Source: an uncultured delta proteobacterium (GTDB taxonomy: Bacteria; Desulfobacterota; Binatia; Binatales; Binataceae). From it: 64,000 nucleotides of DNA. Positions within the stretch are counted from its first letter, which is position 1, and every line of letters starts with the position of its first letter. Below the pieces are notes generated by a model that saw nothing but the letters and a program-made list of their open reading frames with translations, was not told the origin of the DNA and searched no databases. Of this stretch, positions 1-64,000 are shown piece by piece. Location of the stretch: NCBI GenBank assembly GCA_963808235.1, contig CAWEEQ010000004.1, positions 3,785,789 to 3,849,788 on the forward strand, given 5' to 3'. Made by a program: the position numbers and the translations under genes.

Positions 1-833
<833 letters not shown>

Positions 834-848
834 CTCGGGAAATCGCGA

Positions 849-1271
849 ATGGCCGCGACTTTCAAATTTCGACTGATAACCCCGACCGGTATCGTCTTCG
901 AGGACTCGGTCGAAGAAGTCTCCGCCATCGGCCCGCTCGGCGAGTTCGGCGTGCTGCCGGATCACATCAACTTCATCACCTCGCTGGTCCCCGGAGTCCT
1001 TGAGGCGCGGATTGCCGAGGGTCGCACGATGCATTGGGTAGTGTCGGGCGGTCTGGCGGAAGTGAAGGACGGTGTCCTGACAGTGCTCGCTAGCGGCGCC
1101 GAAAAACCGGAGACTATCGACGCGGCAAGCGCCGCCGCGGAGGTGCAGGCGGCCGACAGCAAGTTCTCGACTTTGAGCTTCTACGACCCGGCCTACGCGC
1201 CCGCGCAGGAAGCCCTGTTGCTCGCGCGCGCTCGCGTCGAAGCCGCCGGATTGAAGGCAGCGTCGCGCTAG
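849..1271 (+). CDS. atpC: ATP synthase epsilon subunit
   Basis: Follows atpD; GEFGVLPDH and VSGGLAEV motifs. Confidence 0.95.
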   Translation: MAATFKFRLITPTGIVFEDSVEEVSAIGPLGEFGVLPDHINFITSLVPGVLEARIAEGRTMHWVVSGGLAEVKDGVLTVLASGAEKPETIDAASAAAEVQAADSKFSTLSFYDPAYAPAQEALLLARARVEAAGLKAASR

Positions 1272-1310
1272 TTTTCGTTTTTTGTTCTCCCCACTGACCG
1301 ATATTTGTGA

Positions 1311-1326
1311 TGTTTCACGTGAAACA
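1311..1326. promoter_or_regulatory. parS: parS centromere-like site
   Basis: Exact palindrome TGTTTCACGTGAAACA matching the canonical parS consensus, intergenic. Confidence 0.9.
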
Positions 1327-1403
1327 TTTTTGACGAAAATCCCAACAAGTAAGCGGTGTTTAGATCAATTAGATCGTCAATTTGACGCCATTTGTCGCGC
1401 ACC

Positions 1404-2534
1404 ATGAAGCACTCGACTCAAGTGCAGCTCATCCATGAGATCTTCGACGCCATTGATCGCGGCACGCCGCCGATGGCCCAGAAGTTCACTCGCAACGACA
1501 CCTCCGCGTACACATCGCCGGAGCGCGTGGCTCGCGAGCGCGAGGTGCTCTTCCGGCATCATCCGATCGTCGTCGGCTTCAGCTCGCAGATTCCAAATCC
1601 CGGTGACTACCTGACCGAGGATCTCGCGCCGGTTCCGATCCTGGTGGTGCGCAACGGGTCGGGCGAGCTGCGCGCGTTCGTTAATATCTGCCGCCATCGC
1701 GGCGCCAAGCTGGTCGCTGGATGCGGCGCCGACGCGCGCCGATTTTCATGTCCGTATCACGCGTGGACTTACGACACGGACGGGCACCTGGTCGCGATTC
1801 CCGATGAGTACGGTTTCGAAGGCCTCGATCGCGCGGCGAGTGGACTGGTCGCACTGCCGGCCGCCGAAAAGTACGGCCTCATCTTTGTGACGCCTGCGCC
1901 GGGCGACGCGATTGATATCGACGCGACGCTCGGTGGACTCGCCGAAGATATCGAATCGTACCGGATCGGATCGTTCACGCATCAGGAGACGCGGATCGTG
2001 CGCCGACGGATGAATTGGAAGCTGGTCAGCGACACCTTCTGGGAGGCGTACCATATCAAGGTGCTGCACGCGGGGAATGTCGGGCCGCTGTTCGTGAAAA
2101 ATCTCGCGATGTTCGACGCGTTCGGCCGCAACCATCGCTACGTCGGCGTGCGCAAGTCAATCGAGAAGCTGCGTGATCTTCCGGAAGAAAAGTGGGACCT
2201 GATTCCGCACGCGACGTTGCTGATGAATCTGTTTCCGAACACGATCCTGGTGATGCAATCCGATCACGCCGAGGTCTATCGCATTTTTCCAGCTGGCCCG
2301 CACTCCGCCGGTGAGAGTGTCACCGCGATAAGTATCCTCGCGCCCGAGTCGTCGCCGAAATGGACGCGCGCGATGGACCTGCTCCTCGGCGTCGTCGAGC
2401 AGGATTTCGCCGTGGGCGAAGGGATTCAGCACGGATTCGAATCCGGCGCGATCCGAAAAGTGATGTACGGCCGTTACGAAAACGCGCTCGAACATTTCCA
2501 TCGCTCGATCCGCGAAGCCCTCGGCGAGTCCTGA
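1404..2534 (+). CDS. Rieske non-heme iron oxygenase alpha subunit
   Basis: CRHRG...CPYHAWTY Rieske motif; EAYHIKVLH mononuclear Fe site; C-terminal QD. Confidence 0.92.
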   Translation: MKHSTQVQLIHEIFDAIDRGTPPMAQKFTRNDTSAYTSPERVAREREVLFRHHPIVVGFSSQIPNPGDYLTEDLAPVPILVVRNGSGELRAFVNICRHRGAKLVAGCGADARRFSCPYHAWTYDTDGHLVAIPDEYGFEGLDRAASGLVALPAAEKYGLIFVTPAPGDAIDIDATLGGLAEDIESYRIGSFTHQETRIVRRRMNWKLVSDTFWEAYHIKVLHAGNVGPLFVKNLAMFDAFGRNHRYVGVRKSIEKLRDLPEEKWDLIPHATLLMNLFPNTILVMQSDHAEVYRIFPAGPHSAGESVTAISILAPESSPKWTRAMDLLLGVVEQDFAVGEGIQHGFESGAIRKVMYGRYENALEHFHRSIREALGES

Positions 2535-2545
2535 ATCGAGATCGG

Positions 2546-3826
2546 CTACGATTTGCTGAGGCTGGACAGGCGCGCGAAGAAATCCGGAAATGTTTTCGCG
2601 ACGCATCCTGGCTGCTTGATCTTGATGCCCGCGAGCTTCAAGCCGAGCACGGCGAAGCTCATCGCGATTCGGTGATCGTCGTAAGTCTCGATTGGCGCCG
2701 GGCGCATCGTTGAGGGCCGAATCTCGAGGCCGTCTTCGGTTTCGCTGACGTCCGCGCCGATCCGTCTGAGCTCAGTTGCGAGAACGCGGATACGATCACT
2801 TTCGTGATGACGGATAAAAGCGACGTTGCGGATTCTGGTCGGGGACGACGCGAACGGAGCGAGTGCGGCCAGCGTCGACACCATGTCCGGCATCGCATTC
2901 ATCGCGACGTCCACGCCGGCGAGCTGCCCGGTGCCGACAACTTCAACGCAATCAGGATGCCAGTTTACGCGCGCGCCCATCCGCTGCAGCACGCCGAGAA
3001 ATCCGACGTCGCCCTGCACCGAGTTGGGCGTGAGCCCCTCGATTTTGACCGTCCCGCCCACCAGCGCTGCCGCCGCGGCGAAGTAGCTCGCACTCGACGC
3101 ATCAGGTTCGACCGCGAAGCGCTGCGCGCGATACCACTGCCCGCCGGGCACCACGATCTGATCTCCCTCGATCGAGTTGTGCGCGCCCCACGCTTCCATC
3201 AGGCGCAGTGTCATGTCGATGAACGGGCGTGCTGCGTCGCCGATCACGCGAAGCTTGAGCCCGGCTTTCCAGATTGGCGCCGGCATGAGCATCGCGGATA
3301 CGAACTGCGACGATACACGCGCGTCGATCGAGGTCTCCCCGCCTTCGAAGCGCGCGCGCGATGCATCGACGATCACCGGGGGGCAGTTGTTGTTGCGTTC
3401 GCTATAGACGCTTGCGCCGAGACGCTGCATCGCATCGAGCTGGGGGCCCATCGGCCGCTGACGCATCCGCTGATTACCATCGATGCGGAAGCGACCCTCG
3501 CCGAGCGTGACCATCGCGACTATGAATCGCATCACGGTGCCGGCGCCGCCGACAAAGATTTCGCCGCCATGGGCCGGGATGACGCCGCCGCGTCCGCCGA
3601 CCGTTATGCGGCTCGCGATCTCATCAACCTCGACGATAAACCCCATCACCCGGAGCGCGTCGGTCATGTAGCGCGTGTCGTCGCTCAGCAGCACCGAATC
3701 GATCACCGAGCGGCCCTGCGCCATCGCCGCCAGGACCATCGCGCGATTCGTGATGCTCTTGGAGCCCGGTACGGCGATCCGGGCGTCGAGAGGCCCGGAT
3801 ACGGGGGTGATTTCGATTTCGTCCAC
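2546..3826 (-). CDS. aroA: 3-phosphoshikimate 1-carboxyvinyltransferase (EPSP synthase)
   Basis: PGSKSITNR, SSQFVSA, RHHESDR, DDHRIAMSF. Confidence 0.97.
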   Translation of the reverse strand: MDEIEITPVSGPLDARIAVPGSKSITNRAMVLAAMAQGRSVIDSVLLSDDTRYMTDALRVMGFIVEVDEIASRITVGGRGGVIPAHGGEIFVGGAGTVMRFIVAMVTLGEGRFRIDGNQRMRQRPMGPQLDAMQRLGASVYSERNNNCPPVIVDASRARFEGGETSIDARVSSQFVSAMLMPAPIWKAGLKLRVIGDAARPFIDMTLRLMEAWGAHNSIEGDQIVVPGGQWYRAQRFAVEPDASSASYFAAAAALVGGTVKIEGLTPNSVQGDVGFLGVLQRMGARVNWHPDCVEVVGTGQLAGVDVAMNAMPDMVSTLAALAPFASSPTRIRNVAFIRHHESDRIRVLATELRRIGADVSETEDGLEIRPSTMRPAPIETYDDHRIAMSFAVLGLKLAGIKIKQPGCVAKTFPDFFARLSSLSKS

Positions 3827-4017
3827 AGGAATGAGGCTCTACAGCTTATATAAATACAGATTAACCGCGCCATTTGGAGTGTCACAAGCGCAGGACCGCA
3901 TCGCTAAGCCGGATAAGTCGCCCAAAGGACGGGGGAGCAGGTTATTGCCTCATTTGCGACGCTACGATTAGAGTATCCACGGTAATCCGAAGCAGGCCCA
4001 CGCCGAGGGGGATACTT

Positions 4018-4566
4018 ATGAGCCTCAGAAAGATGTTGCTGCCCGCCGCGATGCTGATCGCCGTAATCGCAATGCTTGCGCCGCGTGCCAGTGCGCAAAC
4101 GATGGGTGAGTACGCGACCACGACCGCGGGAGTGGGAACCGGGGGCGGATCGATGGGCACGAGCATGTCGCCGTCGTCGATGGGTTCAAGTGACAGCGGT
4201 GGAAGCTCAGGGACTTGGGGAGCCAGCGGACTCGGCAGCGGTTGGGCCGACCGCGCCGGAGCGGCTGCCGGATCAAGCTTGGGATCGGATTTCGAATCAC
4301 GGGCCGGCGGTCTGTCGAACGGTAATGCCGGCGAATCACGATGGGCGGGGACCGGGATTTCCAGCCACGGGACAGAGAGCCGACTCGGCGCATCGGGCGG
4401 AACCGGCGCATCGGATCGATTCGGCGCGTCGTCGGGTCGATTTTCGAGCGGAGACCGGTTCACCGCGAACGAGCGTTTCTCCTCGGAGAGCCGCTGGCCA
4501 GGGAGTTCATTGTCATCGAATCAGTCGGGACTGGACACTAAGTTCAATTCGATTAACGGGAACTGA
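4018..4566 (+). CDS. Secreted Gly/Ser-rich low-complexity protein
   Basis: GAGGGG RBS, ATG 4018, signal peptide ending ASA-Q, G/S-rich mature part. Confidence 0.7.
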   Translation: MSLRKMLLPAAMLIAVIAMLAPRASAQTMGEYATTTAGVGTGGGSMGTSMSPSSMGSSDSGGSSGTWGASGLGSGWADRAGAAAGSSLGSDFESRAGGLSNGNAGESRWAGTGISSHGTESRLGASGGTGASDRFGASSGRFSSGDRFTANERFSSESRWPGSSLSSNQSGLDTKFNSINGN

Positions 4567-4825
4567 CTTTCTCACTGTCCCAAGCGCCGACGGATTGCGA
4601 CGGTGTGCCGGCGTAAGCTGAGCAGCGTTCAATGCCCACTCAGCTGGAATTCCCACTGACAAGATTTGCCGTCGGCCGCAACTGACACCTTGTAGCTAGC
4701 GCCGGAATGAAGGCGCGCGCGGGGTCAGCGATCGACCTGTGGGTCGCCGCCCCTTCCATCGCTTACCGTTCAGCTTCCAACTCGCAAAGCGCTTAGACTC
4801 TCGTTCCCGATCACGTGAGATTGAA

Positions 4826-5932
4826 ATGCGCTTCATATCCGGTCGAGAACTGAATCGTGCCTATTACAGTGAGGCGGTAGCGCCGATTCTTGCGGACGAT
4901 TTTCCTGAGCTGCGACATGCCGCGGTGCTGATCGGGCCGGGCTCCGACGTATTGGGTTACGACTCAGAGCGGTCGACCGATCACGGCTGGGGTCCGCGAG
5001 TACTCTTGTTTCTGGCCGAGGGTGACCGACAGTCGATAGCGGGTTCGGTAAGCGAAAGACTGAAAACGCGTCTGCCGGCGAATTTCCGTGGTTTCGATAC
5101 GAGCTTCGCGAATCCGGACGCGAAAGGCGTTCGGTGGATGGAGCACGCTGACCCGGGCCGTGTGGCTCACCTGGTCGAGATTCATTCGGTGCGGGAGTTT
5201 GTCCGCGGAATGCTCGGCATCGATCTCAACACTCCGCTGAGAAACGTTGACTGGATGCTGATGCCGCAGCAGCAGCTGCTTGAAGTGACCAGCGGGGATG
5301 TCTATCGCGACGACCTTGGCGAACTCACCTGGCTTCGAACAACGCTCGCATGGTACCCACGCGACGTGTGGCTTCTATTGATGGCGGCGCAATGGAAACG
5401 AATCGCGCAGGAAGAACCGTTCGCTGCGCGATGCGGCGAAGCCGGTGACGATCTCGGCTCGCGAATCGTCGCGGCGCGGCTGGTGCGCGACCTGGTTCGC
5501 CTGTGCTTTCTCATCGAACGCCGCTACGCTCCCTACAGCAAGTGGCTGGGGACCGCGTTTTCGCGTTTGAGTTGCGCGCCACAACTGAATGGGGTGTTGC
5601 GCGGGGCGCTGTCCGCCGATTCGTGGCATGGACGCGAAGATCATCTCTGTGCTGCCTACGAAACGGTCGCCGGCCTGCACAACGCGCTGAACGTCACGCC
5701 CAAGTTGGACGTGAAGGTTCGCAATTTCCACGATCGTCCGTACCGGGTACTCGATGCGGAACGCTTTTCCTCGGCGCTCATCGAGTCGATAGAAGATCCA
5801 AAGCTTCGGCAGATCTGCTCGACAACCGGACTGGTTGGCGCGGTCGATCAGTTCGCCGACAACACGGACCTGCTTGATAGACCCGACCTGTGCGCGCGAC
5901 TGGCCGCGCTGTTCACTGAGCCTCGAAAATAG
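4826..5932 (+). CDS. DUF4037-like (nucleotidyltransferase-fold) protein
   Basis: IGPGSDVLGYDSERSTDHGWGPR and YAPYSKWLG motifs typical of the family. Confidence 0.75.
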   Translation: MRFISGRELNRAYYSEAVAPILADDFPELRHAAVLIGPGSDVLGYDSERSTDHGWGPRVLLFLAEGDRQSIAGSVSERLKTRLPANFRGFDTSFANPDAKGVRWMEHADPGRVAHLVEIHSVREFVRGMLGIDLNTPLRNVDWMLMPQQQLLEVTSGDVYRDDLGELTWLRTTLAWYPRDVWLLLMAAQWKRIAQEEPFAARCGEAGDDLGSRIVAARLVRDLVRLCFLIERRYAPYSKWLGTAFSRLSCAPQLNGVLRGALSADSWHGREDHLCAAYETVAGLHNALNVTPKLDVKVRNFHDRPYRVLDAERFSSALIESIEDPKLRQICSTTGLVGAVDQFADNTDLLDRPDLCARLAALFTEPRK

Positions 5933-5960
5933 CGACCTGGGTGCGTTGCCAGCGTATCGC

Positions 5961-6767
5961 CTAAAACAGTGCGCCGATAAAGTGCTCTAGCTCCAGGTTG
6001 AACTTGGTGATCACGCGGTCGGAGCCGCGGGTCAGGCCGATGCCGGGGCCGAAGTTGTATTCGATTCCGCCCGGCAACTCGCCTTTCAGCACCGGAAAGA
6101 TATAGTGCTGCTGCTGGTGCAGAGGATCGTTGTCTTCGATCAGGCCGAGCGCGCCGTAGAACTCGAGGCCCGGCGAAATCGATCGCAGGTAGTCGTAATA
6201 GATGCCGGCGGCGTAGCCGAACTCGAATCCCTTGTTCTTGTTGGGCCCGACGAAGACCGCTTTTTCGAAAATCGGATTGAGTGCGATTTCGAACCGCCTG
6301 AAATCTTTCTCGATGATCGGTTTCAGCTCAAGCTCGAGCTGGTTGTCGTCGAATTGCGGTGTGCGATGCCATTCCATCTCGGCGTACCAGCCGAAATCGA
6401 CGGGCAATTCGCCCTGCTCGAACAGGCTGCCGCGCAAGCGAAACTTTGAACCCGCGTATTGAAACGAATTCGCATTCGGACGCGCGAGATTCAGATACGC
6501 GGCGCACTCGATGTGGTCCGTGAGTCCGTAAGTTAGTTCGAACGCCGGGCGATACATTGCCTGGCTCGGGAAACTTCCCGCCGACGTGCCCGCGTCGCCG
6601 TGATTATGGCCGCTCGGCACGAAGCTGTTGAGAGATTCGAGTTCCACCATGCCCTTGCCTTCAGTCTGATATGGGTACACCTCGAACTCGAAGGGATCGA
6701 CTTGCGCGGAGGCGTCGGCGGCGATCAGCAACAGCGTCGCGACGAGAAAAATCGCGCGCACGTTCAC
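5961..6767 (-). CDS. Exported protein, putative outer-membrane beta-barrel, iron-uptake associated
   Basis: Signal peptide, alternating aromatic beta-strand pattern, terminal Phe; overlaps upstream gene. Confidence 0.6.
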   Translation of the reverse strand: MNVRAIFLVATLLLIAADASAQVDPFEFEVYPYQTEGKGMVELESLNSFVPSGHNHGDAGTSAGSFPSQAMYRPAFELTYGLTDHIECAAYLNLARPNANSFQYAGSKFRLRGSLFEQGELPVDFGWYAEMEWHRTPQFDDNQLELELKPIIEKDFRRFEIALNPIFEKAVFVGPNKNKGFEFGYAAGIYYDYLRSISPGLEFYGALGLIEDNDPLHQQQHYIFPVLKGELPGGIEYNFGPGIGLTRGSDRVITKFNLELEHFIGALF

Positions 6768-7237
6768 GGCATACTCCGCTCGCCAGACGCCGGCTGTTGC
6801 GAGGGTTTTTCAGCCGCGATCCATCGCGTGATTGCGGCGCGCTCGACGGAGGTCAGACGCGCGCCAGGATGCATCGCGCGGTAGTACCATGGAGGCATCG
6901 CGTCCGTTGCAATCAGACGCGCTACTTCATCGAGCTTTTGATCCTCGGTACCCGGGTCAGAGGTGTAGTCGGTCCAGGCGGAGAAGTTCAGGCGGCGCCG
7001 TCCTTCTTCGACCTCATAATGAATCCACCATGAGACCGGCGCCACGCCGCTGTACCACGGCCATCGGGTTTCATTCGAATGGCAATCGTAACAGGAGCGG
7101 CGAAGCGCATCTTTGACGGCGGGCGGCGCCGACAAGTCGCCATGCGCGGCCGGATTTGAACGATCGAAGCGCACGAATTGCGCAGCCAGCAGTGCGAACG
7201 CGGATGACCAAAGGGTCGCTCGCAACGCGCGACCCAT
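6764..7237 (-). CDS. Haem-binding domain c-type cytochrome
   Basis: RSCYDCHSNETRWPWY, LNFS, MPP motifs. Confidence 0.85.
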   Translation of the reverse strand: MGRALRATLWSSAFALLAAQFVRFDRSNPAAHGDLSAPPAVKDALRRSCYDCHSNETRWPWYSGVAPVSWWIHYEVEEGRRRLNFSAWTDYTSDPGTEDQKLDEVARLIATDAMPPWYYRAMHPGARLTSVERAAITRWIAAEKPSQQPASGERSMP

Positions 7238-7244
7238 CCGAGCA

Positions 7245-7601
7245 TCAGTGCGAAAGAATCTCGCCGGTGGTGGCGCCGTGGCTGAAATCGTCGAAGAACG
7301 GATAGGTCCCGGGCGCGAGTGCCGGGATGTACACCGTAATGGTCTGGCCGGGTTGAACGACGCGCTCGCGATGCAGCTGGAAGCTTTCGAATTCCACCGC
7401 CGTATCGCCCGCGTTGGTGACCTGCAGTTTGACCGGCGTATTGGCAGGCAGGGTCAGACGCGCCGGCTCAACGGTGCCATGACTGAATCGCAGTTGCGAA
7501 GAATCGTCTGCGGCGCGCGCCGGCGCCGAAGATATAGTGAGCATTGCAAGGCACACGAACATGACGGTCATGGTTTTGGCGATCGAGGTATACGAGAACA
7601 T
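7245..7601 (-). CDS. Periplasmic cupredoxin-domain protein (EfeO-N/FtrB-like)
   Basis: Signal peptide; EFES..L.RE.VV.PG...L.PG.Y.FFDDF. Confidence 0.85.
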   Translation of the reverse strand: MFSYTSIAKTMTVMFVCLAMLTISSAPARAADDSSQLRFSHGTVEPARLTLPANTPVKLQVTNAGDTAVEFESFQLHRERVVQPGQTITVYIPALAPGTYPFFDDFSHGATTGEILSH

Positions 7602-7624
7602 CAGTCTGGCGGCAGCTCCTTGAG

Positions 7625-7643
7625 ATTGAGAATGATTCTCAAT
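7625..7643. promoter_or_regulatory. Fur-box-like operator
   Basis: Perfect 9-1-9 palindrome ATTGAGAAT-G-ATTCTCAAT about 24 nt upstream of the cupredoxin start. Confidence 0.75.
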
Positions 7644-7861
7644 TACATAATGGTGCCGTCTCTGTCAAGCGGGCCTGGATGCTGACGACCCTCGCGACGG
7701 CGTCATGAGCGAGATATTCCTAAATGGCTTTACGCAGTATCTAGATGCCGTTTGCGCGACTCTCGCCCATCACCACACGATTTTCTTGACTACTCGACGC
7801 GGGGGGAATAGTTGATACACAGGCGTGTTTCCAATCGCTAGCCAGCTTCGACGGCCGGCTA

Positions 7862-8983
7862 ATGCGATCGATGGGACTTGTTGCTGCGGAGAAGGCGTTG
7901 GCTGGGACGAAGTTGTTGTCGAATCGTATAGGACGGTCAATTGCCGCGATTACGCTGGCAATGGCGCTGGGCTTTGCGGCTCCGCTCAACGCGCGGGCCG
8001 AGACCGAATTGCCGTTCCCCCGTCCCGCCTCGATTGAACCCAACATAAAATTCTGGGTCGATGTCTTTACCGCATATTCGGATCGCGATTTCATCGTGGT
8101 CGATCGCGACAACGTCTGGCGCACTTACCAGGTGTACCATTTGCCGGGCGAAGGTCAGCCGACGCGCGAAGATATCGAGTGGGCGAACTCTTACCTCAAG
8201 ATAAAGTACGCTGACATCCTGAATCGGCTCGCATCGGGGCGTGATCCTTCGGACGACGAAGAACGCCGAGTCGCCGCGATGTTCAAGGGCGAGCCGGCGG
8301 GCGCCTATGCTACAGCCGCGCAGAATTTGCGCGTGCAGGAGGGATTGCGCGAGCAGTTCCACGAAGGTCTGCTGCGCAGCCGCTACTATCGTCCGACGAT
8401 GGAACGGATTTTTCGCACCGCCGGAGTTCCGCCGGAACTGGTGACGCTCGCGCACGTCGAGTCGGGCTTCTACGGCGGCTCGCGATCGAGCGCCGGCGCG
8501 GTGGGAATCTGGCAATTCACGCGTGACACCGGCAAGCACTACATGAAGATCACGCGCTATCACGACGATCGCCTGAATCCGGACCGCGAGACCATGGCTG
8601 CCGCCAAGCTGCTTCGGTCCAACTACGACACGCTCGGCGACTGGCCGCTTGCGATCACCGCTTACAATTACGGGACCGGCGGAGTGGCGCGCGCCGCGGG
8701 GATTTACGGCGGCGACTACTCAGAGATGGTTCAGCACTATCAGGGGCCGCATTTCGGATTCGCAGTGAAGAACTACTACTCGGAGTTCCTGGCGGCGATG
8801 CAAGTGCATCGCTACGAGGACAAGTATTTCCCGGGTATCGAGGACGAAGCCTCCATTCGGCCGGCGCCGATCAAGACTGATTTTCCGCGACCCAGGCATT
8901 CCACGAAGTCGCACACGTCACATCTTCGCCACGTCTCCGCGAAGACCCATCATTCGAAAAAGACCGTCGCTCAGAAGACCTGA
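7862..8983 (+). CDS. Lytic transglycosylase (MltD/SLT family)
   Basis: HVES catalytic Glu, AGAVGIWQF, LAITAYNYG; basic His-rich tail; start uncertain. Confidence 0.9.
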   Translation: MRSMGLVAAEKALAGTKLLSNRIGRSIAAITLAMALGFAAPLNARAETELPFPRPASIEPNIKFWVDVFTAYSDRDFIVVDRDNVWRTYQVYHLPGEGQPTREDIEWANSYLKIKYADILNRLASGRDPSDDEERRVAAMFKGEPAGAYATAAQNLRVQEGLREQFHEGLLRSRYYRPTMERIFRTAGVPPELVTLAHVESGFYGGSRSSAGAVGIWQFTRDTGKHYMKITRYHDDRLNPDRETMAAAKLLRSNYDTLGDWPLAITAYNYGTGGVARAAGIYGGDYSEMVQHYQGPHFGFAVKNYYSEFLAAMQVHRYEDKYFPGIEDEASIRPAPIKTDFPRPRHSTKSHTSHLRHVSAKTHHSKKTVAQKT

Positions 8984-8993
8984 GCCCCGTTGC

Positions 8994-9668
8994 TCACGCT
9001 CGCGAACTTGCTTCCGCGACCTTGGTGTGCGGACTGATCGCGCGGTAGCTGGGACGGTCGCGCAACCGCTTCAGGTACGCGTCGACTTTCGGGAACGCGT
9101 CGAGCTTCATCGCGTCGACCTCGAGCACCATCGCGAGCGCCATCATCGGCACGTCGGCCAGCGAAAATTCTCCGCACGCATAAGCGCCGGTGCCGGATTT
9201 GCCGAGCACCCGTTCGAGGAAGGGCAGATCGCGCGAGCGTAAAAGCTCGCGGCCCTTTTCCATCGCCTCGGCGTTACGCTTGGCGGGCTCGCTCCAATAC
9301 GCCATCCAGATGAGCGGGACGCTTCCGATCAGCATCGCTTCGTCGGCGAAATTTTCGATCTCGCGAACACGCATCCTAAGCGTAGGATCGGAGGGCATTA
9401 GGCGCGGCGGTCCGTAGCGCTCTTCGAGGTACTCGTCGATCACGGTCGAATCGAAAATAGTGAGCTCGCCGTCTTCGAGGTAAGGAACCTTGCCGAGCGG
9501 ATGCTTCGCCAGCATCTCGGGCGGCTTCTTCCACAGATTTCCGGGCGGCAGGTTCTCGATTCGATACGCGAGACTTTTTTCTTCGAGCACGACTTTGGTT
9601 TTGCACGCGTGCGTCGAGCGCAGCGTGCCCCAGGGATAATCACGCTCGGTAGTGTAGAGAATGATCAC
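8994..9668 (-). CDS. Glutathione S-transferase family protein
   Basis: HPLGKVPYL, DSTVIDEYL, FSLADV. Confidence 0.9.
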   Translation of the reverse strand: MIILYTTERDYPWGTLRSTHACKTKVVLEEKSLAYRIENLPPGNLWKKPPEMLAKHPLGKVPYLEDGELTIFDSTVIDEYLEERYGPPRLMPSDPTLRMRVREIENFADEAMLIGSVPLIWMAYWSEPAKRNAEAMEKGRELLRSRDLPFLERVLGKSGTGAYACGEFSLADVPMMALAMVLEVDAMKLDAFPKVDAYLKRLRDRPSYRAISPHTKVAEASSRA

Positions 9669-9789
9669 GGCGCAACTCCTTTGGTTCGGGACTCATGGCG
9701 GCGAGTGTAACATCGGCTCGACCGCGCCGGTCAATCTATCGCATCTAATCGCGCGCGCGGGGAACCTGCCTCTGTTATCGTTTCAATAG

Positions 9790-12750
9790 ATGCAGCGCCG
9801 GTCCGTACAATCTTCGGAATTGACGGTTCTCGCCGATCGCTTGAAACGGCGGCTGGGGAATTTTCGCCTCGCCGAACAAGCGCTCGCGGCGGTCACCAGG
9901 CGCGCGCCGGACGAGAGGCTGGCGCTCGCATTTTTGCTCAAACTCGCTGAGGATTCCGCACGAGAGCTGAAAAGTGTCCTGCGCGATCGCGCCGCTGGAG
10001 AAGACCTGATCTTTTGCCTCGGTTCGTCGGAACTGGTCGCTACCGAACTGTCCTCGGCAAAAACGCGATGGGACGAACTGTTCCTAGATGCGCGCGCCGC
10101 AACCATGGATGGGCTGCTTGCGGCCATGCGGCAAGACAGGCCTGCGCACGACGCGCCGGATCGCCAGCGCGCCGCCGCAGAGTTGGGCCAATACATGCGC
10201 CGGATGCGGGTGCGGGTCGCGATTGCCGATTTGCTCGATCGGATCGGCGTCGCGGACACGGCGCGCGCGATGTCGGAGCTCGGGGACGAATGTATCCGCA
10301 TGGCGTTCGCTCTTGCGACTCGTTTTCTCGGCGAGCGCGCGGCTGAGGTCGGCCGCTTTTGCGTGCTCGCGATGGGCAAGCTCGGGGCGCGCGAGCTTAA
10401 CCTGAGCTCGGATGTCGATCTGATTTATCTTCACGAACCGTCAGGCTCTCCCGACGGAACCGAGGCCGCGGCCCGCCTCGGCGAATGGTTCACCGAGATT
10501 TTGTCCGCCGGATGTTTCCGAATAGACCTGCGGCTTCGACCGGGCGGCCGTTTCGCATCGCTAGTCACTCCGGTCGAAGGCGCGATCGGGTATTACCAGA
10601 GCCTCGGTCAGACTTGGGAACGCGCGGCGCTGCTGCGCGCGCGGCCGGTCGCCGGTGCGCTCGAAATCGGGCACCGATTGCTCGCCGACCTTGGCCACTT
10701 CGTATTTCGAAGCTACCTGGACTTCGATACTCTGCGCGATTTGCGCGCGATGAAGCGGCAGATCGAAGCCGAACTGCGAACGCCCGCGATGATCGAACGC
10801 AACATCAAGCTCGGCCGCGGCGGAATTCGCGAACTCGAGTTTATCGTGCAGGCGCTGACGCTGATTTACGGCGGACGCGATCGGCGGCTTCGCGTCGGCG
10901 GGACCTTCGACGCGCTCAAGATACTCGATTCGCTCGAATACCTCCCGTCTTCGCGGGCGCACGAGCTTGCCGACGCGTACCTGTTCCTGCGCGACGTCGA
11001 GCACAAGCTGCAAGTCGTCGCCGGCCTGCAGACGCATGTGATCCCGGCTGGCGACAGCGCGATACGAGCACTTGCGACGCGGATGGGTTTCGGCAAGGAG
11101 GCGCGAGCGCTCGAGGAATTCAGCGCGCAGCTTGAATCTCATCGCGCGCTGATCGCGACGCAGTTCCGCGAAACTCTTGCCGGCGGCGAAGAACAATCTA
11201 TCCGCTGGGTTTCCGATGCCGCCGAGCTGGCCTGGAATTCGGCTTACGATTCCGAAGCCGCGGCCCCCTACCTGGGCGAGCTCGGCTTCGCGCGGCCAAA
11301 CGAAAGCGCTCGCCATCTCGAGCTGCTCGCGAGAGGTCCGTCGCACGCTCCGACCAGTCCGCGGCGGCGTGAATTGCTGGAGCGGCTCGGACCGGTCCTC
11401 CTCGATGAAATCAGTCCGCTTCCAGACCCCGACCTGGCGCTGATGAATCTTGCCGAGTTTATCGCCGCGATTGGCGCGCGCACTTCGTTCCTGGCCCTCC
11501 TCGAACAGCATCCCGCGACGCGCCGAATCCTGCTCCGCCTGTTTGCGTCGAGCGCATATCTTTCGACAATTTTTATCCACCATCCCGATATGCTCGACAC
11601 GCTGGTGCGCTCGGACCTGGTCCGGGTGCGGCGCGAACGCGTCGAGCTTCGTGCGGAAATCGCGGGACAGATGGCGGCGAGTCCGGATTTCGAGAGCAAG
11701 CTCGACGCATTGCGCGCGTTCCGGCATCAGGAGTTTCTGCGCATCGCAATTGCCGACCTGGCAGGCGATCTTGAACTCTTCGAGGTCGAACGCGAGCTTA
11801 CTTACCTCGCCGAGACCGTGCTCGACGAGGCGATGGCGCTCGCGCGGGTTCAGATCGAGGCGCGTTTCGAGATTCCTGGAACGATGCGCCTGTGCGCGAT
11901 CGCGATGGGCCGGCTGGGTGCGGGCGAGATGTCGTATAACTCCGACCTTGATCTGATTTTCGTTTACGACGATCGCGCCGAGGTGGCCGCAGGGAGCCGC
12001 GAGATCGCGTCGCGAATCACGCAGAAGCTGATCGCGATACTCGAATCAAGAACGCGCGAGGGATACGCGTACAAGCTCGATCTGCGGCTTCGTCCGTCGG
12101 GCAACGCGGGTCCGCTGGTCACGTCGTTGCAAGGCTTTCGCGACTATCATCGGCAAAGCTCGGCGGTTTGGGAGCGGCAGGCGCTGGTGCGCGCGCGGGT
12201 GATAACCGGAGATCCGGAACTCAGCCGCGAAGTCGAAGCTACGCGCGAGGAATTCGTTTTCGGGCGCGGGCTCAGCCGGGCGCAAGTTGCGGAGATCGCG
12301 GCGATGCGCACGCGGATGGAGAACGAGATCGGCGCCGAGGACAAGTCGCGGCTCAATATCAAGCAGGGCCACGGCGGCTTGGTGGACGTGGAGTTCCTGG
12401 CGCAGATGATGGCGCTGCGTCACGGCTATCGCAGCAGCGAGCTGCGCGCGCGCGACACGATGGGACTTCTGAACGCGCTCGACAAGCTTCATTTTCTCGC
12501 GCATGCCGACGCGATTACTCTTGAAGACGATTTCCGGTTTCTCTCGCGGCTCGAAAATCGGCTCAGAATAGAGAGCGACCAGCCCGCGTGGGCGCTGCCA
12601 ACCTCGCCCGCGGCGCTCAGACCGCTCGCGCGCCGGATGGGATTCGAAGGCGCGGACGCCGCAGCCCGCCTGCTCGCCGAACTCGAGACGCGCCGCAACC
12701 GAATCCGCCAGATCTTCGAGCGCTACTTCGCCGCCGAGCTTGCAGACTGA
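9790..12750 (+). CDS. glnE: Glutamine synthetase adenylyltransferase/adenylyl-removing enzyme
   Basis: Two nucleotidyltransferase domains (MGKLGARELNLSSDVDL; MGRLGAGEMSYNSDLDL), DLRLRP twice, KLGRGGIRELEF. Confidence 0.96.
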   Translation: MQRRSVQSSELTVLADRLKRRLGNFRLAEQALAAVTRRAPDERLALAFLLKLAEDSARELKSVLRDRAAGEDLIFCLGSSELVATELSSAKTRWDELFLDARAATMDGLLAAMRQDRPAHDAPDRQRAAAELGQYMRRMRVRVAIADLLDRIGVADTARAMSELGDECIRMAFALATRFLGERAAEVGRFCVLAMGKLGARELNLSSDVDLIYLHEPSGSPDGTEAAARLGEWFTEILSAGCFRIDLRLRPGGRFASLVTPVEGAIGYYQSLGQTWERAALLRARPVAGALEIGHRLLADLGHFVFRSYLDFDTLRDLRAMKRQIEAELRTPAMIERNIKLGRGGIRELEFIVQALTLIYGGRDRRLRVGGTFDALKILDSLEYLPSSRAHELADAYLFLRDVEHKLQVVAGLQTHVIPAGDSAIRALATRMGFGKEARALEEFSAQLESHRALIATQFRETLAGGEEQSIRWVSDAAELAWNSAYDSEAAAPYLGELGFARPNESARHLELLARGPSHAPTSPRRRELLERLGPVLLDEISPLPDPDLALMNLAEFIAAIGARTSFLALLEQHPATRRILLRLFASSAYLSTIFIHHPDMLDTLVRSDLVRVRRERVELRAEIAGQMAASPDFESKLDALRAFRHQEFLRIAIADLAGDLELFEVERELTYLAETVLDEAMALARVQIEARFEIPGTMRLCAIAMGRLGAGEMSYNSDLDLIFVYDDRAEVAAGSREIASRITQKLIAILESRTREGYAYKLDLRLRPSGNAGPLVTSLQGFRDYHRQSSAVWERQALVRARVITGDPELSREVEATREEFVFGRGLSRAQVAEIAAMRTRMENEIGAEDKSRLNIKQGHGGLVDVEFLAQMMALRHGYRSSELRARDTMGLLNALDKLHFLAHADAITLEDDFRFLSRLENRLRIESDQPAWALPTSPAALRPLARRMGFEGADAAARLLAELETRRNRIRQIFERYFAAELAD

Positions 12751-12773
12751 GGACCGGCGCGCGCCATGCGAGC

Positions 12774-14927
12774 TCACTCGAAATCCAGCTTCACTCCTGC
12801 CAGGAATGTGACCGGCGGCGCCTTGAAGCCGAACGCCTCCGAATAATTGCGGTCAATCGCATTTGTTACGCGCGCGAAAACTTCCTCGTTGTGCACGAAG
12901 TTGAGCGGCGCGCCGAGCGCGTACGACGCAACCACATCAACGCGATGATACGCGTCGTGGTTGGCGATGGTGCCTTCAGGCGTGATGTCGTCACGATCGC
13001 CCACGAATATGTAGTTCACGCTGGCGGTGATTCGATCGCGCGGAAGAAAACTACCGCTGCGCACGTATTGCAACAGCACCGACGCCGAATGCTTTGGCAC
13101 CCGCAGCGGACGCGGCGGCGTCAAAAACGCTTTTTTGAAATTGAGCGGCGCGTCTTTGTGCGTCTCGTCGAGCACGGTCACATTGCCGCCAAACGTCAGC
13201 CCCTTGACGATCGTAACTTGCGGCACGATCTCGATCCCCTGCACGTCCACGCGCGCGGCGTTACCCGCCTCCGAGCCGAATGCGCAACTGGTTGGATTCG
13301 TTTTGCATGGCACGGTGACGATCAAATCGTGCACGCGGCGCGAAAAGTAGGTGGCGGTAAATGACGCCATCTCGCCGAAGGTGGTCGTAAAGCCGCCGTC
13401 GTACTCGCTCGATGTTTCGGGCTGCAGATTCGGATTGCCGAAGCCGGGAAAGTCGAGTTCGTTGAACGAGGGCGCGCGAAAGCCTTCGCTATAGCTGCCG
13501 CGCAGCGTCGTCGAGATTTTGTCGATCGGAATCGCGACCGACCACGACGGGCTTACCTCTTTGCCGAACTGGCTGTTGCCATCCACGCGAAACCCGCCGG
13601 TCGCGAGCAGATGCCCGTCGAATAAGCTCGCCTCCTGCTCGAGGTATCCGGCGTACTCCTGGCGGCGCGCGCTGAAATTCGTGGTCGAAAGCCCGAAACC
13701 TGGAGTCACGCTCGCGCCGAAGTCGCGAACCCATCGATCCTTGAAATCAAAACCCGCCAGCGTGCGAAAGCCCTTCGCCCAGGACGACTCACTTCGCGAC
13801 CAGGTGTACACCGCGTTCAGCTCGCCGCCGCGAACCTCGTCGGGAATGCGATCCACCTCGCTGCCCGCAAAGCCGGCGAACGGAACCTCGTTGATGCGAA
13901 TATCGTCGCGCACGAAGAATGCGTTCGCGGTCGCGACGAACTGATCGCTGAAATGATGTTCGATCGCGCCATTGAAGAGCATGAATTCGTGACGCTGATG
14001 CGCGGTCGGGTTGTCGACAATCGGGGGAAAGTTCGATATCGAAAAATGCGACAGGCTTACGTTGGAGCGGAAGTAGCGCGCAAACCCGCGGATGATCGTG
14101 TCGTCGGTCAGGTGATAGTCGAGTCGGACATTTCCGGCCAGATTGTCCGAGCTGTCATTGTTGTGCCGGTAGCCCTCAGTCGAGAAGTACGACAGCGCAC
14201 CCGAGTAATCGAGCTTTCCTTCCGCACCGCCGAACGTTGCGACCTGCCGGTTGCTCGCGTGATTGCCGCCCTCGGAAAGTAGACTCGCTTTCGGTGCGCC
14301 CTCGCCCTCCGGCGAAATGAGCTGGACCACGCCGCCGATCGCCTGCGAACCATACAGCGATCCGCCGGCGCCGCGCAGAACCTCGACGCGGTCAAGATTG
14401 TCGGTGGTCAGGTTCGCAAAATCGAAGCTGCCGGTCGCACCCGCGTTAACCTCGACGCCATCGACCAGCACCAGCGTCTGCGATGCAGTCGCGCCGCGAA
14501 TCGATACATCGGTCTCGGCACCGGGTGAGCCGGTTTGCGTAACCTGCACGCCGGGCACTTCACGCAGAACATCTTCGACCTTGTCGATTTTCTGCGCTTC
14601 GATTTGCGGGCCTTCGACCACCGTGATCGTGGTGCCGATCTCCGAGATCGGCTGCTCGATTTTGGTCGCCGTCACGACGACCGGATTGAGCTTTTGCGCC
14701 TGCTCTTTCGGTGTCGCCGGATTGCCCGATGTGCTCTTCGTGTTTGCAGACGGCGTCTGCGCGGACGGTTTTTGCGCTGCGGAGTTCTTCCCGCTCGCCG
14801 AAGGAGTAGCGGCGGCTTGCGGGGGCGTCGATGCCGACTGATCCGCGCGCGCGACCGGACCAAGCATCAGTGTGATAACGATCGTCGCCAAGATCGTCGG
14901 GATGACTCGATGAAATATTTGCCGCAT
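12774..14927 (-). CDS. btuB: TonB-dependent receptor, probably cobalamin
   Basis: Signal peptide, VVVTATK TonB box, plug (RVEVLRG..SLYG..AIGGVV); B12 riboswitch upstream; GGAGGGAG RBS before ATG 14927. Confidence 0.85.
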   Translation of the reverse strand: MRQIFHRVIPTILATIVITLMLGPVARADQSASTPPQAAATPSASGKNSAAQKPSAQTPSANTKSTSGNPATPKEQAQKLNPVVVTATKIEQPISEIGTTITVVEGPQIEAQKIDKVEDVLREVPGVQVTQTGSPGAETDVSIRGATASQTLVLVDGVEVNAGATGSFDFANLTTDNLDRVEVLRGAGGSLYGSQAIGGVVQLISPEGEGAPKASLLSEGGNHASNRQVATFGGAEGKLDYSGALSYFSTEGYRHNNDSSDNLAGNVRLDYHLTDDTIIRGFARYFRSNVSLSHFSISNFPPIVDNPTAHQRHEFMLFNGAIEHHFSDQFVATANAFFVRDDIRINEVPFAGFAGSEVDRIPDEVRGGELNAVYTWSRSESSWAKGFRTLAGFDFKDRWVRDFGASVTPGFGLSTTNFSARRQEYAGYLEQEASLFDGHLLATGGFRVDGNSQFGKEVSPSWSVAIPIDKISTTLRGSYSEGFRAPSFNELDFPGFGNPNLQPETSSEYDGGFTTTFGEMASFTATYFSRRVHDLIVTVPCKTNPTSCAFGSEAGNAARVDVQGIEIVPQVTIVKGLTFGGNVTVLDETHKDAPLNFKKAFLTPPRPLRVPKHSASVLLQYVRSGSFLPRDRITASVNYIFVGDRDDITPEGTIANHDAYHRVDVVASYALGAPLNFVHNEEVFARVTNAIDRNYSEAFGFKAPPVTFLAGVKLDFE

Positions 14928-14984
14928 GAACTCCCTCCGAGTTCGTTCGGCTGCCGGCGCGCGAGCGGGAGCGATCAGGCGTTT

Positions 14985-15030
14985 CAAGAAAAAGCCCCAT
15001 CCCTCGCGTATCGAAGGATCGGGCTTCAGG
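14985..15030 (-). terminator. Putative intrinsic terminator (riboswitch expression platform)
   Basis: Minus strand AGCCCGATCC...GGATGGGGCT followed by TTTTCTT, between aptamer and btuB start. Confidence 0.55.
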
Positions 15031-15077
15031 AAATCCGTGCCTGAGGCCACCCTCCCCGCGGAAGGCAGACAGTTAGT

Positions 15078-15225
15078 GACCCGGCCGGTCTCCTGGCTTG
15101 GGGTTCGTCCTTGGGCCCGCCTTCCCGCCTAAGCGGTGGCATCGTGGGCCTTCGTCCCCCCACACAGTTGCGGGGCAGCGCCGGATTTCAACCGGCTTCC
15201 CGAGCACCGGGTGCGGCCAGAACGT
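15078..15225 (-). ncRNA. Cobalamin riboswitch
   Basis: Minus strand GGGAAGCCGGTTGAAATCCGGCGCTGCCCCGCAACTGT...GCCAC...GGGAAGG...AGCCAGGAGACCGGCC (B12 box); ends approximate. Confidence 0.93.
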
Positions 15226-15316
15226 TACGCGGGGCACTGTGCGTAGTCAACCTCCGCTGGCGCATCGGAAAATTTTCGTCACGTCCGATGCGATCGTGTA
15301 CGCTGGGATGATTCGC

Positions 15317-15832
15317 ATGGCTCCGATCACGCTAATCACCGGCGGCGCGCGCAGCGGCAAGAGTACTCATGCGCTCAAGCTCGCGGCAGCGTATCGCCGA
15401 AAATTTTTCGTCGCGACCGCGCAGGCGCTCGATGATGAGATGACGGCGCGGATCGAGTTCCATCGCGAAACCCGTCCGTCGGAATTCCAGACCGTCGAGG
15501 AGCCGGTGCAGGTCGTGGCAGCGATGGAACGGCTCAAGGAACGCGCCGACGTCGTGGTGCTTGATTGCCTGACCCTGTGGATTTCCAACCTGATGCAGCT
15601 ACACGACCAGGATGATCCGATCCTGGCCGATGCAGACCGGCTCGCGCAAATTCTGAAGGGCTCAGCGTTCGCGAGTATCGTTGTGAGCGACGAAGTGGGA
15701 TGGGGCGTCGTGCCGGACCATCCGATGGGCCGTCGCTTTCGTGACTTGCTCGGATGGACCAATCAGAAAATCGCGTCGGTGGCTGATGACGTGGTGCTGA
15801 TGGTCGCCGGCTATCCGATCAAAGTGAAGTGA
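15317..15832 (+). CDS. cobU: Adenosylcobinamide kinase/phosphate guanylyltransferase
   Basis: TGGARSGKS, LDCLTLW, SDEVGWG, RRFRD. Confidence 0.95.
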   Translation: MAPITLITGGARSGKSTHALKLAAAYRRKFFVATAQALDDEMTARIEFHRETRPSEFQTVEEPVQVVAAMERLKERADVVVLDCLTLWISNLMQLHDQDDPILADADRLAQILKGSAFASIVVSDEVGWGVVPDHPMGRRFRDLLGWTNQKIASVADDVVLMVAGYPIKVK

Positions 15833-15841
15833 TCGTCAAGA

Positions 15842-16621
15842 TCATGACGACAGCGCAGCCAGCACCGCGACTTCCACCAGTTCGCTGCACGCGCCGATAA
15901 GATCGCCAGTCACCCCGCCGAGCCATCGTTTGTAAAACGATCGCATCGCGATAACGACCACGGCCGCCACGATCAGTGCCTTGGCGCCGCGGAATTTTGC
16001 CGCCAGCACAAAAATGATCGGCAAGATGAAAACGAGTTTGCGCCGCGGCCAGCGTTCAGTGTTTGCAAGCAACGTCGATCCTGCTCCGTCGATGCGCAAG
16101 TAGTCGATTCGACGCCCGACCAGGACCATCGCATAGCGCGCGAGACCGGGCGCAAGTATCAGCGCAAAGTACCGGGCCTGTCCCGCGAGTGTCGAGAGCG
16201 CGAGAATTTTGAGGATCAGATCGAAGAAAATCGCGATCGCGCCGAATGTGCCGACTCGGCTGTCGCGCAAGATCTCGAGTGCGCGCTCGCGATCTCGTCC
16301 CGCACCAAGCGCGTCCGCGGTGTCGGCCAATCCGTCAAGATGGACCGCGCCGGTGATCACGACGAGCGACAGGACGACGAGCACCGAGCGCATCACCTGG
16401 CCGAATGCATAAGACAAGATCACGTCCTCGCCGCATAACGCGAAGCCGAGCATGAATCCGACAATAGGGAACCACTCGAACGACGCCGCAACCGCATCTT
16501 CCGACGCGCGGTTATTGTCTATTACCGGGATGATGGTGAGAAAGCCGACGGCGAGCGACAGCTCGGCGAAAAATCCAGACGCAGGTGTGACGTCGATCGA
16601 GCGGTTCGCGTCGTCGCTCAT
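15842..16621 (-). CDS. cobS: Adenosylcobinamide-GDP ribazoletransferase
   Basis: HLDGLADTAD, DSRVGTFG, GGVTGDLIGA. Confidence 0.95.
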   Translation of the reverse strand: MSDDANRSIDVTPASGFFAELSLAVGFLTIIPVIDNNRASEDAVAASFEWFPIVGFMLGFALCGEDVILSYAFGQVMRSVLVVLSLVVITGAVHLDGLADTADALGAGRDRERALEILRDSRVGTFGAIAIFFDLILKILALSTLAGQARYFALILAPGLARYAMVLVGRRIDYLRIDGAGSTLLANTERWPRRKLVFILPIIFVLAAKFRGAKALIVAAVVVIAMRSFYKRWLGGVTGDLIGACSELVEVAVLAALSS

Positions 16622-17682
16622 CGAAGCTTGCCCGTCACGCCGGCGCTCGCAAAGGTCGCCATGTTCTTGAACAGATCGAGCGCCGCTTCGATCACATTCA
16701 TCGCCAGCGCAGCGCCGGATCCCTCGCCGAGTCTCAAATCGAGATCGAGTATCGGGCGCACCTTAAGATGCTCCAGCGCGAGCGCGTGGCCGCCTTCCGC
16801 CGAACGATGACTGAACAGCAGGTGTTGGCACGATCCGGGATGAATTTGTTCGGCGATTGCGGACGCAGCGGTCGCGATAAAGCCGTCGACGACCACCGGA
16901 ACATTGAGCGCCGCTCCGCCAAGGCATACTCCGGCCATCGCGGCAATCTCGAAACCGCCCAGCGCCGCGAGCATCGACATGCCGTTACCGAGCGCGTCGC
17001 GATGAAGCTCGAGCGCGCGAACGACTACCTCAGTCTTGCGGCGCACGCCAACGTCGTCGAGGCCGGTGCCTCGGCCAACCATCGCGTCCGGCGCGATATG
17101 AGTGATCGCGGAGAGGATCGCGGCGGCCGATGTGCTGTTCGCGATTCCCATCTCGCCGATGCCGATCAGAGTTGTGCCGCTCCGAGCGAGATCGCGCGCC
17201 ACTTCGATTCCAACTTCGAGCGCGCGCGTCGTTTCGGCGGGCGTCATCGCGGGGCCGCGGGCGAAGTTGGCGGTGCCGGCACCGACGCGTCTATAGGTCA
17301 CTCCCGCGAGTGGGGTCGCGCTGGTGTCGATCTTCACGCCGACATCGATCACCTTGAGCGCGTAGCCGAAGCGCCTCGCGAGCACGCTGATCGCGGCGCC
17401 ACCAGCCGCGATGTTGCGCAGCATCTCGGCGGTCACGGCCTGCGGATACGCGCTGACGCCTTCGTCGGCGATGCCATGATCACTGACAAACACCGCGATT
17501 GCTCCGCGGCCCATCTGCGCCGAGCCGTCGCGGCGGATCGCGGCATAGCGGCGCACGAGTTCCTCGAGATAGCCGAGACTGCCGACCGGCTTGGTGAGCG
17601 AGTTGAGACGTTGGTCTGCGATGCGCGCGCTCTGTTTGTCGAGCGGCGCGATGGCCGCGAGCGTTTCTTTCAGGAGTGACAT
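16618..17682 (-). CDS. cobT: Nicotinate-nucleotide-dimethylbenzimidazole phosphoribosyltransferase
   Basis: LTKPVGSLG, GEMGIANS, LRLGEGSG. Confidence 0.96.
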   Translation of the reverse strand: MSLLKETLAAIAPLDKQSARIADQRLNSLTKPVGSLGYLEELVRRYAAIRRDGSAQMGRGAIAVFVSDHGIADEGVSAYPQAVTAEMLRNIAAGGAAISVLARRFGYALKVIDVGVKIDTSATPLAGVTYRRVGAGTANFARGPAMTPAETTRALEVGIEVARDLARSGTTLIGIGEMGIANSTSAAAILSAITHIAPDAMVGRGTGLDDVGVRRKTEVVVRALELHRDALGNGMSMLAALGGFEIAAMAGVCLGGAALNVPVVVDGFIATAASAIAEQIHPGSCQHLLFSHRSAEGGHALALEHLKVRPILDLDLRLGEGSGAALAMNVIEAALDLFKNMATFASAGVTGKLR

Positions 17683-17685
17683 GGG

Positions 17686-18465
17686 TCAACGGCGCGACGG
17701 TGGATCGTCGGGCGAGTCCTCGGGAAAGATCGCGAGCCAGATCGACGGATCCTCGATTTTTTCCTTCAGCTTATCGTCCGAGGTCCCTGCGCCGCTCCAG
17801 GTGTCGAAGTGAATGAGCGAGCGCGGCGGTAATCGCTCCGCCCATTGCGCACTCGCGAGCACCGGCCGATCAGGAAAATCGCGCACGTAGCCGATACAAA
17901 GATATGCGACCGGGATCGCGTCATCGGGAATCCCGAAAATATCCGCGAGCGCATCGTTGCGCAGGATACTCACCCATCCGACGCCGAGACCTTCCGCGCG
18001 TGCCGCGAGCCATAGATTTTCAACTGCGAGACAGGCCGAATAGATCTCAACGTCGCGGATGCTCGTCTTGCCGAGCACTGCCGGACCGAACCGCTCTGGG
18101 GTGCACGTCACGATCAGATTGATCGGCGCCTCGAGGATGCCTTCGAGCTTGAGCGAGAGAAACTTCTCGCGGCGAGCGCCGGTGAACTGCGCGGCATTCT
18201 TCGCGCGCTCAGTTTCGAAGATTTCCTTGACCCGTCGACGCGCCTCGACGCTGCGCACCACGACAAAGTCCCAAGGCTGGGTGAATCCGACGCTCGCGGC
18301 ATGATGCGCTGCGATGAGCACTCGGGCCAGCGCGTCGTCGGGGATCGGATCGGCGGTGAACTCGCGGATGTCGCGGCGGCGGAAGATCGCCTCGTAGAGC
18401 CCGCGCTTCAGCGCGTCAGCAAATTCATTGCGATCGCGAGGCGAGGATTTTGCCGGCGAGGTCAT
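17686..18465 (-). CDS. bluB: 5,6-dimethylbenzimidazole synthase
   Basis: RRRDIR, ASVGFTQPW, NLWLAARAEGLGVGWVS; next to cobT. Confidence 0.9.
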   Translation of the reverse strand: MTSPAKSSPRDRNEFADALKRGLYEAIFRRRDIREFTADPIPDDALARVLIAAHHAASVGFTQPWDFVVVRSVEARRRVKEIFETERAKNAAQFTGARREKFLSLKLEGILEAPINLIVTCTPERFGPAVLGKTSIRDVEIYSACLAVENLWLAARAEGLGVGWVSILRNDALADIFGIPDDAIPVAYLCIGYVRDFPDRPVLASAQWAERLPPRSLIHFDTWSGAGTSDDKLKEKIEDPSIWLAIFPEDSPDDPPSRR

Positions 18466-18546
18466 CGCAGAATTCAGGAGAAAAAAATGAAAGAGGAGGA
18501 CGGGGGCCAACGCGGCGGCTGCGCCCGCCCTCCAAATCGTTACGGC

Positions 18547-19068
18547 CTAAGCGGCGGCCTTTTTGGCCGCTTCGAGTGCGGCTTCGTAGTTGGGCTGATT
18601 GGCGACTTCCTTGACGTATTCGACGTAGGTCACCTTGTCGTTCTTGTCGACGACGAAAACACATCGCGCTAGCAAATGCAGCTCCTTGATCAGCACGCCG
18701 TAGTTGGTGCCGAAGTCCGCGGTCTTGAAATCGCTCAGCGTCGTCACCTTGTCGACGCCGGCCGCGCCGCACCATCGCGCCTGCGCGAACGGCAGGTCCA
18801 TCGAGACGCTCAGAATCTCGATGCCGCCCGGCAGCTTCGACGCCTCCTCATTGAAGCGGCGCGTTTCCGCGTCGCATACCGGTGTGTCGAGCGACGGTAT
18901 CGTCGTGATGACCTTTACCTTGCCCTTGAACTGGTCGAGCGTCGCCGGCCTCATGCTCTTGTCGGTAACGTTGAAGTTCGGTGCCTTCTGTCCGACTTTT
19001 ACTTCGGAGCCAACCAGGGTCATCGGGTTTCCCCGCATAGTAACAGCGCCTTTGCGTTCTTCCGCCAT
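18547..19068 (-). CDS. tpx: Thiol peroxidase
   Basis: PSLDTPVC, SMDLPFAQARWCG. Confidence 0.95.
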   Translation of the reverse strand: MAEERKGAVTMRGNPMTLVGSEVKVGQKAPNFNVTDKSMRPATLDQFKGKVKVITTIPSLDTPVCDAETRRFNEEASKLPGGIEILSVSMDLPFAQARWCGAAGVDKVTTLSDFKTADFGTNYGVLIKELHLLARCVFVVDKNDKVTYVEYVKEVANQPNYEAALEAAKKAAA

Positions 19069-19176
19069 AAGTAAAATCTCCTTGGTGATGATGAATGGAA
19101 AAAGGAATCGCGAACAAGGAGACTTTAACTCGCGCCGCGCGCGGCGGCAAACAGAGTCGCGCGTCGCTCGCTGATG

Positions 19177-19572
19177 TTAGAGCGCCTTGATTGCGAGCGC
19201 GATCACACTGCCGAGAATCAGGGTGACGTTGATCACGCCCGTCGCCATCGCTCCCGGCGCGCGTTTGGCCGCCGCGCTGAGATAGCCCGAGGCGTAGATG
19301 ATCCGCGCGATCAGGAACAATGCTCCGAGCGCTACGCCGAAGTGATAGTTCACGGTTAGCGAGAAAATCCACACTGCAGGAAGGAACACAATCAGGGATT
19401 CGAGCGTGTTCTCATGGACCCGAAAATAACGCTCGAAATCCGGATTGCCGGTGGTGGCGGGCGCCTCGACTCCATACTTCACCCGCGCGCGACCGACCAT
19501 GACGCCGAGTATCGAGTACTCGAGCAGCGCGAGCACCGTAATCATCGCAAGTTCGTGGTAAGTTCCATTCAT
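19177..19572 (-). CDS. MAPEG family membrane protein
   Basis: RARVKYGVEAP, FERYFRVHENTLE. Confidence 0.9.
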   Translation of the reverse strand: MNGTYHELAMITVLALLEYSILGVMVGRARVKYGVEAPATTGNPDFERYFRVHENTLESLIVFLPAVWIFSLTVNYHFGVALGALFLIARIIYASGYLSAAAKRAPGAMATGVINVTLILGSVIALAIKAL

Positions 19573-19668
19573 CGCCTCCACCTCCTCCCCATGGTTGTTG
19601 CCGCGTCCGCAGTTGGTATGAAGCTACTCGCGCACGACGCAAAGCGCGAGATCATATGCTCGCGCCGG

Positions 19669-20529
19669 TTAGTCGCGCCGAAACTTCTGTTGACGCTCGG
19701 CTTCGAGCGCGTCCGCTACCTCGCGGCTCGGCGGCGTCGGCATCCAGCCTTTCGTATAGTCGCGCTCTTCCCAGCTTCGATCGTTCTCGTCCCAAACGTA
19801 GGGCAGCTTTACGATCGTGCCGGGTGACCTGATCGTCTCGAACGCGTGCATCGCGTCGATCACGATTTGGCGCTGAAGCTCGGGCTGGTCAGGCGGGCCG
19901 GTCTGATGCCCCAGTGGAAAGTTCACGAACACCGCACGCGGCGGATTGACCGCCTGCGTGATGTCGAGCGCCGAGGTCATGCAGAGAGTTGGGATTCCCG
20001 ATTCTTCGACCACTCGTGCGATCAGTCCAACGGACTGATGGCAGACGGGTCATGCGGGGACCAGGTAGAGCACGTCGGCGTGGGCGCGCTTCAGCTCACC
20101 CGCGATTTGCGGGGCGAGTTCTTCGCGGACTTTTCGCGCGGAATAGATTCCGCCCATGAAGCTGAACGCCGGATCGGCAAGCTCGCCGATCACGCCGCGC
20201 GCTTCGAGTTCACGCATGCGCTCGAGCGGGAACACGCAATTTGGATCGCGCTGCGCGTCCGCGGTCGGATAGCCGAAGTGCCAGATACTCAAGTCGGCGC
20301 GAGTCGCACTTTTCGGGATGCGCCGATACGACGCGTCCTCGTGATGGAACCGCGGCTGATCGCGGTACATCACTCCGCCCGAACTAATCAGCGCGACCTT
20401 GCACTCAGAGATTGGCTTTGAGAGCGGCGTGAACGGAGGCGCGCCGTCATTCTCGACCCATCGATAGGGCGTGAAGTCGCTGTAGAGATCGCGGGTTCGT
20501 GGAATATACGCGACGGGCATCGTCGTCAT
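19669..20529 (-). CDS. PrdB/GrdB-like reductase component B selenoprotein (in-frame UGA at 20050-20052 read as Sec)
   Basis: Two ORFs in the same frame separated by one TGA, giving LVPA-U-PVCHQSVGLIAR (UxxC); DPNCVFPL, FPLGH motifs; hairpin after the UGA. Confidence 0.9.
20017..20043 (-). promoter_or_regulatory. Bacterial SECIS-like hairpin
   Basis: ATCAGTCC-GTT-GGACTGAT 8-bp stem starting 10 nt after the UGA, with G first in the loop. Confidence 0.75.
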
Positions 20530-20561
20530 TCTCCTTCGGAACTACACTCGCAAAGATCCTG

Positions 20562-21338
20562 TCATGCCGCGTCCGGCGGGAACATCATCTTGCCGGCCTT
20601 GAATTCACGCGTCACAAAGTCCGCGAATCCACGCCGGATTGGCCACTCCAAACGGCTGTCGCGCCAATGTACTTTGCCGTCAGGACCCTCGAACTCGCTG
20701 ATAATATCATGCCCCTTCGCGAGCGCGCTTTTAAGCCGCTCGAGATCAGCCGCGACGCTGCCGACCGCGCGCGTCCGGAGCGTCCAGGCCGCGAGCCGCG
20801 GATACAGTTTCATCGAGATTCGCATCGCGCCCGCGGACGGCACGTAGCAGATCGCCGCGAGGTCGGCCACGCTCATCGCGCCGCAGAAGAACTCGCGCTC
20901 GCCGATTTCGCGTTCGAGCCGCGCTAGCAGTTGCGAGAATTCGTCGCGTGCTGCGTCGATCATTGCGGCCGATTCGGGAGCGTCCTTGCGCGCTGTGGCG
21001 ATCCAGAATCCATAGCTGACCGCGTCGAAGGTGCGATCGCACAAATCTTCGATCATGCGCATGCGCGCGCGCTCATACGGATCTGCAGGAAACATGGCGG
21101 GATTGGGAAACGCGTCTTCGAGATACTCGCAGATGATGGTGGAATCGGCGATCGTGCGGCCGTCGTCGAGGACCAGGGTCGGAACCTCAGCTCGCGCGGA
21201 GGCGACCCGCAAATCTTCTTTTCTGTCCAGAGAGTAGCATCGCTCGACCGGCTCGAAATCGATCTTTTTGAGCTCGAGCATCATCCGAACCTTGCGCGCG
21301 TAAGGGCTGGTGGCGAATGTGAACAGTTTCATAGGCAT
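20562..21338 (-). CDS. Glutathione S-transferase family protein
   Basis: SPYARKVR, VPTL, DSTIICEYL, SVADLA. Confidence 0.9.
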   Translation of the reverse strand: MPMKLFTFATSPYARKVRMMLELKKIDFEPVERCYSLDRKEDLRVASARAEVPTLVLDDGRTIADSTIICEYLEDAFPNPAMFPADPYERARMRMIEDLCDRTFDAVSYGFWIATARKDAPESAAMIDAARDEFSQLLARLEREIGEREFFCGAMSVADLAAICYVPSAGAMRISMKLYPRLAAWTLRTRAVGSVAADLERLKSALAKGHDIISEFEGPDGKVHWRDSRLEWPIRRGFADFVTREFKAGKMMFPPDAA

Positions 21339-21346
21339 CGGCTGGG

Positions 21347-22360
21347 TTATTTCAAACCCGGTAAAACGTCGGCGCCGAATCGATCCAGCGAGCGCCGTGC
21401 CTTCGCGGGATCGAGTCCGGGGAGCTGAGTCACTACTATAAGCTCGGTCATTGGAGTCGATTCGAGTATCTCCGCAAGGCGTGCGCTTACTTCACCGGCC
21501 GTTCCCAACACGCTGGTCTTGCGCAGCCGCTCCGGGTCGGGACGAATCAGCACCTTGCTCTGATCGGTGGTCCCGGCCGCCGCCGACAGCCATTTGCCGT
21601 ATAGCTCGGCCTGGTACATGAGCGCGTCACGCGTGTCGCGCCAAGCCTGTTCTTCCGAATCCGCGACGTATACTACGCGGCTGTTCACGATACTGTAGCG
21701 GGCCGGATCTTTGCCGCGCGCCTTCAACGCCTCTATATAGATTCCAATTTCCCTTCGCCCTCCGACGCAAGCAAACCCCAGATCAAGCTCGGCGGCGCGG
21801 CGAATCGCTTCCGCAGCGCCCGCACCCCAAAGCAACTCCGGATGCGGCCGGCTTATGGGACGCGGAAGCACGCGCACGTCGCGGAACTTGAAATACTTTC
21901 CGTCGAAGCTGAATCGCTCTCCAGTCCACGCGAGTTTCAAAATTTCGAGCGTCTCGAGCGTCCTGCCCAACCGCTGGGCGCGCGGTACCCCGAAGCCCTC
22001 GAACTCCTCGGCGCGGTAGCCGAGGCCGATCCCGAGCCGCAGCCGTCCGCCTGAAACCACATCGACGAAGGCGGCATCCTCGGCGAGCTTGAGCGGATGA
22101 TGAAACGGCGCGAGCAGGACGTAGGTGCCGATAGTGACTCGCGTGGTGCGCGCCGCGATCGCCGCCGCCGCAGGCATCAGCGCCGGCAGGTATCCGTCGT
22201 CGGTGAAATGATGCTCGGTGAGCCAGATAGAATCGAAGCCGAGCGACTCTGCGTCGGTCACCTGTGCGAGCGACGCGTCGTAGAGCTCGCGGAACGACAA
22301 CTTTGAGCCGGGCGGGTTGCGGAAATCGAGCTGGTAGCCGACCTTTACCTTGCGCATCAT
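21347..22360 (-). CDS. LLM-class flavin-dependent oxidoreductase
   Basis: GFDSIWLTEHH, HPLKLAED, SGGRLRLGIGLGYR. Confidence 0.92.
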   Translation of the reverse strand: MMRKVKVGYQLDFRNPPGSKLSFRELYDASLAQVTDAESLGFDSIWLTEHHFTDDGYLPALMPAAAAIAARTTRVTIGTYVLLAPFHHPLKLAEDAAFVDVVSGGRLRLGIGLGYRAEEFEGFGVPRAQRLGRTLETLEILKLAWTGERFSFDGKYFKFRDVRVLPRPISRPHPELLWGAGAAEAIRRAAELDLGFACVGGRREIGIYIEALKARGKDPARYSIVNSRVVYVADSEEQAWRDTRDALMYQAELYGKWLSAAAGTTDQSKVLIRPDPERLRKTSVLGTAGEVSARLAEILESTPMTELIVVTQLPGLDPAKARRSLDRFGADVLPGLK

Positions 22361-22387
22361 CTTACCTCAGCGCGGTTCGCGGCCACC

Positions 22388-23167
22388 TCAGCGCGCGGCG
22401 AGACCGCCGTCGACGATCAATTCGGTGCCGGTGATATATGATGCGTCGTCGGAGAGCAGAAACACGATCGCGTTTGCGATTTCCCAGGGCGTTCCCTGCC
22501 GGCGCATCGGAATTCGTGGCGCGACAGTGCTCTCGCGATCGCCAACCAGTCTCCGCACCATCGAAGAATCGATCAGTCCCGGCAAGATCGTGTTGATGCG
22601 GATATTGTCGCGCGCGTGTGAGACCGCGGCCGAGCGCGACAGCCCCAGCAGTGCCGCCTTGGTCGCCTCGTACGAGATTTGCGTATTGCTGCGCATCGCG
22701 GCCAGCGACGAGACATTGACGATAGCACCCCCGCCCGCCTTCGCGATTTCCGGCACCGCATAGCGCATGGTCAGGAAGTGGCTGCGCAGGTTGACCGCGA
22801 GCATCGTGTCGAACTGCTCTGTGGTGGTCTTTAGCAGGTTGCCGCCGATTGCGATTCCGACGTTGTTGACCATCAGATGCAGCGCAGCAAAACTTCGTAT
22901 GGTTGCTTCGACGGCCCCGCGGCATTGATCTTCGATGCTAACGTCGGCGGCGACAGCTTCGGCGCGTCCGCCTTCTTCGCGGATGGCGGTCGCGGTCTGA
23001 CTCGCGAGCTCGAGAGAGCGATCGGCAACCATCACTGCGGCGCCCTCTCTAGCGCACATGATTGCGGTGGCGCGCCCGTTGCCGATCGAGATCTTGTCGC
23101 CTGCCTTCGCGGGTCCGTCCGCGCCGCCACCGATGATCAACGCTACTTTGTTCGCAAGACGATTCAT
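22388..23167 (-). CDS. SDR family oxidoreductase
   Basis: NNVG, YEATK, ITGTELIVDGG; ATG at 23167. Confidence 0.93.
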   Translation of the reverse strand: MNRLANKVALIIGGGADGPAKAGDKISIGNGRATAIMCAREGAAVMVADRSLELASQTATAIREEGGRAEAVAADVSIEDQCRGAVEATIRSFAALHLMVNNVGIAIGGNLLKTTTEQFDTMLAVNLRSHFLTMRYAVPEIAKAGGGAIVNVSSLAAMRSNTQISYEATKAALLGLSRSAAVSHARDNIRINTILPGLIDSSMVRRLVGDRESTVAPRIPMRRQGTPWEIANAIVFLLSDDASYITGTELIVDGGLAAR

Positions 23168-23418
23168 GACGCGCCTCCTCGGGATCGATGCGAGCAGAAT
23201 GAAGTGATAACGCAATCCATTGGTACTTGCACGACGCGGAAAGTGCGCAAAACTGACAAGTTGATTTGAGAGGCACTTGCGGGTGGTGTTGGGCTGGTGA
23301 GGTGAGTCACGCCTCATTGGTACCACGTCGAGAACGCGTGCGGCAGGCTGAACAGTTCAGCCCTGAACTGATATGGCAGTCTGGCCCCTCCGAAATCAGC
23401 GCGCATGCCAAGGATCTG

Positions 23419-23796
23419 TCATTTGATTTCTTCGTCAGGTTCCTGGCAGAAGCATCCGGGGCGCATCCACCCGGCGCATTTGAAACCGGCGCCTTTTGGC
23501 CCGCAAGCGGCTTTCTTGCTCTGCGTGTGAATGAAAGTGCAGGTTTCGGTTTTGCTGTCCTCGCATTCACAGTTATCACAGTCCGGCTTCGCCGCCGCGA
23601 TTTTTTTGGCGAGATCGTTGTCGTAGGCGGTCTGCGCGTTCGCCGGAGTGTCGCCGAAGCCCTTGATTTCAACCTTCTTAAAGAACCGATCGGGACATTT
23701 CGCGCCTGCATGCACGATCGAAGCGGTCGTTGCAGCTCCCGCGATCGCAAGCGCCAGAGCAATCGTCCGGAATGTGAAAAGCGTCGATGCCTTCAT
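23419..23796 (-). CDS. Small secreted cysteine-rich protein
   Basis: GGGGGAG RBS, signal peptide, 9 Cys in the mature part. Confidence 0.7.
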   Translation of the reverse strand: MKASTLFTFRTIALALAIAGAATTASIVHAGAKCPDRFFKKVEIKGFGDTPANAQTAYDNDLAKKIAAAKPDCDNCECEDSKTETCTFIHTQSKKAACGPKGAGFKCAGWMRPGCFCQEPDEEIK

Positions 23797-23881
23797 ATCA
23801 AAACTCCCCCTTGTTTGGATTCGTGACGGATCGCGCGCTCGGAAAACCGCCGCGCTATGTGGGGAACGCGATCGCGCCGGC

Positions 23882-24415
23882 TCAGGCGCCTTCGCGGCTG
23901 CGGTAACGCGCTTGATTCGGATCGGAGGGCATCGTCAGCAGCTCGCGCGAATAAATCTCACCGAGATACTCGATCAGGTTGCGCATCGAGACCACCGCGG
24001 TCGCATTCCCGGCGTCGTCGGTCAGCGGGATATGGCGGAACCCTTCGAGCACCATCTTGCTGAGCGCGAAGGCGACGTTCGCGTCGGCGGGAAGCGTGAA
24101 GGGATCGGGAGTCATCGAGTCGGACACCGCCGTGTGCATCAGGTCGAGTGGGCGGCCGGCGACCTTCATCAGAATATCGCGCTCAGTGAAGATGCCGGCG
24201 AGGCGGCCATTTTCAAGAATCAAAACGCAGGCGCGGCGCTCCAGTTGCATCAGGCGAATCGTCTCGGCGAGAGTCGTCGATGCGGAAACTGTCAAGGCCG
24301 GCTGCGAAACGACTTCGCTCAGCGAAGTGTTGGCAAGTGCGGACTCGAGGACCTGGGGGCCGGGATGCTCTTCGTCGAGCAACCGTTCGCGCTCGTCGTC
24401 ATGGTCGATCGGCAT
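23882..24415 (-). CDS. CBS-domain protein
   Basis: GIFTERDIL, MTPDP, GFRHIP. Confidence 0.9.
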   Translation of the reverse strand: MPIDHDDERERLLDEEHPGPQVLESALANTSLSEVVSQPALTVSASTTLAETIRLMQLERRACVLILENGRLAGIFTERDILMKVAGRPLDLMHTAVSDSMTPDPFTLPADANVAFALSKMVLEGFRHIPLTDDAGNATAVVSMRNLIEYLGEIYSRELLTMPSDPNQARYRSREGA

Positions 24416-24511
24416 GGTTCAAGCCTCCGCACAAAACGTCATCCCTAAGCCTAGGACGTTATTCGGTTTAGGGCAAAGGGTGGGAGAGGCTTTCCGGCAC
24501 GGCGCAAACTG

Positions 24512-25285
24512 TCAGGTTGTATGGGTCGGATGCCTCGCGAAACGGTTCGCGCGATGATTGCGCGCTCGCCGCCGCGTATGTTTGGCGGGAGCGGGTTGTT
24601 GCATCGCGGGAGCCGCATCCGCGCTGCTGGTCGCGTGCGATGCGACGGTGGTGGAAGGAATCGAGGCGGGCTGCTGAGCCGTCGCAGCAGTCGCTGGATG
24701 CGGAATGGCAACGCGCGACGACTGAGGGGCCGGACGAGGAATGGTCGTGCGCATAATTCCGATCGCCCACGCGATACACGGTAGCAGGATTCCGAAAATC
24801 AAAGCTGCGAGCGCGATTGGACGCCACATGAGGCGTGCCTTGGCGAGGAGCAGTGTTGCGCCCGAGGTCCGGGGAACTGAAGCCACGAGTACTCCGCTCT
24901 CAGCCAGCTCAAAGTCACGGATAAAGCGCGCGACCACTTTCGCTGCATCAAGGCCAAGAAAAATCGCGTAGCGTTCGAAGAATGGCAACAGGTAGAGCTG
25001 ATCGGGAATGGCGTCATAGCTGTCACTCTCGATCATTCTCACATAGTAGGAAGGAATGTGTGTTTCGTCTGCGACTTGCTCGCGCGAAAGAGCGCGATGC
25101 TCGCGCGCTTGGGTCATGAGTTGGCCGAGCGTCTGATTGTCTGTTGGCTCGGGGTGGACTACGTCGTCCGGCGAGTCATCGCAGATGAGGTCGTCGTCGC
25201 TCAGGCAAACTATGTTGGTCGGAGTTTTGAGATCGCTTGCCGCGTCTCTTGAGTAACTACCTAAGAGGGACCTGCCAACGGCCAT
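24512..25285 (-). CDS. RodZ-like HTH membrane protein
   Basis: LGQLMTQARE..LSREQVADETHI..YVRMIE..Y..P HTH, one TM helix, low-complexity tail. Confidence 0.75.
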   Translation of the reverse strand: MAVGRSLLGSYSRDAASDLKTPTNIVCLSDDDLICDDSPDDVVHPEPTDNQTLGQLMTQAREHRALSREQVADETHIPSYYVRMIESDSYDAIPDQLYLLPFFERYAIFLGLDAAKVVARFIRDFELAESGVLVASVPRTSGATLLLAKARLMWRPIALAALIFGILLPCIAWAIGIMRTTIPRPAPQSSRVAIPHPATAATAQQPASIPSTTVASHATSSADAAPAMQQPAPAKHTRRRARNHRANRFARHPTHTT

Positions 25286-25533
25286 CCTCCACCTCCTCGA
25301 CCCGCACATCTTCAGCTGGCCCGGAGTCAGCTGCCGCGATCAAGAATATTGTCACAAATGTGAGTCATTCTGAAGTACAGCATCAGAAATCAGGCTCGAT
25401 GGCAGGGTAGAAGGTGCTGCGCCATAACACTTAGGACCAGACAATTCACTTCTTAGGCACTACATATGACTCCAAGACGTGGAGTTCCTCCGCGTGAGTA
25501 GGCGCTATAGGCGCCAAGTCACTGCAACCAGAC

Positions 25534-27246
25534 TCACTCTCCTGCCAGCGAAATGGGTTTGTCTTCTGAAGTTGTAGGTGCGGGAATTTCAGGAAGTCTG
25601 ACTATGAAGGTGCTGCCGCGATCAGCCCCCGGACTGAGCGCCTCGACGCAACCTCCGTGAAGCTCTACAAGTCGTCTCACCAGTGTAAGCCCCAGGCCGA
25701 GCCCGCCCTGGAATCGTGCCAACCCGACATCACCGCGGACGAAGAGATCGAATATTCGAGGTAAGAGGTCAGCCGGGACGCCAATACCGTTGTCCTCTAC
25801 CCGAATCACAGCGTCTTGGGCTTGTGCCTTTACGCTCACTCGGATGGTGCCGCCCGAGGCGGTGTACTTTGCAGCGTTGCTCAGCAAATTCGTGACGATC
25901 TGCGCCAGCCGGTCCGCATCACCATCGACCCATACCGGCGCCACATCCATTTCCACCGCTCGTTGCGCGAGTTGTCCCGTTTGATGCAACGCATTGACGC
26001 ATTCGGATACGAGGTCGGCGAGATTCAGGGGACGACAGACCAGCACGATTTTCCCGGTCGTCACCCGAGATACGTCGAGAAGATCGTCGACCATGCGGGT
26101 TAGATGCCGCACCTGTCGCGCGATGATGTTGCGGGCCTTGATCGCTCCGCTTTCGGTAGTCCGTTCGTCTCCAAGAAGTGGAACCGCCAAAGCGATTGTG
26201 TTGAGCGGATTGCGCAGTTCGTGCCCAAGCATCGCCAGGAACTCGTCTTTGGCACGGTTCGCATCTTCGGCCGCTTCGCGCGCCACTCGCTGGCTTATAT
26301 CCAAGCTCCGGCGTTGTGCGATTTCGGTTGCTACGGCGATGCCCATGATCTGCGACAAGCCCGAAAATGTTTGCAAAAGCAGGAGAGCCTCATTTCGGCT
26401 GCCTCCCGCGAATGGCCCGAGCCCCCGCAGTGTTCCGACTACGGCCAGGCTGGACGATATGAAATTCACCGTGGCGGTTTCGCGCGGACCGAAACGGAAT
26501 GCCGCCCACAAAAGCACCGGGAAGAACAGAAACTCTAGCGGGTATCGCTGACTGGAGAGAGGCAGCCATCCGTCAAACACCACGCCGCCAAGGGTGAGCA
26601 ATACAAGCAGCGACAGAACTGCTTCTGCCGTCTGCGCCCGGCTCCAGCCGAGTCGATAGTTCAGGCCCCAGAGCAGTATCAACGGCGCGACCAAAAGCTC
26701 CCCGGCGGCATCGCCGAGCCACCATGTGAGCCAAATCCATTTGTATTCCGACCAACTGTCGAAGCCCGCCAGGCAGAGGCTTGTCACTCCGATCGTGGCG
26801 GAAACGGTGGTGCTGAGCACCGCCGCGAAAATGAGAAACTTGAGAGCATCGCGATTCCGGCTGAAGGCATCGGCGCCATTGGCGAAGCGGATCACAAGAT
26901 AGGCGCCGAGGACCGCCTCCAAGGTGTTGCCACAAGCGATTGCGGTCGAGGTCGCAATTGAACCCGCCGTCGTCACATTGACAAAGAACGCACCTACAAA
27001 AATTGCAGGCCAAACCCACACGCCGCACAGAAGACAAGCCGCCAGCGCTATTCCGGCCGGGGCCCAAATTGCGGCCGCACTGGGACTGATGATCGCGAAA
27101 TGGAGCCCGATTTTGCCGGTGGCAAAATAAGTAAGAGCCACGAGCGCGAGGAGCGCAAATCGGTTGGCAGATCCAGAGACAGAAACGACAGAAGGAGATT
27201 GCGGCATTACGTCGCCAGTATCCGGAGGGCTAGGCTCATCCATCAC
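25534..27246 (-). CDS. MASE1-domain sensor histidine kinase
   Basis: WAPAGI, WWLGDA MASE1 helices; LGHELRNPL, NAAKY, GLGLGL. Confidence 0.92.
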   Translation of the reverse strand: MMDEPSPPDTGDVMPQSPSVVSVSGSANRFALLALVALTYFATGKIGLHFAIISPSAAAIWAPAGIALAACLLCGVWVWPAIFVGAFFVNVTTAGSIATSTAIACGNTLEAVLGAYLVIRFANGADAFSRNRDALKFLIFAAVLSTTVSATIGVTSLCLAGFDSWSEYKWIWLTWWLGDAAGELLVAPLILLWGLNYRLGWSRAQTAEAVLSLLVLLTLGGVVFDGWLPLSSQRYPLEFLFFPVLLWAAFRFGPRETATVNFISSSLAVVGTLRGLGPFAGGSRNEALLLLQTFSGLSQIMGIAVATEIAQRRSLDISQRVAREAAEDANRAKDEFLAMLGHELRNPLNTIALAVPLLGDERTTESGAIKARNIIARQVRHLTRMVDDLLDVSRVTTGKIVLVCRPLNLADLVSECVNALHQTGQLAQRAVEMDVAPVWVDGDADRLAQIVTNLLSNAAKYTASGGTIRVSVKAQAQDAVIRVEDNGIGVPADLLPRIFDLFVRGDVGLARFQGGLGLGLTLVRRLVELHGGCVEALSPGADRGSTFIVRLPEIPAPTTSEDKPISLAGE

Positions 27247-27438
27247 GATTCACCAGGTCTGCCTGAAGGGAACCTTGCGTCAGGAATCTTCGGAGCGCTG
27301 CGGAACCCCCAAGACAAACCGCCGATGGATAATGTGATGGTTGCCGCCCGTTGGCGCAACCGGCGAGAAGGAGGGCCGTCCGTATTCGAAGATCCGGAGG
27401 TTGTGCAAATCGCCGCAAGTCTCTAATAGAAAAGTGCG

Positions 27439-28638
27439 ATGCGGGCGGACACGCACTTGCGAATCATCGTGATCGGAGCGGGAATCGGCGGCCTGGCGGC
27501 TGCGCTGACGCTTACCCGCGCCGGCCTCGAGGTTCAGGTCTTCGAGCAGGCGTCCGAATTGCGCGAGGTCGGCGCCGGCATCCAGATAAGTCCGAACGCC
27601 ACGCGAATTCTCCATCGGCTCGGACTAGAGCATCCGCTGCGCCGCTTCGGAGTGCGGCCGCGCGCGATCGTCATCCACCGCTGGGATGACGGGCGTGTGA
27701 TCGCTCGCCAGCCCCTGGCCGACGCATCCGAGCGTAACTTTGGCGCTCCCTATTATAATTTCCATCGCGCCGAACTGCTCAACGTTCTTTCCGCGGCGGT
27801 GCCCGATGGCGTCCTTCATCTTGACCATCGATGCGTCGGATTGACTCAGCATGCGGACCGCGTCGAGGTGCGATTCCAAAACGGCGTGACCACTGACGCC
27901 GATGTTGTGGTTGGCGCAGACGGCATCCACTCCACGGTGCGCGAAGCCATCGTGGGGCCGGAATCGCCGCGGTTTTCGGGACACGTGGCCTATCGCGGGC
28001 TGGTTCCGGCGGAGCGCGTGGCGCATCTGGGGCTCGAGGTCGCGGCTTCCGTATGGTGGGGGCCGAACCATCACTTCGTCAATTATTTCGTGGGCGCCGG
28101 CGCGCGCTACCACAATTGGGTCGCGGTCACTCCCGGGCAATGGCGCATCGAGTCGTGGACCGCGAAGGGTGAAGTAGCCGACGCGCTCAAGGAATTCGAC
28201 GGGTGGCATCCCGAGGTCCGCGCTATCATCGGCTCGGTTGATGCGACCAATCGTTGGGCGCTCTACGATCGCGACCCGCTCCCACGCTGGACCGTCGGCC
28301 GCGTAACGCTGATGGGTGATGCGGCGCATCCGATGCTCCCCTACATGGCGCAAGGCGCAGTGCAATCGATCGAGGATGCCGCGGTGCTGGCGAAATGCCT
28401 CGAACTGGCCGACGCGCACGATACCAGCGCCGCGCTGCTGCGATACGAACAGACGCGCAAGCCTCGCGCATCACGATGCCAGGAGGGGTCGCGGCGCAAC
28501 GGCATCATGTACCATCTCGCCGACGGCGAGGATCAACGAAAGCGCGACGCTGACCTCGCGTCGGCCGCAACCGCTCCGCTGCCTCAGAACGCGTGGCTCT
28601 ACGGTCACGACGTAGAAGCCGAATTCGAACAGGGGTGA
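27439..28638 (+). CDS. FAD-dependent monooxygenase (salicylate hydroxylase-like)
   Basis: GAGIGG, GADGIHS, LMGDAAHPMLPYMAQGA. Confidence 0.92.
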   Translation: MRADTHLRIIVIGAGIGGLAAALTLTRAGLEVQVFEQASELREVGAGIQISPNATRILHRLGLEHPLRRFGVRPRAIVIHRWDDGRVIARQPLADASERNFGAPYYNFHRAELLNVLSAAVPDGVLHLDHRCVGLTQHADRVEVRFQNGVTTDADVVVGADGIHSTVREAIVGPESPRFSGHVAYRGLVPAERVAHLGLEVAASVWWGPNHHFVNYFVGAGARYHNWVAVTPGQWRIESWTAKGEVADALKEFDGWHPEVRAIIGSVDATNRWALYDRDPLPRWTVGRVTLMGDAAHPMLPYMAQGAVQSIEDAAVLAKCLELADAHDTSAALLRYEQTRKPRASRCQEGSRRNGIMYHLADGEDQRKRDADLASAATAPLPQNAWLYGHDVEAEFEQG

Positions 28639-28700
28639 AGTCCGCGGAGGCTTTGCTGCGGAGTGCTCATTTTAAATTGTGGTTCAACCAAGGCAGGGTA

Positions 28701-29456
28701 CTACTTGCCGAGTTGGGCAATGGCGTTGCGCAGTGGAGCGCTGGAAATCTGAATCATTCCGCCGAATGGGCGGTCGAGCTCAAGGATCATGAAGATCGCG
28801 CCTGCAACGGATAGCGCGCACAGAAACAGGGTCGCGATGACGGTCGCATTCGGAGGCGCGAAGAGACCGAAGCTCAGAAAGATAATGGTCACCCAGAAAA
28901 TCAGCAGCACCAGAAACGGCATCGGGATCGAGCGACCTCCCTGCTCGAACAGCAACCAGCGCGTCTGTCCAAGATCGATGCTCATCTTCAGGGCTTGTGA
29001 CTGCAGCGAGCGCTGAACGTCGTTCTTCGGCGACAGTTCCTGTATCTGATCATAGAATCCTTCGGCTGTGGTCCCAGACGGCTTCAAGTCTGCGGTTCCG
29101 GTACGCGCCTCCGGCCATGCGCGCTCAATCATGCCAGCGGCGGTCTGCCTCAGCAGCGCGCGAGCTTCCCTGGTCTCTGGTCCGTAATGGGCCAGCACGC
29201 GATCGAGAAGGATGACATTGGCGGAAAGTTGGGTAATCTCATTTCGTTGCGTGTCATAAGAGCCTTTTGCCGAGTTGACCAGCAGGGCTAGGACCAAGGC
29301 CGACATCGTCGCGGTTAGAGCCATCCCCAGCTTGATCACGTCCTTGGATTCCGCGCTCAGATGGTGTTCGGGCAGAACCCGGTGAAGAAGCATCCCGAGC
29401 ACCGCTCCTCCAAAGATGCACGCAAAGACGATGCAGCCGATAACCGTCGGGCTCAT
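28701..29456 (-). CDS. DUF4239-like membrane protein
   Basis: ATMSALVLALL, ILELDRPFGG. Confidence 0.7.
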   Translation of the reverse strand: MSPTVIGCIVFACIFGGAVLGMLLHRVLPEHHLSAESKDVIKLGMALTATMSALVLALLVNSAKGSYDTQRNEITQLSANVILLDRVLAHYGPETREARALLRQTAAGMIERAWPEARTGTADLKPSGTTAEGFYDQIQELSPKNDVQRSLQSQALKMSIDLGQTRWLLFEQGGRSIPMPFLVLLIFWVTIIFLSFGLFAPPNATVIATLFLCALSVAGAIFMILELDRPFGGMIQISSAPLRNAIAQLGK

Positions 29457-29461
29457 GCTGG

Positions 29462-29887
29462 CTATGCCCTATTCGTGAACCTTGACTCGCTTTGGCTCAA
29501 TTCAGGTCTACCAGACTTCCGAATCAGAAGACTCATAACGCACCAGACCGTCATGGTCGTGTGCAGAACAACCGCCGGCCACAAAGCGATGCCGACCGGC
29601 CGCGACTGGGTGCCGGCAATCGCTAAAATGAGAGTCACACCGAGATTGTAGAACACCATCGCGGTTACTAGTCCTGTTGCGGCAGGACTCTCCGTGTCCT
29701 TGCGCGCATGCCAGCAGGCCACTCCCAGCGTAAGCAGCGCTGCTCCGCTGACCCGGGCCACGGTCAAAGCGGCGGGTGCTTCCAGCGGTGTGCCGAGCAG
29801 AAGATTCGCGGCCGCCGAGGGGAGACACAACAGCGCCAGGCCTGCCCCTACTTCGATCACCGCGGTCGCTGCATACAGACCGTTCAC
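29462..29887 (-). CDS. Hypothetical 4-TM membrane protein
   Basis: Hydrophobic ORF immediately downstream of the sulfatase. Confidence 0.65.
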   Translation of the reverse strand: MNGLYAATAVIEVGAGLALLCLPSAAANLLLGTPLEAPAALTVARVSGAALLTLGVACWHARKDTESPAATGLVTAMVFYNLGVTLILAIAGTQSRPVGIALWPAVVLHTTMTVWCVMSLLIRKSGRPELSQSESRFTNRA

Positions 29888-29893
29888 GGCCGC

Positions 29894-32404
29894 CTAGTTA
29901 TTCGCGCTCTTCGCGGCGTCTTCAGCAGCTTTCTGATCGCTCGGCAGCAACCGCGACGGCCCGAGCTTGAACGTCAGCTTGTTGATGGTTCCGGTGAAGC
30001 GGAACGGCAGCTTGTAATCGTCGTTCACACCTGTGCGCGTATCGCTCCCTATGTCGAAGGATTCATCGATCGCCATGAGGAACGGAATCGAGTGCGGAAC
30101 CGTCTTGCGAGCCAGTTCCTTGCCGTCAACCGTTAATACTCCGGTACCACCTTTGCCTGCGCCTGGTCCGTCGTATTTGAAGTCGAACACGATCGTGTGC
30201 TTACCCGGTTTGAGCCCGTCTCCTAACCAATCGTTCCCGCCCACGCCGCCTTCCCAACGATAATGCGTCAGGTCGAGAAGGTTGTAATCAAAGACTGGCT
30301 TCCCCTTGAGTAAGTAGAGGCCATAGCCGCCGAAGCGGCCTCCCAGGGTCACGATCATCCCTTCCGCCCCGCGCTGCGGGAATCGTCACGTCGGCAGTAA
30401 TAGTGTAATCCTTGTCCAAAATGCTAGGAGCATTACCTATGGGGATGCCGGCAGTTCTCACCCGTGTAGGTTAAAACACTTCGCCCGGCAGAAGCGCTTG
30501 GTCGCGGTGTCACGAGCGCGCGTTAAGACCGAATTATCTAATGGCAGGACCTGATATTTCGCCGCCTCTGTCAGGAACAACGCCTGCATCTCCTTTAATT
30601 TGTCCGGCATTGCTTTGAAGCGAGGTCGTTAAATTCGGAGTAATCTTCGGCGATGTTGTAAAGCTCCCACTTGTAGTCATTAATGTCGGGCAACTTGGCC
30701 GTTCCCAAGATCCAGGGGGCGGCAGGCGGCGTAGTAGCCGCAATCCAACCATCGTGGTAAATAGCGCGGTTGGCAAACATCTCGAAATACTGCGTATCGT
30801 GCTTCGACGGAGCATTAGCGTTCGCCTTGTCGAACGTGTAGGCCATGCTCACGCCTTCAATCGGCTTCTGCTTGATCCCAACGACCTCTTCGGGCGCCTT
30901 GATCCCGGCGGCCTCGAGAATCGTCGGAACAACATCAATCACATGGTGGAACTGCGGGCGGATACCACCGACATCGGTGATGTGGCCGGGCCACGAAATC
31001 GCAAGACCCTGCCGCGTGCCGCCGAAGTGCGAGGCCACCTGCTTGGTCCACTTGAAAGGCGTATCAAACGCCCACGACCATGCTACCGCCATATGCGGGT
31101 AGGTCTTGTCCGAGCCCCAGTCTTCGTAGTGCAACATCTGCGCGGCCTCCGGAAGGTCAGGATACCGTTGTAGGCCGTCATCTGGTTAAACGTACCCTCC
31201 AAAGTGCCTTCGGCACTGGTGCCATTGTCGCCGACGATGTAGATGATCAGCGTGTTGTCGAGCTTGCCTTCGTCCTGAACTTCCTGGATCACGCGGCCAA
31301 TCTCATGGTCGGTGTAAGCGGCGTAGCCGGCAAAGACTTCGGCCTCGCGCGCGTAGAGCTTCTTTTGAATCAACGAGAGCGAGTCCCAACGCGGCAGCTT
31401 CGCGCCGCCATACGCGGCCTGCCCATCCGGCCACGGGGTGAGCTGGGTATCTGGCGGGATCACACCCAGCCGTTTCTGGTTGGCGAAGATCACCTCGCGA
31501 AGCTTCTCATAGCCGATATCGAACTTGCCCTTGAATTTGTCAATCCATTCCTTGGTCGGCTGGTGCGGTGAGTGGGTGCCACCTGGCACGTAATACAGGA
31601 AGAACGGCGTGTCGGGTGCGGCTGCGTTTAGACCGCTCAGGTATTTGATAGCGTCATCCGCCAGATCGGTCGTGAGGTTGTAGCCCGGCTTGCCGATCCA
31701 CGGAAACACTGGTGTCGTATTACGATAAAGATAGGGCGTCCATTGGTCGGTCTCGCCGCCCATGAACCCGTAGAAATACTGAAAACCCATCCCGACCGGC
31801 CATTGGTCAAAGGCCCGGCTTCACTGTATTGATAGGTGGGCGTGTTATGGTTCTTACCAAACCACGAGGTCGCATAACCATTGTCTCGGAGGATAGTGCC
31901 GATGGTAGCGCTCTCCGGCCCGATGATGAGTCATAGCCTGGATAACCGGTGGACAATTCGCCGATGATGCCGAAGCCGACCGAATGATGGTTGCGACCCG
32001 TGATCAGCGCCGCCCGCGTGGGCGAACAAAGCGCAGTGGAGTGAAACTCAGTGTAGCGCAATCCAGCTTTTGCGATGCGATCCAGCGCGGGCGTCGGGAT
32101 AACGCCGCCGAAGGTGCCCGAAACGCCGTAGCCCTGATCATCGGTCATGATGAGCAAGATGTTAGGCGCGCCCTTGGGCGGTACGACGCGGGCGGCCACC
32201 ACGGCGTAGAATCCTTGGCGCTTTCCTTGATCACGCCGCCAAACGGCATCGGTGGCGGCGGGAGTTGTTTCCCTTCAAGAGTCACAGTGGAACTGGGCGA
32301 GCCCGGCACGCCGCTGATTTGCTGGGCGGACGCGGGCGCGGCCGCAAACGCAGCCAGGCAAACGATCATCATAATGAAGCAATGAACTCTGGATCTTGTA
32401 TATG
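29894..32404 (-). pseudogene. Arylsulfatase (Cys/FGly type) broken by about 7 frameshifts (pseudogene or sequence error)
   Basis: Collinear fragments: signal peptide, [45 protein letters not shown]; start approximate. Confidence 0.88.
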
Positions 32405-32526
32405 GCATCTGTTCTCGCACTCCGATCGAACGCGGTACGTCACCGCTTCACTTCAAGGGCGGTTTCAATGTCACCTTCCGGAATCAACGCGCTGTAGTGT
32501 TAATACTGCAAGACGTAACGAGCAGA

Positions 32527-32546
32527 TATTGTACTTTGGTACAATA
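32527..32546. promoter_or_regulatory. Palindromic operator TATTGTAC-N4-GTACAATA (copy 1)
   Basis: Upstream of the sulfatase; exact reverse complement of 39794-39813. Confidence 0.7.
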
Positions 32547-32575
32547 CGAGAGCCGGGAAACTGACTCGCTCGGTA

Positions 32576-33376
32576 TTACTCTTTGGTCTTGGAATCGAGG
32601 GTCTTGTTTTCTGCGTGCTGACTCGTAGATTGACTCATCTGCATTCCGACCAGCCGCGCAACCAGGATCGCCAGGTAGAACTGTCCCGTGATGCCTTCCG
32701 CCACCGCTGCGTAACGGGCCTGCAGGGTTACCGGAGTGATGTCGCCAAACCCGATGGTGGATAAGGTAGTCAAGCTGAAATAGATGAGAACCGGGACAGT
32801 CTGTTGGTCAGAAGTAGGACCGCCGGCGCCGAAGCTGAATGCATTGGGCTGAAGTTCACGAAGTACGATGTAGAAAAGCCCGAATGTCAGTCCGAACAGC
32901 AGATAGACCGAAATCGACATGCTGATGACTTCCCGTGTGATCTCTTTCTGCTTCAACACGGCGCGCAATTCATTCCACGTAATGTAGGCAAACAGCGACA
33001 GCCAAAAAATCGAACCGGCCAGATAGAGCGAATGGCTTGGTGCTACAGCAATGGCGAAACGTTCAGCAAACGCAGGAACTGCCAGCATCCACGCAATGAT
33101 GCTTCGTCTCCTCTGCTGGGCGAGAAGAGTTTCGCGGTCGCCCACCAGCTCACCGACATCGATGTTGTAGAGGGCGAGCAGAAGGAGCACCAACATCGCC
33201 GAGCTGAATAAGATAGGGCCTGCTCCGGAGTCGCCGATCAGTGGTCGCACCAAAAACGCGACGACGATCGCGACGAGCAGCACAGTATGCCTATGCGGCG
33301 CGAGACGACGGTGGACTTCCGCTCGCAACTGCGCGAGGAGGTTGGCCTCGATCGACTTATGTTCTCGTCGCGTCAT
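32576..33376 (-). CDS. Potassium channel family (two-TM pore) protein
   Basis: YFSLTTLSTIGFGDITP filter-like motif; ATGA overlap with upstream gene. Confidence 0.85.
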   Translation of the reverse strand: MTRREHKSIEANLLAQLRAEVHRRLAPHRHTVLLVAIVVAFLVRPLIGDSGAGPILFSSAMLVLLLLALYNIDVGELVGDRETLLAQQRRRSIIAWMLAVPAFAERFAIAVAPSHSLYLAGSIFWLSLFAYITWNELRAVLKQKEITREVISMSISVYLLFGLTFGLFYIVLRELQPNAFSFGAGGPTSDQQTVPVLIYFSLTTLSTIGFGDITPVTLQARYAAVAEGITGQFYLAILVARLVGMQMSQSTSQHAENKTLDSKTKE

Positions 33377-34440
33377 GGCTCGTCTACGGACGCCGACCAT
33401 TGCTCGAAAAGGCTGTAGCCCAATGCTACCAGCGTGGGGCCAAGGAACATGCCGATAACGCCGAATGCAAGCGCTCCTCCCAACACTCCAAGCATGATCA
33501 GAATCATCGGCGTCGAGCCTCCACGGCTGATAAGCAGCGGCTTCACGATATTATCGAGCATCCCGACCATCAGTCCCCACGCCATCATGAACACCGCCCA
33601 CGCGGTCGAACCTTGGCGATACAGCCAAAAAGCAGCCGGCGCCGCAACGATCAGCGGTCCGCCCGGCAGAAAGGACAGCACAAAGGTGACGAATCCCAAT
33701 GAGACTGAACCAGGAACTCCGGCGATGGCGAAGCCGATAGCCCCGACCACGCCCTGCAACATCGCGGTTCCGAGAACGCCATAGACCACCGCGCGAATGG
33801 TTGCTCCGGCGAGATCCAGCAGCCGATCTCCTCTCTCTCCGGCAATCCGATGAAGCGCGGCCTGGAGTTGGCCGGTGGCGGCATGTCCGTCGCGATAGAA
33901 AAAGAATGCAATCAGCAGACTCAAAATGATCTGAATGATGCCGTCGGCGAGTGCGCTCCCGCCCAGCAAGACGATTGTCTTTGCAGCCGGTAGCAACCTG
34001 GCCAATTCCTGGAGCTGCACTGAACTGCTCTTGTCCAGGCTGTTCCAGTAGTCAGCGATATTGGTGCCAACCAGCGGAATGCCCGCCACCCAGTCGGGCG
34101 GACCCGGCGGGCCTTCGTGGATAAGTTTTTGACCTGCGGAGATCAGCGCCGATACGTTGTCGGCAAGAGTAGCTCCCAGGATCGCGAGCGGAACGACTAT
34201 GAGCGCGGCGAGAAGCAACGTGGCGATCAACGCTGACAGCGTCGCCCGTCCGCCGAGCAGATTTTCAAGTCTCCGGAACAGTGGCCAGGTCGTGAAACAG
34301 AGAATCGCGGCCCATAACGCCGCCGATATAAATGGACGCAGCACAAGGATGCACAAAAATCCCAGGACGACTACAGCCGTGCCGCCAATCCACAGCTCGA
34401 GTTGAGTTCGCCTCCCGCTATCGCTCGTCTTATCAGCCAT
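33373..34440 (-). CDS. AI-2E family transporter
   Basis: DNIVKPLLI, GVLGG..FG..G.FLGP. Confidence 0.9.
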   Translation of the reverse strand: MADKTSDSGRRTQLELWIGGTAVVVLGFLCILVLRPFISAALWAAILCFTTWPLFRRLENLLGGRATLSALIATLLLAALIVVPLAILGATLADNVSALISAGQKLIHEGPPGPPDWVAGIPLVGTNIADYWNSLDKSSSVQLQELARLLPAAKTIVLLGGSALADGIIQIILSLLIAFFFYRDGHAATGQLQAALHRIAGERGDRLLDLAGATIRAVVYGVLGTAMLQGVVGAIGFAIAGVPGSVSLGFVTFVLSFLPGGPLIVAAPAAFWLYRQGSTAWAVFMMAWGLMVGMLDNIVKPLLISRGGSTPMILIMLGVLGGALAFGVIGMFLGPTLVALGYSLFEQWSASVDEP

Positions 34441-36835
34441 GTAAATGCTCGCGAAGTTCGTTCATCATCTCCCGAACTTGTGGATTTCCCGGTTCGAGAT
34501 CGTCGAGACGCTTGGCGTAGGTCAGCGCCTTGGCGGGATCGCCTGAATGTTCCAGGAAGCTGACCAGCGCGGATAGCGAATCGCGGTCGTAGGGATGTAT
34601 TTTCAATGAGGTCTCCAGAGTCTCGATTGCATCTTTGGTCTGGCCGGCGTCGTGTAATGCGACCGCATACACATAAACATAACGGGCATTCGCCGGTTCG
34701 TTGCGCGCGGCGGCTGCCAGCAGATCGAGAGCTTGCGCGTTGCGCTTTTGACGGACCATCAGCAGACCGAGCGCGTGTTCGAGCGACGCGTCGTTTGGCG
34801 AACGGCTGATGGCGTCCTTGAGGACTCGTTCACCTTCTTCATCCCGGTGTTGCCCACGATAAAGGTCAGCCAGGTTGACAGCGGCAGGTGCAAAACTCGG
34901 ATCTAGCGATAAAGAAGTTTTGAGTTCCGCCTCGGCTTTGTCAAATTGATTCTTCCTCGCGTACAGCAGTCCCAGATTCATGTGCGCCTCTGGACGATCG
35001 GCATTCAATTGTTGCGCGCCGACGTACTCATCAGTCGCGCGGCCGAAAGCAGCGGTAACGTTTTGAGGAAGGTTGTCCGCAGGCAACCCGGAGAGCACTT
35101 CCGCCGTCTCGATTCGTACGGAGCGAATCGGATCGCTGAGAAGCGGCGCAAGTGCCGTGGCGCTAGCGGCTGGATCGGAGTTCGACAGGGCGCGGGCGGC
35201 GGCCCGTCTCACCAGCGCCGAATCATCAGCGACTGCAGCGCGAACGGTCGAGTCCGTCGGAGGCGGAGCAAACGCCGCGAGCATCGAAAGTGCGGCGGCG
35301 CGCGCGATAGCAGGCTGATCGCGATCCACGATCAATCGTTTAAGCGATTCCCCTGCGCCCGGTGCTCCCGTCGAGCCAGCCTGCAGGGTTTCAGCGAAAC
35401 GCTGAAAGCCCTGAGGTGCGCGCCCGTACCATTTGGTTACCGAATCCGATGCCCATTGAGCCGATTTGTCGGTATGGCAGTTGGTGCATGCGTTTGGAGT
35501 GCCCAGCTTCATCGAGAGGTCGGGGCGCGGAATTCGGATGCTGTGATCTCTGCGCGCATCGACAACCATGTACGTGCGCGTCGGCATATGACATTCAACG
35601 CATCGCGCCCCCGCCGATCCGACTTGGTGGAAATGATGTTTCGGCGAATCGTACTTTTGCGCCGAATGGCATTGCACACAAAGGTTGTTGCCGGTGGCGC
35701 GAAGCGCGGAACTGTGCGGCTCGTGACAATCGCTGCAGGTAACTCCGGCCTGGTACATCCGGCTCTGGATGAAGGAGCCGTATTCGTAGTCCTCCTCCTT
35801 TATCTGTCCATCCGGGAAATAGTGGTCTTCATCGAGCAGCGCAACGCGGTAGTCGTCGCCTACTTGCTGGCCATGAACGTAGTCTTCGTGAATCTGGCCG
35901 CGCCGCGCATGGCATCGCGCACACATCTGTATCTCCCGCTCTGAGCGACGCGGTGAGCTTCGATGCCCGTTGCCGGTTGCCGGATCGATCGACCATGCGA
36001 CGCCTGTACGTTCATCCAGCGCGATCGTCAAGCCGTCGTTTGCGATGCTCTTCCAATCGCCCTGCTTCCTCGCCCACGCTATGTGATTTGAACCCGGGCC
36101 GTGGCAAGCCTCGCACGCGACATCGATCTCGGAATAGGCGGTCGCGAAGGCGCGCGTCTGCGGATCGTAGTTCTTGCGCAAATTCGTCGAATGACAATCG
36201 GCACACATGTAGTTCCAGTTCTGATCGATGCCAGTCCAATGCTGCGAATCCCGATATGTGATCTTCTGACCGGGATACAACGAGAACCAACGATGACCAC
36301 CACGCTCCGTCGCGCGGCTGTCCCATGCGATTCCGAACGCCTGCAAGCGTCCGCCGGGCATCTCGATAAGATATTGCTGGAGCGGATATACGCCGAAGGT
36401 GTACTTGATCTCGTAATCGTGTAGCGCCCCATCGGGACCATCGGTGCGCACCATGAACTTCGAGCCAAGCCGAGAGAAAGTTGAAGTGATGCCATTGTTG
36501 ATGAAGCTCGCATGATTGAAATCGCCCAGGACCGCGGAATCTGAGGCCGGTTGCATCGCGAGTTGATGATGCGAGCCGCGCCAGCGAGCACTCTCGCGCT
36601 CGTGACAGCCGGCACATTCGACCGCGCCGACGAATTTCGCGCTGACTATTGTGGGCTGTTTCGACGAATCCGCGGGATATGCAGAGTGCCGCTTCCATCG
36701 CGCCAGGAGCGCGACCGCCGCGATAGCAATCGCTATCGGAACCAGCAGCCAGGCGAGGTTCCGTGGCGCAACCGGTTCGGTCCGAACTGGTGCCGTCCGC
36801 TTGTTACGGGGTTTTTTCTTCCTACTCACGGTCAA
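34433..36835 (-). CDS. Octaheme c-type cytochrome with HEAT and TPR repeats
   Basis: 8 CxxCH motifs (CAGCH, CADCH, CEACH, CARCH, CSDCH, CVQCH, CVECH, CTNCH), N-terminal TM, C-terminal TPRs. Confidence 0.9.
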   Translation of the reverse strand: MTVSRKKKPRNKRTAPVRTEPVAPRNLAWLLVPIAIAIAAVALLARWKRHSAYPADSSKQPTIVSAKFVGAVECAGCHERESARWRGSHHQLAMQPASDSAVLGDFNHASFINNGITSTFSRLGSKFMVRTDGPDGALHDYEIKYTFGVYPLQQYLIEMPGGRLQAFGIAWDSRATERGGHRWFSLYPGQKITYRDSQHWTGIDQNWNYMCADCHSTNLRKNYDPQTRAFATAYSEIDVACEACHGPGSNHIAWARKQGDWKSIANDGLTIALDERTGVAWSIDPATGNGHRSSPRRSEREIQMCARCHARRGQIHEDYVHGQQVGDDYRVALLDEDHYFPDGQIKEEDYEYGSFIQSRMYQAGVTCSDCHEPHSSALRATGNNLCVQCHSAQKYDSPKHHFHQVGSAGARCVECHMPTRTYMVVDARRDHSIRIPRPDLSMKLGTPNACTNCHTDKSAQWASDSVTKWYGRAPQGFQRFAETLQAGSTGAPGAGESLKRLIVDRDQPAIARAAALSMLAAFAPPPTDSTVRAAVADDSALVRRAAARALSNSDPAASATALAPLLSDPIRSVRIETAEVLSGLPADNLPQNVTAAFGRATDEYVGAQQLNADRPEAHMNLGLLYARKNQFDKAEAELKTSLSLDPSFAPAAVNLADLYRGQHRDEEGERVLKDAISRSPNDASLEHALGLLMVRQKRNAQALDLLAAAARNEPANARYVYVYAVALHDAGQTKDAIETLETSLKIHPYDRDSLSALVSFLEHSGDPAKALTYAKRLDDLEPGNPQVREMMNELREHLHG

Positions 36836-36937
36836 CTCTCGGCGCCCACGTCGCGCGAATCATCCGCCGGTCAGGTTAAACTGCGATGCCTCCATATGCG
36901 CGAGGCCAATCGTTACCTAAGGAACCAAGTCGCGCCG

Positions 36938-36957
36938 TATGAGACCAAAGTACAATT
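36938..36957. promoter_or_regulatory. Degenerate copy of the same operator
   Basis: TATGAGACCAAAGTACAATT between the divergent cytochrome and response regulator genes. Confidence 0.5.
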
Positions 36958-37026
36958 GCTCGATTCCATAAACGGATTGTAATATTTCGCAACGTCTTGC
37001 AGCGAAACGGCTTGGGAGGAAGGACG

Positions 37027-37728
37027 ATGCGAAGCGCAGAGACAGCTGTCCGACCCCAAAGTGTCAGGAGCGACCGCCACTCTAAAAGCGCAGTTCCTAG
37101 CGGACGCATCAGGGTCGCGATAATCGAAGACGAGGAGCGGGTGCGCAAAGCCCTTGTCTTCCAGCTCAGCACCGCCGGTTTCGAAGTCGCCGCTCATTCC
37201 AGCGCGGAGGAACTTCTCGAGGCCGCCGGTGCTAAGGACTTCGATTGTGTAGTGGCGGACATTTACCTGCCGAAAATGAACGGGCTCCAGCTTCAGGAAG
37301 AGCTGGGCCGCACGGTTCCCTACGCATCAATCGTTTTCATCACCGGGCATGGCGATCTTTCACTCGGGATGCACGCAATGAGGAAAGGCGCCGTGGATTT
37401 CCTCGAAAAGCCGATCGACGATCAGGCCTTGCTGAGCGCGATAACTCGCGGCGCTCAGCTCTCGCGCGAACGGCGCGCTGAACAATTCCGAAGGATCGGA
37501 CTTCAGGAGCGCGAGCACTCTCTAACTGCCCGCGAGCGCGAAGTCTTCGCCCTGATAACCACCGGCTTGCTGAACAAGCAAGTCGCCTCCGAGTTGGGAA
37601 CAACCGAAAGGACCATAAAGGCGCATCGCGCAAGTGTGATGACCAAAATGGGCGCAGGCTCACTCGCCGACCTGGTCCGGATCGCTGGAATCCTCCAGAC
37701 CCACGCTCCTTTGAAAACTCTCGAATGA
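37027..37728 (+). CDS. FixJ/NodW-type response regulator (REC + LuxR HTH)
   Basis: FITGHGD, GAVDFLEKP, LTAREREV, GLLNKQVA, IKAHR. Confidence 0.93.
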   Translation: MRSAETAVRPQSVRSDRHSKSAVPSGRIRVAIIEDEERVRKALVFQLSTAGFEVAAHSSAEELLEAAGAKDFDCVVADIYLPKMNGLQLQEELGRTVPYASIVFITGHGDLSLGMHAMRKGAVDFLEKPIDDQALLSAITRGAQLSRERRAEQFRRIGLQEREHSLTAREREVFALITTGLLNKQVASELGTTERTIKAHRASVMTKMGAGSLADLVRIAGILQTHAPLKTLE

Positions 37729-37773
37729 AGTGAGGTCTGCGGCGCACTGCCAGCACGCCATGGACAATGACCA

Positions 37774-39114
37774 TCAGGAATGCCCCCCTTTTGTTGCGCT
37801 GGCGCGTTTCCTTTCAGCGACCGGAAGGGTGAAGGTGAAAGTGGCGCCGCCAGCGGAATTCGGCGACGCCCAGATTCTGCCGCCGTGACCCTCTACAATT
37901 GTTCGGGTGACGAGCAGACCTAGTCCCATTCCTTCGCTCTTGGTCGTGAAAAACGGCTCGAACAACCGATTGGCGACGGCCGGATCTATACCTGCGCCGC
38001 TGTCAGAGACGCTTATCTCGACCCATCCGGTCTTCTCCGGCGCCACCTTGATAGTTATGCCGCGTTGTTCAGCCTTGGCCTCGGCGATCGAATCGAAAGC
38101 GTTCATAAGCAGATTCAGTACGCACTGCTGCAACTGGACCCTGTCGCCAATGACTCGTTGCGCGGAGGGCGACACCTGAGTCTGCACAGAGATCTGTCGA
38201 ACCGTGGCCTCGCCGGCGGTCAGCCTCGTCACTTCCTCGATCAAGGCGCCGATGCCGATCGCAGCCTTGTGCTCGACGTGTCTCTTGAACATGAACCGGA
38301 TACGGCGAACGATTTCGGCCGTCCGCTTGGTGTCTTCGATCGCATTGCTGACCGCCTCCAGAGCCATAGCGGGGTCTGGATTTCCTTCCGTCAGCAAGCG
38401 CGCAAGACCGCCGAGGTTGCTCAAAATTGCGCCTAGAGGCTGGTTGATTTCGTGCGAAAGTGACGCGACGAGTTCGCTCATCGAGTTGCGGCGCGAAGCG
38501 ATCCTGAGTTCGGTGCGAGCTTCCCGTATCGCCGCCTCCAATTGCTTGCGCTCGATCGCGCTGCCGAAGAGCCGCACTGACAGGGCCAGGTGATCGAGCA
38601 GTACAGGCGGCCATTGCCGACCAGACCGGAACTTGCCGAAACTCGCCGCACCGATGACCCGGGAACCGCCCCACATCGGGATCGTCGCAGAAGCTTTTGG
38701 TCCGTATCGCTCTATATAAGGTCTCAGATCTGCGACTTCACTTGGAATTTCATCTGGATTCGACCAGAAATACGGATTGCCTTCCATGACCCACTTTGTG
38801 CTTTTCGGGAAGAGCTTCTCCGCATCATAGTTCCGCGGAAAGGGCGGGAAGCCGGCTCGAAGCCAGGTGTGAGTCGTGCGTACCGGCTGGCCCGGCGCAT
38901 CGCGCTCGTATATGGCGCTCCGGTCGAGGTTCAAAGCCTGGCAGATTTTTCCCAACCACGCTTCGATTTCGCGGTCAACCTCCTCAGCGGGCACGAGTGC
39001 CATCGCCGCTGATAGTTCCCCGACGAGCGATTCGAATCGCTCGACTTCGCGCCGTTCGCGGCCGACGCCCGCAGGCCTACGACGCTTTGGCTCGATAATC
39101 GGTCGTCGTTGCAT
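37774..39114 (-). CDS. GAF-domain FixL/NodV-type histidine kinase
   Basis: SHEINQPL, NLLMNA, FFTTKSEGMGLGL; no TM. Confidence 0.92.
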   Translation of the reverse strand: MQRRPIIEPKRRRPAGVGRERREVERFESLVGELSAAMALVPAEEVDREIEAWLGKICQALNLDRSAIYERDAPGQPVRTTHTWLRAGFPPFPRNYDAEKLFPKSTKWVMEGNPYFWSNPDEIPSEVADLRPYIERYGPKASATIPMWGGSRVIGAASFGKFRSGRQWPPVLLDHLALSVRLFGSAIERKQLEAAIREARTELRIASRRNSMSELVASLSHEINQPLGAILSNLGGLARLLTEGNPDPAMALEAVSNAIEDTKRTAEIVRRIRFMFKRHVEHKAAIGIGALIEEVTRLTAGEATVRQISVQTQVSPSAQRVIGDRVQLQQCVLNLLMNAFDSIAEAKAEQRGITIKVAPEKTGWVEISVSDSGAGIDPAVANRLFEPFFTTKSEGMGLGLLVTRTIVEGHGGRIWASPNSAGGATFTFTLPVAERKRASATKGGHS

Positions 39115-39326
39115 CGGTCAGAACTCAGGTTTGGGGTTGGAGGTCGACGAGGAGACAGCGGATATGTCGAATCCGGTCCCTGAGAAGGTACGATCCTCCA
39201 AACGGTCGAAATATATTACCTGGGCCGGTTAGATGCCAATGTCGCGCGCAGATACCCGCGAGTCACGGAGATCTCATAATGAAACGTTCACACTGGCGCG
39301 GTCTGTAGTCGCTCCGTATGAAGAAT

Positions 39327-39707
39327 TCAAATCGCCCGTGGCAACGCCTTTCGTATCGCCCGGAGCAGATCTTTTTCGTCGAAAGGCTTGAACAAGCTGG
39401 CGGCCGGAGTGGCTCGACGGATCATTTCCCTGGTCTGCGGATCGTCGCGGCCGCTTATCAGGATCGTCGGCAAGTGCCGTCCTGACGCAGCCATCGTCCG
39501 GCATAGTTCTATCCCGGTCATTCCCGGCATGTAGACGTCGAGCATCAGGCACGCGTCGCCGTTCGGAAACTCGCCGGCCAGGAAATCCTCCGCACTCTGA
39601 AAGTCCAAAACGCTGAATCCGAGAATCTGCAATTGCCGTCGCAGGGCGCGGCGGATAGACGCGTCGTCATCTACCACAATCACTGTGGCCGTCGATTTAT
39701 TCCACAA
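39327..39707 (-). CDS. Single-domain response regulator
   Basis: VVDDD, LDVYMPGMTG, KPF. Confidence 0.9.
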   Translation of the reverse strand: MWNKSTATVIVVDDDASIRRALRRQLQILGFSVLDFQSAEDFLAGEFPNGDACLMLDVYMPGMTGIELCRTMAASGRHLPTILISGRDDPQTREMIRRATPAASLFKPFDEKDLLRAIRKALPRAI

Positions 39708-39793
39708 CTAACGATACCCGCTGCTCCGGAGAGTGGCCCCAACCATCTCCATCGTTGCGCAGGACATTGTGCATCGCGCGGCGGCCACCGGAC

Positions 39794-39813
39794 TATTGTA
39801 CCAAAGTACAATA
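39794..39813. promoter_or_regulatory. Palindromic operator TATTGTAC-N4-GTACAATA (copy 2)
   Basis: TATTGTACCAAAGTACAATA in a divergent intergenic region. Confidence 0.7.
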
Positions 39814-39980
39814 CCGCTCTCCGGAAAAAAGGACGAATCTTGCCCACCGTGAGAGGCACAAACGTCACACGTCGTTCGGCACAGTCACGTTACGAGCACA
39901 CTTGGGGCGAAAAGCCGTTGGTCCAAAGTTAGTGCTCCGATTTACAATGCGGAAATCAGAAGATGGAGTCCGAGGAGAAA

Positions 39981-41363
39981 ATGAATCTCAACCCAAGAAG
40001 AGTGAAGCATGCGACAGGTTTGATGTCCGCTCTGCTCGCGGGGCTTTTCCTCGCGAGTTGCGCTCAAACATCAGCGCCCGCGCCTAACCAGACGCCGTCG
40101 GCAGGGAACGAGAGCGCGGCGACAGGCGCCGCCCCACCAACTCCGATGCAAGCGGTAGCGGCGCCGTACACGCCGACGGGCAACGGGCAGTACGAGCAAC
40201 CGCCGGTTGTCAACGCAGCCGACCTTCTTCCGGGGACTGCGCTTTCGGCACCGGGATATTCGGTACAGCCGCAGGTGCCGACTAACGGCGCGATGGGCCA
40301 ATACACCATCGTCGCAGACCCGAGCGTTTTTCATGACGACGCGGGGACCTACTACGTCGAAAGCCTCGACATGCTGAAGATACGCCTGTCCGAGATTCCC
40401 GCGATCGCGCAGCTTGACAGCATGAGCAACACAGGTGTGTTCGCCCAAGCGCTGGCCTCAAGCGCAGTACGTCCGGTAGGCGCGGCCGCAAATATGGTCA
40501 TGCACCCGATGGACACAGTGACCGGGCTACCCAGCGGAGTCGGAGATTTGTTCAGCCGGGTCAGCATGGGCGCGGGAGAAATAGCGTCGTCGGCCTCGAA
40601 TTCCTTCGGCAGCGGTAAAGCCGCCGGCCAGGCCGGCAACGCTACCCTCACCGCGTTGGGCTATGACCAGGTGCGTCGCCAGCTCGCGCATAAGTTGCAC
40701 GTTGATCCTTATAGCTCCGATCCGATCCTCACCAAGAAGCTGAACCATGTTGCATGGGTGATGTTCTCGGCCCGCATGACAGTTTCGGCGGCCATGATGG
40801 CGGTGCCTGGCTCAATGATCATCACGGCGGTCACGGTCACCAACGATCTCGTCTATCAGACGCCGAGAGCCGACCTGATCATTCTAGTTCAAAAGAAGCT
40901 GAAGAGCTTTGGGTTATCGCCGGAAGAGATTGTGACCTTTACCAGCAACACCGCGATTCCACTGAGTCTGCAAGTTACCGCGGTCAAAGAGCTCGAGGCG
41001 CTGGGCAACATTGCGGGGCGTCGCGCGGCGGCGGTCGCAATCGGCAACATGATGACGGAATACCAGGCGCGCTTCCTCGTTACATCGTTGCACATGCTCT
41101 CTGAATGGAGCCAGCAGAGGAGTCCAATCACCAGGATCGAGGTTGTAGGTGTGCTGATCGGGAGCGATCGGAATGGCGCGACGATAGTACCTGCCGCCGT
41201 CGATTACCTGTCATGGACGGAGCGCATCGCCGGCTTTGTTACCAATCCTGAACTGCTCAGGCAAAGACATCGCGTCCTTTGGATTACCGGCCAGATGACG
41301 CCGCTTGCGAGCCAGCAACTGGCGGCCAACGGCTGGACGGTACGTCAAGGTGAATCACAGTAA
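39981..41363 (+). CDS. Hypothetical lipoprotein
   Basis: GAGGAG RBS, lipobox LASC. Confidence 0.75.
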   Translation: MNLNPRRVKHATGLMSALLAGLFLASCAQTSAPAPNQTPSAGNESAATGAAPPTPMQAVAAPYTPTGNGQYEQPPVVNAADLLPGTALSAPGYSVQPQVPTNGAMGQYTIVADPSVFHDDAGTYYVESLDMLKIRLSEIPAIAQLDSMSNTGVFAQALASSAVRPVGAAANMVMHPMDTVTGLPSGVGDLFSRVSMGAGEIASSASNSFGSGKAAGQAGNATLTALGYDQVRRQLAHKLHVDPYSSDPILTKKLNHVAWVMFSARMTVSAAMMAVPGSMIITAVTVTNDLVYQTPRADLIILVQKKLKSFGLSPEEIVTFTSNTAIPLSLQVTAVKELEALGNIAGRRAAAVAIGNMMTEYQARFLVTSLHMLSEWSQQRSPITRIEVVGVLIGSDRNGATIVPAAVDYLSWTERIAGFVTNPELLRQRHRVLWITGQMTPLASQQLAANGWTVRQGESQ

Positions 41364-41427
41364 GAGCGCCAAGATCTCATGGACGAAACTTACGGAAGTG
41401 GCGAAGGCCAATACTATGGAGGAGAGC

Positions 41428-42174
41428 ATGGTGACCAATAGCTTGCGAAACAAAATGATGACCGGGGTCGCGGCGGCCGGCTTGGCCGCGGCGGTGCTGA
41501 CCTCAGGATGTTCGACGACGGTCCAGAGCGCGCCAGAGGCAGCGAAAGCAGTGGAGTCGGGTGGCCCGCTGCCCAGTTCAATCACCGGATTCCTGGGTCC
41601 CGATGCGGCCAAGCTCGCTCCGGGGCCGGAGGGAGGCGCTGCTCTAGCGTGGATAAATCCCAACGCTCAATGGAGCAGCTACACCAAGATACAATTGATG
41701 CCGGTCGAGTTCTGGGCCGCTGCCGATTCGAAGGTATCGACTGCGGATCAGGCGGTGCTTACCGAATACTTCTACAACCAGCTCCAGACCAACCTCTCGA
41801 AAAGTTTTACCCTTGTCGATCAGCCGGGACCCGGAGTTATGACCTTGCGGGTGGCGCTGATGGACGCGACGACCGCAGTACCCGGACTGCGCACCGTTTC
41901 GGTAGTTGTACCGCAACTCCGCGTACTGAACATGGCTCAATCGCTTGCGACTGACAGCTACGCATTCGTGGGATCTGCTGAAGCCGAAATGAAAGTAACT
42001 GACTCAGTGACCGGTGCGCTGCTTGGTGAAGCCGTCGATCAGCGTGCGGGCGGAATGGGGATCAAGAGCGCAGCTTCATTCCAATGGGGCGACGCGCAGA
42101 ACGCGATGGACTACTGGGCGCAGAAAATACCCAATCGCATCCTGCAGCTGCAAGGAAAACCCGTGCAGAGCTAA
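41428..42174 (+). CDS. DUF3313-like lipoprotein
   Basis: Lipobox LTSGC; GFLG, PGPGV.LR.AL, DSVTG.LL..VD.R.G. Confidence 0.75.
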   Translation: MVTNSLRNKMMTGVAAAGLAAAVLTSGCSTTVQSAPEAAKAVESGGPLPSSITGFLGPDAAKLAPGPEGGAALAWINPNAQWSSYTKIQLMPVEFWAAADSKVSTADQAVLTEYFYNQLQTNLSKSFTLVDQPGPGVMTLRVALMDATTAVPGLRTVSVVVPQLRVLNMAQSLATDSYAFVGSAEAEMKVTDSVTGALLGEAVDQRAGGMGIKSAASFQWGDAQNAMDYWAQKIPNRILQLQGKPVQS

Positions 42175-42242
42175 TAACTATGACGCGGCGAACGCGGGAG
42201 TCATATTCCGATGCGTAAAAGTAAAGGTCCCTTCGTTTTCAG

Positions 42243-42701
42243 ATGACTCCAAGCTTAGCGGGGTTTATGCGCGAGACGCCGGAGGGCGACATCATTATGG
42301 CCGCCCTCACCGATTCTGGCGAGGGTGTAGTGGTCGTCACCACGCCTGCCAATCCGTTCGTGCCCAATGGCATGCAACTAGGAGAGACGCAGACCTACAC
42401 GCAGCAAGTCTCGGTGAACTATCTCGACGACCCGAGCGATCAGAGATACTCAGGATCAATCAACGACACCTACACCTACGTCGGAACTTACCAAGTAACC
42501 GTACCGGCCGGTTCGTTCCCCGCAGTCCTCTTCCGCGTCAACTGCGAGGGCAAGGTCGGTCCGGCTCATACGCAGACCACTGGCTACAATCTTTTTGCAC
42601 CCGGGGTGGGCATGGTCGCGATGATCTTGGAGGAGGACGTGACAGCCCTCTGGCTGTTCAACATCGATAGCACCACGGGCAAAGTGCTGATATCGAAATG
42701 A
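42243..42701 (+). CDS. Hypothetical protein, possibly N-terminally truncated
   Basis: VTVPAGSF...APGVG beta-rich motif; no signal peptide. Confidence 0.5.
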   Translation: MTPSLAGFMRETPEGDIIMAALTDSGEGVVVVTTPANPFVPNGMQLGETQTYTQQVSVNYLDDPSDQRYSGSINDTYTYVGTYQVTVPAGSFPAVLFRVNCEGKVGPAHTQTTGYNLFAPGVGMVAMILEEDVTALWLFNIDSTTGKVLISK

Positions 42702-42716
42702 AACACTCCGGTTCCG

Positions 42717-43631
42717 TTGAGCAAGCTTCATCACCGGGCGCCGGGCTATGAGCTTATGAGTGATTTCGCGCACCGTCCTCGAGCGTTCGCCGCCAGCGCC
42801 GCACTTTTCATGTTGTTGGGCTGGCATTCAATGAGCCTCGCTCAGCAGACCGCCGCAGCGGGCAACGACGAGGAAGGACTAGCCGAAAAGGAATACGATC
42901 CTACTGCGAGTCTGACTCAGTTCAAGATCCAGGACATCTACACACCGGCCGAGTACGGGACGAATGCTCAGCCGAACACGCTGCAGATTCGCCCCCTCTT
43001 AACCGTTCGGCCGCAATTATTCACACCGCTCGAGCAACTCATCCGGCCGAGTATTCAAATCGTGACCGTTCCTCGCAACAGAGGCGCGTCAACGACCACC
43101 GCGCTCGATGACTTCCAACTTCTGGACCTGTTCGTGATGCCCTGGCCGAACGCAAAGGAGACTCATTTCCGATGGGGTATCGGACCTTACTTCGTATTCC
43201 CGACATCCACCAGCCAATTCACCGGCAAAGGAGCATGGCAGCTGGGGCCAGCGTGGGCCTTCGGCTACCGGGAAATCCCAAGGCTGCAAATCGCCGGTCT
43301 TTTTCAGCAGGCGACTTCGTTCGCGTACTCATCGTCGCATTCGGTTCCGGTCAGCTCGCTCCAGATCCAACCGATCCTAACCTATCAGCTAGACCGCGGA
43401 TGGTATCTGAAATCGAGCGACGCGACCTGGAAGATCAATTACCGTCACAACACTTCAACCGAAATACCGTTAAGCGCCGGATTCGGGAAAGTGTGGAAAT
43501 TCCGCGAGGGCTATGCCATCGACACGTCGTTCTCCGCCGAATGGATGGTCTATCGACAATTTGACCCTCAAGCTGAGCAATTCGGCTTGAGATTCCAAAT
43601 GAACCTGCTGTTGCCACAATTAGAGCTATGA
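42717..43631 (+). CDS. Putative outer-membrane protein (family often mislabelled 'neuromedin U')
   Basis: DPTA, WGIGP...PT, GAWQLGP, IQPILTY, PLSAGFGK. Confidence 0.65.
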   Translation: MSKLHHRAPGYELMSDFAHRPRAFAASAALFMLLGWHSMSLAQQTAAAGNDEEGLAEKEYDPTASLTQFKIQDIYTPAEYGTNAQPNTLQIRPLLTVRPQLFTPLEQLIRPSIQIVTVPRNRGASTTTALDDFQLLDLFVMPWPNAKETHFRWGIGPYFVFPTSTSQFTGKGAWQLGPAWAFGYREIPRLQIAGLFQQATSFAYSSSHSVPVSSLQIQPILTYQLDRGWYLKSSDATWKINYRHNTSTEIPLSAGFGKVWKFREGYAIDTSFSAEWMVYRQFDPQAEQFGLRFQMNLLLPQLEL

Positions 43632-43661
43632 GGCTAGAGCTATTTCGCTAGGACTGAATGC

Positions 43662-45014
43662 TTGGACCAAACTACCCTTAGACATATGAGGTCTATGAAG
43701 AATCGGAGCAAGTGCGGAGGCTATTCAGTGAATCGTGAACTCATTCTGTCACGCATCCATAGGACTATCTCTCTTGCTACGGTTATCTTGCTGGCATTCG
43801 TCACGTCCGCGCGAGGCGCCGGCTTGTTGCTTTATGAGACCGGCGCGCCAGATCTAGGCACCGCAAGCGCCGGACGAGCCGCGATGGCCGCCGACGCCTC
43901 GACTGCCGCAGCAAATCCTGCCGGGATGACTTTACTCGACCGCTCACAGTTGCTGAGTGCGTCTGGCGCACTCCTTCCGTCGAATAACTTCGACGTAGCC
44001 CCCCAAACAACAACGCCGGGAGGCGGCGGCGGCAATGCCGGAGTGTTCTTTCCCATCGGAGGGTTCTTCTATGTTTACAGGCTCTCGGAGCGGGTTCGGC
44101 TCGGCGTGGCTGTCGATTCCGATTTCGCAGGAAACTTCAACTACGGAAAGAAATGGACGGGACGGTACTACGTGACGCGGGAGCCGCTCATCACCGGTAA
44201 AGTCAACCCGTCAATAGCTTACGAAGTGAATGACTGGCTCTCGGTGGGCGCAGGTTTCAGCTTCTCGGTCGGACGTTTGCAGTTCCAATCGAAGATTAAC
44301 AACGTTCTTCCGCGCGTGCCGGACGGTGGCCTCGCGATCGAGTCGTGGGATGAGGCATTCGGTGGTAACGTCGGCATACTGCTCAGGCCGATAGCTAAAC
44401 TCCGCGTCGGCCTCACCTATCAGTCGCCGGTCGATTACAAATTCGGCTTTCGGCCGCACGTCACGGGTCTCGGTCCTGTTCTCAGCCGTATTCAGACGAG
44501 AATCGGCGGCGTAAAGGTCAATATCCCGATGGAAGTGCCGCAACAGGTGATGTTAAGTGGGCTCTACGACGTCACCCCCTACTTCAGCCTGATGGGCAAT
44601 GTCGGATGGCAGAACTGGTCTGCGTTCGGAGAGTTCCCGATTGGAATTTCCGCCCTCAAGCAAAGGACGGTTGAGGCCAACCTGCATTTTTCCGATACGT
44701 GTCAGGTCGCGATCGGACAGCAATTTCGGTTCGGTGAAAAATGGCTTTGGTCGGCCGGATTTGCCTATGACAGTTCGCCAGTCTCGCGAGCGAACCGCGT
44801 ACCCAGCTTGCCTCTCGATCGCCAGCTGCGATATGGCACCGGCCTCCAATATCAGATCAATCGTGACGTAACGGCCGGCGTTGCGTGGCAGTTTATGGAC
44901 GCAGGCCCCGCTCCTTACAGTGCTCGCCGTGGACCGCTCGCTGGAACATTGCAGGGGCATTACTCGACGAACTATCTGAACTTCGTCGCACTGAACATCA
45001 TTTGGAAGTTCTAA
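43662..45014 (+). CDS. OmpP1/FadL family outer-membrane transporter
   Basis: GTASAG..A.A.DAS...NPAG, NPSIAY, AYDSSPV, terminal Phe; start uncertain. Confidence 0.9.
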   Translation: MDQTTLRHMRSMKNRSKCGGYSVNRELILSRIHRTISLATVILLAFVTSARGAGLLLYETGAPDLGTASAGRAAMAADASTAAANPAGMTLLDRSQLLSASGALLPSNNFDVAPQTTTPGGGGGNAGVFFPIGGFFYVYRLSERVRLGVAVDSDFAGNFNYGKKWTGRYYVTREPLITGKVNPSIAYEVNDWLSVGAGFSFSVGRLQFQSKINNVLPRVPDGGLAIESWDEAFGGNVGILLRPIAKLRVGLTYQSPVDYKFGFRPHVTGLGPVLSRIQTRIGGVKVNIPMEVPQQVMLSGLYDVTPYFSLMGNVGWQNWSAFGEFPIGISALKQRTVEANLHFSDTCQVAIGQQFRFGEKWLWSAGFAYDSSPVSRANRVPSLPLDRQLRYGTGLQYQINRDVTAGVAWQFMDAGPAPYSARRGPLAGTLQGHYSTNYLNFVALNIIWKF

Positions 45015-45101
45015 ACTGAAATAAAATTGCGGCGACCGCGTCTGCCCGGTCCGATATCGATTCCCGCACTTCTGGTCGAATAGGTAGCTAGCACGATTGC
45101 G

Positions 45102-48100
45102 TCATAGTAGTGCGACGTGTCGCCCGGCAGCTGTATTGGACTCGCGATCGCAAGCGGCGTGAATCGCATCGATCAGAGTCACGCGTTTGATAGGTTTGCT
45201 CACATGGGCGTCGCAGCCGGCGTCCAGGCACTCGCGCACAGCGTCGGGCAGTGCCGACGCGGTCAGCGCAATGATTGGTGTGCGCGGGCCGCCGTTCCCG
45301 TTTTCCCATCGCCTGATCGCGCGGGTCGCCTCGAGCCCGTCCATCACCGGCATCCTGATGTCCATAAGCACCAGGTCATATTCTTCGGTCGTGAACCGCG
45401 CCAACGCTTCGCGGCCGTCCCCGGCCTCATTCAGTTCGCACCCCGTCTCCGAGAGGAACGCGCGCACCAGCATACGGTTGTCAGGAGAATCGTCGGCCAG
45501 CAGGATCCGCAATCCGTTAAGCGCACCAGTTACTTCGGCGACAAGCGGTCCGACCGCGGGCTCTGCGATCCCATCGGTGTCGCACATTACTCTGCTGATC
45601 GCTTCGAGCAGTTCGGCTCGCCGTATCGGCTTGACCAGATAGGCGTGAAGTCCGAGTTCACACAGCTCCGCAAGCCGGACCCTCATGTCGTCAGAGGTGA
45701 GCATCATCACGACTGGTAGCGGCGCGCCGCTCTTCGTATAGAACGCGCGGATGCGTGCGGCCAGTTCGATCCCATCCATCCCCGGCATTCTGCAATCCAG
45801 CAGGATTAGCTCGAATGGACGTCCAGTGGCGCTTGCTTTCTCGAGTTCTTTCAGCGCGTCCGCGCCGCTTGGCGCGCCGGTGATTCGCGCACCCTCGGAT
45901 TCGAGGATCTCACGCAGAATCAGGCGATTAACCTCGGTATCGTCGACGATCAAGGTCTCAACGTCGCGGAGATTGAGCTGCGCGGCCCCAGCGCGCTTGT
46001 CCATTGCCCGTCCGGCGCCGAACATCGCGACGAAACTGAAACAGCTTCCCATCCCAGGCTCGCTCTCGACCGTGATCTCACCGCCGGCAAGCTCGACCAG
46101 CCGGCGCGCGATCGCGAGTCCGAGCCCGCTCCCACCGTAACGGCGTGTGGTCGATGAGTCGGCCTGGCCGAAGGTGGAAAATATTATCGATAGCTTGTCC
46201 TTGGGAATGCCGATGCCGGTGTCACGAATCGCGAAGCGCAGTCCGATCTGATCGGAGTTCGGCCGGCCCGCGGCGGCGAAGTCCGCGCGTTCGACAGTCA
46301 GAACGATCTCGCCGCGCTCGGTGAATTTGATCGCGTTGCCGAGCAGATTGACCAGAATCTGGCGCAGACGCAAAGGGTCGCCGAGCAAGTTGCGCGGCAC
46401 GTCGGGCGCGATTCGCATCGCGAGCTCGAGTCCTTTTTCGTGCGCCCGCCCACCCATCATGTCGCCCAGCTTGTCGATCAGTTCTTCGAGATCCAGTTCG
46501 ATGCGCTCGATCGTGAGGCGGCCGCTCTCGATCTTGGCAAGGTCGAGGATGTCGTTGATCAGATCGAGCAGCGCGTCGCCATTGGAGCGCATCACGTTGA
46601 CCCACCGGCGCTGCTCGTCGGTGAGAGTACTGTTGGTCAGCAGCTCCGCCATCCCGAGCACCGCGTTCATGGGGGTGCGAATTTCGTGCGACATGTTGGA
46701 GAGGAAATCCGACTTGGCTCGCGAGCCCGCGAGTGCAGCTTCGCGGGCAGCGATTAGTTGATCCTGAGTTTCCTTTAGTGCGGTGATATCGCGAGTGAAG
46801 GTGACGCAGCTTAGATGTCCGCGCAGCTTGAGATTGAGCGCGGAGATCAGGCCGGAGTAGGTGCTGCCATCTTTGCGGATGAAGGTCGCTTCCATGTTCC
46901 TGACCAGTCCGACTCGTTTGAGCTCTGCGACCAGGCGCGCGGTATCTTCGGGGTTCATGAATGACGGGAAATCGCGTGAGCGTTTTCCGATCACATCTTC
47001 GCGGCGGTAGCCGCTATGTCGTGTGTATTCATCGTTGACATCGATGTACCTGCCGGTTTCGAGATCGAGAATCATCATGGAGTCCAGGTTCTGATCGAAT
47101 ACCTGGCGCAGCGCCATCTCGCTCTCACGCAGTTGGGCCGCGGTAAGCTCGCGCTCGGCGATCATCTGCTCGCGTTGGACAGCCTCCGCGCGGAGCCGCT
47201 CCTCGCTCGCTCGCAACGCCTCGACTTGACGCGACAGTTGCTCGCGCGCGGCGCGCAGCTCAAGCTCGGTCTCCCTGATCGAATGAATGTCGCGACCGAT
47301 CGAGACCAGACACTGCTCCCCGCCGATCTCGGTGACCACAGCCGAGAGCAGGTATGGGATGATGCGCCCGTCTTTGTGGCGGACGTCCACCTCCATGTTG
47401 CGCACGATCGATTCCGAGGTCACGCGCTCGACGAAGGTGCGCGTTTGCCCCGGATCGGACCAGATGCCCAGGGCCGCGGGCGTTTTCCCGAGCACTTCGC
47501 CGGAAGTGAAGCCGGTGGTCTGCGTGAAGCCACTGTTGACGGTTACATACGTGCGGTCAGAGACGCGGTTGATTGTGATTGCGTCGGGGCTCGATTCAAT
47601 GATCTTACGGAGCATCTCTTCGCTTTCTTGCAGCTTGCGCTCAGTCTCCTTGAGGCTGCTGACGTCGCGAGTGAAGGACACGATACACGGCTCGCCGTCG
47701 AGTTCGATGATCACGCCGGAGATGAGGCAGGGAACGATCACGCCGTCGAAGCGGCGGAAATTCGCCGCGAAATTGCGCACCCGCTTGCGCTCCTTCATCT
47801 TCGCCAGAAATTCCCTCAGCTGCGCGTCGTCGGCCCAGATCGAAATCTGCCGGGGTGAACGGCCGACCGACTGGATGACCTCGAAGCCGGTGGTCTCGAA
47901 TTCGCGATTGAGCAGGACGTAGGCACCGTCGGACAGGCGGTTGATCGTGATCACTTCGGGGCTGGCAGCGATGATTCGGCGGGCCATGTCCTCGCTAACG
48001 TGGGCGTGGCGCTCGGCGCGTTCGAGTTCGGCAATCTTGTTGCGCAAAGCGGCCTGGATGCTGGCGTGGCTCTGAATGGCCTGCCTAATCCGCCAGCGGT

Positions 48101-48644
48101 TGCGGCGGTTGATTTCATGAGTGAGGTGCGCGAGCGTGACCGCGACCGCGAGCGTTATCCAGTAGTAGACGCTGAGATGGATCGCCAATGATGCGACGAT
48201 CAGGCATGCGATGCCCACCAGCTCCAGCGACGCCTGCCACCGCCATCCCCACGGCACCAGCACGCCGGTCCCAATCAGAAAGAGCAGCACCGACCCGAAC
48301 AGCAGGGCAGGCCGGTTGTCCGCGAAGCCAATCAAGGTGCTGCTCACCATCAACGCGGAGCAGCTCCACCACCCCCAACTCCGCCAGTGAGTGCTGAAGA
48401 CCTCGATATAGGTCGCGCACAGGATCGCCACGCCGATCATCAGGTTCAGCACGTGGAGAGGACCGGTTCCGGGGGCGGCGGGTCGAGTCTGGTGGGGACC
48501 GGCGAACAGGCAGGCGAGCTGAAATGCGATGACAAGTGTCGCGCCAATTCGCATCGGCGCCACAAGGTAGCCGGGATTCAAGTCGAGGAGCAGGAGTTCC
48601 GTCGGGTCGCCGGCATCGGGCCCATTCTGAGCTTCCGGCGGCAT
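45102..48644 (-). CDS. Membrane-bound hybrid histidine kinase (TM, 3 PAS, HisKA, HATPase, 2 REC)
   Basis: MSHEIRTPMN, GNAIKFT, GGSGLGL, two receiver domains; TGATG coupling with upstream gene. Confidence 0.93.
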   Translation of the reverse strand: MPPEAQNGPDAGDPTELLLLDLNPGYLVAPMRIGATLVIAFQLACLFAGPHQTRPAAPGTGPLHVLNLMIGVAILCATYIEVFSTHWRSWGWWSCSALMVSSTLIGFADNRPALLFGSVLLFLIGTGVLVPWGWRWQASLELVGIACLIVASLAIHLSVYYWITLAVAVTLAHLTHEINRRNRWRIRQAIQSHASIQAALRNKIAELERAERHAHVSEDMARRIIAASPEVITINRLSDGAYVLLNREFETTGFEVIQSVGRSPRQISIWADDAQLREFLAKMKERKRVRNFAANFRRFDGVIVPCLISGVIIELDGEPCIVSFTRDVSSLKETERKLQESEEMLRKIIESSPDAITINRVSDRTYVTVNSGFTQTTGFTSGEVLGKTPAALGIWSDPGQTRTFVERVTSESIVRNMEVDVRHKDGRIIPYLLSAVVTEIGGEQCLVSIGRDIHSIRETELELRAAREQLSRQVEALRASEERLRAEAVQREQMIAERELTAAQLRESEMALRQVFDQNLDSMMILDLETGRYIDVNDEYTRHSGYRREDVIGKRSRDFPSFMNPEDTARLVAELKRVGLVRNMEATFIRKDGSTYSGLISALNLKLRGHLSCVTFTRDITALKETQDQLIAAREAALAGSRAKSDFLSNMSHEIRTPMNAVLGMAELLTNSTLTDEQRRWVNVMRSNGDALLDLINDILDLAKIESGRLTIERIELDLEELIDKLGDMMGGRAHEKGLELAMRIAPDVPRNLLGDPLRLRQILVNLLGNAIKFTERGEIVLTVERADFAAAGRPNSDQIGLRFAIRDTGIGIPKDKLSIIFSTFGQADSSTTRRYGGSGLGLAIARRLVELAGGEITVESEPGMGSCFSFVAMFGAGRAMDKRAGAAQLNLRDVETLIVDDTEVNRLILREILESEGARITGAPSGADALKELEKASATGRPFELILLDCRMPGMDGIELAARIRAFYTKSGAPLPVVMMLTSDDMRVRLAELCELGLHAYLVKPIRRAELLEAISRVMCDTDGIAEPAVGPLVAEVTGALNGLRILLADDSPDNRMLVRAFLSETGCELNEAGDGREALARFTTEEYDLVLMDIRMPVMDGLEATRAIRRWENGNGGPRTPIIALTASALPDAVRECLDAGCDAHVSKPIKRVTLIDAIHAACDRESNTAAGRHVALL

Positions 48645-50296
48645 CAGCTGTCTCCCGCAAAAGCAGGGATGATGCTCGGGTGTCCGCCGGTCTGCGTGAC
48701 GGTTCGGATCGCGGCGATGACGGTGGACTTCTTGACTGGTTTGGAGACGTGCAAATCGCATCCGCTGTCAATCGCCTTGCGGACTTCCTCCGGGAACGCG
48801 GAGGCGCTCAGCGCGATAATCGGCGTCCGGGGCAGCCCGTGCTCGCGCTCGCGCTTGCGAATCGCGCGGGTCGCAGCGTAACCGTCCATCACCGGCATCT
48901 GGATGTCCATCAGGATAAGATCGTACTGAGCCGAGGTGAATTTCCGCACGGCTATTTCGCCATTCTCAGCAGTATCGAGATGGTAGTGGGTGCTCTTCAG
49001 GTATGCGTCCACCAGAAGGCGGCTCTCGAAAGTGTCTTCAGCCAGCAGGATCCTGAGTGGCGGCTCCGATGCTGACTGTTGGTCAGAGCCAGGAGCGATG
49101 GCCCTTGCGTGTGCCATCGCAGTCGCGATTGCTGCGTATAGTTCGGCGCGGCGGATTGGCTTGACCAGACAAGCCTCAACTCCAAGCTCGCGCATGCGCG
49201 CCGTCGTGACACTGAGGTCATCCGAGGTCAGCATCAGCGCCAGCATCGGGCGCCCGGAAATGCCGCTACCGACCCGCCTCGCCATCTCGAGTCCATCCAT
49301 ACCGGGCATCCGGTAATCAATTACCAGCAGCTCGAATGGTTCTTCAGTCTGAAGCGCCCGGCCAAACTTGGAAAGGGCATCCTCTCCGCTCGCGGCTTCC
49401 GTCACAAGAGCGCCTTTGGCCTGAAGCATCTCGCGCACGATCGTTCGGTTCACAGGCGTGTCGTCTACGACAAGCGTTCGGACGCCCATAAGATTGAGCT
49501 GAGTAGCGGTCGCTCTGGCCTGGATCGAAGCGGGCCGAAATTCGAATCGGGCGGTGAAATGAACCACGCTTCCTTTTCCGATTTCGCTTACCGCCCAAAT
49601 CCTGCCACCCATCAGCTCGACCAACCGTTTCACGATCGCCATTCCGAAACCGCTGCCAAAATGCCCCCGTGCGATCGAGGTGTCCGCCGGTGGGAGGCTA
49701 TCGAAGATTCTGGCGATTTTGTCCTGAGCAATGCCGATACCCGAATCATCGACTGAGAAGTGGAGTAGAGCCGATTGACCGGTCTCGTCTTCCTTCTCGA
49801 CGGTCAAGACAATCGAACCGACTTCTGTAAACTTGATCGCGTTGCCGACCAGGTTAAGCAGAATCTGACGGAGCCTGGACGCGTCTCCGATCACATGGGT
49901 CGGAATGCCCCGGGTTACATCGCATGCCAGCTCCAGGTGCTTGCTGTGAGCGCGGATCGCAAGAGTCGCGCAGACGCGCTCCACGAGGTCGATCAGATCG
50001 AACTCAGTCTGCTCCAGTGCGAACGGTTCCGCCCGGACTTTGCCGAGGTCGAGGATGTCATCGATAAGATCGAGCAGCACATTGCCGTTGCTGACCAGTA
50101 TGTCCACATACTTGCGTTGCTCCACATTGAGCCTGGTGTCAGCAAGCAGCTCCGCCATCCCTAGCACCGCGTTCATCGGCGTGCGAATCTCGTGAGATAT
50201 GCGGGCTAGGGACTCATACTCGGCTCGCGGCGCGGAAAGCGAACCTTCCTGCTCCTCCTCGACTTGGTACTGATCTGACTTGGGCACCGACCTCAT
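48644..50296 (-). CDS. Sensor-less hybrid histidine kinase (HisKA, HATPase, 2 REC)
   Basis: ISHEIRTPMN about 33 residues from the start; diverged G2 box (GSGFGM). Confidence 0.88.
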   Translation of the reverse strand: MRSVPKSDQYQVEEEQEGSLSAPRAEYESLARISHEIRTPMNAVLGMAELLADTRLNVEQRKYVDILVSNGNVLLDLIDDILDLGKVRAEPFALEQTEFDLIDLVERVCATLAIRAHSKHLELACDVTRGIPTHVIGDASRLRQILLNLVGNAIKFTEVGSIVLTVEKEDETGQSALLHFSVDDSGIGIAQDKIARIFDSLPPADTSIARGHFGSGFGMAIVKRLVELMGGRIWAVSEIGKGSVVHFTARFEFRPASIQARATATQLNLMGVRTLVVDDTPVNRTIVREMLQAKGALVTEAASGEDALSKFGRALQTEEPFELLVIDYRMPGMDGLEMARRVGSGISGRPMLALMLTSDDLSVTTARMRELGVEACLVKPIRRAELYAAIATAMAHARAIAPGSDQQSASEPPLRILLAEDTFESRLLVDAYLKSTHYHLDTAENGEIAVRKFTSAQYDLILMDIQMPVMDGYAATRAIRKREREHGLPRTPIIALSASAFPEEVRKAIDSGCDLHVSKPVKKSTVIAAIRTVTQTGGHPSIIPAFAGDS

Positions 50297-51387
50297 ATTC
50301 CCGCCTCCTCAAGCAGAGCGCAGCGCAGTTTGAACAAATGGACCGTCAGTGTCAGGTAACGCAGCCGCCAGAGGGCAGAGAGGTTGTCGCTGTCAAGATC
50401 GATTCGGTAGTGTGAATCGATCGTCGCAATTGCCTTCCGGAATCGCTCGCTGAAATTTGCGGCCGGGCTCTCGCGCCAGGTGAGTCCGCCTCTGCCGAGG
50501 ATCGCACGGGTCGCGGACTGACTGTACGCGGACATGGCTACCACGGCGTCAGAGAAAAGCTCATGCTCATCGCTCAGATGTTGGGGGAACGTTTTGCCGA
50601 TCGCTACGTGGTCTCCGCGCTTGCCAAGAATTGCCTGGTAGACGTGGTGCCCGAGTTCGTGTCCGATCGTTGTGGCTACTGCGCCCGGCTCGTGGGCCGT
50701 GTTCAGGAAGATCACGGTTGTGCTCCGCCCTTGCACCTTTTTCTCTGCCGAGAATCCCCATAGTGAGCGTCCGCCGCCTTGCAGATAAGGCTCGGCGCTG
50801 ACGACTACATCTCCCCAGTGGAACATTCTTCGCAGTTGCTCGGACCCATGCCGATCCTGCCAACAACTCCATATCTGGGTGTATGGCTTGATGAACCGGT
50901 CGACGATCCTGCCTAGTTCCTGAGCCATTTCGACGGCAGGGAAACCGCGCCCCTCGCGATAGTCCGCTGCGAGCACAGTATTAAGATCCGCCAGCGCAAG
51001 GTGAGCTCCGTCTCCAAGCAGCTCGGATGAAAATTCGAGCTCGTCCAACAACTGCACCGCAAGCTCGTGATGGCCTTCAGGAGCGACTGGAGGCGTCAAG
51101 TTGTGAACGCAAGACTGCCCCAGGTCAGTCGAGATCGTTGACCCGGGGCGGACCGTACCAACGCGATCGCGCAGCTGGCCATTCGCGAAGAGAGAAAAAG
51201 CAGTGCGCGGAGCAATCGTTGGGTCGCCGAGAACTTTCGGATCGCAGGTGTCCGGTACCGAGCCCCGGTCATCTATAGATTTTATCACCGGGTTGGCATG
51301 CCCATCCGAGGGATCTTGTCTGCAGCCAATTCTCCGGTCCCGATACTGGGACAATAGAGCCCTGGCCCAAATTCGACGAGTAGCCAC
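50293..51387 (-). CDS. ImmA/IrrE-like Zn metallopeptidase-domain protein
   Basis: IFLN...TIGHELGHH...EHELFSD; start codon uncertain. Confidence 0.65.
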   Translation of the reverse strand: MATRRIWARALLSQYRDRRIGCRQDPSDGHANPVIKSIDDRGSVPDTCDPKVLGDPTIAPRTAFSLFANGQLRDRVGTVRPGSTISTDLGQSCVHNLTPPVAPEGHHELAVQLLDELEFSSELLGDGAHLALADLNTVLAADYREGRGFPAVEMAQELGRIVDRFIKPYTQIWSCWQDRHGSEQLRRMFHWGDVVVSAEPYLQGGGRSLWGFSAEKKVQGRSTTVIFLNTAHEPGAVATTIGHELGHHVYQAILGKRGDHVAIGKTFPQHLSDEHELFSDAVVAMSAYSQSATRAILGRGGLTWRESPAANFSERFRKAIATIDSHYRIDLDSDNLSALWRLRYLTLTVHLFKLRCALLEEAGI

Positions 51388-51395
51388 GAATGCAC

Positions 51396-51821
51396 CTAAC
51401 GACCGACCGCGTGGCGCACGATGTTGAGGATATAGATGAAGTCGCGAGGAGACCGGACTTCGCCGAGCAGCGCCATCCGCGACACCATCTCCATTTCCGT
51501 ATCGCTAATGTTGTGGATGCTCCGCAGTTGCCTGTTGTGCCGGAAGTTCTCCCACGCCGCCGACGCGCGAGCCGGCTCCGAACCGAGCAGTTTCCGCGTG
51601 CACGGATGGGCCAGCAAGAACAGCTCGCGGCCGTCTAGCCCGAGCACCTTAGCTAGCCGGGCGACGATTCTGTCCGAAGGACGACGCTTGCCAGATTCGA
51701 GATGACCGACATAGGGGATGGAAGTCTTGATGCGGCGCGCAACCTCCGCTTGAGTGAGGGAGCGCAGGCGGCGGCGATCGCGAATCACCTGACCAAAGCT
51801 TCGCTGCTCGGACCCGATCAT
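51396..51821 (-). CDS. XRE-family HTH regulator with extra C-terminal domain
   Basis: FGQVIRDRR..LTQAEVA..YVGHLESGKRRPS. Confidence 0.9.
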   Translation of the reverse strand: MIGSEQRSFGQVIRDRRRLRSLTQAEVARRIKTSIPYVGHLESGKRRPSDRIVARLAKVLGLDGRELFLLAHPCTRKLLGSEPARASAAWENFRHNRQLRSIHNISDTEMEMVSRMALLGEVRSPRDFIYILNIVRHAVGR

Positions 51822-51886
51822 GAAAAGTCTTACCTCCCCCGGCCGGCGCATAACCGCCCAAGCAGGTATGCAACCGTTGCGGACAG

Positions 51887-51903
51887 AGCAAGCCAGATGC
51901 CAA
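51887..51903 (-). promoter_or_regulatory. sigma54 (-24/-12) promoter
   Basis: Minus strand TTGGCATCTGGCTTGCT (GG-N10-GC), about 66 nt upstream of the XRE gene. Confidence 0.7.
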
Positions 51904-52189
51904 TGGTGAATTTCAACAGCGAATCAGGCGCTTTTGCGGGAAGAACAGAAACCAGGGACTTTTAGTCGTGTCAACTGCTCAAAATCGGTTCGCTATTGGT
52001 GCGATCTTCAGCCGTCTCCGCTGGCGATAAAAAAATACCTCATCCTGACTGCCAGCGTCTTTAAGTAGCAGAAATACTACATAGAGTAGCGCATCTGCTA
52101 CTTTTTGAACGGCGATTCCGTCAGATTTAGACTCTTGGACTAATCGAAAAACGCCAGCGGAAATGGGCCTCGGCAATCTCCGGGACCGC

Positions 52190-52507
52190 TCAATCGCTGA
52201 ATCTGACTTCGACGTGGTCGAGAAACTCGGCAAGAGCTCTTGCCCACTTCAGTGCTGCACACTGATCGGCACTGATCGCCGCAATCTCCAACTTGGCACC
52301 CATCGAGGTTACTTCGTCGAAGCCGAACGCGGAGCCCTCGCCCTTGAGCTGGTGGCCAACGCGCGCTGCGGTATTGTAGTCGTTCCGCTCCAGTGCACCG
52401 ATGGTGTCTGCGATATCGGCGCGTTTGTTTCTGAGAAATTGAGGGACCAACACTCGTAGATCGCTATCCACGACTATGACCAGGTCTCGGTCTTCGTTCA
52501 TGGCCAT
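52190..52507 (-). CDS. Stand-alone Hpt phosphotransfer protein
   Basis: GHQLKGEGSAFGF. Confidence 0.88.
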   Translation of the reverse strand: MAMNEDRDLVIVVDSDLRVLVPQFLRNKRADIADTIGALERNDYNTAARVGHQLKGEGSAFGFDEVTSMGAKLEIAAISADQCAALKWARALAEFLDHVEVRFSD

Positions 52508-52610
52508 GATTTGGTTCCTCTGTCCGCGTTCCCGCTCCTTTAACGCAACGTGTAGCGTCTCCTATGAGTCGTGAGTAGCACCGGCCTCGCCCGGCCAAAA
52601 TCAATGCTCG

Positions 52611-52626
52611 TGCAATAAGGATGCCT
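52611..52626 (-). promoter_or_regulatory. Putative sigma54 promoter
   Basis: Minus strand AGGCATCCTTATTGCA (GG-N10-GC), about 100 nt upstream of hpt. Confidence 0.5.
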
Positions 52627-52718
52627 GCAACAGATTGGTCGCGCTTTTCGACCTGATTTGGTGGAGTCGCCGATCGAACGCAATATTGCTAGGCTGCGGG
52701 CAAGTGGGGTAGCCACCC

Positions 52719-53108
52719 GTGCCCGTAAGAACTCTGCTGGTCGAGGATTCAGTCTCCGCGCGAGAGATGCTCAAGCAAAAGCTTGAGGCGATCGGCTGTG
52801 AGATTGTCGCGATGGCGGCTGACTCCGCGACGGCGCTCGAGTTGATCCGAAAGCTGCAGCCTCAACTCATGACCTTGGATCTCATTATGCCGGAGACGGG
52901 GAGCCTGCACGCCAAAGAACTGTTCCGCATAGTCCGCAAGGAAATGCCCGAAGTTGCAGTCATAATTATCAGCGCTCAATCAAACGCTACGCAACGCGGG
53001 GACTTCATTCGAGAGGGCGCGATCGAATTCGTTCAGAAGCCTTTCTTCAAGTTTGACAAGCTGGCCGCAAAACTGTCGCAGATTTTCCCTGACATCAAGT
53101 CTCGCTAG
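52719..53108 (+). CDS. Single-domain CheY-like response regulator
   Basis: LLVED, LDLIMP, ISA, KPF. Confidence 0.88.
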   Translation: MPVRTLLVEDSVSAREMLKQKLEAIGCEIVAMAADSATALELIRKLQPQLMTLDLIMPETGSLHAKELFRIVRKEMPEVAVIIISAQSNATQRGDFIREGAIEFVQKPFFKFDKLAAKLSQIFPDIKSR

Positions 53109-53199
53109 CGAACTCTACATCTCCGCGTGGCGGATACCACGCCCGGCGGGGTTGATGCGCTTCCCTCCTGGGTTGCTGCTTTGCCTTTGGCTTTTTCTA

Positions 53200-53420
53200 A
53201 TCGTGGATGACCCGAAGAGAGCGAAGTTAAGGCGCGTCACCTTTCATACTCTGCGCCATAGCTGCGCTTCGGCGATGATCGCGAGCGGCGCACCAATCAC
53301 GGAAGTCCAGCATCGGCTCGGCCACGCCAATCCCGCCATCACCCCTTCTCGTGTACTCGCATTTCCTGAAGCATGCCGAGAGCGACGTCGCCGATCGGCT
53401 CGCCGACGCCTTGTTGAACT
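53200..53420 (+). pseudogene. Tyrosine integrase C-terminal remnant
   Basis: FHTLRHSCAS...VQHRLGHANPAIT, then a frameshift to VYSHFL; no N-terminal part. Confidence 0.85.
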
Positions 53421-53672
53421 TCCCGTCAGCGTCGAGAACTCAGAAAGAGATCGAATCCGCAGCCTAAGTGAGGCCGCCACGGTGAGGCGGTTCCGCGGCT
53501 GCAGCGGGTTCGTTCTGACCGGGACAATGCCCAGCGTGCACAGCATCGACGTGCGGGTATCCGGAGGGTCTCGCATTCCTCGACGGGAGAAAAGCAAATG
53601 AACACTTCGCCTTTTTCTTACGCCTCATAGGCGAGAATTACGACGCTGACCAACGCTGAAGCTAGGCCGATA

Positions 53673-53875
53673 TTATGGCCCTGTAGCTGCAATTTGGTGG
53701 GATACAATGGGTGGGCCGGGACGAATATGGAATCCGCGAGCGCGCTCAAGTGCCGGCGTGTCCTCGTCTGTGGCGCGGCTATGCTGTCGCACGTGCTCCG
53801 CCCACGATTCAACCATAAAATACTCGATGTACCGGTCGGGCTTGGCGACATCGGAGAACAAGCCCTAGAATCCCG
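53673..53875 (-). pseudogene. Orphan fragment of an MFS C-terminal domain
   Basis: YIEYFMVESWAEHVRQHSR parallels FVETFLVDSWLEHLRQHER of the adjacent MFS. Confidence 0.6.
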
Positions 53876-53880
53876 CTCCG

Positions 53881-55533
53881 TCACGATACCTGGTCGTTCG
53901 AGGTGCCGGGAACAAGATCGGCGGCGATCAGATGGGTGACTTTCGGCGTGCCTTTCCTCTGAAAGCGATCGACTGCTATCTGCAGCGCAGAATCGGCTTT
54001 GGTCACACGCTCATGCTGCCGCAGATGCTCCAACCAGGAATCGACGAGAAAGGTCTCAACAAATCGACCGTCGTTCGCCGGATCCTCGAATATTCCCCAG
54101 TCGTACGCGCCGTCGCGGCGGCGCTCGCGTGCCAATTCGGCGATCGCCTTCAGGAACGCTTCGCGCTGCGCCGGATCGATGTCGTACTCCGTCGTTACAA
54201 GTACCGGTCCGCGATCGCGTTCGATTTCATGAGTGGTGATCGGTGCCGGCCACTTCATCGAGGGCGTCAGGTCGAGGTCAGCGCCGGTCTGCAGCTTCCA
54301 TCTCCACGTCAGCGGTATCGCTATCAACGCGCCGCCGGCGGCGATGAAGTGGGCGAGTGGAAGGCCAGCAATCGTCGCAACCTGTCCCCATATCGCGCTG
54401 CCAATCGTCAAACCGGCGGAAAGGACTGTTACGAACATCGAAAGTCCCCGCCCGCGCACCCATTCCGGCAACGCGACCTGCGCTGAAATATTGAGACTGG
54501 ACAGCACCGTGATCCACGAAACGCCAGCGATCAGACTTGCAGCCAAACCCAAGAAGACCTCGTGAGCCAGCCCGAATAGCGCTATGGCACCCGCGGTGCC
54601 AAACGTCCCTACAGCTACGAGCCAGTCGGGATTGAGCGCCGCTTTTAGTCGAGGCAAAGCGAATGCACCGCCTACCGCTCCGGCACCAATCGCACCGAGC
54701 AGGACGCCGTAAATTTCCGGTCCCCCGGCGATTTGTCTGCGCGCAACAAGTGGCAATAAGGCCCAGTAAGCGCTGGCGAACACGAAGAAGGCTGTTGCGC
54801 GGATCAGGGTTGCACTAAGAGGTCCGTTATATCGCGCATATCGCAAACCCGTGCGAATGGCATTGAGGAAGCGCTCTGGAGGCAGACGTCGGTCGCCGCT
54901 ACTCGATTGGCGCCACCATACGAGCGCGCCAACAACCGCCAGGGTGCTAACGGCGTTGATCCAAAAGGGAGCCGCAATTCCATATGCGCCAATTACTGCA
55001 CCACTGAGCGCGGGACCGACGGCCCGGCTGACGTTGATGCCGGCGCTGTTGGCGGACACCGCTGCAGCCAAATCCGATTTCGGAACGAGCTCTGGAACGA
55101 CTGCTTGCCAGGCGGGCGCGATGACAGCAGAGCCCGCCTCTATTAGGAATGTAAAAAGCAGCAAGTTCAGCGGAGTTACCCGATGAAGCAGTACGAGCGC
55201 GGCAAGCGCTGACGAGAAAACGATCGTGACGACTTCGCCGAAGATGAGAATTTTGCGCCGGTCCACGATATCGGCAAGTGCGCCGGCAGGTAGGGCAAAG
55301 AGGCAGTATGGCAAACTCGTTGCAACCTGGACCATCGAAACGATAAGCGGCGAAGGGTTGAGGCTGGTCATCAGCCAGCCCGACGCTGCGCTGTACATCC
55401 AGCCGCCGACATTTGAGATAACGGTCGCGGTCCAAATAACGGCGAACGTCTTATGCCGAAACGGGCTCCAGGCAGAGTTCGGCCGTTGGGTCGAAGGCGT
55501 CGCTGGATCGGCAATTTCTTCGCAAGGCGCCAA
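53881..55533 (-). CDS. MFS transporter with soluble C-terminal domain
   Basis: GALADIVDRR, PAWQA, RAVGPA, WVRGR. Confidence 0.9.
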   Translation of the reverse strand: MAPCEEIADPATPSTQRPNSAWSPFRHKTFAVIWTATVISNVGGWMYSAASGWLMTSLNPSPLIVSMVQVATSLPYCLFALPAGALADIVDRRKILIFGEVVTIVFSSALAALVLLHRVTPLNLLLFTFLIEAGSAVIAPAWQAVVPELVPKSDLAAAVSANSAGINVSRAVGPALSGAVIGAYGIAAPFWINAVSTLAVVGALVWWRQSSSGDRRLPPERFLNAIRTGLRYARYNGPLSATLIRATAFFVFASAYWALLPLVARRQIAGGPEIYGVLLGAIGAGAVGGAFALPRLKAALNPDWLVAVGTFGTAGAIALFGLAHEVFLGLAASLIAGVSWITVLSSLNISAQVALPEWVRGRGLSMFVTVLSAGLTIGSAIWGQVATIAGLPLAHFIAAGGALIAIPLTWRWKLQTGADLDLTPSMKWPAPITTHEIERDRGPVLVTTEYDIDPAQREAFLKAIAELARERRRDGAYDWGIFEDPANDGRFVETFLVDSWLEHLRQHERVTKADSALQIAVDRFQRKGTPKVTHLIAADLVPGTSNDQVS

Positions 55534-55594
55534 GCCAGCCTATCCTCTTGGACGCGAGACGGTACCTAGAGTAAAAGACTGTTGCTTTCGCATT

Positions 55595-56518
55595 CTATCT
55601 GCTGACGAGAGAATGGACTTCAGCTATGTAGCCGCCAGGAAACTGCACCATGGCCGCATTCCGTTGGTCGGCCTGATAGGGACCGACAAGCACAGCGACG
55701 CCGGCTGCTTTTGCCTTGGAGAGGGTATCCGAGAGGTTAGCGACCTCATACCCGGCTATCTCTCGTCCATATGGATACGGCAGATGGCCATCCGTGACGA
55801 GCACGGTCACCTTTCCAAACTTCGACTGCACCCGGATTCGGCGATAAGTATCAGTCGGACGCCCGATTTCGACGCCGGGCGCATGTGCATCATCCGATAT
55901 GACGTCTCCGTGCGAGAATGCCTTAAAGCTGGTAATGAAAGCTCTCACCGCATATGCGGACACATAAACACGGTTTTCTGGGATGCTCTGGAGAGGCGCA
56001 TAGGATGGTGCGGTGGTGTGCCAGTAGAGCTGTGTGTTCACCCCACCCGGCCATTGTATGACCGCATCTCGCCCGATCGGATCGTTGAACGGACTGACGA
56101 GAATATCCGCGCCTGTCGCGCGAGCGGTGCGGATAGCCGAGTCCAGGTCGGTCACGAGGTAACCCGTCCGCTCTGAGCCAAATGGATACGGGATCGGCGT
56201 CTCGAAACCAAAAACGGAGATGCTTCCCACTGGCGTGAGTACCAATTGGGACATCGTCTTACTCGGAGTAGGGGTTACAGTGAAGACGCCTTTCTTTGAA
56301 GTCGTGCCGCCAAAAGTGGCAACAAGGCTATCGACAAAAGTGTCGAATTCACCTGGCGCGACATAAACGTGGGTCGTGTCATACTGAGCGCCTACAGCCA
56401 CATTTGAAGTAGCTTTCGCGGCCTCGGCAAATGCTCGTGTAGGAAACGATAGAGGACCAACATATACGATAACGAGAAAAACAGTGACAGCCGCCACAAA
56501 GGATCTGGTTATTCGCAT
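55595..56518 (-). CDS. Exported glyoxalase/VOC-like protein
   Basis: Signal peptide; QYDTTHVYV, DPIGRD, QFPGGYIAEVH. Confidence 0.7.
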   Translation of the reverse strand: MRITRSFVAAVTVFLVIVYVGPLSFPTRAFAEAAKATSNVAVGAQYDTTHVYVAPGEFDTFVDSLVATFGGTTSKKGVFTVTPTPSKTMSQLVLTPVGSISVFGFETPIPYPFGSERTGYLVTDLDSAIRTARATGADILVSPFNDPIGRDAVIQWPGGVNTQLYWHTTAPSYAPLQSIPENRVYVSAYAVRAFITSFKAFSHGDVISDDAHAPGVEIGRPTDTYRRIRVQSKFGKVTVLVTDGHLPYPYGREIAGYEVANLSDTLSKAKAAGVAVLVGPYQADQRNAAMVQFPGGYIAEVHSLVSR

Positions 56519-56530
56519 AGGGCGTTCCTT

Positions 56531-57988
56531 CTAGAAGAGGTATTGAATTGACGTTGTGACGAAGTCCACATCCTTTCCGACCGGTGAGGTGTCTTTGAGA
56601 TAGCCGCCCACGAAAAAGTGCAGGTAGTTAATTTGAAAATGCGTGTGAGCATCTAGCTGCCAATCAAGTGTCATTTGGGCCTGACTGCCTTCATAGGTAT
56701 CCTTTGTCGTCCGGACCGGGCGTAACAGATTTGAACCGAGTCCGTAGATCCCGTCACTAGTGCTTTGGCGCCAGAACCAACCCCATTCGCCATTGAGCGC
56801 AATGCTTTCGCTCCAGTGGAGCGTGAGATTTGGATGAACACCCATCTCGTTTAGCGGCCCGTTAAGAATCGCCTGGTTGAAATAGAATCCTGTGGGAAAT
56901 AATGGACTGAAAGTCTGAAGGTTTGGACCATGCTTGTCATGATCGCCGCTTGCGACACCCGCCCTCAGCCCGATTCGAGGCTGGAGCGGAACGGGCTGTA
57001 GCGTATAACCGGTATCAGTAGATGCGCTCCAGGCCAGGATGTAACCGTCGGCAAATGTTCCGGTCTGACCGACGAATTCTGAGTTGGAGTCAAAAGCCCC
57101 TCGAACGCCCCAAAGGCGGGTCCCGATGGTATGCCGACTTTCTTTGCCCGACTCATTCGCGTAAGTAGCAGTCTTATTGTGAGTCCCCAAATAGTAGAGG
57201 TCGATGTTGCCGCCATCGATGAACGAAAGCGGTCGTACAGCATAGATTCCCCAGAACAATGAGGGCAGATGAGACTGGTCGTCGAAGACGCCGGGGTTGG
57301 TTTCGACTGGCTTGGTAGCGAACGCATCGACGCGCCACGGCGCCGCATTCAAAATAGCTTTCACTCCATCAAACGGCAGGGGCACGTTGGGTCCGTAGCG
57401 ATTGGATATCAGACGCTGAGATCCATAGATCAACCATTGGCGACCGACACGAAGTGTTAACGAAGTGTCGGAACCGAACGGATGCAGTTTCAGATCGAGA
57501 AAGAACTGCGTGAAGTCGAGCTGATCCCGATCGATCATTGGACGCGGTCCGCCGACTCTGTCGTTTTCCCAATCACTCATCAATTCAGAGAAAATCCGTA
57601 CGTTTTCTCCCAGGTGGAGATCGCCAAACAGCAAATAGCGTTGCAACAGGAATCCGCCGCGACTCTGGGGTGGCTGTCCCCAAAAAGGATTGTTAAAGCG
57701 CTCATAGCGTTCGCGGATTTCACCGCCGAGAGAGAGATACCAGTCCCGTCGCGAGTTGAGTGGTATGTATTTGAGCGGATCCCAAAAATCACTACGGCAT
57801 GCGGGATCGCGCAGGTAGCTGAAATCGTCATCGTATCGGACAATTGAATACTTTGGCCCCGAAGGACACGACGAAGCCGCCTGGCTCCGGGAAACACTTG
57901 CTAGCACTAGAACAGTAACAGCGGCAGCGACGACCGAATGCCATGATCGGGACGGACACTGACCTCGTTGGGTGTATGCCGAGTGCAC
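56531..57988 (-). CDS. Alginate-export family outer-membrane porin
   Basis: RYDDDFSYL, GGEIRERYE, GRQ...GSQRL, ASGD, terminal Phe. Confidence 0.85.
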   Translation of the reverse strand: MHSAYTQRGQCPSRSWHSVVAAAVTVLVLASVSRSQAASSCPSGPKYSIVRYDDDFSYLRDPACRSDFWDPLKYIPLNSRRDWYLSLGGEIRERYERFNNPFWGQPPQSRGGFLLQRYLLFGDLHLGENVRIFSELMSDWENDRVGGPRPMIDRDQLDFTQFFLDLKLHPFGSDTSLTLRVGRQWLIYGSQRLISNRYGPNVPLPFDGVKAILNAAPWRVDAFATKPVETNPGVFDDQSHLPSLFWGIYAVRPLSFIDGGNIDLYYLGTHNKTATYANESGKESRHTIGTRLWGVRGAFDSNSEFVGQTGTFADGYILAWSASTDTGYTLQPVPLQPRIGLRAGVASGDHDKHGPNLQTFSPLFPTGFYFNQAILNGPLNEMGVHPNLTLHWSESIALNGEWGWFWRQSTSDGIYGLGSNLLRPVRTTKDTYEGSQAQMTLDWQLDAHTHFQINYLHFFVGGYLKDTSPVGKDVDFVTTSIQYLF

Positions 57989-58043
57989 GAACTTTCTGTC
58001 ACGCGAACGCGCCGAACTCGGTGAATCGCAGCGCTGTCATCGC

Positions 58044-58280
58044 TCAGTGCTCCGCGCTTTTCGATAGTGCCTGAGACGCGGACAGCCCGCTAGGTCCCGC
58101 GCAATCCGGAGCATGCTGAGCTGGCGAGGCCATCCAGCGATCGACTGCGATGTAGCCGACGGTCATCGCCATCACGAGCAGAGCGCCAAGGATCAACGGC
58201 GGTGCCGGCGACGGGATTCCAAATGCGCGGCAGGAAAAACCCAATGCGAAGGCCAGTACAATGCCGATCGTCGATTTCAC
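58044..58280 (-). CDS. XapX/DUF1427-like small membrane protein
   Basis: IPSPAPP..GALLV.AMTVGY; GTGA overlap with upstream paralog. Confidence 0.75.
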   Translation of the reverse strand: MKSTIGIVLAFALGFSCRAFGIPSPAPPLILGALLVMAMTVGYIAVDRWMASPAQHAPDCAGPSGLSASQALSKSAEH

Positions 58281-58468
58281 GGTGTATCCAATTGCACCAG
58301 GGTTTTCCCCGGTGGCAGGACATGGTCGGCCGTAACGAAGCCAACCGTCATCGCCAGCAGGAGGCACGCCCCAATTAAGCGCGGGGGTGCCGGCGATGGA
58401 ATATCGAAGAACCGGCATCCGGCACCGATGACCAGGCCAAGAACGAGTCCGATGATGGCGGCAGCCAT
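58277..58468 (-). CDS. XapX/DUF1427-like small membrane protein
   Basis: IPSPAPP..GA.LL.AMTVGF. Confidence 0.75.
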   Translation of the reverse strand: MAAAIIGLVLGLVIGAGCRFFDIPSPAPPRLIGACLLLAMTVGFVTADHVLPPGKTLVQLDTP

Positions 58469-58481
58469 AACACTGCCCTCC

Positions 58482-60299
58482 TTAGAACGCGAAGCAATCG
58501 CAACCGAAATCCCATAGGTGACGCGGATGCCAAATGTGCGAACGCGATTCGCTGACGCGCCTTGCCGAATGGAGATTCGCTGCGGCGTGTGTCGATGGAG
58601 CTCGGCAATAACCGCCGTATTGCTTGACTGGCGACCAGTCGGGGCTCACCGGCACCGCCGGGGGCGCGAGCTTTGCGAATGGTTCATTGGCATAAACTAT
58701 CTTGCCGCCCACTATCGTGAGCACGGATTCCAGACGCTTGATCTCATCCTCGGGAATCGAAAAGAAGTCGGCGGAAAGCACACTGAGGTCGGCTAATTGC
58801 CCCGGCAGGATCGAACCCTTCTTGCCGTCCTCTGAAGAGAACCAACTACTGCCTACCGTATACAGACGGAGCGCTTCCGTCCGTTCGAGGCGGTTGTCCT
58901 CATTGTAGAGCGCGGTCCCGCCGATCGTCTTGCCGGTGATGAGCCAGTACAACGAAAGGAATGGATTGTAGCTTGCGACTCGCGTCGCGTCTGTGCCCGC
59001 GCCGACCGGTACGCCCAACTCAAGCATCCTCCTGATGGGCGGCGTGCGCCGGGCTTGCTTCGCGCCATAGCGATCGACGAAATACTCGCCCTGAAACGCC
59101 ATCCGGTCCTGAATGGCGATACCGCCACCGAGTGCTTTGACGCGTTCGATGTTGCGATCTGAGATCGTTTCGCAGTGGTCGAAGAACCAGTGAAGTCCGT
59201 CGAATGGGATCTCGCGATTCACTTCTTCGTACACGTTCAGCGCGCGCGTGATGGTTTCCTCGTAGGTCGTATGCAGCCGGAACGGCCAGCGATTCTCGGC
59301 GAGGTGCCGAACCACTGACTTTAGTTCCGCTTCCATCGAATCGGGCATTTCGGGGCGCGGCTCGAGGAAATCCTCGAAGTCCGCCGCCGAGTAAACCAGC
59401 ATCTCGCCCCCGCCGTTCACCCGGTAGAAGTCATCGCCAGCGCCGGGCTTTGTCATCCGCGTCCACGACTGAAAGTCGCCCAACTCCTGTTTGGGCTTCT
59501 GTGTGAACAGGTTGTAGGCCAAGCGGACGGTCAGCTCGCCGCGCTCGTGGAGCTCGCGCACGACTTCATAATCGTCTGGATAATTCTGAAAGCCGCCTCC
59601 AGCATCGACGACGCTCGTGATACCGAAGCGGTTGAGCTCGCGCATGAACAGGCGGGTCGAATTCATCTGGTCTTCGCGCGAAAGTTTTGGTCCCTTCGCC
59701 AGCGTGGCGTAGAGAATCGTCGCGTTCGGCTTGGCGATGAACAGTCCCGTTGGATTGCCTTGACGATCGCGTTGGATCTCGCCGGCAGGCGGCGCGGGCG
59801 TATCTTTTGTATACCCGACGGCGCGTAATGCCGCCCCATTCAGAAGCGCGCGATCGTACAAGTGGAGCACAAAGACCGGGGTGTCCGGTGAGACCGCGTT
59901 GATCTCATCCAGCGTGGGCATCCGCCGCTCCGCGAACTGGAACTCCGTCCATCCTCCCACCACTCGGACCCACTGCGGAGCAGGTGTCCGCGCAGCTTGC
60001 GACTTCAGCATCCGCATCGCGTCGGCAAGCGATGGCACGCCATCCCAACGCAGCTCCATGTTGTAGTTGAGCCCGCCGCGGATCGGATGCATGTGCGAGT
60101 CATTCAGGCCGGGGATGACCGTCCGGCCACCGCAGTCGATCACATTCGTCGCCGGGCCACGTTGCCGCAGAATCTCGTCACTGCGACCGACCGCACTGAT
60201 CTTTCCGTCCTTAATTGCAACTGCTTCGACGAACGACGGGACGCCATTCGTTGCGATCTTGGCATTATGTATAATGCTGTCGGGCTGCATTGGATGCAC
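58482..60299 (-). CDS. YtcJ-like metal-dependent amidohydrolase
   Basis: PGLNDSHMH, RLH, DH, GTDATR, GQLADL; C-terminal GCDCFAF. Confidence 0.92.
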   Translation of the reverse strand: MHPMQPDSIIHNAKIATNGVPSFVEAVAIKDGKISAVGRSDEILRQRGPATNVIDCGGRTVIPGLNDSHMHPIRGGLNYNMELRWDGVPSLADAMRMLKSQAARTPAPQWVRVVGGWTEFQFAERRMPTLDEINAVSPDTPVFVLHLYDRALLNGAALRAVGYTKDTPAPPAGEIQRDRQGNPTGLFIAKPNATILYATLAKGPKLSREDQMNSTRLFMRELNRFGITSVVDAGGGFQNYPDDYEVVRELHERGELTVRLAYNLFTQKPKQELGDFQSWTRMTKPGAGDDFYRVNGGGEMLVYSAADFEDFLEPRPEMPDSMEAELKSVVRHLAENRWPFRLHTTYEETITRALNVYEEVNREIPFDGLHWFFDHCETISDRNIERVKALGGGIAIQDRMAFQGEYFVDRYGAKQARRTPPIRRMLELGVPVGAGTDATRVASYNPFLSLYWLITGKTIGGTALYNEDNRLERTEALRLYTVGSSWFSSEDGKKGSILPGQLADLSVLSADFFSIPEDEIKRLESVLTIVGGKIVYANEPFAKLAPPAVPVSPDWSPVKQYGGYCRAPSTHAAANLHSARRVSESRSHIWHPRHLWDFGCDCFAF

Positions 60300-60347
60300 C
60301 TCTTCTCACCTTGCTCGTAAATGAGAACGCGAACACCGGCCGCGTTG

Positions 60348-61040
60348 TTACTTTTGCTTCGCCGGAGCCTGCGGAACGATGTATTCGGCTAATTCCGTCG
60401 CCGGAAGTCCGTGTATCATTGTGTACGCATACTCGACGCCGACGCCGTACGCGCCACAGTGAGTCTTCACGATGTCCATGACCGCGTTGTATGTGTCTGT
60501 CTCCGCCCAATCGCGCTGCCATTCGAGCATCACGGATAGTGCGGTAACGGGTTTGGCGCCGGCCTGAATCACGCGCTTCATCGCATTGTCGTGAGCAAGT
60601 TGGCTCACATCGCCGCAGCAATCTTCGACCACATAGATTTCGTAGCCGTCGTGAATGGCCTGGATGGTCGGCAACGTGACGCAGGTCTCTGTCCACAGTC
60701 CGGCCAGAACGATCTTCTTTCGGCTGCTTTTTTCGATCGCCGCAACGAAGTTCTTGTCATCCCAGGCATCCATCGAGGTACGCTCGATTGGGACCTGATT
60801 CGGAAAGACAGCCTTGATCTGCGGCCAAAGATTTCCGCTGAAACTCTTGCTCTCCACCGTGCTGAGGACCACGGGAAGATCAAAGACCCTTGCCGCCTTT
60901 GCGAGCGCGACCGTGTTGTTGATGATCGATTGGCGGTCGAAATTGGAAACTCCAAAGAGCATCTGAGGCTGGTGATCGATCAGCGCCACCACGCAATTGT
61001 CCGGGGTCAGCAGTCCTTTCTCGCTGCGCTTCATAGACAT
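60348..61040 (-). CDS. YcaC-like isochorismatase-family cysteine hydrolase
   Basis: IDHQPQM, RTSMDAW, AGLWTETC, EWQRDW; AAGGAG RBS. Confidence 0.92.
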   Translation of the reverse strand: MSMKRSEKGLLTPDNCVVALIDHQPQMLFGVSNFDRQSIINNTVALAKAARVFDLPVVLSTVESKSFSGNLWPQIKAVFPNQVPIERTSMDAWDDKNFVAAIEKSSRKKIVLAGLWTETCVTLPTIQAIHDGYEIYVVEDCCGDVSQLAHDNAMKRVIQAGAKPVTALSVMLEWQRDWAETDTYNAVMDIVKTHCGAYGVGVEYAYTMIHGLPATELAEYIVPQAPAKQK

Positions 61041-61094
61041 AAGCAACTCCTTTTCTAATTGAGTTAAGTCTGATCGTCGGGACAGACGAGGGTC

Positions 61095-61110
61095 TGCAAG
61101 CGCCGTACCC
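61095..61110 (-). promoter_or_regulatory. sigma54 promoter of the ycaC-like operon
   Basis: Minus strand GGGTACGGCGCTTGCA (GG-N10-GC), about 55 nt upstream of the ATG. Confidence 0.6.
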
Positions 61111-61170
61111 GTCGCCATGCTCGCAAATTCTCCTTGATTCGGGCACCACCACGTACGACGGGACAAACAC

Positions 61171-61194
61171 GAATTCGCGAGTTCTCGCGAATTC
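61171..61194. promoter_or_regulatory. Palindrome, putative enhancer (UAS) for a sigma54 activator
   Basis: GAATTCGCGAG-TT-CTCGCGAATTC, perfect 11-2-11. Confidence 0.55.
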
Positions 61195-61373
61195 TCGAAA
61201 ACTCACGACTTCGGTTTGCGATCGTTATTGTCGCGGCGGCGTGATGTCTGGCCGCAGTGAGACGTTTGCCCCGGAGCGGGCCGTGGCACGTATTTGGCTC
61301 GTCGAGTGCCGGCGAAGCTCGTGAAGAACTCGACGCTCGAGTCGATCCGAGTCCGCGGCGCGGGAAAAAATCG

Positions 61374-61637
61374 ATGCTGAAGATCGTAAGGTCTGAGAAT
61401 CCCGACTTCGTCCTCTTCACGCTCAGCGGTCATATAGACGCCGAGCATGCCGCAGAATTGCAACTGGCCTTCGATGGAGAGGCTCTTCGAATCGTTTTGG
61501 ATCTCCGAGAGGTGAAGCGTGTCGATCGGGAAGTGGTGGTGGATCTCGCGCGCTGGAATGCAGATAGTATCAAATTCGAAAATTGCCCGGCCTACCTCCG
61601 CGAGTGGATTGCGAGGACTCAGATGGATCCTCGTTAG
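61374..61637 (+). CDS. Small STAS-like protein
   Basis: FTLSGHID...VLDLREVKRVDRE...CPAYLREWI. Confidence 0.7.
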   Translation: MLKIVRSENPDFVLFTLSGHIDAEHAAELQLAFDGEALRIVLDLREVKRVDREVVVDLARWNADSIKFENCPAYLREWIARTQMDPR

Positions 61638-63375
61638 GGGCTTTGAAGCGGTGTTTGTTGATCTTAAGTGTTCTGATCTTGGATTCCAGCGTGGACGGAC
61701 GCATGCTGAGTTTCGCCGCGGCGCCCGTGGGGCCGGACACTTGGCCGCGTGTTTCAGCCAACGCTGTTTCGATCAACGCCTTTTCCTGGGTCGCGAGCAT
61801 TTGAACTAGCGGCTGGCTCGCGGGCACGGTCCGATCAGTGTCGTGGGACAGCCAACTCTCGTCGACTGAAAACGTTTCAGTTTCGCAAAGGATCACAGAG
61901 CGCTCGATTACATTCTGCAGCTCGCGAACGTTCCCTGGCCAGGGATACGATTGAAGCAGCTCCATGCTCTCTTTGCTGATATACCGTATTTTCTTCCCCG
62001 CTTCGGTCGCGTAGCGGTCGATGAAGTACTCGACCAGGATCGGAATATCGTCCGTCCTTTCCCGGAGAGGAGGAATCTCGATGGGAAATACGTTCAAGCG
62101 ATAGAACAGGTCGCTGCGAAAAGCGCCGTTTGCCATGGCGGCTTTTAGATCTCGGTTGCTGGCGGAGATCACTCGGACGTCTGCTCGAATTGGCTGATTA
62201 CCGCCGACGCGCTCGAACTGACGCTCCTGAAGTACGCGTAGTAGAGCAATCTGGGTCTCGTTGGGAAGCTCGCCGACCTCGTCGAGGAACAGCGTGCCGC
62301 CCTCGGCCATCTCGAAGCGGCCAAGACGGCGCTGCGACGCTCCGGTGAAGGCTCCTTTCTCGTGACCGAAGAGTTCCGAGGCGATCAACGATTGCGGTAT
62401 CGCCGCACAGTTCACGCTCACGAACGGCCGCGAGGATCGTAACGATCGCTTGTGGATCGCGCGGGCGATGAGCTCCTTACCCGTTCCGGTCTCACCGGCG
62501 ATAAGGATCGTGGACTCAGTCGGCGCAACCTTGGCGACTCGAGTTAAGACTGCTCGCAGAGTGGACGAAGTTCCGACAATCTCCTCGAACATCGAAGCCT
62601 TGTCGACTTCCTCGCGAAGCGCGAGGTTCTCATTCTGCACTCTCTCTTCTGCTTGTTTCAGAGCTTCGATTTCAGTCCCCGTCACGAACCAACGAAGGAC
62701 CCGTCCGTCACAGTCCCGAAGAGGGTTGAAGCGATACAGAAACCAGCGATAGAGACCGTCCTTCCCCTTCATTCGTGCTTCGAGTTCGAACTGCACAGCG
62801 CGGGAACCCCACTGAGGCGTGCTCGTCACCTTGTCCCAATCGTCCGGATGGATCACCGTCCGCTCAAAGTCTGGTTCTAGAAACTCCTCGAAGGTGCGGC
62901 CAAGATAGTCAAGGGTGGCTCGGTTCGCGTAGATACTGCGTCCATCGGGCTCGCGGATAACGATGAGCTGTGGAACGTAATCAACGAGGTCGCGAAGCTC
63001 CTTCTCGGCTCGCTTCAGGTCCTCGATATCCGTACTCGTTCCGAACCATCTGACGACGTTGCCATGCTCGTCGCGAACCGGTTCGGCTCGAATCAGGAAC
63101 CAGCGATACTCTCCGTCAAACCGCCGCATGCGGGCTTCCGCCCCGCCCGGTTCTCCAGAAAGCAGAATGGCTCGCAACTTCTCCATCACGCTGGCCAGTT
63201 CGTCTGGGTGAAATGCGCGGTGCCAGCCCTGACCGAGGGTCTCGGCTCGTGAAAGCCCTGTGTAATCGAGCCACCGTTTATTGGTAAATTCATTGGCGCC
63301 ATCAGGCAGACAGCACCAGGCCAGCGCGGGGATGGTATCGATCATGTTCCGGAGCTGAGCTTCCGATGGATACAT
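61570..63375 (-). CDS. PAS-PAS sigma54-dependent enhancer-binding protein (FhlA/NtrC-like)
   Basis: GETGTGKE, GHEKGAFTGA, FLDEVGE, WPGNVREL, C-terminal HTH; start uncertain. Confidence 0.93.
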   Translation of the reverse strand: MYPSEAQLRNMIDTIPALAWCCLPDGANEFTNKRWLDYTGLSRAETLGQGWHRAFHPDELASVMEKLRAILLSGEPGGAEARMRRFDGEYRWFLIRAEPVRDEHGNVVRWFGTSTDIEDLKRAEKELRDLVDYVPQLIVIREPDGRSIYANRATLDYLGRTFEEFLEPDFERTVIHPDDWDKVTSTPQWGSRAVQFELEARMKGKDGLYRWFLYRFNPLRDCDGRVLRWFVTGTEIEALKQAEERVQNENLALREEVDKASMFEEIVGTSSTLRAVLTRVAKVAPTESTILIAGETGTGKELIARAIHKRSLRSSRPFVSVNCAAIPQSLIASELFGHEKGAFTGASQRRLGRFEMAEGGTLFLDEVGELPNETQIALLRVLQERQFERVGGNQPIRADVRVISASNRDLKAAMANGAFRSDLFYRLNVFPIEIPPLRERTDDIPILVEYFIDRYATEAGKKIRYISKESMELLQSYPWPGNVRELQNVIERSVILCETETFSVDESWLSHDTDRTVPASQPLVQMLATQEKALIETALAETRGQVSGPTGAAAKLSMRPSTLESKIRTLKINKHRFKAPNEDPSESSQSTRGGRPGNFRI

Positions 63376-63670
63376 CTCGCTGAAACCTGCTCGATGATAT
63401 AGCGCTCTTGAGGTGGAGGCGCGAGCGTTCCGACACCGCCAGGTGCTGCGACCTCGAAGGCGCAATTCGAGCTCGTTTGCGCATAGATCACGAAACATCG
63501 TTACTGCGCCCTACCCGCGAGGAACGACCAAATTCGGCGGAGGTTATGCCAGCCTCCGGGAGAGTTGGATATGCACCCACCACACCCTTCGCAAGAGTCT
63601 CAAAAGGTTCCGGCGGATTAGCCAAGCTCGCCATGCTCTGACCTTCGCGGAAAACCGAAATCAAAAATTG

Positions 63671-63905
63671 TGGGCAGTAATTGGGCACTCTGGCGAGCCT
63701 CGGATTGCGCGGATCGCCGTAAGTACCTAATAAATAAGGGCGGAGGAGGAAGGGGCCCGGTGGCCCCACCGGTCTTCAAATCCCTTTCTGCACGCCACAA
63801 CAGATAACTCAGGGTTCGGTAGCTAGCGAAATCGTAGCCTTTTCTGCTGCCAACGTTACGTTGGACTACGCGGATGAAGGCTGAAGTGGGCACTCAGTGG
63901 GCAGT
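63671..63905 (+). mobile_element. att-like site with paired TGGGCA(C/G)T direct repeats on both sides of a tRNA-Sec fragment
   Basis: Repeats at 63671, 63682, 63887 and 63898 (11-bp spacing within each pair). Confidence 0.6.
63742..63780 (+). tRNA. selC: 5' half of tRNA-Sec, truncated after the anticodon loop (fragment)
   Basis: GGAGGAGG acceptor strand, 6-bp D stem GGGGCC-CGGT-GGCCCC, ACCGGT, loop CTTCAAA (anticodon TCA); the expected 3' strand ACCGG is absent. Confidence 0.8.
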
Positions 63906-64000
63906 GCGGTTCGAATCCGAGGTCGCGGCAAGTTCAGTCCAAGACCTCGAAATAGCTGTTGATTCATGTCGATGATTCTGGGGCGCTGCGGATTGGAGAT

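Follow-up and report, generated by a model that had tools for sequence, protein, structure and literature searches.

A DdrO/CapH-like repressor candidate and a predicted M78-like peptidase in a sigma-54-type phosphorelay operon of an uncultured Binataceae bacterium

Pairs of a COG2856 peptidase and an XRE repressor serve as proteolytic stress switches, described for DNA repair, for mobile elements and for phage defence; in one such repressor, DdrO, the cleavage site lies in the C-terminal domain, at Leu106-Arg107. Phosphorelays of several steps, in which hybrid kinases work with a separate Hpt, are known, in turn, from LuxQ-LuxU-LuxO, ShkA-ShpA-TacA and the GacS/RetS types. The described pairs closest to the one presented here are: (i) DdrO/IrrE (PprI), of the Deinococcus radiation/desiccation response, in which the repressor is cut in its C-terminal domain, and in which IrrE residues H82, E83, H86 and E113 represent the HExxH and a third zinc-ligand Glu some 27 residues downstream (PMC12828697); (ii) CapH/CapP, of CBASS and other defence operons, in which repressor and peptidase together control the neighbouring cargo genes (10.1101/2022.04.27.489752); and (iii) ImmR/ImmA of ICEBs1, in which a short, GAF-less M78 peptidase cleaves an XRE repressor (PMC12828697).

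The locus considered here belongs to a soil bacterium, an uncultured member of the Binataceae, and lies in a window of 64,000 nucleotides, this being the whole stretch of DNA that was analysed. Its features are as follows:

45102..48644, minus strand: HK2, a membrane hybrid histidine kinase (open reading frame, Pfam)
48644..50296, minus strand: HK1, a cytoplasmic sensor-less hybrid kinase of 550 aa (open reading frame, Pfam)
50293..51288, minus strand: PEP, a predicted, divergent M78 (ImmA/IrrE)-like metallopeptidase (Pfam, alignment, model)
51396..51821, minus strand: XRE, a DdrO/CapH-like repressor candidate of 141 aa (Pfam, model, PADLOC)
51850..51880, minus strand: candidate operator region, GCAACGGTTGC with an imperfect inverted repeat (inferred only)
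51888..51902, minus strand: sigma-54-type -24/-12 element TGGCATCTGGCTTGC, upstream of XRE-PEP-HK1-HK2 (motif scan, conservation)
52065..52101, no strand: tandem dyads GTAGCAGAAATACTAC and GTAGCGCATCTGCTAC, a candidate activator binding site (conservation)
52190..52507, minus strand: stand-alone Hpt phosphotransfer protein of 105 aa with GHQLKG (Hpt, 6.8e-08)
52612..52626, minus strand: second sigma-54-type element AGGCATCCTTATTGC, upstream of Hpt (motif scan, conservation)
52719..53108, plus strand: divergent single-domain CheY-like receiver of 129 aa (Response_reg, 4.6e-18)

The first-pass annotation had placed Hpt, XRE, an HELGH protein, HK1 and HK2 on the minus strand with a divergent CheY, as the open reading frames and Pfam confirm, and the overlaps that it described are borne out, the HK1 start overlapping the PEP end (ATGA) and the HK1 stop meeting the HK2 start (TGATG) at Met40 of a longest frame that extends to 48761, from which Met the 1180 aa of HK2 are counted. 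The gap of 8 nt between XRE and PEP, however, holds only for the longest PEP frame (364 aa, 50293-51387, with GTG at 51387, whose residue numbering is kept here) and not for the start supported by the homologues: as the close homologues begin at the residue aligned with V34, that is, at the GTG at 51288 (alignment A1), the true gap is probably about 107 nt. In the metagenome contig L089 it is 54 nt. The longest frame of XRE spans 51396-51851, and the ATG at 51821 is the one with GGAGG upstream. An integrase fragment (Pfam) adjoins CheY.

XRE (HTH_31, 6.3e-14; HTH_3, 1e-12) is modelled with a pLDDT of 83 as an HTH (residues 9-79) joined by a linker of low confidence (80-87) to four helices (88-140), and would thus combine the N-terminal HTH and the C-terminal helical domain of a DdrO/CapH-type repressor. 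Likeness to DdrO and CapH over both domains is found with two tools: the top of the Foldseek ranking is occupied by full-length DdrO (6jq1 and 6rnx, E 4e-4 to 1.1e-3 over 140-142 columns), which contributes four of the five top-ranked chains, the fifth being 9a7f_A, and the PADLOC capH profile matches residues 6-116 at 7.2e-9. The C-terminal domain is strongly conserved among 21 sequences; against PDB chains it gives no sequence match, every match being restricted to the HTH, among them that of ImmR 7t8i (E 0.0083).

PEP is a member of a divergent M78-like family restricted to the Binatia. Its sequence matches to M78 in Pfam, PDB and PADLOC are each weak and all point in one direction, every one of them falling under curated or usual thresholds: PF06114 is the sole Pfam match (E 0.0028; 17.9 bits, below the cut-off of 22), CapP 7t5t the best PDB profile match (E 0.15), capP the only PADLOC match (E 0.011) and metallo-protease the only PHROG match (E 0.036), with no NCBIfam family matching. 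At family level, PF06114 is matched by all 30 members at E <= 0.1 (best 8.7e-05). Of the 48,161 chains compared by fold with VIA-align, CapP 7t5t comes out on top (Z 6.0, rmsd 4.0, 144 aligned), followed by PprI/IrrE 8sln (Z 5.5, rmsd 4.5, 136 aligned), with Z values that are middling by the tool's own note; Foldseek, given the same model, finds nothing at E <= 0.001. The model, with a mean pLDDT of 65.5 and a higher-scoring core, predicts a disordered extension at the N-terminus and an additional helical region, and sets the HExxH in a helix at 234-254; H243, E244, H247 (H243-E244-L-G-H247) and E276 are invariant across 30 sequences, and this HExxH with a downstream Glu resembles in its spacing the H82/E83/H86/E113 of IrrE. 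The comparison of PEP with M78/IrrE by HMM and structure, suggested in the first-pass annotation, goes only part of the way: all the matches agree and CapP and PprI head the folds, but the sequence scores are sub-threshold and Foldseek is blank; the predicted assignment as an ImmA/IrrE (M78)-like zincin, though a divergent one, is retained on PF06114, the CapP matches in PDB and PADLOC, the CapP and PprI fold ranks and the family-wide match.

With DdrO/IrrE the locus shares, then, a repressor with HTH and helical C-terminal domain and a peptidase with HExxH and downstream Glu for which PprI is the second-best fold; it differs in that PEP appears from its model to be devoid of the GAF-like C-terminal domain, in that its similarity is under family thresholds, in that the genes would be transcribed together with those of two hybrid kinases, a sigma-54-type promoter driving all of them, and in that DNA-repair genes are absent. 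CapP is the best sequence and fold match of PEP in the PDB and capH matches XRE, but the cargo in the window is a phosphorelay and not a defence system, and the PEP family is Binatia-specific and mostly without XRE. As in ImmR/ImmA, whose repressor matches the XRE HTH, a GAF-less peptidase is paired with an XRE; unlike there, conjugation and integration genes are missing, one integrase fragment excepted, and the PEP family is located in core-chromosome contexts. Finally, hybrid kinases, a stand-alone Hpt, a separate receiver and two paralogous kinases within one operon recall the multistep phosphorelays, and the sigma-54 promoters would fit their activator-type terminal regulator, although no terminal regulator is encoded locally except CheY and the operon has a repressor-peptidase pair in its midst.

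HK2 carries HisKA, HATPase_c, two Response_reg domains and three PAS stretches, with hydrophobic segments in residues 27-172; HK1 is HisKA-HATPase_c-2xResponse_reg (Pfam), with nothing N-terminal of the H-box and no hydrophobic segment, and it is 50% identical to the core of HK2 over 539 aa. Sensor-less HK1 orthologues of about 550 aa form the clusters P0062-P0065, beyond which the next relatives are PAS-bearing proteins of 843-900 aa. The multistep His-Asp-His-Asp relay of the first-pass annotation stands as far as its parts are concerned, the phospho-sites appearing intact in sequence: the H-box SHEIRTP in both kinases, with H35 nearly invariant in alignment A2, the acceptor Asp and Lys in all five receivers (both of HK2 included), and GHQLKG (HxxKG) in Hpt. 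The best NCBIfam matches, all sub-threshold, are TorS, BarA, ArcB and LuxQ, no equivalog threshold being reached; in PADLOC the kinase has only generic matches, to receivers and ATPases, and is assigned to no defence system.

The two GG-N10-GC promoters claimed earlier at 51887 and 52611 were both located, the first (51888-51902) as an exact TGGCAY-N5-TTGC and the second (52612-52626) with one mismatch. Elements of this type number 11 in the window against 7.35 expected, a count reached by 14 of 100 shuffles and so not above chance; at these two positions, GG and TTGC are invariant in six of six aligned related loci, and GGCA-N6-TTGC is conserved in five of five, while the spacers vary. The genome has one rpoN match (Sigma54_DBD) and 19 sigma-54 activator genes (Sigma54_activat); by phmmer, ten of the latter match a receiver, in two cases weakly or partially. 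The tandem dyads, kept in related loci, sit about 165-210 bp upstream of the promoter and the genome (4.59 Mb) has no other tandem pair of GTAG-N8-CTAC, next to ten single sites. The candidate operator region separates the -12 element from the ribosome-binding site of XRE, and its inverted repeat, imperfect in the window, is perfect in L089; no motif common to all was seen in the XRE upstream regions. An unexpected result is that PEP is closely preceded by a sigma-54-type promoter in 62 of 87 loci, against 8 of 87 in the control. Where XRE is linked to PEP, the element mostly stands between the two genes, from which the window differs. The promoter before XRE is a feature of the relay locus and of PEP genes generally, and not of an XRE-PEP cassette.

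What is observed directly is gene content, intact motifs, the conservation of both promoters and of the dyads, and the distribution among genomes. All three same-genus loci lack XRE, PEP and HK1 and keep the order CheY<>Hpt-[promoter]-HK2, their HK2 orthologues matching only 45154-47180 of the window; the proposal that the XRE-peptidase switch is an integral gate of the relay is not supported, since relatives run the same locus without it. The proposed synteny of XRE, peptidase, kinase and Hpt does recur, the full architecture XRE-PEP-HK1-HK2 with Hpt and CheY being found in one metagenome contig (L089), but a kinase adjoins PEP at only one of 80 other PEP loci. Besides the window, three metagenome contigs and one further genome show the coupling to a kinase, a narrow distribution that limits its generality. 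An Hpt occurs in L086-L089, and in L001 it forms one protein with the kinase; CheY is the neighbour of Hpt in all of these. The XRE family in question lies directly upstream of PEP in the window and in L089, and in 26 of 87 loci across the family, and is missing in 61, among which are L091, L001 and L002-L006, so that PEP need not act on an adjacent XRE.

The reading that we favour, tentatively and a little short of even confidence, is that a DdrO/IrrE-type proteolytic switch has been added onto a sigma-54-dependent phosphorelay operon. We infer the proteolysis and its cue, the operator, the path of the phosphate and the feedback as follows. The locus would be a sigma-54-dependent multikinase phosphorelay of HK2, stand-alone Hpt and divergent CheY-like receiver, in which, in the lineage of the window, three further genes, XRE, PEP and the paralogous HK1, separate HK2 from the promoter. 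The tandem GTAGC-N6-GCTAC dyads would be bound by an enhancer-binding activator, perhaps the terminal response regulator of the relay itself, which would fire both sigma-54 promoters, and XRE dimers bound near the transcription start would hold down the operon or other targets. On a stress cue PEP would cleave XRE within its C-terminal domain, as IrrE does with DdrO, which would release the expression of PEP itself and of both kinases, whose phosphate would pass to their own receivers, to Hpt, and on to CheY and/or the receiver-bearing activator.

It is also conceivable, though we consider it unlikely, that PEP works with HK1 and not on XRE, either as an input or processing partner, as a cue-binding modulator, or by cutting a kinase or receiver domain and so re-routing phosphate, with XRE as a dispensable accessory. 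HK1 lacks a sensor domain, and PEP is followed by a hybrid kinase, overlapping or within 14 nt, in all five members of a clade with an SH-aLRT of 96 (window, L089, L090, L091, L001), two of which, L091 and L001, keep PEP and kinase without XRE; L001 has the same parts in changed order, and diverges from the window in parallel, with 56% identity for PEP and 60% for the kinase (six-frame match; 59% to the 843-aa cluster P0069). Against this, apart from the single kinase neighbour among the 80 other PEP loci, PEP lies upstream of only one of the five closest HK1 homologues in 165 family genomes, no fused PEP-kinase occurs among the 150 listed of 176 matches in 1.84 billion representatives, all those listed being of 399 aa or less, and we know of no M78 member that acts on a kinase. 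An extension of such a partnership, which we regard as improbable to a further degree, is that the Binatia-specific M78-like proteins would be sigma-54-induced regulatory peptidases, of which the one in the clade of the window would have specialised as the partner of a sensor-less hybrid histidine kinase, so that proteolysis or a peptidase-borne sensor would feed the phosphorelay directly; no description of a protease-gated two-component input was found in the literature searched.

Doubtful, too, is an incidental co-location, in which a chromosomal XRE-PEP unit and a duplicated kinase would have landed by local rearrangement behind an existing sigma-54 promoter, the unit regulating targets elsewhere and being only co-transcribed with the relay. 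Nothing in the three same-genus loci corresponds to the segment from about 51887 to 47180, 36 same-genus genomes hold no orthologue above 43% identity, the flanks are without synteny in relatives, the whole module of L089 is inverted relative to a FadL flank, an integrase fragment stands beside CheY, and PEP paralogues occur in many unrelated contexts. However, the stop/start codon overlaps are preserved in several diverged relatives, the PEP-kinase pair and the relay parts recur in L001 at 56% identity, and as marks of a mobile element neither terminal repeats nor a tRNA occur at the locus. That PEP would be a zincin-derived ligand-binding or scaffolding protein instead of an active peptidase is very unlikely, for in spite of the weak M78 similarity, the many solitary members without any repressor and the fold matches (Z 4.1) to 6d2s and 6cyj, titled 'Mycobacterium tuberculosis transcriptional regulator' and presumably PrpR, whose related domain serves regulation, the invariance of H, E, H and downstream E in 30 diverse members is what a working zinc site would predict.

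In summary, a repressor-peptidase pair with an extra sensor-less kinase in a sigma-54-type operon is a rare and narrowly distributed arrangement, which extends a known kind of stress switch; to speak of a novel system, as in the first-pass annotation, is too strong, because COG2856/XRE pairs with varied cargo are already known. If the switch added onto the relay is true, its logic would be extended to signal-transduction hardware, and XRE-PEP would offer a handle on how a sensor-less hybrid kinase is controlled. The Binatia are a widespread, uncultured soil group whose regulation is, to our knowledge, almost wholly undescribed. The 62 of 87 PEP-family genes behind sigma-54-type promoters point to a lineage-wide regulatory module in this group.

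For this locus we tentatively propose, with a confidence that falls somewhat short of even, a proteolytic switch made up of a putative repressor (XRE) and a HELGH protein (PEP), coupled to a sigma-54 phosphorelay and taken here with every step of the mechanism proposed further on. The source genome comprises 4.59 Mb in 4 contigs, the window reaches the contig end, and the ORF list and Pfam scan bear out the arrangement described in the first-pass annotation, that is, a minus-strand run of XRE, PEP, a sensor-less hybrid kinase (HK1) and a TM/3xPAS hybrid kinase (HK2), with a stand-alone phosphotransfer protein (Hpt) upstream and a divergent CheY-like receiver (CheY).

Features of the locus (genes from the ORF list and Pfam)
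52719-53108, plus strand, CheY-like divergent receiver
52612-52626, minus strand, sigma-54-type element AGGCATCCTTATTGC, upstream of Hpt
52190-52507, minus strand, Hpt, motif GHQLKG
51888-51902, minus strand, sigma-54-type element TGGCATCTGGCTTGC, upstream of XRE
51396-51851, minus strand, XRE (longest ORF)
50293-51387, minus strand, PEP (longest ORF)
48644-50296, minus strand, HK1
45102-48644, minus strand, HK2

The ATGA overlap between the PEP stop and the HK1 start, and the TGATG overlap between the HK1 stop and Met40 of HK2, are present in the sequence as claimed, while the 8-nt gap claimed between XRE and PEP stands for a PEP start at GTG 51387 but not for the homologue-supported start at GTG 51288; since the homologues of PEP begin at the position of V34, which is this second codon, the gap would be of ~107 nt. 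For XRE itself the likelier start is ATG 51821, preceded by GGAGG. The junctions XRE/PEP, FadL/HK2 and CheY/integrase-fragment are spanned by some short contig pieces, with 0-1 differences, in 4 sequencing runs, the best of which may be the source sample itself; the listed holders of this DNA are soil-metagenome DNA contigs, with no RNA run among them. HK2 carries hydrophobic segments within residues 27-172 and three PAS stretches, and HK1 starts ~25 residues ahead of its H-box and therefore has no sensor domain; no hydrophobic segments were found in HK1, PEP or XRE. The core of HK2 is 50% identical to HK1 over 539 residues, and the acceptor Asp and the Lys are kept in CheY and in all four kinase receivers.

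The two promoters claimed in the same annotation are supported by related loci, in which GG and TTGC are invariant and the spacers and flanks variable (6 of 6 aligned loci for the one upstream of XRE, 5 of 5 for the one upstream of Hpt); in the window as a whole, the count of such elements is no higher than chance. Two tandem dyads (52065-52101), kept in relatives, lie ~165-210 bp 5′ of the element upstream of XRE, and their tandem GTAG-N8-CTAC pair is the only one in the genome. That genome has a single rpoN and 19 genes for activators; phmmer finds a receiver match in 10 of the 19, two of these matches being weak or partial. The activator gene nearest to the locus, at 61570-63498, encodes a sigma-54 activator that has two PAS domains and no receiver. 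A scan of all PEP loci, with elements called at 9 or more of 11 specified positions, covered 87 loci with a PEP ORF, namely 79 of the 80 genome loci (L077 lacks the ORF), the 5 of the window's own genome and 3 on metagenome contigs. An element was found upstream of PEP on the coding strand in 62 of the 87, against 8 of 87 for the opposite-strand control, the former count overstating independence because many PEP loci are orthologous; its position is almost always 170-220 nt ahead of the conserved PEP core, where three further loci have score-8 sites. The pattern extends over several clades of the PEP tree, the element lying between XRE and PEP in most XRE-linked loci, and upstream of XRE in the window and in L089, a metagenome contig. 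From these predicted elements, the PEP family appears to be largely sigma-54-dependent.

The synteny of XRE, PEP, kinase and Hpt looked for in other genomes is only partly borne out: the full order recurs in L089, but a kinase adjoins PEP in just 1 of the 80 genome loci (L001).

Loci with PEP linked to a kinase outside the window
L089, metagenome contig, PEP 81% identical: CheY divergent from Hpt-XRE-PEP-HK1-HK2
L091, metagenome contig: Hpt-PEP-HK1-HK2, with 65 bp in place of the XRE stretch
L090, metagenome contig: PEP-HK1
L001, another genome, 56% identity: PAS-kinase-Hpt in one fused gene, with CheY-PEP-PAS hybrid kinase running divergently from it; XRE absent

The PEP-kinase linkage is thus narrow but repeated, and in a PEP tree built by a quick method the window joins L089, then L090 and L091, then L001 (SH-aLRT 96), a group that is sister to L002-L006. 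Kinase-linked loci without XRE could suggest that PEP serves the sensor-less kinase and not XRE, a reading we hold to be unlikely. In 26 of 87 loci an XRE-family gene stands directly 5′ of PEP on the same strand. A predicted complex of HK1 with PEP residues 34-364, run without controls, scored 0.00 (mark 0.32) and weighs neither way.

That the co-location of these genes is incidental is, in our judgement, also improbable. Kinase-like matches in L009, L027, L064 and L071 stand 1.5-6 kb from PEP. In 165 family genomes, HK1 has its five nearest homologues at 56-60% identity, and only one of these, in the L001 genome, has PEP upstream of it. Orthologues of HK2 occur in three same-genus genomes (82-86% nucleotide identity), where CheY is divergent from Hpt and the kinase comes directly next; homology to these loci runs through Hpt down to ~51887 and resumes from ~47180, so that XRE, PEP, HK1 and the sensor region of HK2 have no counterpart in these three. 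The best PEP match in 36 same-genus genomes reaches 43% identity, and hence no orthologue of the window's copy was found there.

As to the surroundings, the 8-kb module (45100-53115; L089:6066-11680) lies as a whole in the opposite orientation in L089 with respect to the FadL flank, which is conserved. In the single-contig relative G006, ~112 kb separate the window's left flank from its right flank. No convincing inverted repeats surround the module, and the 64-kb window contains no tRNA. The plus-strand ORF 53053-53601 matches, with its residues 55-97, the C-terminal portion of Phage_integrase (profile positions 119-162 of 172, E 9.3e-11); it abuts the CheY gene and is apparently what remains of a truncated recombinase. 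On this right side same-genus homology is back from ~53633-53900 only. Elsewhere, the window encodes a multihaem cytochrome/TPR protein of 800 aa (region 34433-39707) and a second two-component set, formed by a LuxR-type regulator (36997-37728), a GAF kinase (37774-39114) and a CheY-like receiver (39327-39707).

Relatives of PEP numbered 60 at E <= 0.001 in a word-indexed search, one of them named by NCBI as an ImmA/IrrE family metallo-endopeptidase, and 176 when HMMER was run over all 1.84 billion representatives; no fusion was seen among the best 150 of the 176, since none of these exceeds 399 aa. The profile search suggested earlier did match PEP to Peptidase_M78 (E 0.0028), but at 17.9 bits, below the Pfam cut-off of 22, for which reason we stop short of classing it as an ordinary member; 30 of 30 family members match that profile at E <= 0.1. 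The top PDB profile match was CapP (7t5t, E 0.15), PADLOC gave capP (E 0.011), PHROG a metallo-protease (E 0.036), and no NCBIfam family matched, all libraries with a match weakly indicating the one family, M78. The AlphaFold model has a mean pLDDT of 65.5, with residues 1-102 disordered and a better core, and the structure search was divided: alignment to 48,161 chains ranked CapP top (Z 6.0 over 144 residues), with PprI/IrrE next (Z 5.5 over 136 residues), but Foldseek against the PDB gave no meaningful match (best E 0.083, tyrosine phosphatases). The ESM Atlas returned generic zincin clusters, all scoring < 0.9, as leads only. We read PEP as a probable divergent M78-like zincin with its zinc site intact, and with H243, E244, G246, H247, H270, E276, D280 and Y288 invariant in 30 aligned members, a non-catalytic PEP is less probable still than the two alternatives above. 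Its N-terminal extension (residues ~34-107; 50980-51288), predicted to be disordered, bears a conserved motif, VRPGSxIS-DLGQxC, common to the kinase-linked clade and the homologues P0018, P0020 and P0022, and missing from most other members.

Among the 80 genome loci, 76 belong to records whose titles name Binataceae, Binatus or Binatia, or whose label is deltaproteobacterium; the titles of the other 4 name Dehalococcoidia (1), Acidiferrales (1) and Proteobacteria (2). Two or three copies occur in several genomes, and five in the window's own. A convergent beta-lactamase-family gene is a common context, and DsbA-like or GlgX genes occur upstream. In one clade (L044, L068, L076, L079) a full-length MutS lies directly 3′ of PEP on the same strand (about 8800-11650), which suggests a possible DNA-repair link for that paralogue. 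In the sister clade, PEP adjoins a divergent sigma-54 activator without a receiver domain (L003:6028-7740, L005:5668-6846, L006:6181-7938), with no XRE, and in that clade no strong sigma-54 element was found upstream of PEP. A distant paralogue in the window's genome (L084, G000:C4:214273-214749 region) has the reversed order, PEP (1498-2304) then an XRE-like ORF (1067-1501), overlapping by 4 nt.

The XRE family adjoining PEP paralogues has a mean identity of 57% (21 sequences), with W90, F93, E109, G120, V122, R123, D127 and F128 of the C-terminal domain invariant. PDB sequence matches, which span the HTH alone, include CapH (1.5e-6), DdrO (7.9e-6) and ImmR (0.0083) amid many generic XREs, and PADLOC capH covers residues 6-116 (7.2e-9); PADLOC gives no system match past capH/capP, on which ground a defence-system reading is rejected. 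In the model (pLDDT 83) the HTH is joined by a weak linker to four helices, and in Foldseek the model's best matches were full-length DdrO chains (140-142 columns, E 4e-4 to 1.1e-3), which fill 4 of the top 5 ranks, 9a7f_A being second. All this fits a putative cleavable repressor of the DdrO/CapH type. No operator motif common to the upstream regions of all 26 XRE genes was found; one subgroup shares CCGCTG-N4-CAGCGG, and the candidate XRE site has a repeat that is perfect in L089 but imperfect here.

In the proposed switch, an activator bound at the dyads would drive both sigma-54 promoters, XRE would repress from the candidate site (51850-51880), and PEP would, on a cue, cut the C-terminal domain of XRE, by analogy with the action of IrrE on DdrO, which is cleaved at Leu106-Arg107 (PMC12828697). 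Signals from the kinases would pass via Hpt to CheY, to an activator that bears a receiver, or to both, and that activator may close a feedback loop. In its working the pair may thus be likened to DdrO/IrrE, CapH/CapP and ImmR/ImmA; it differs from the first in that PEP lacks a GAF-like domain, and from all three in the clade-specific N-terminal extension of PEP, the predicted sigma-54 control, and a predicted co-transcribed cargo that is a phosphorelay. A search of open-access literature yielded no report of COG2856/M78 proteins linked to histidine kinases, and we rate XRE-PEP with its phosphorelay as a variation on the known repressor-peptidase pairs.
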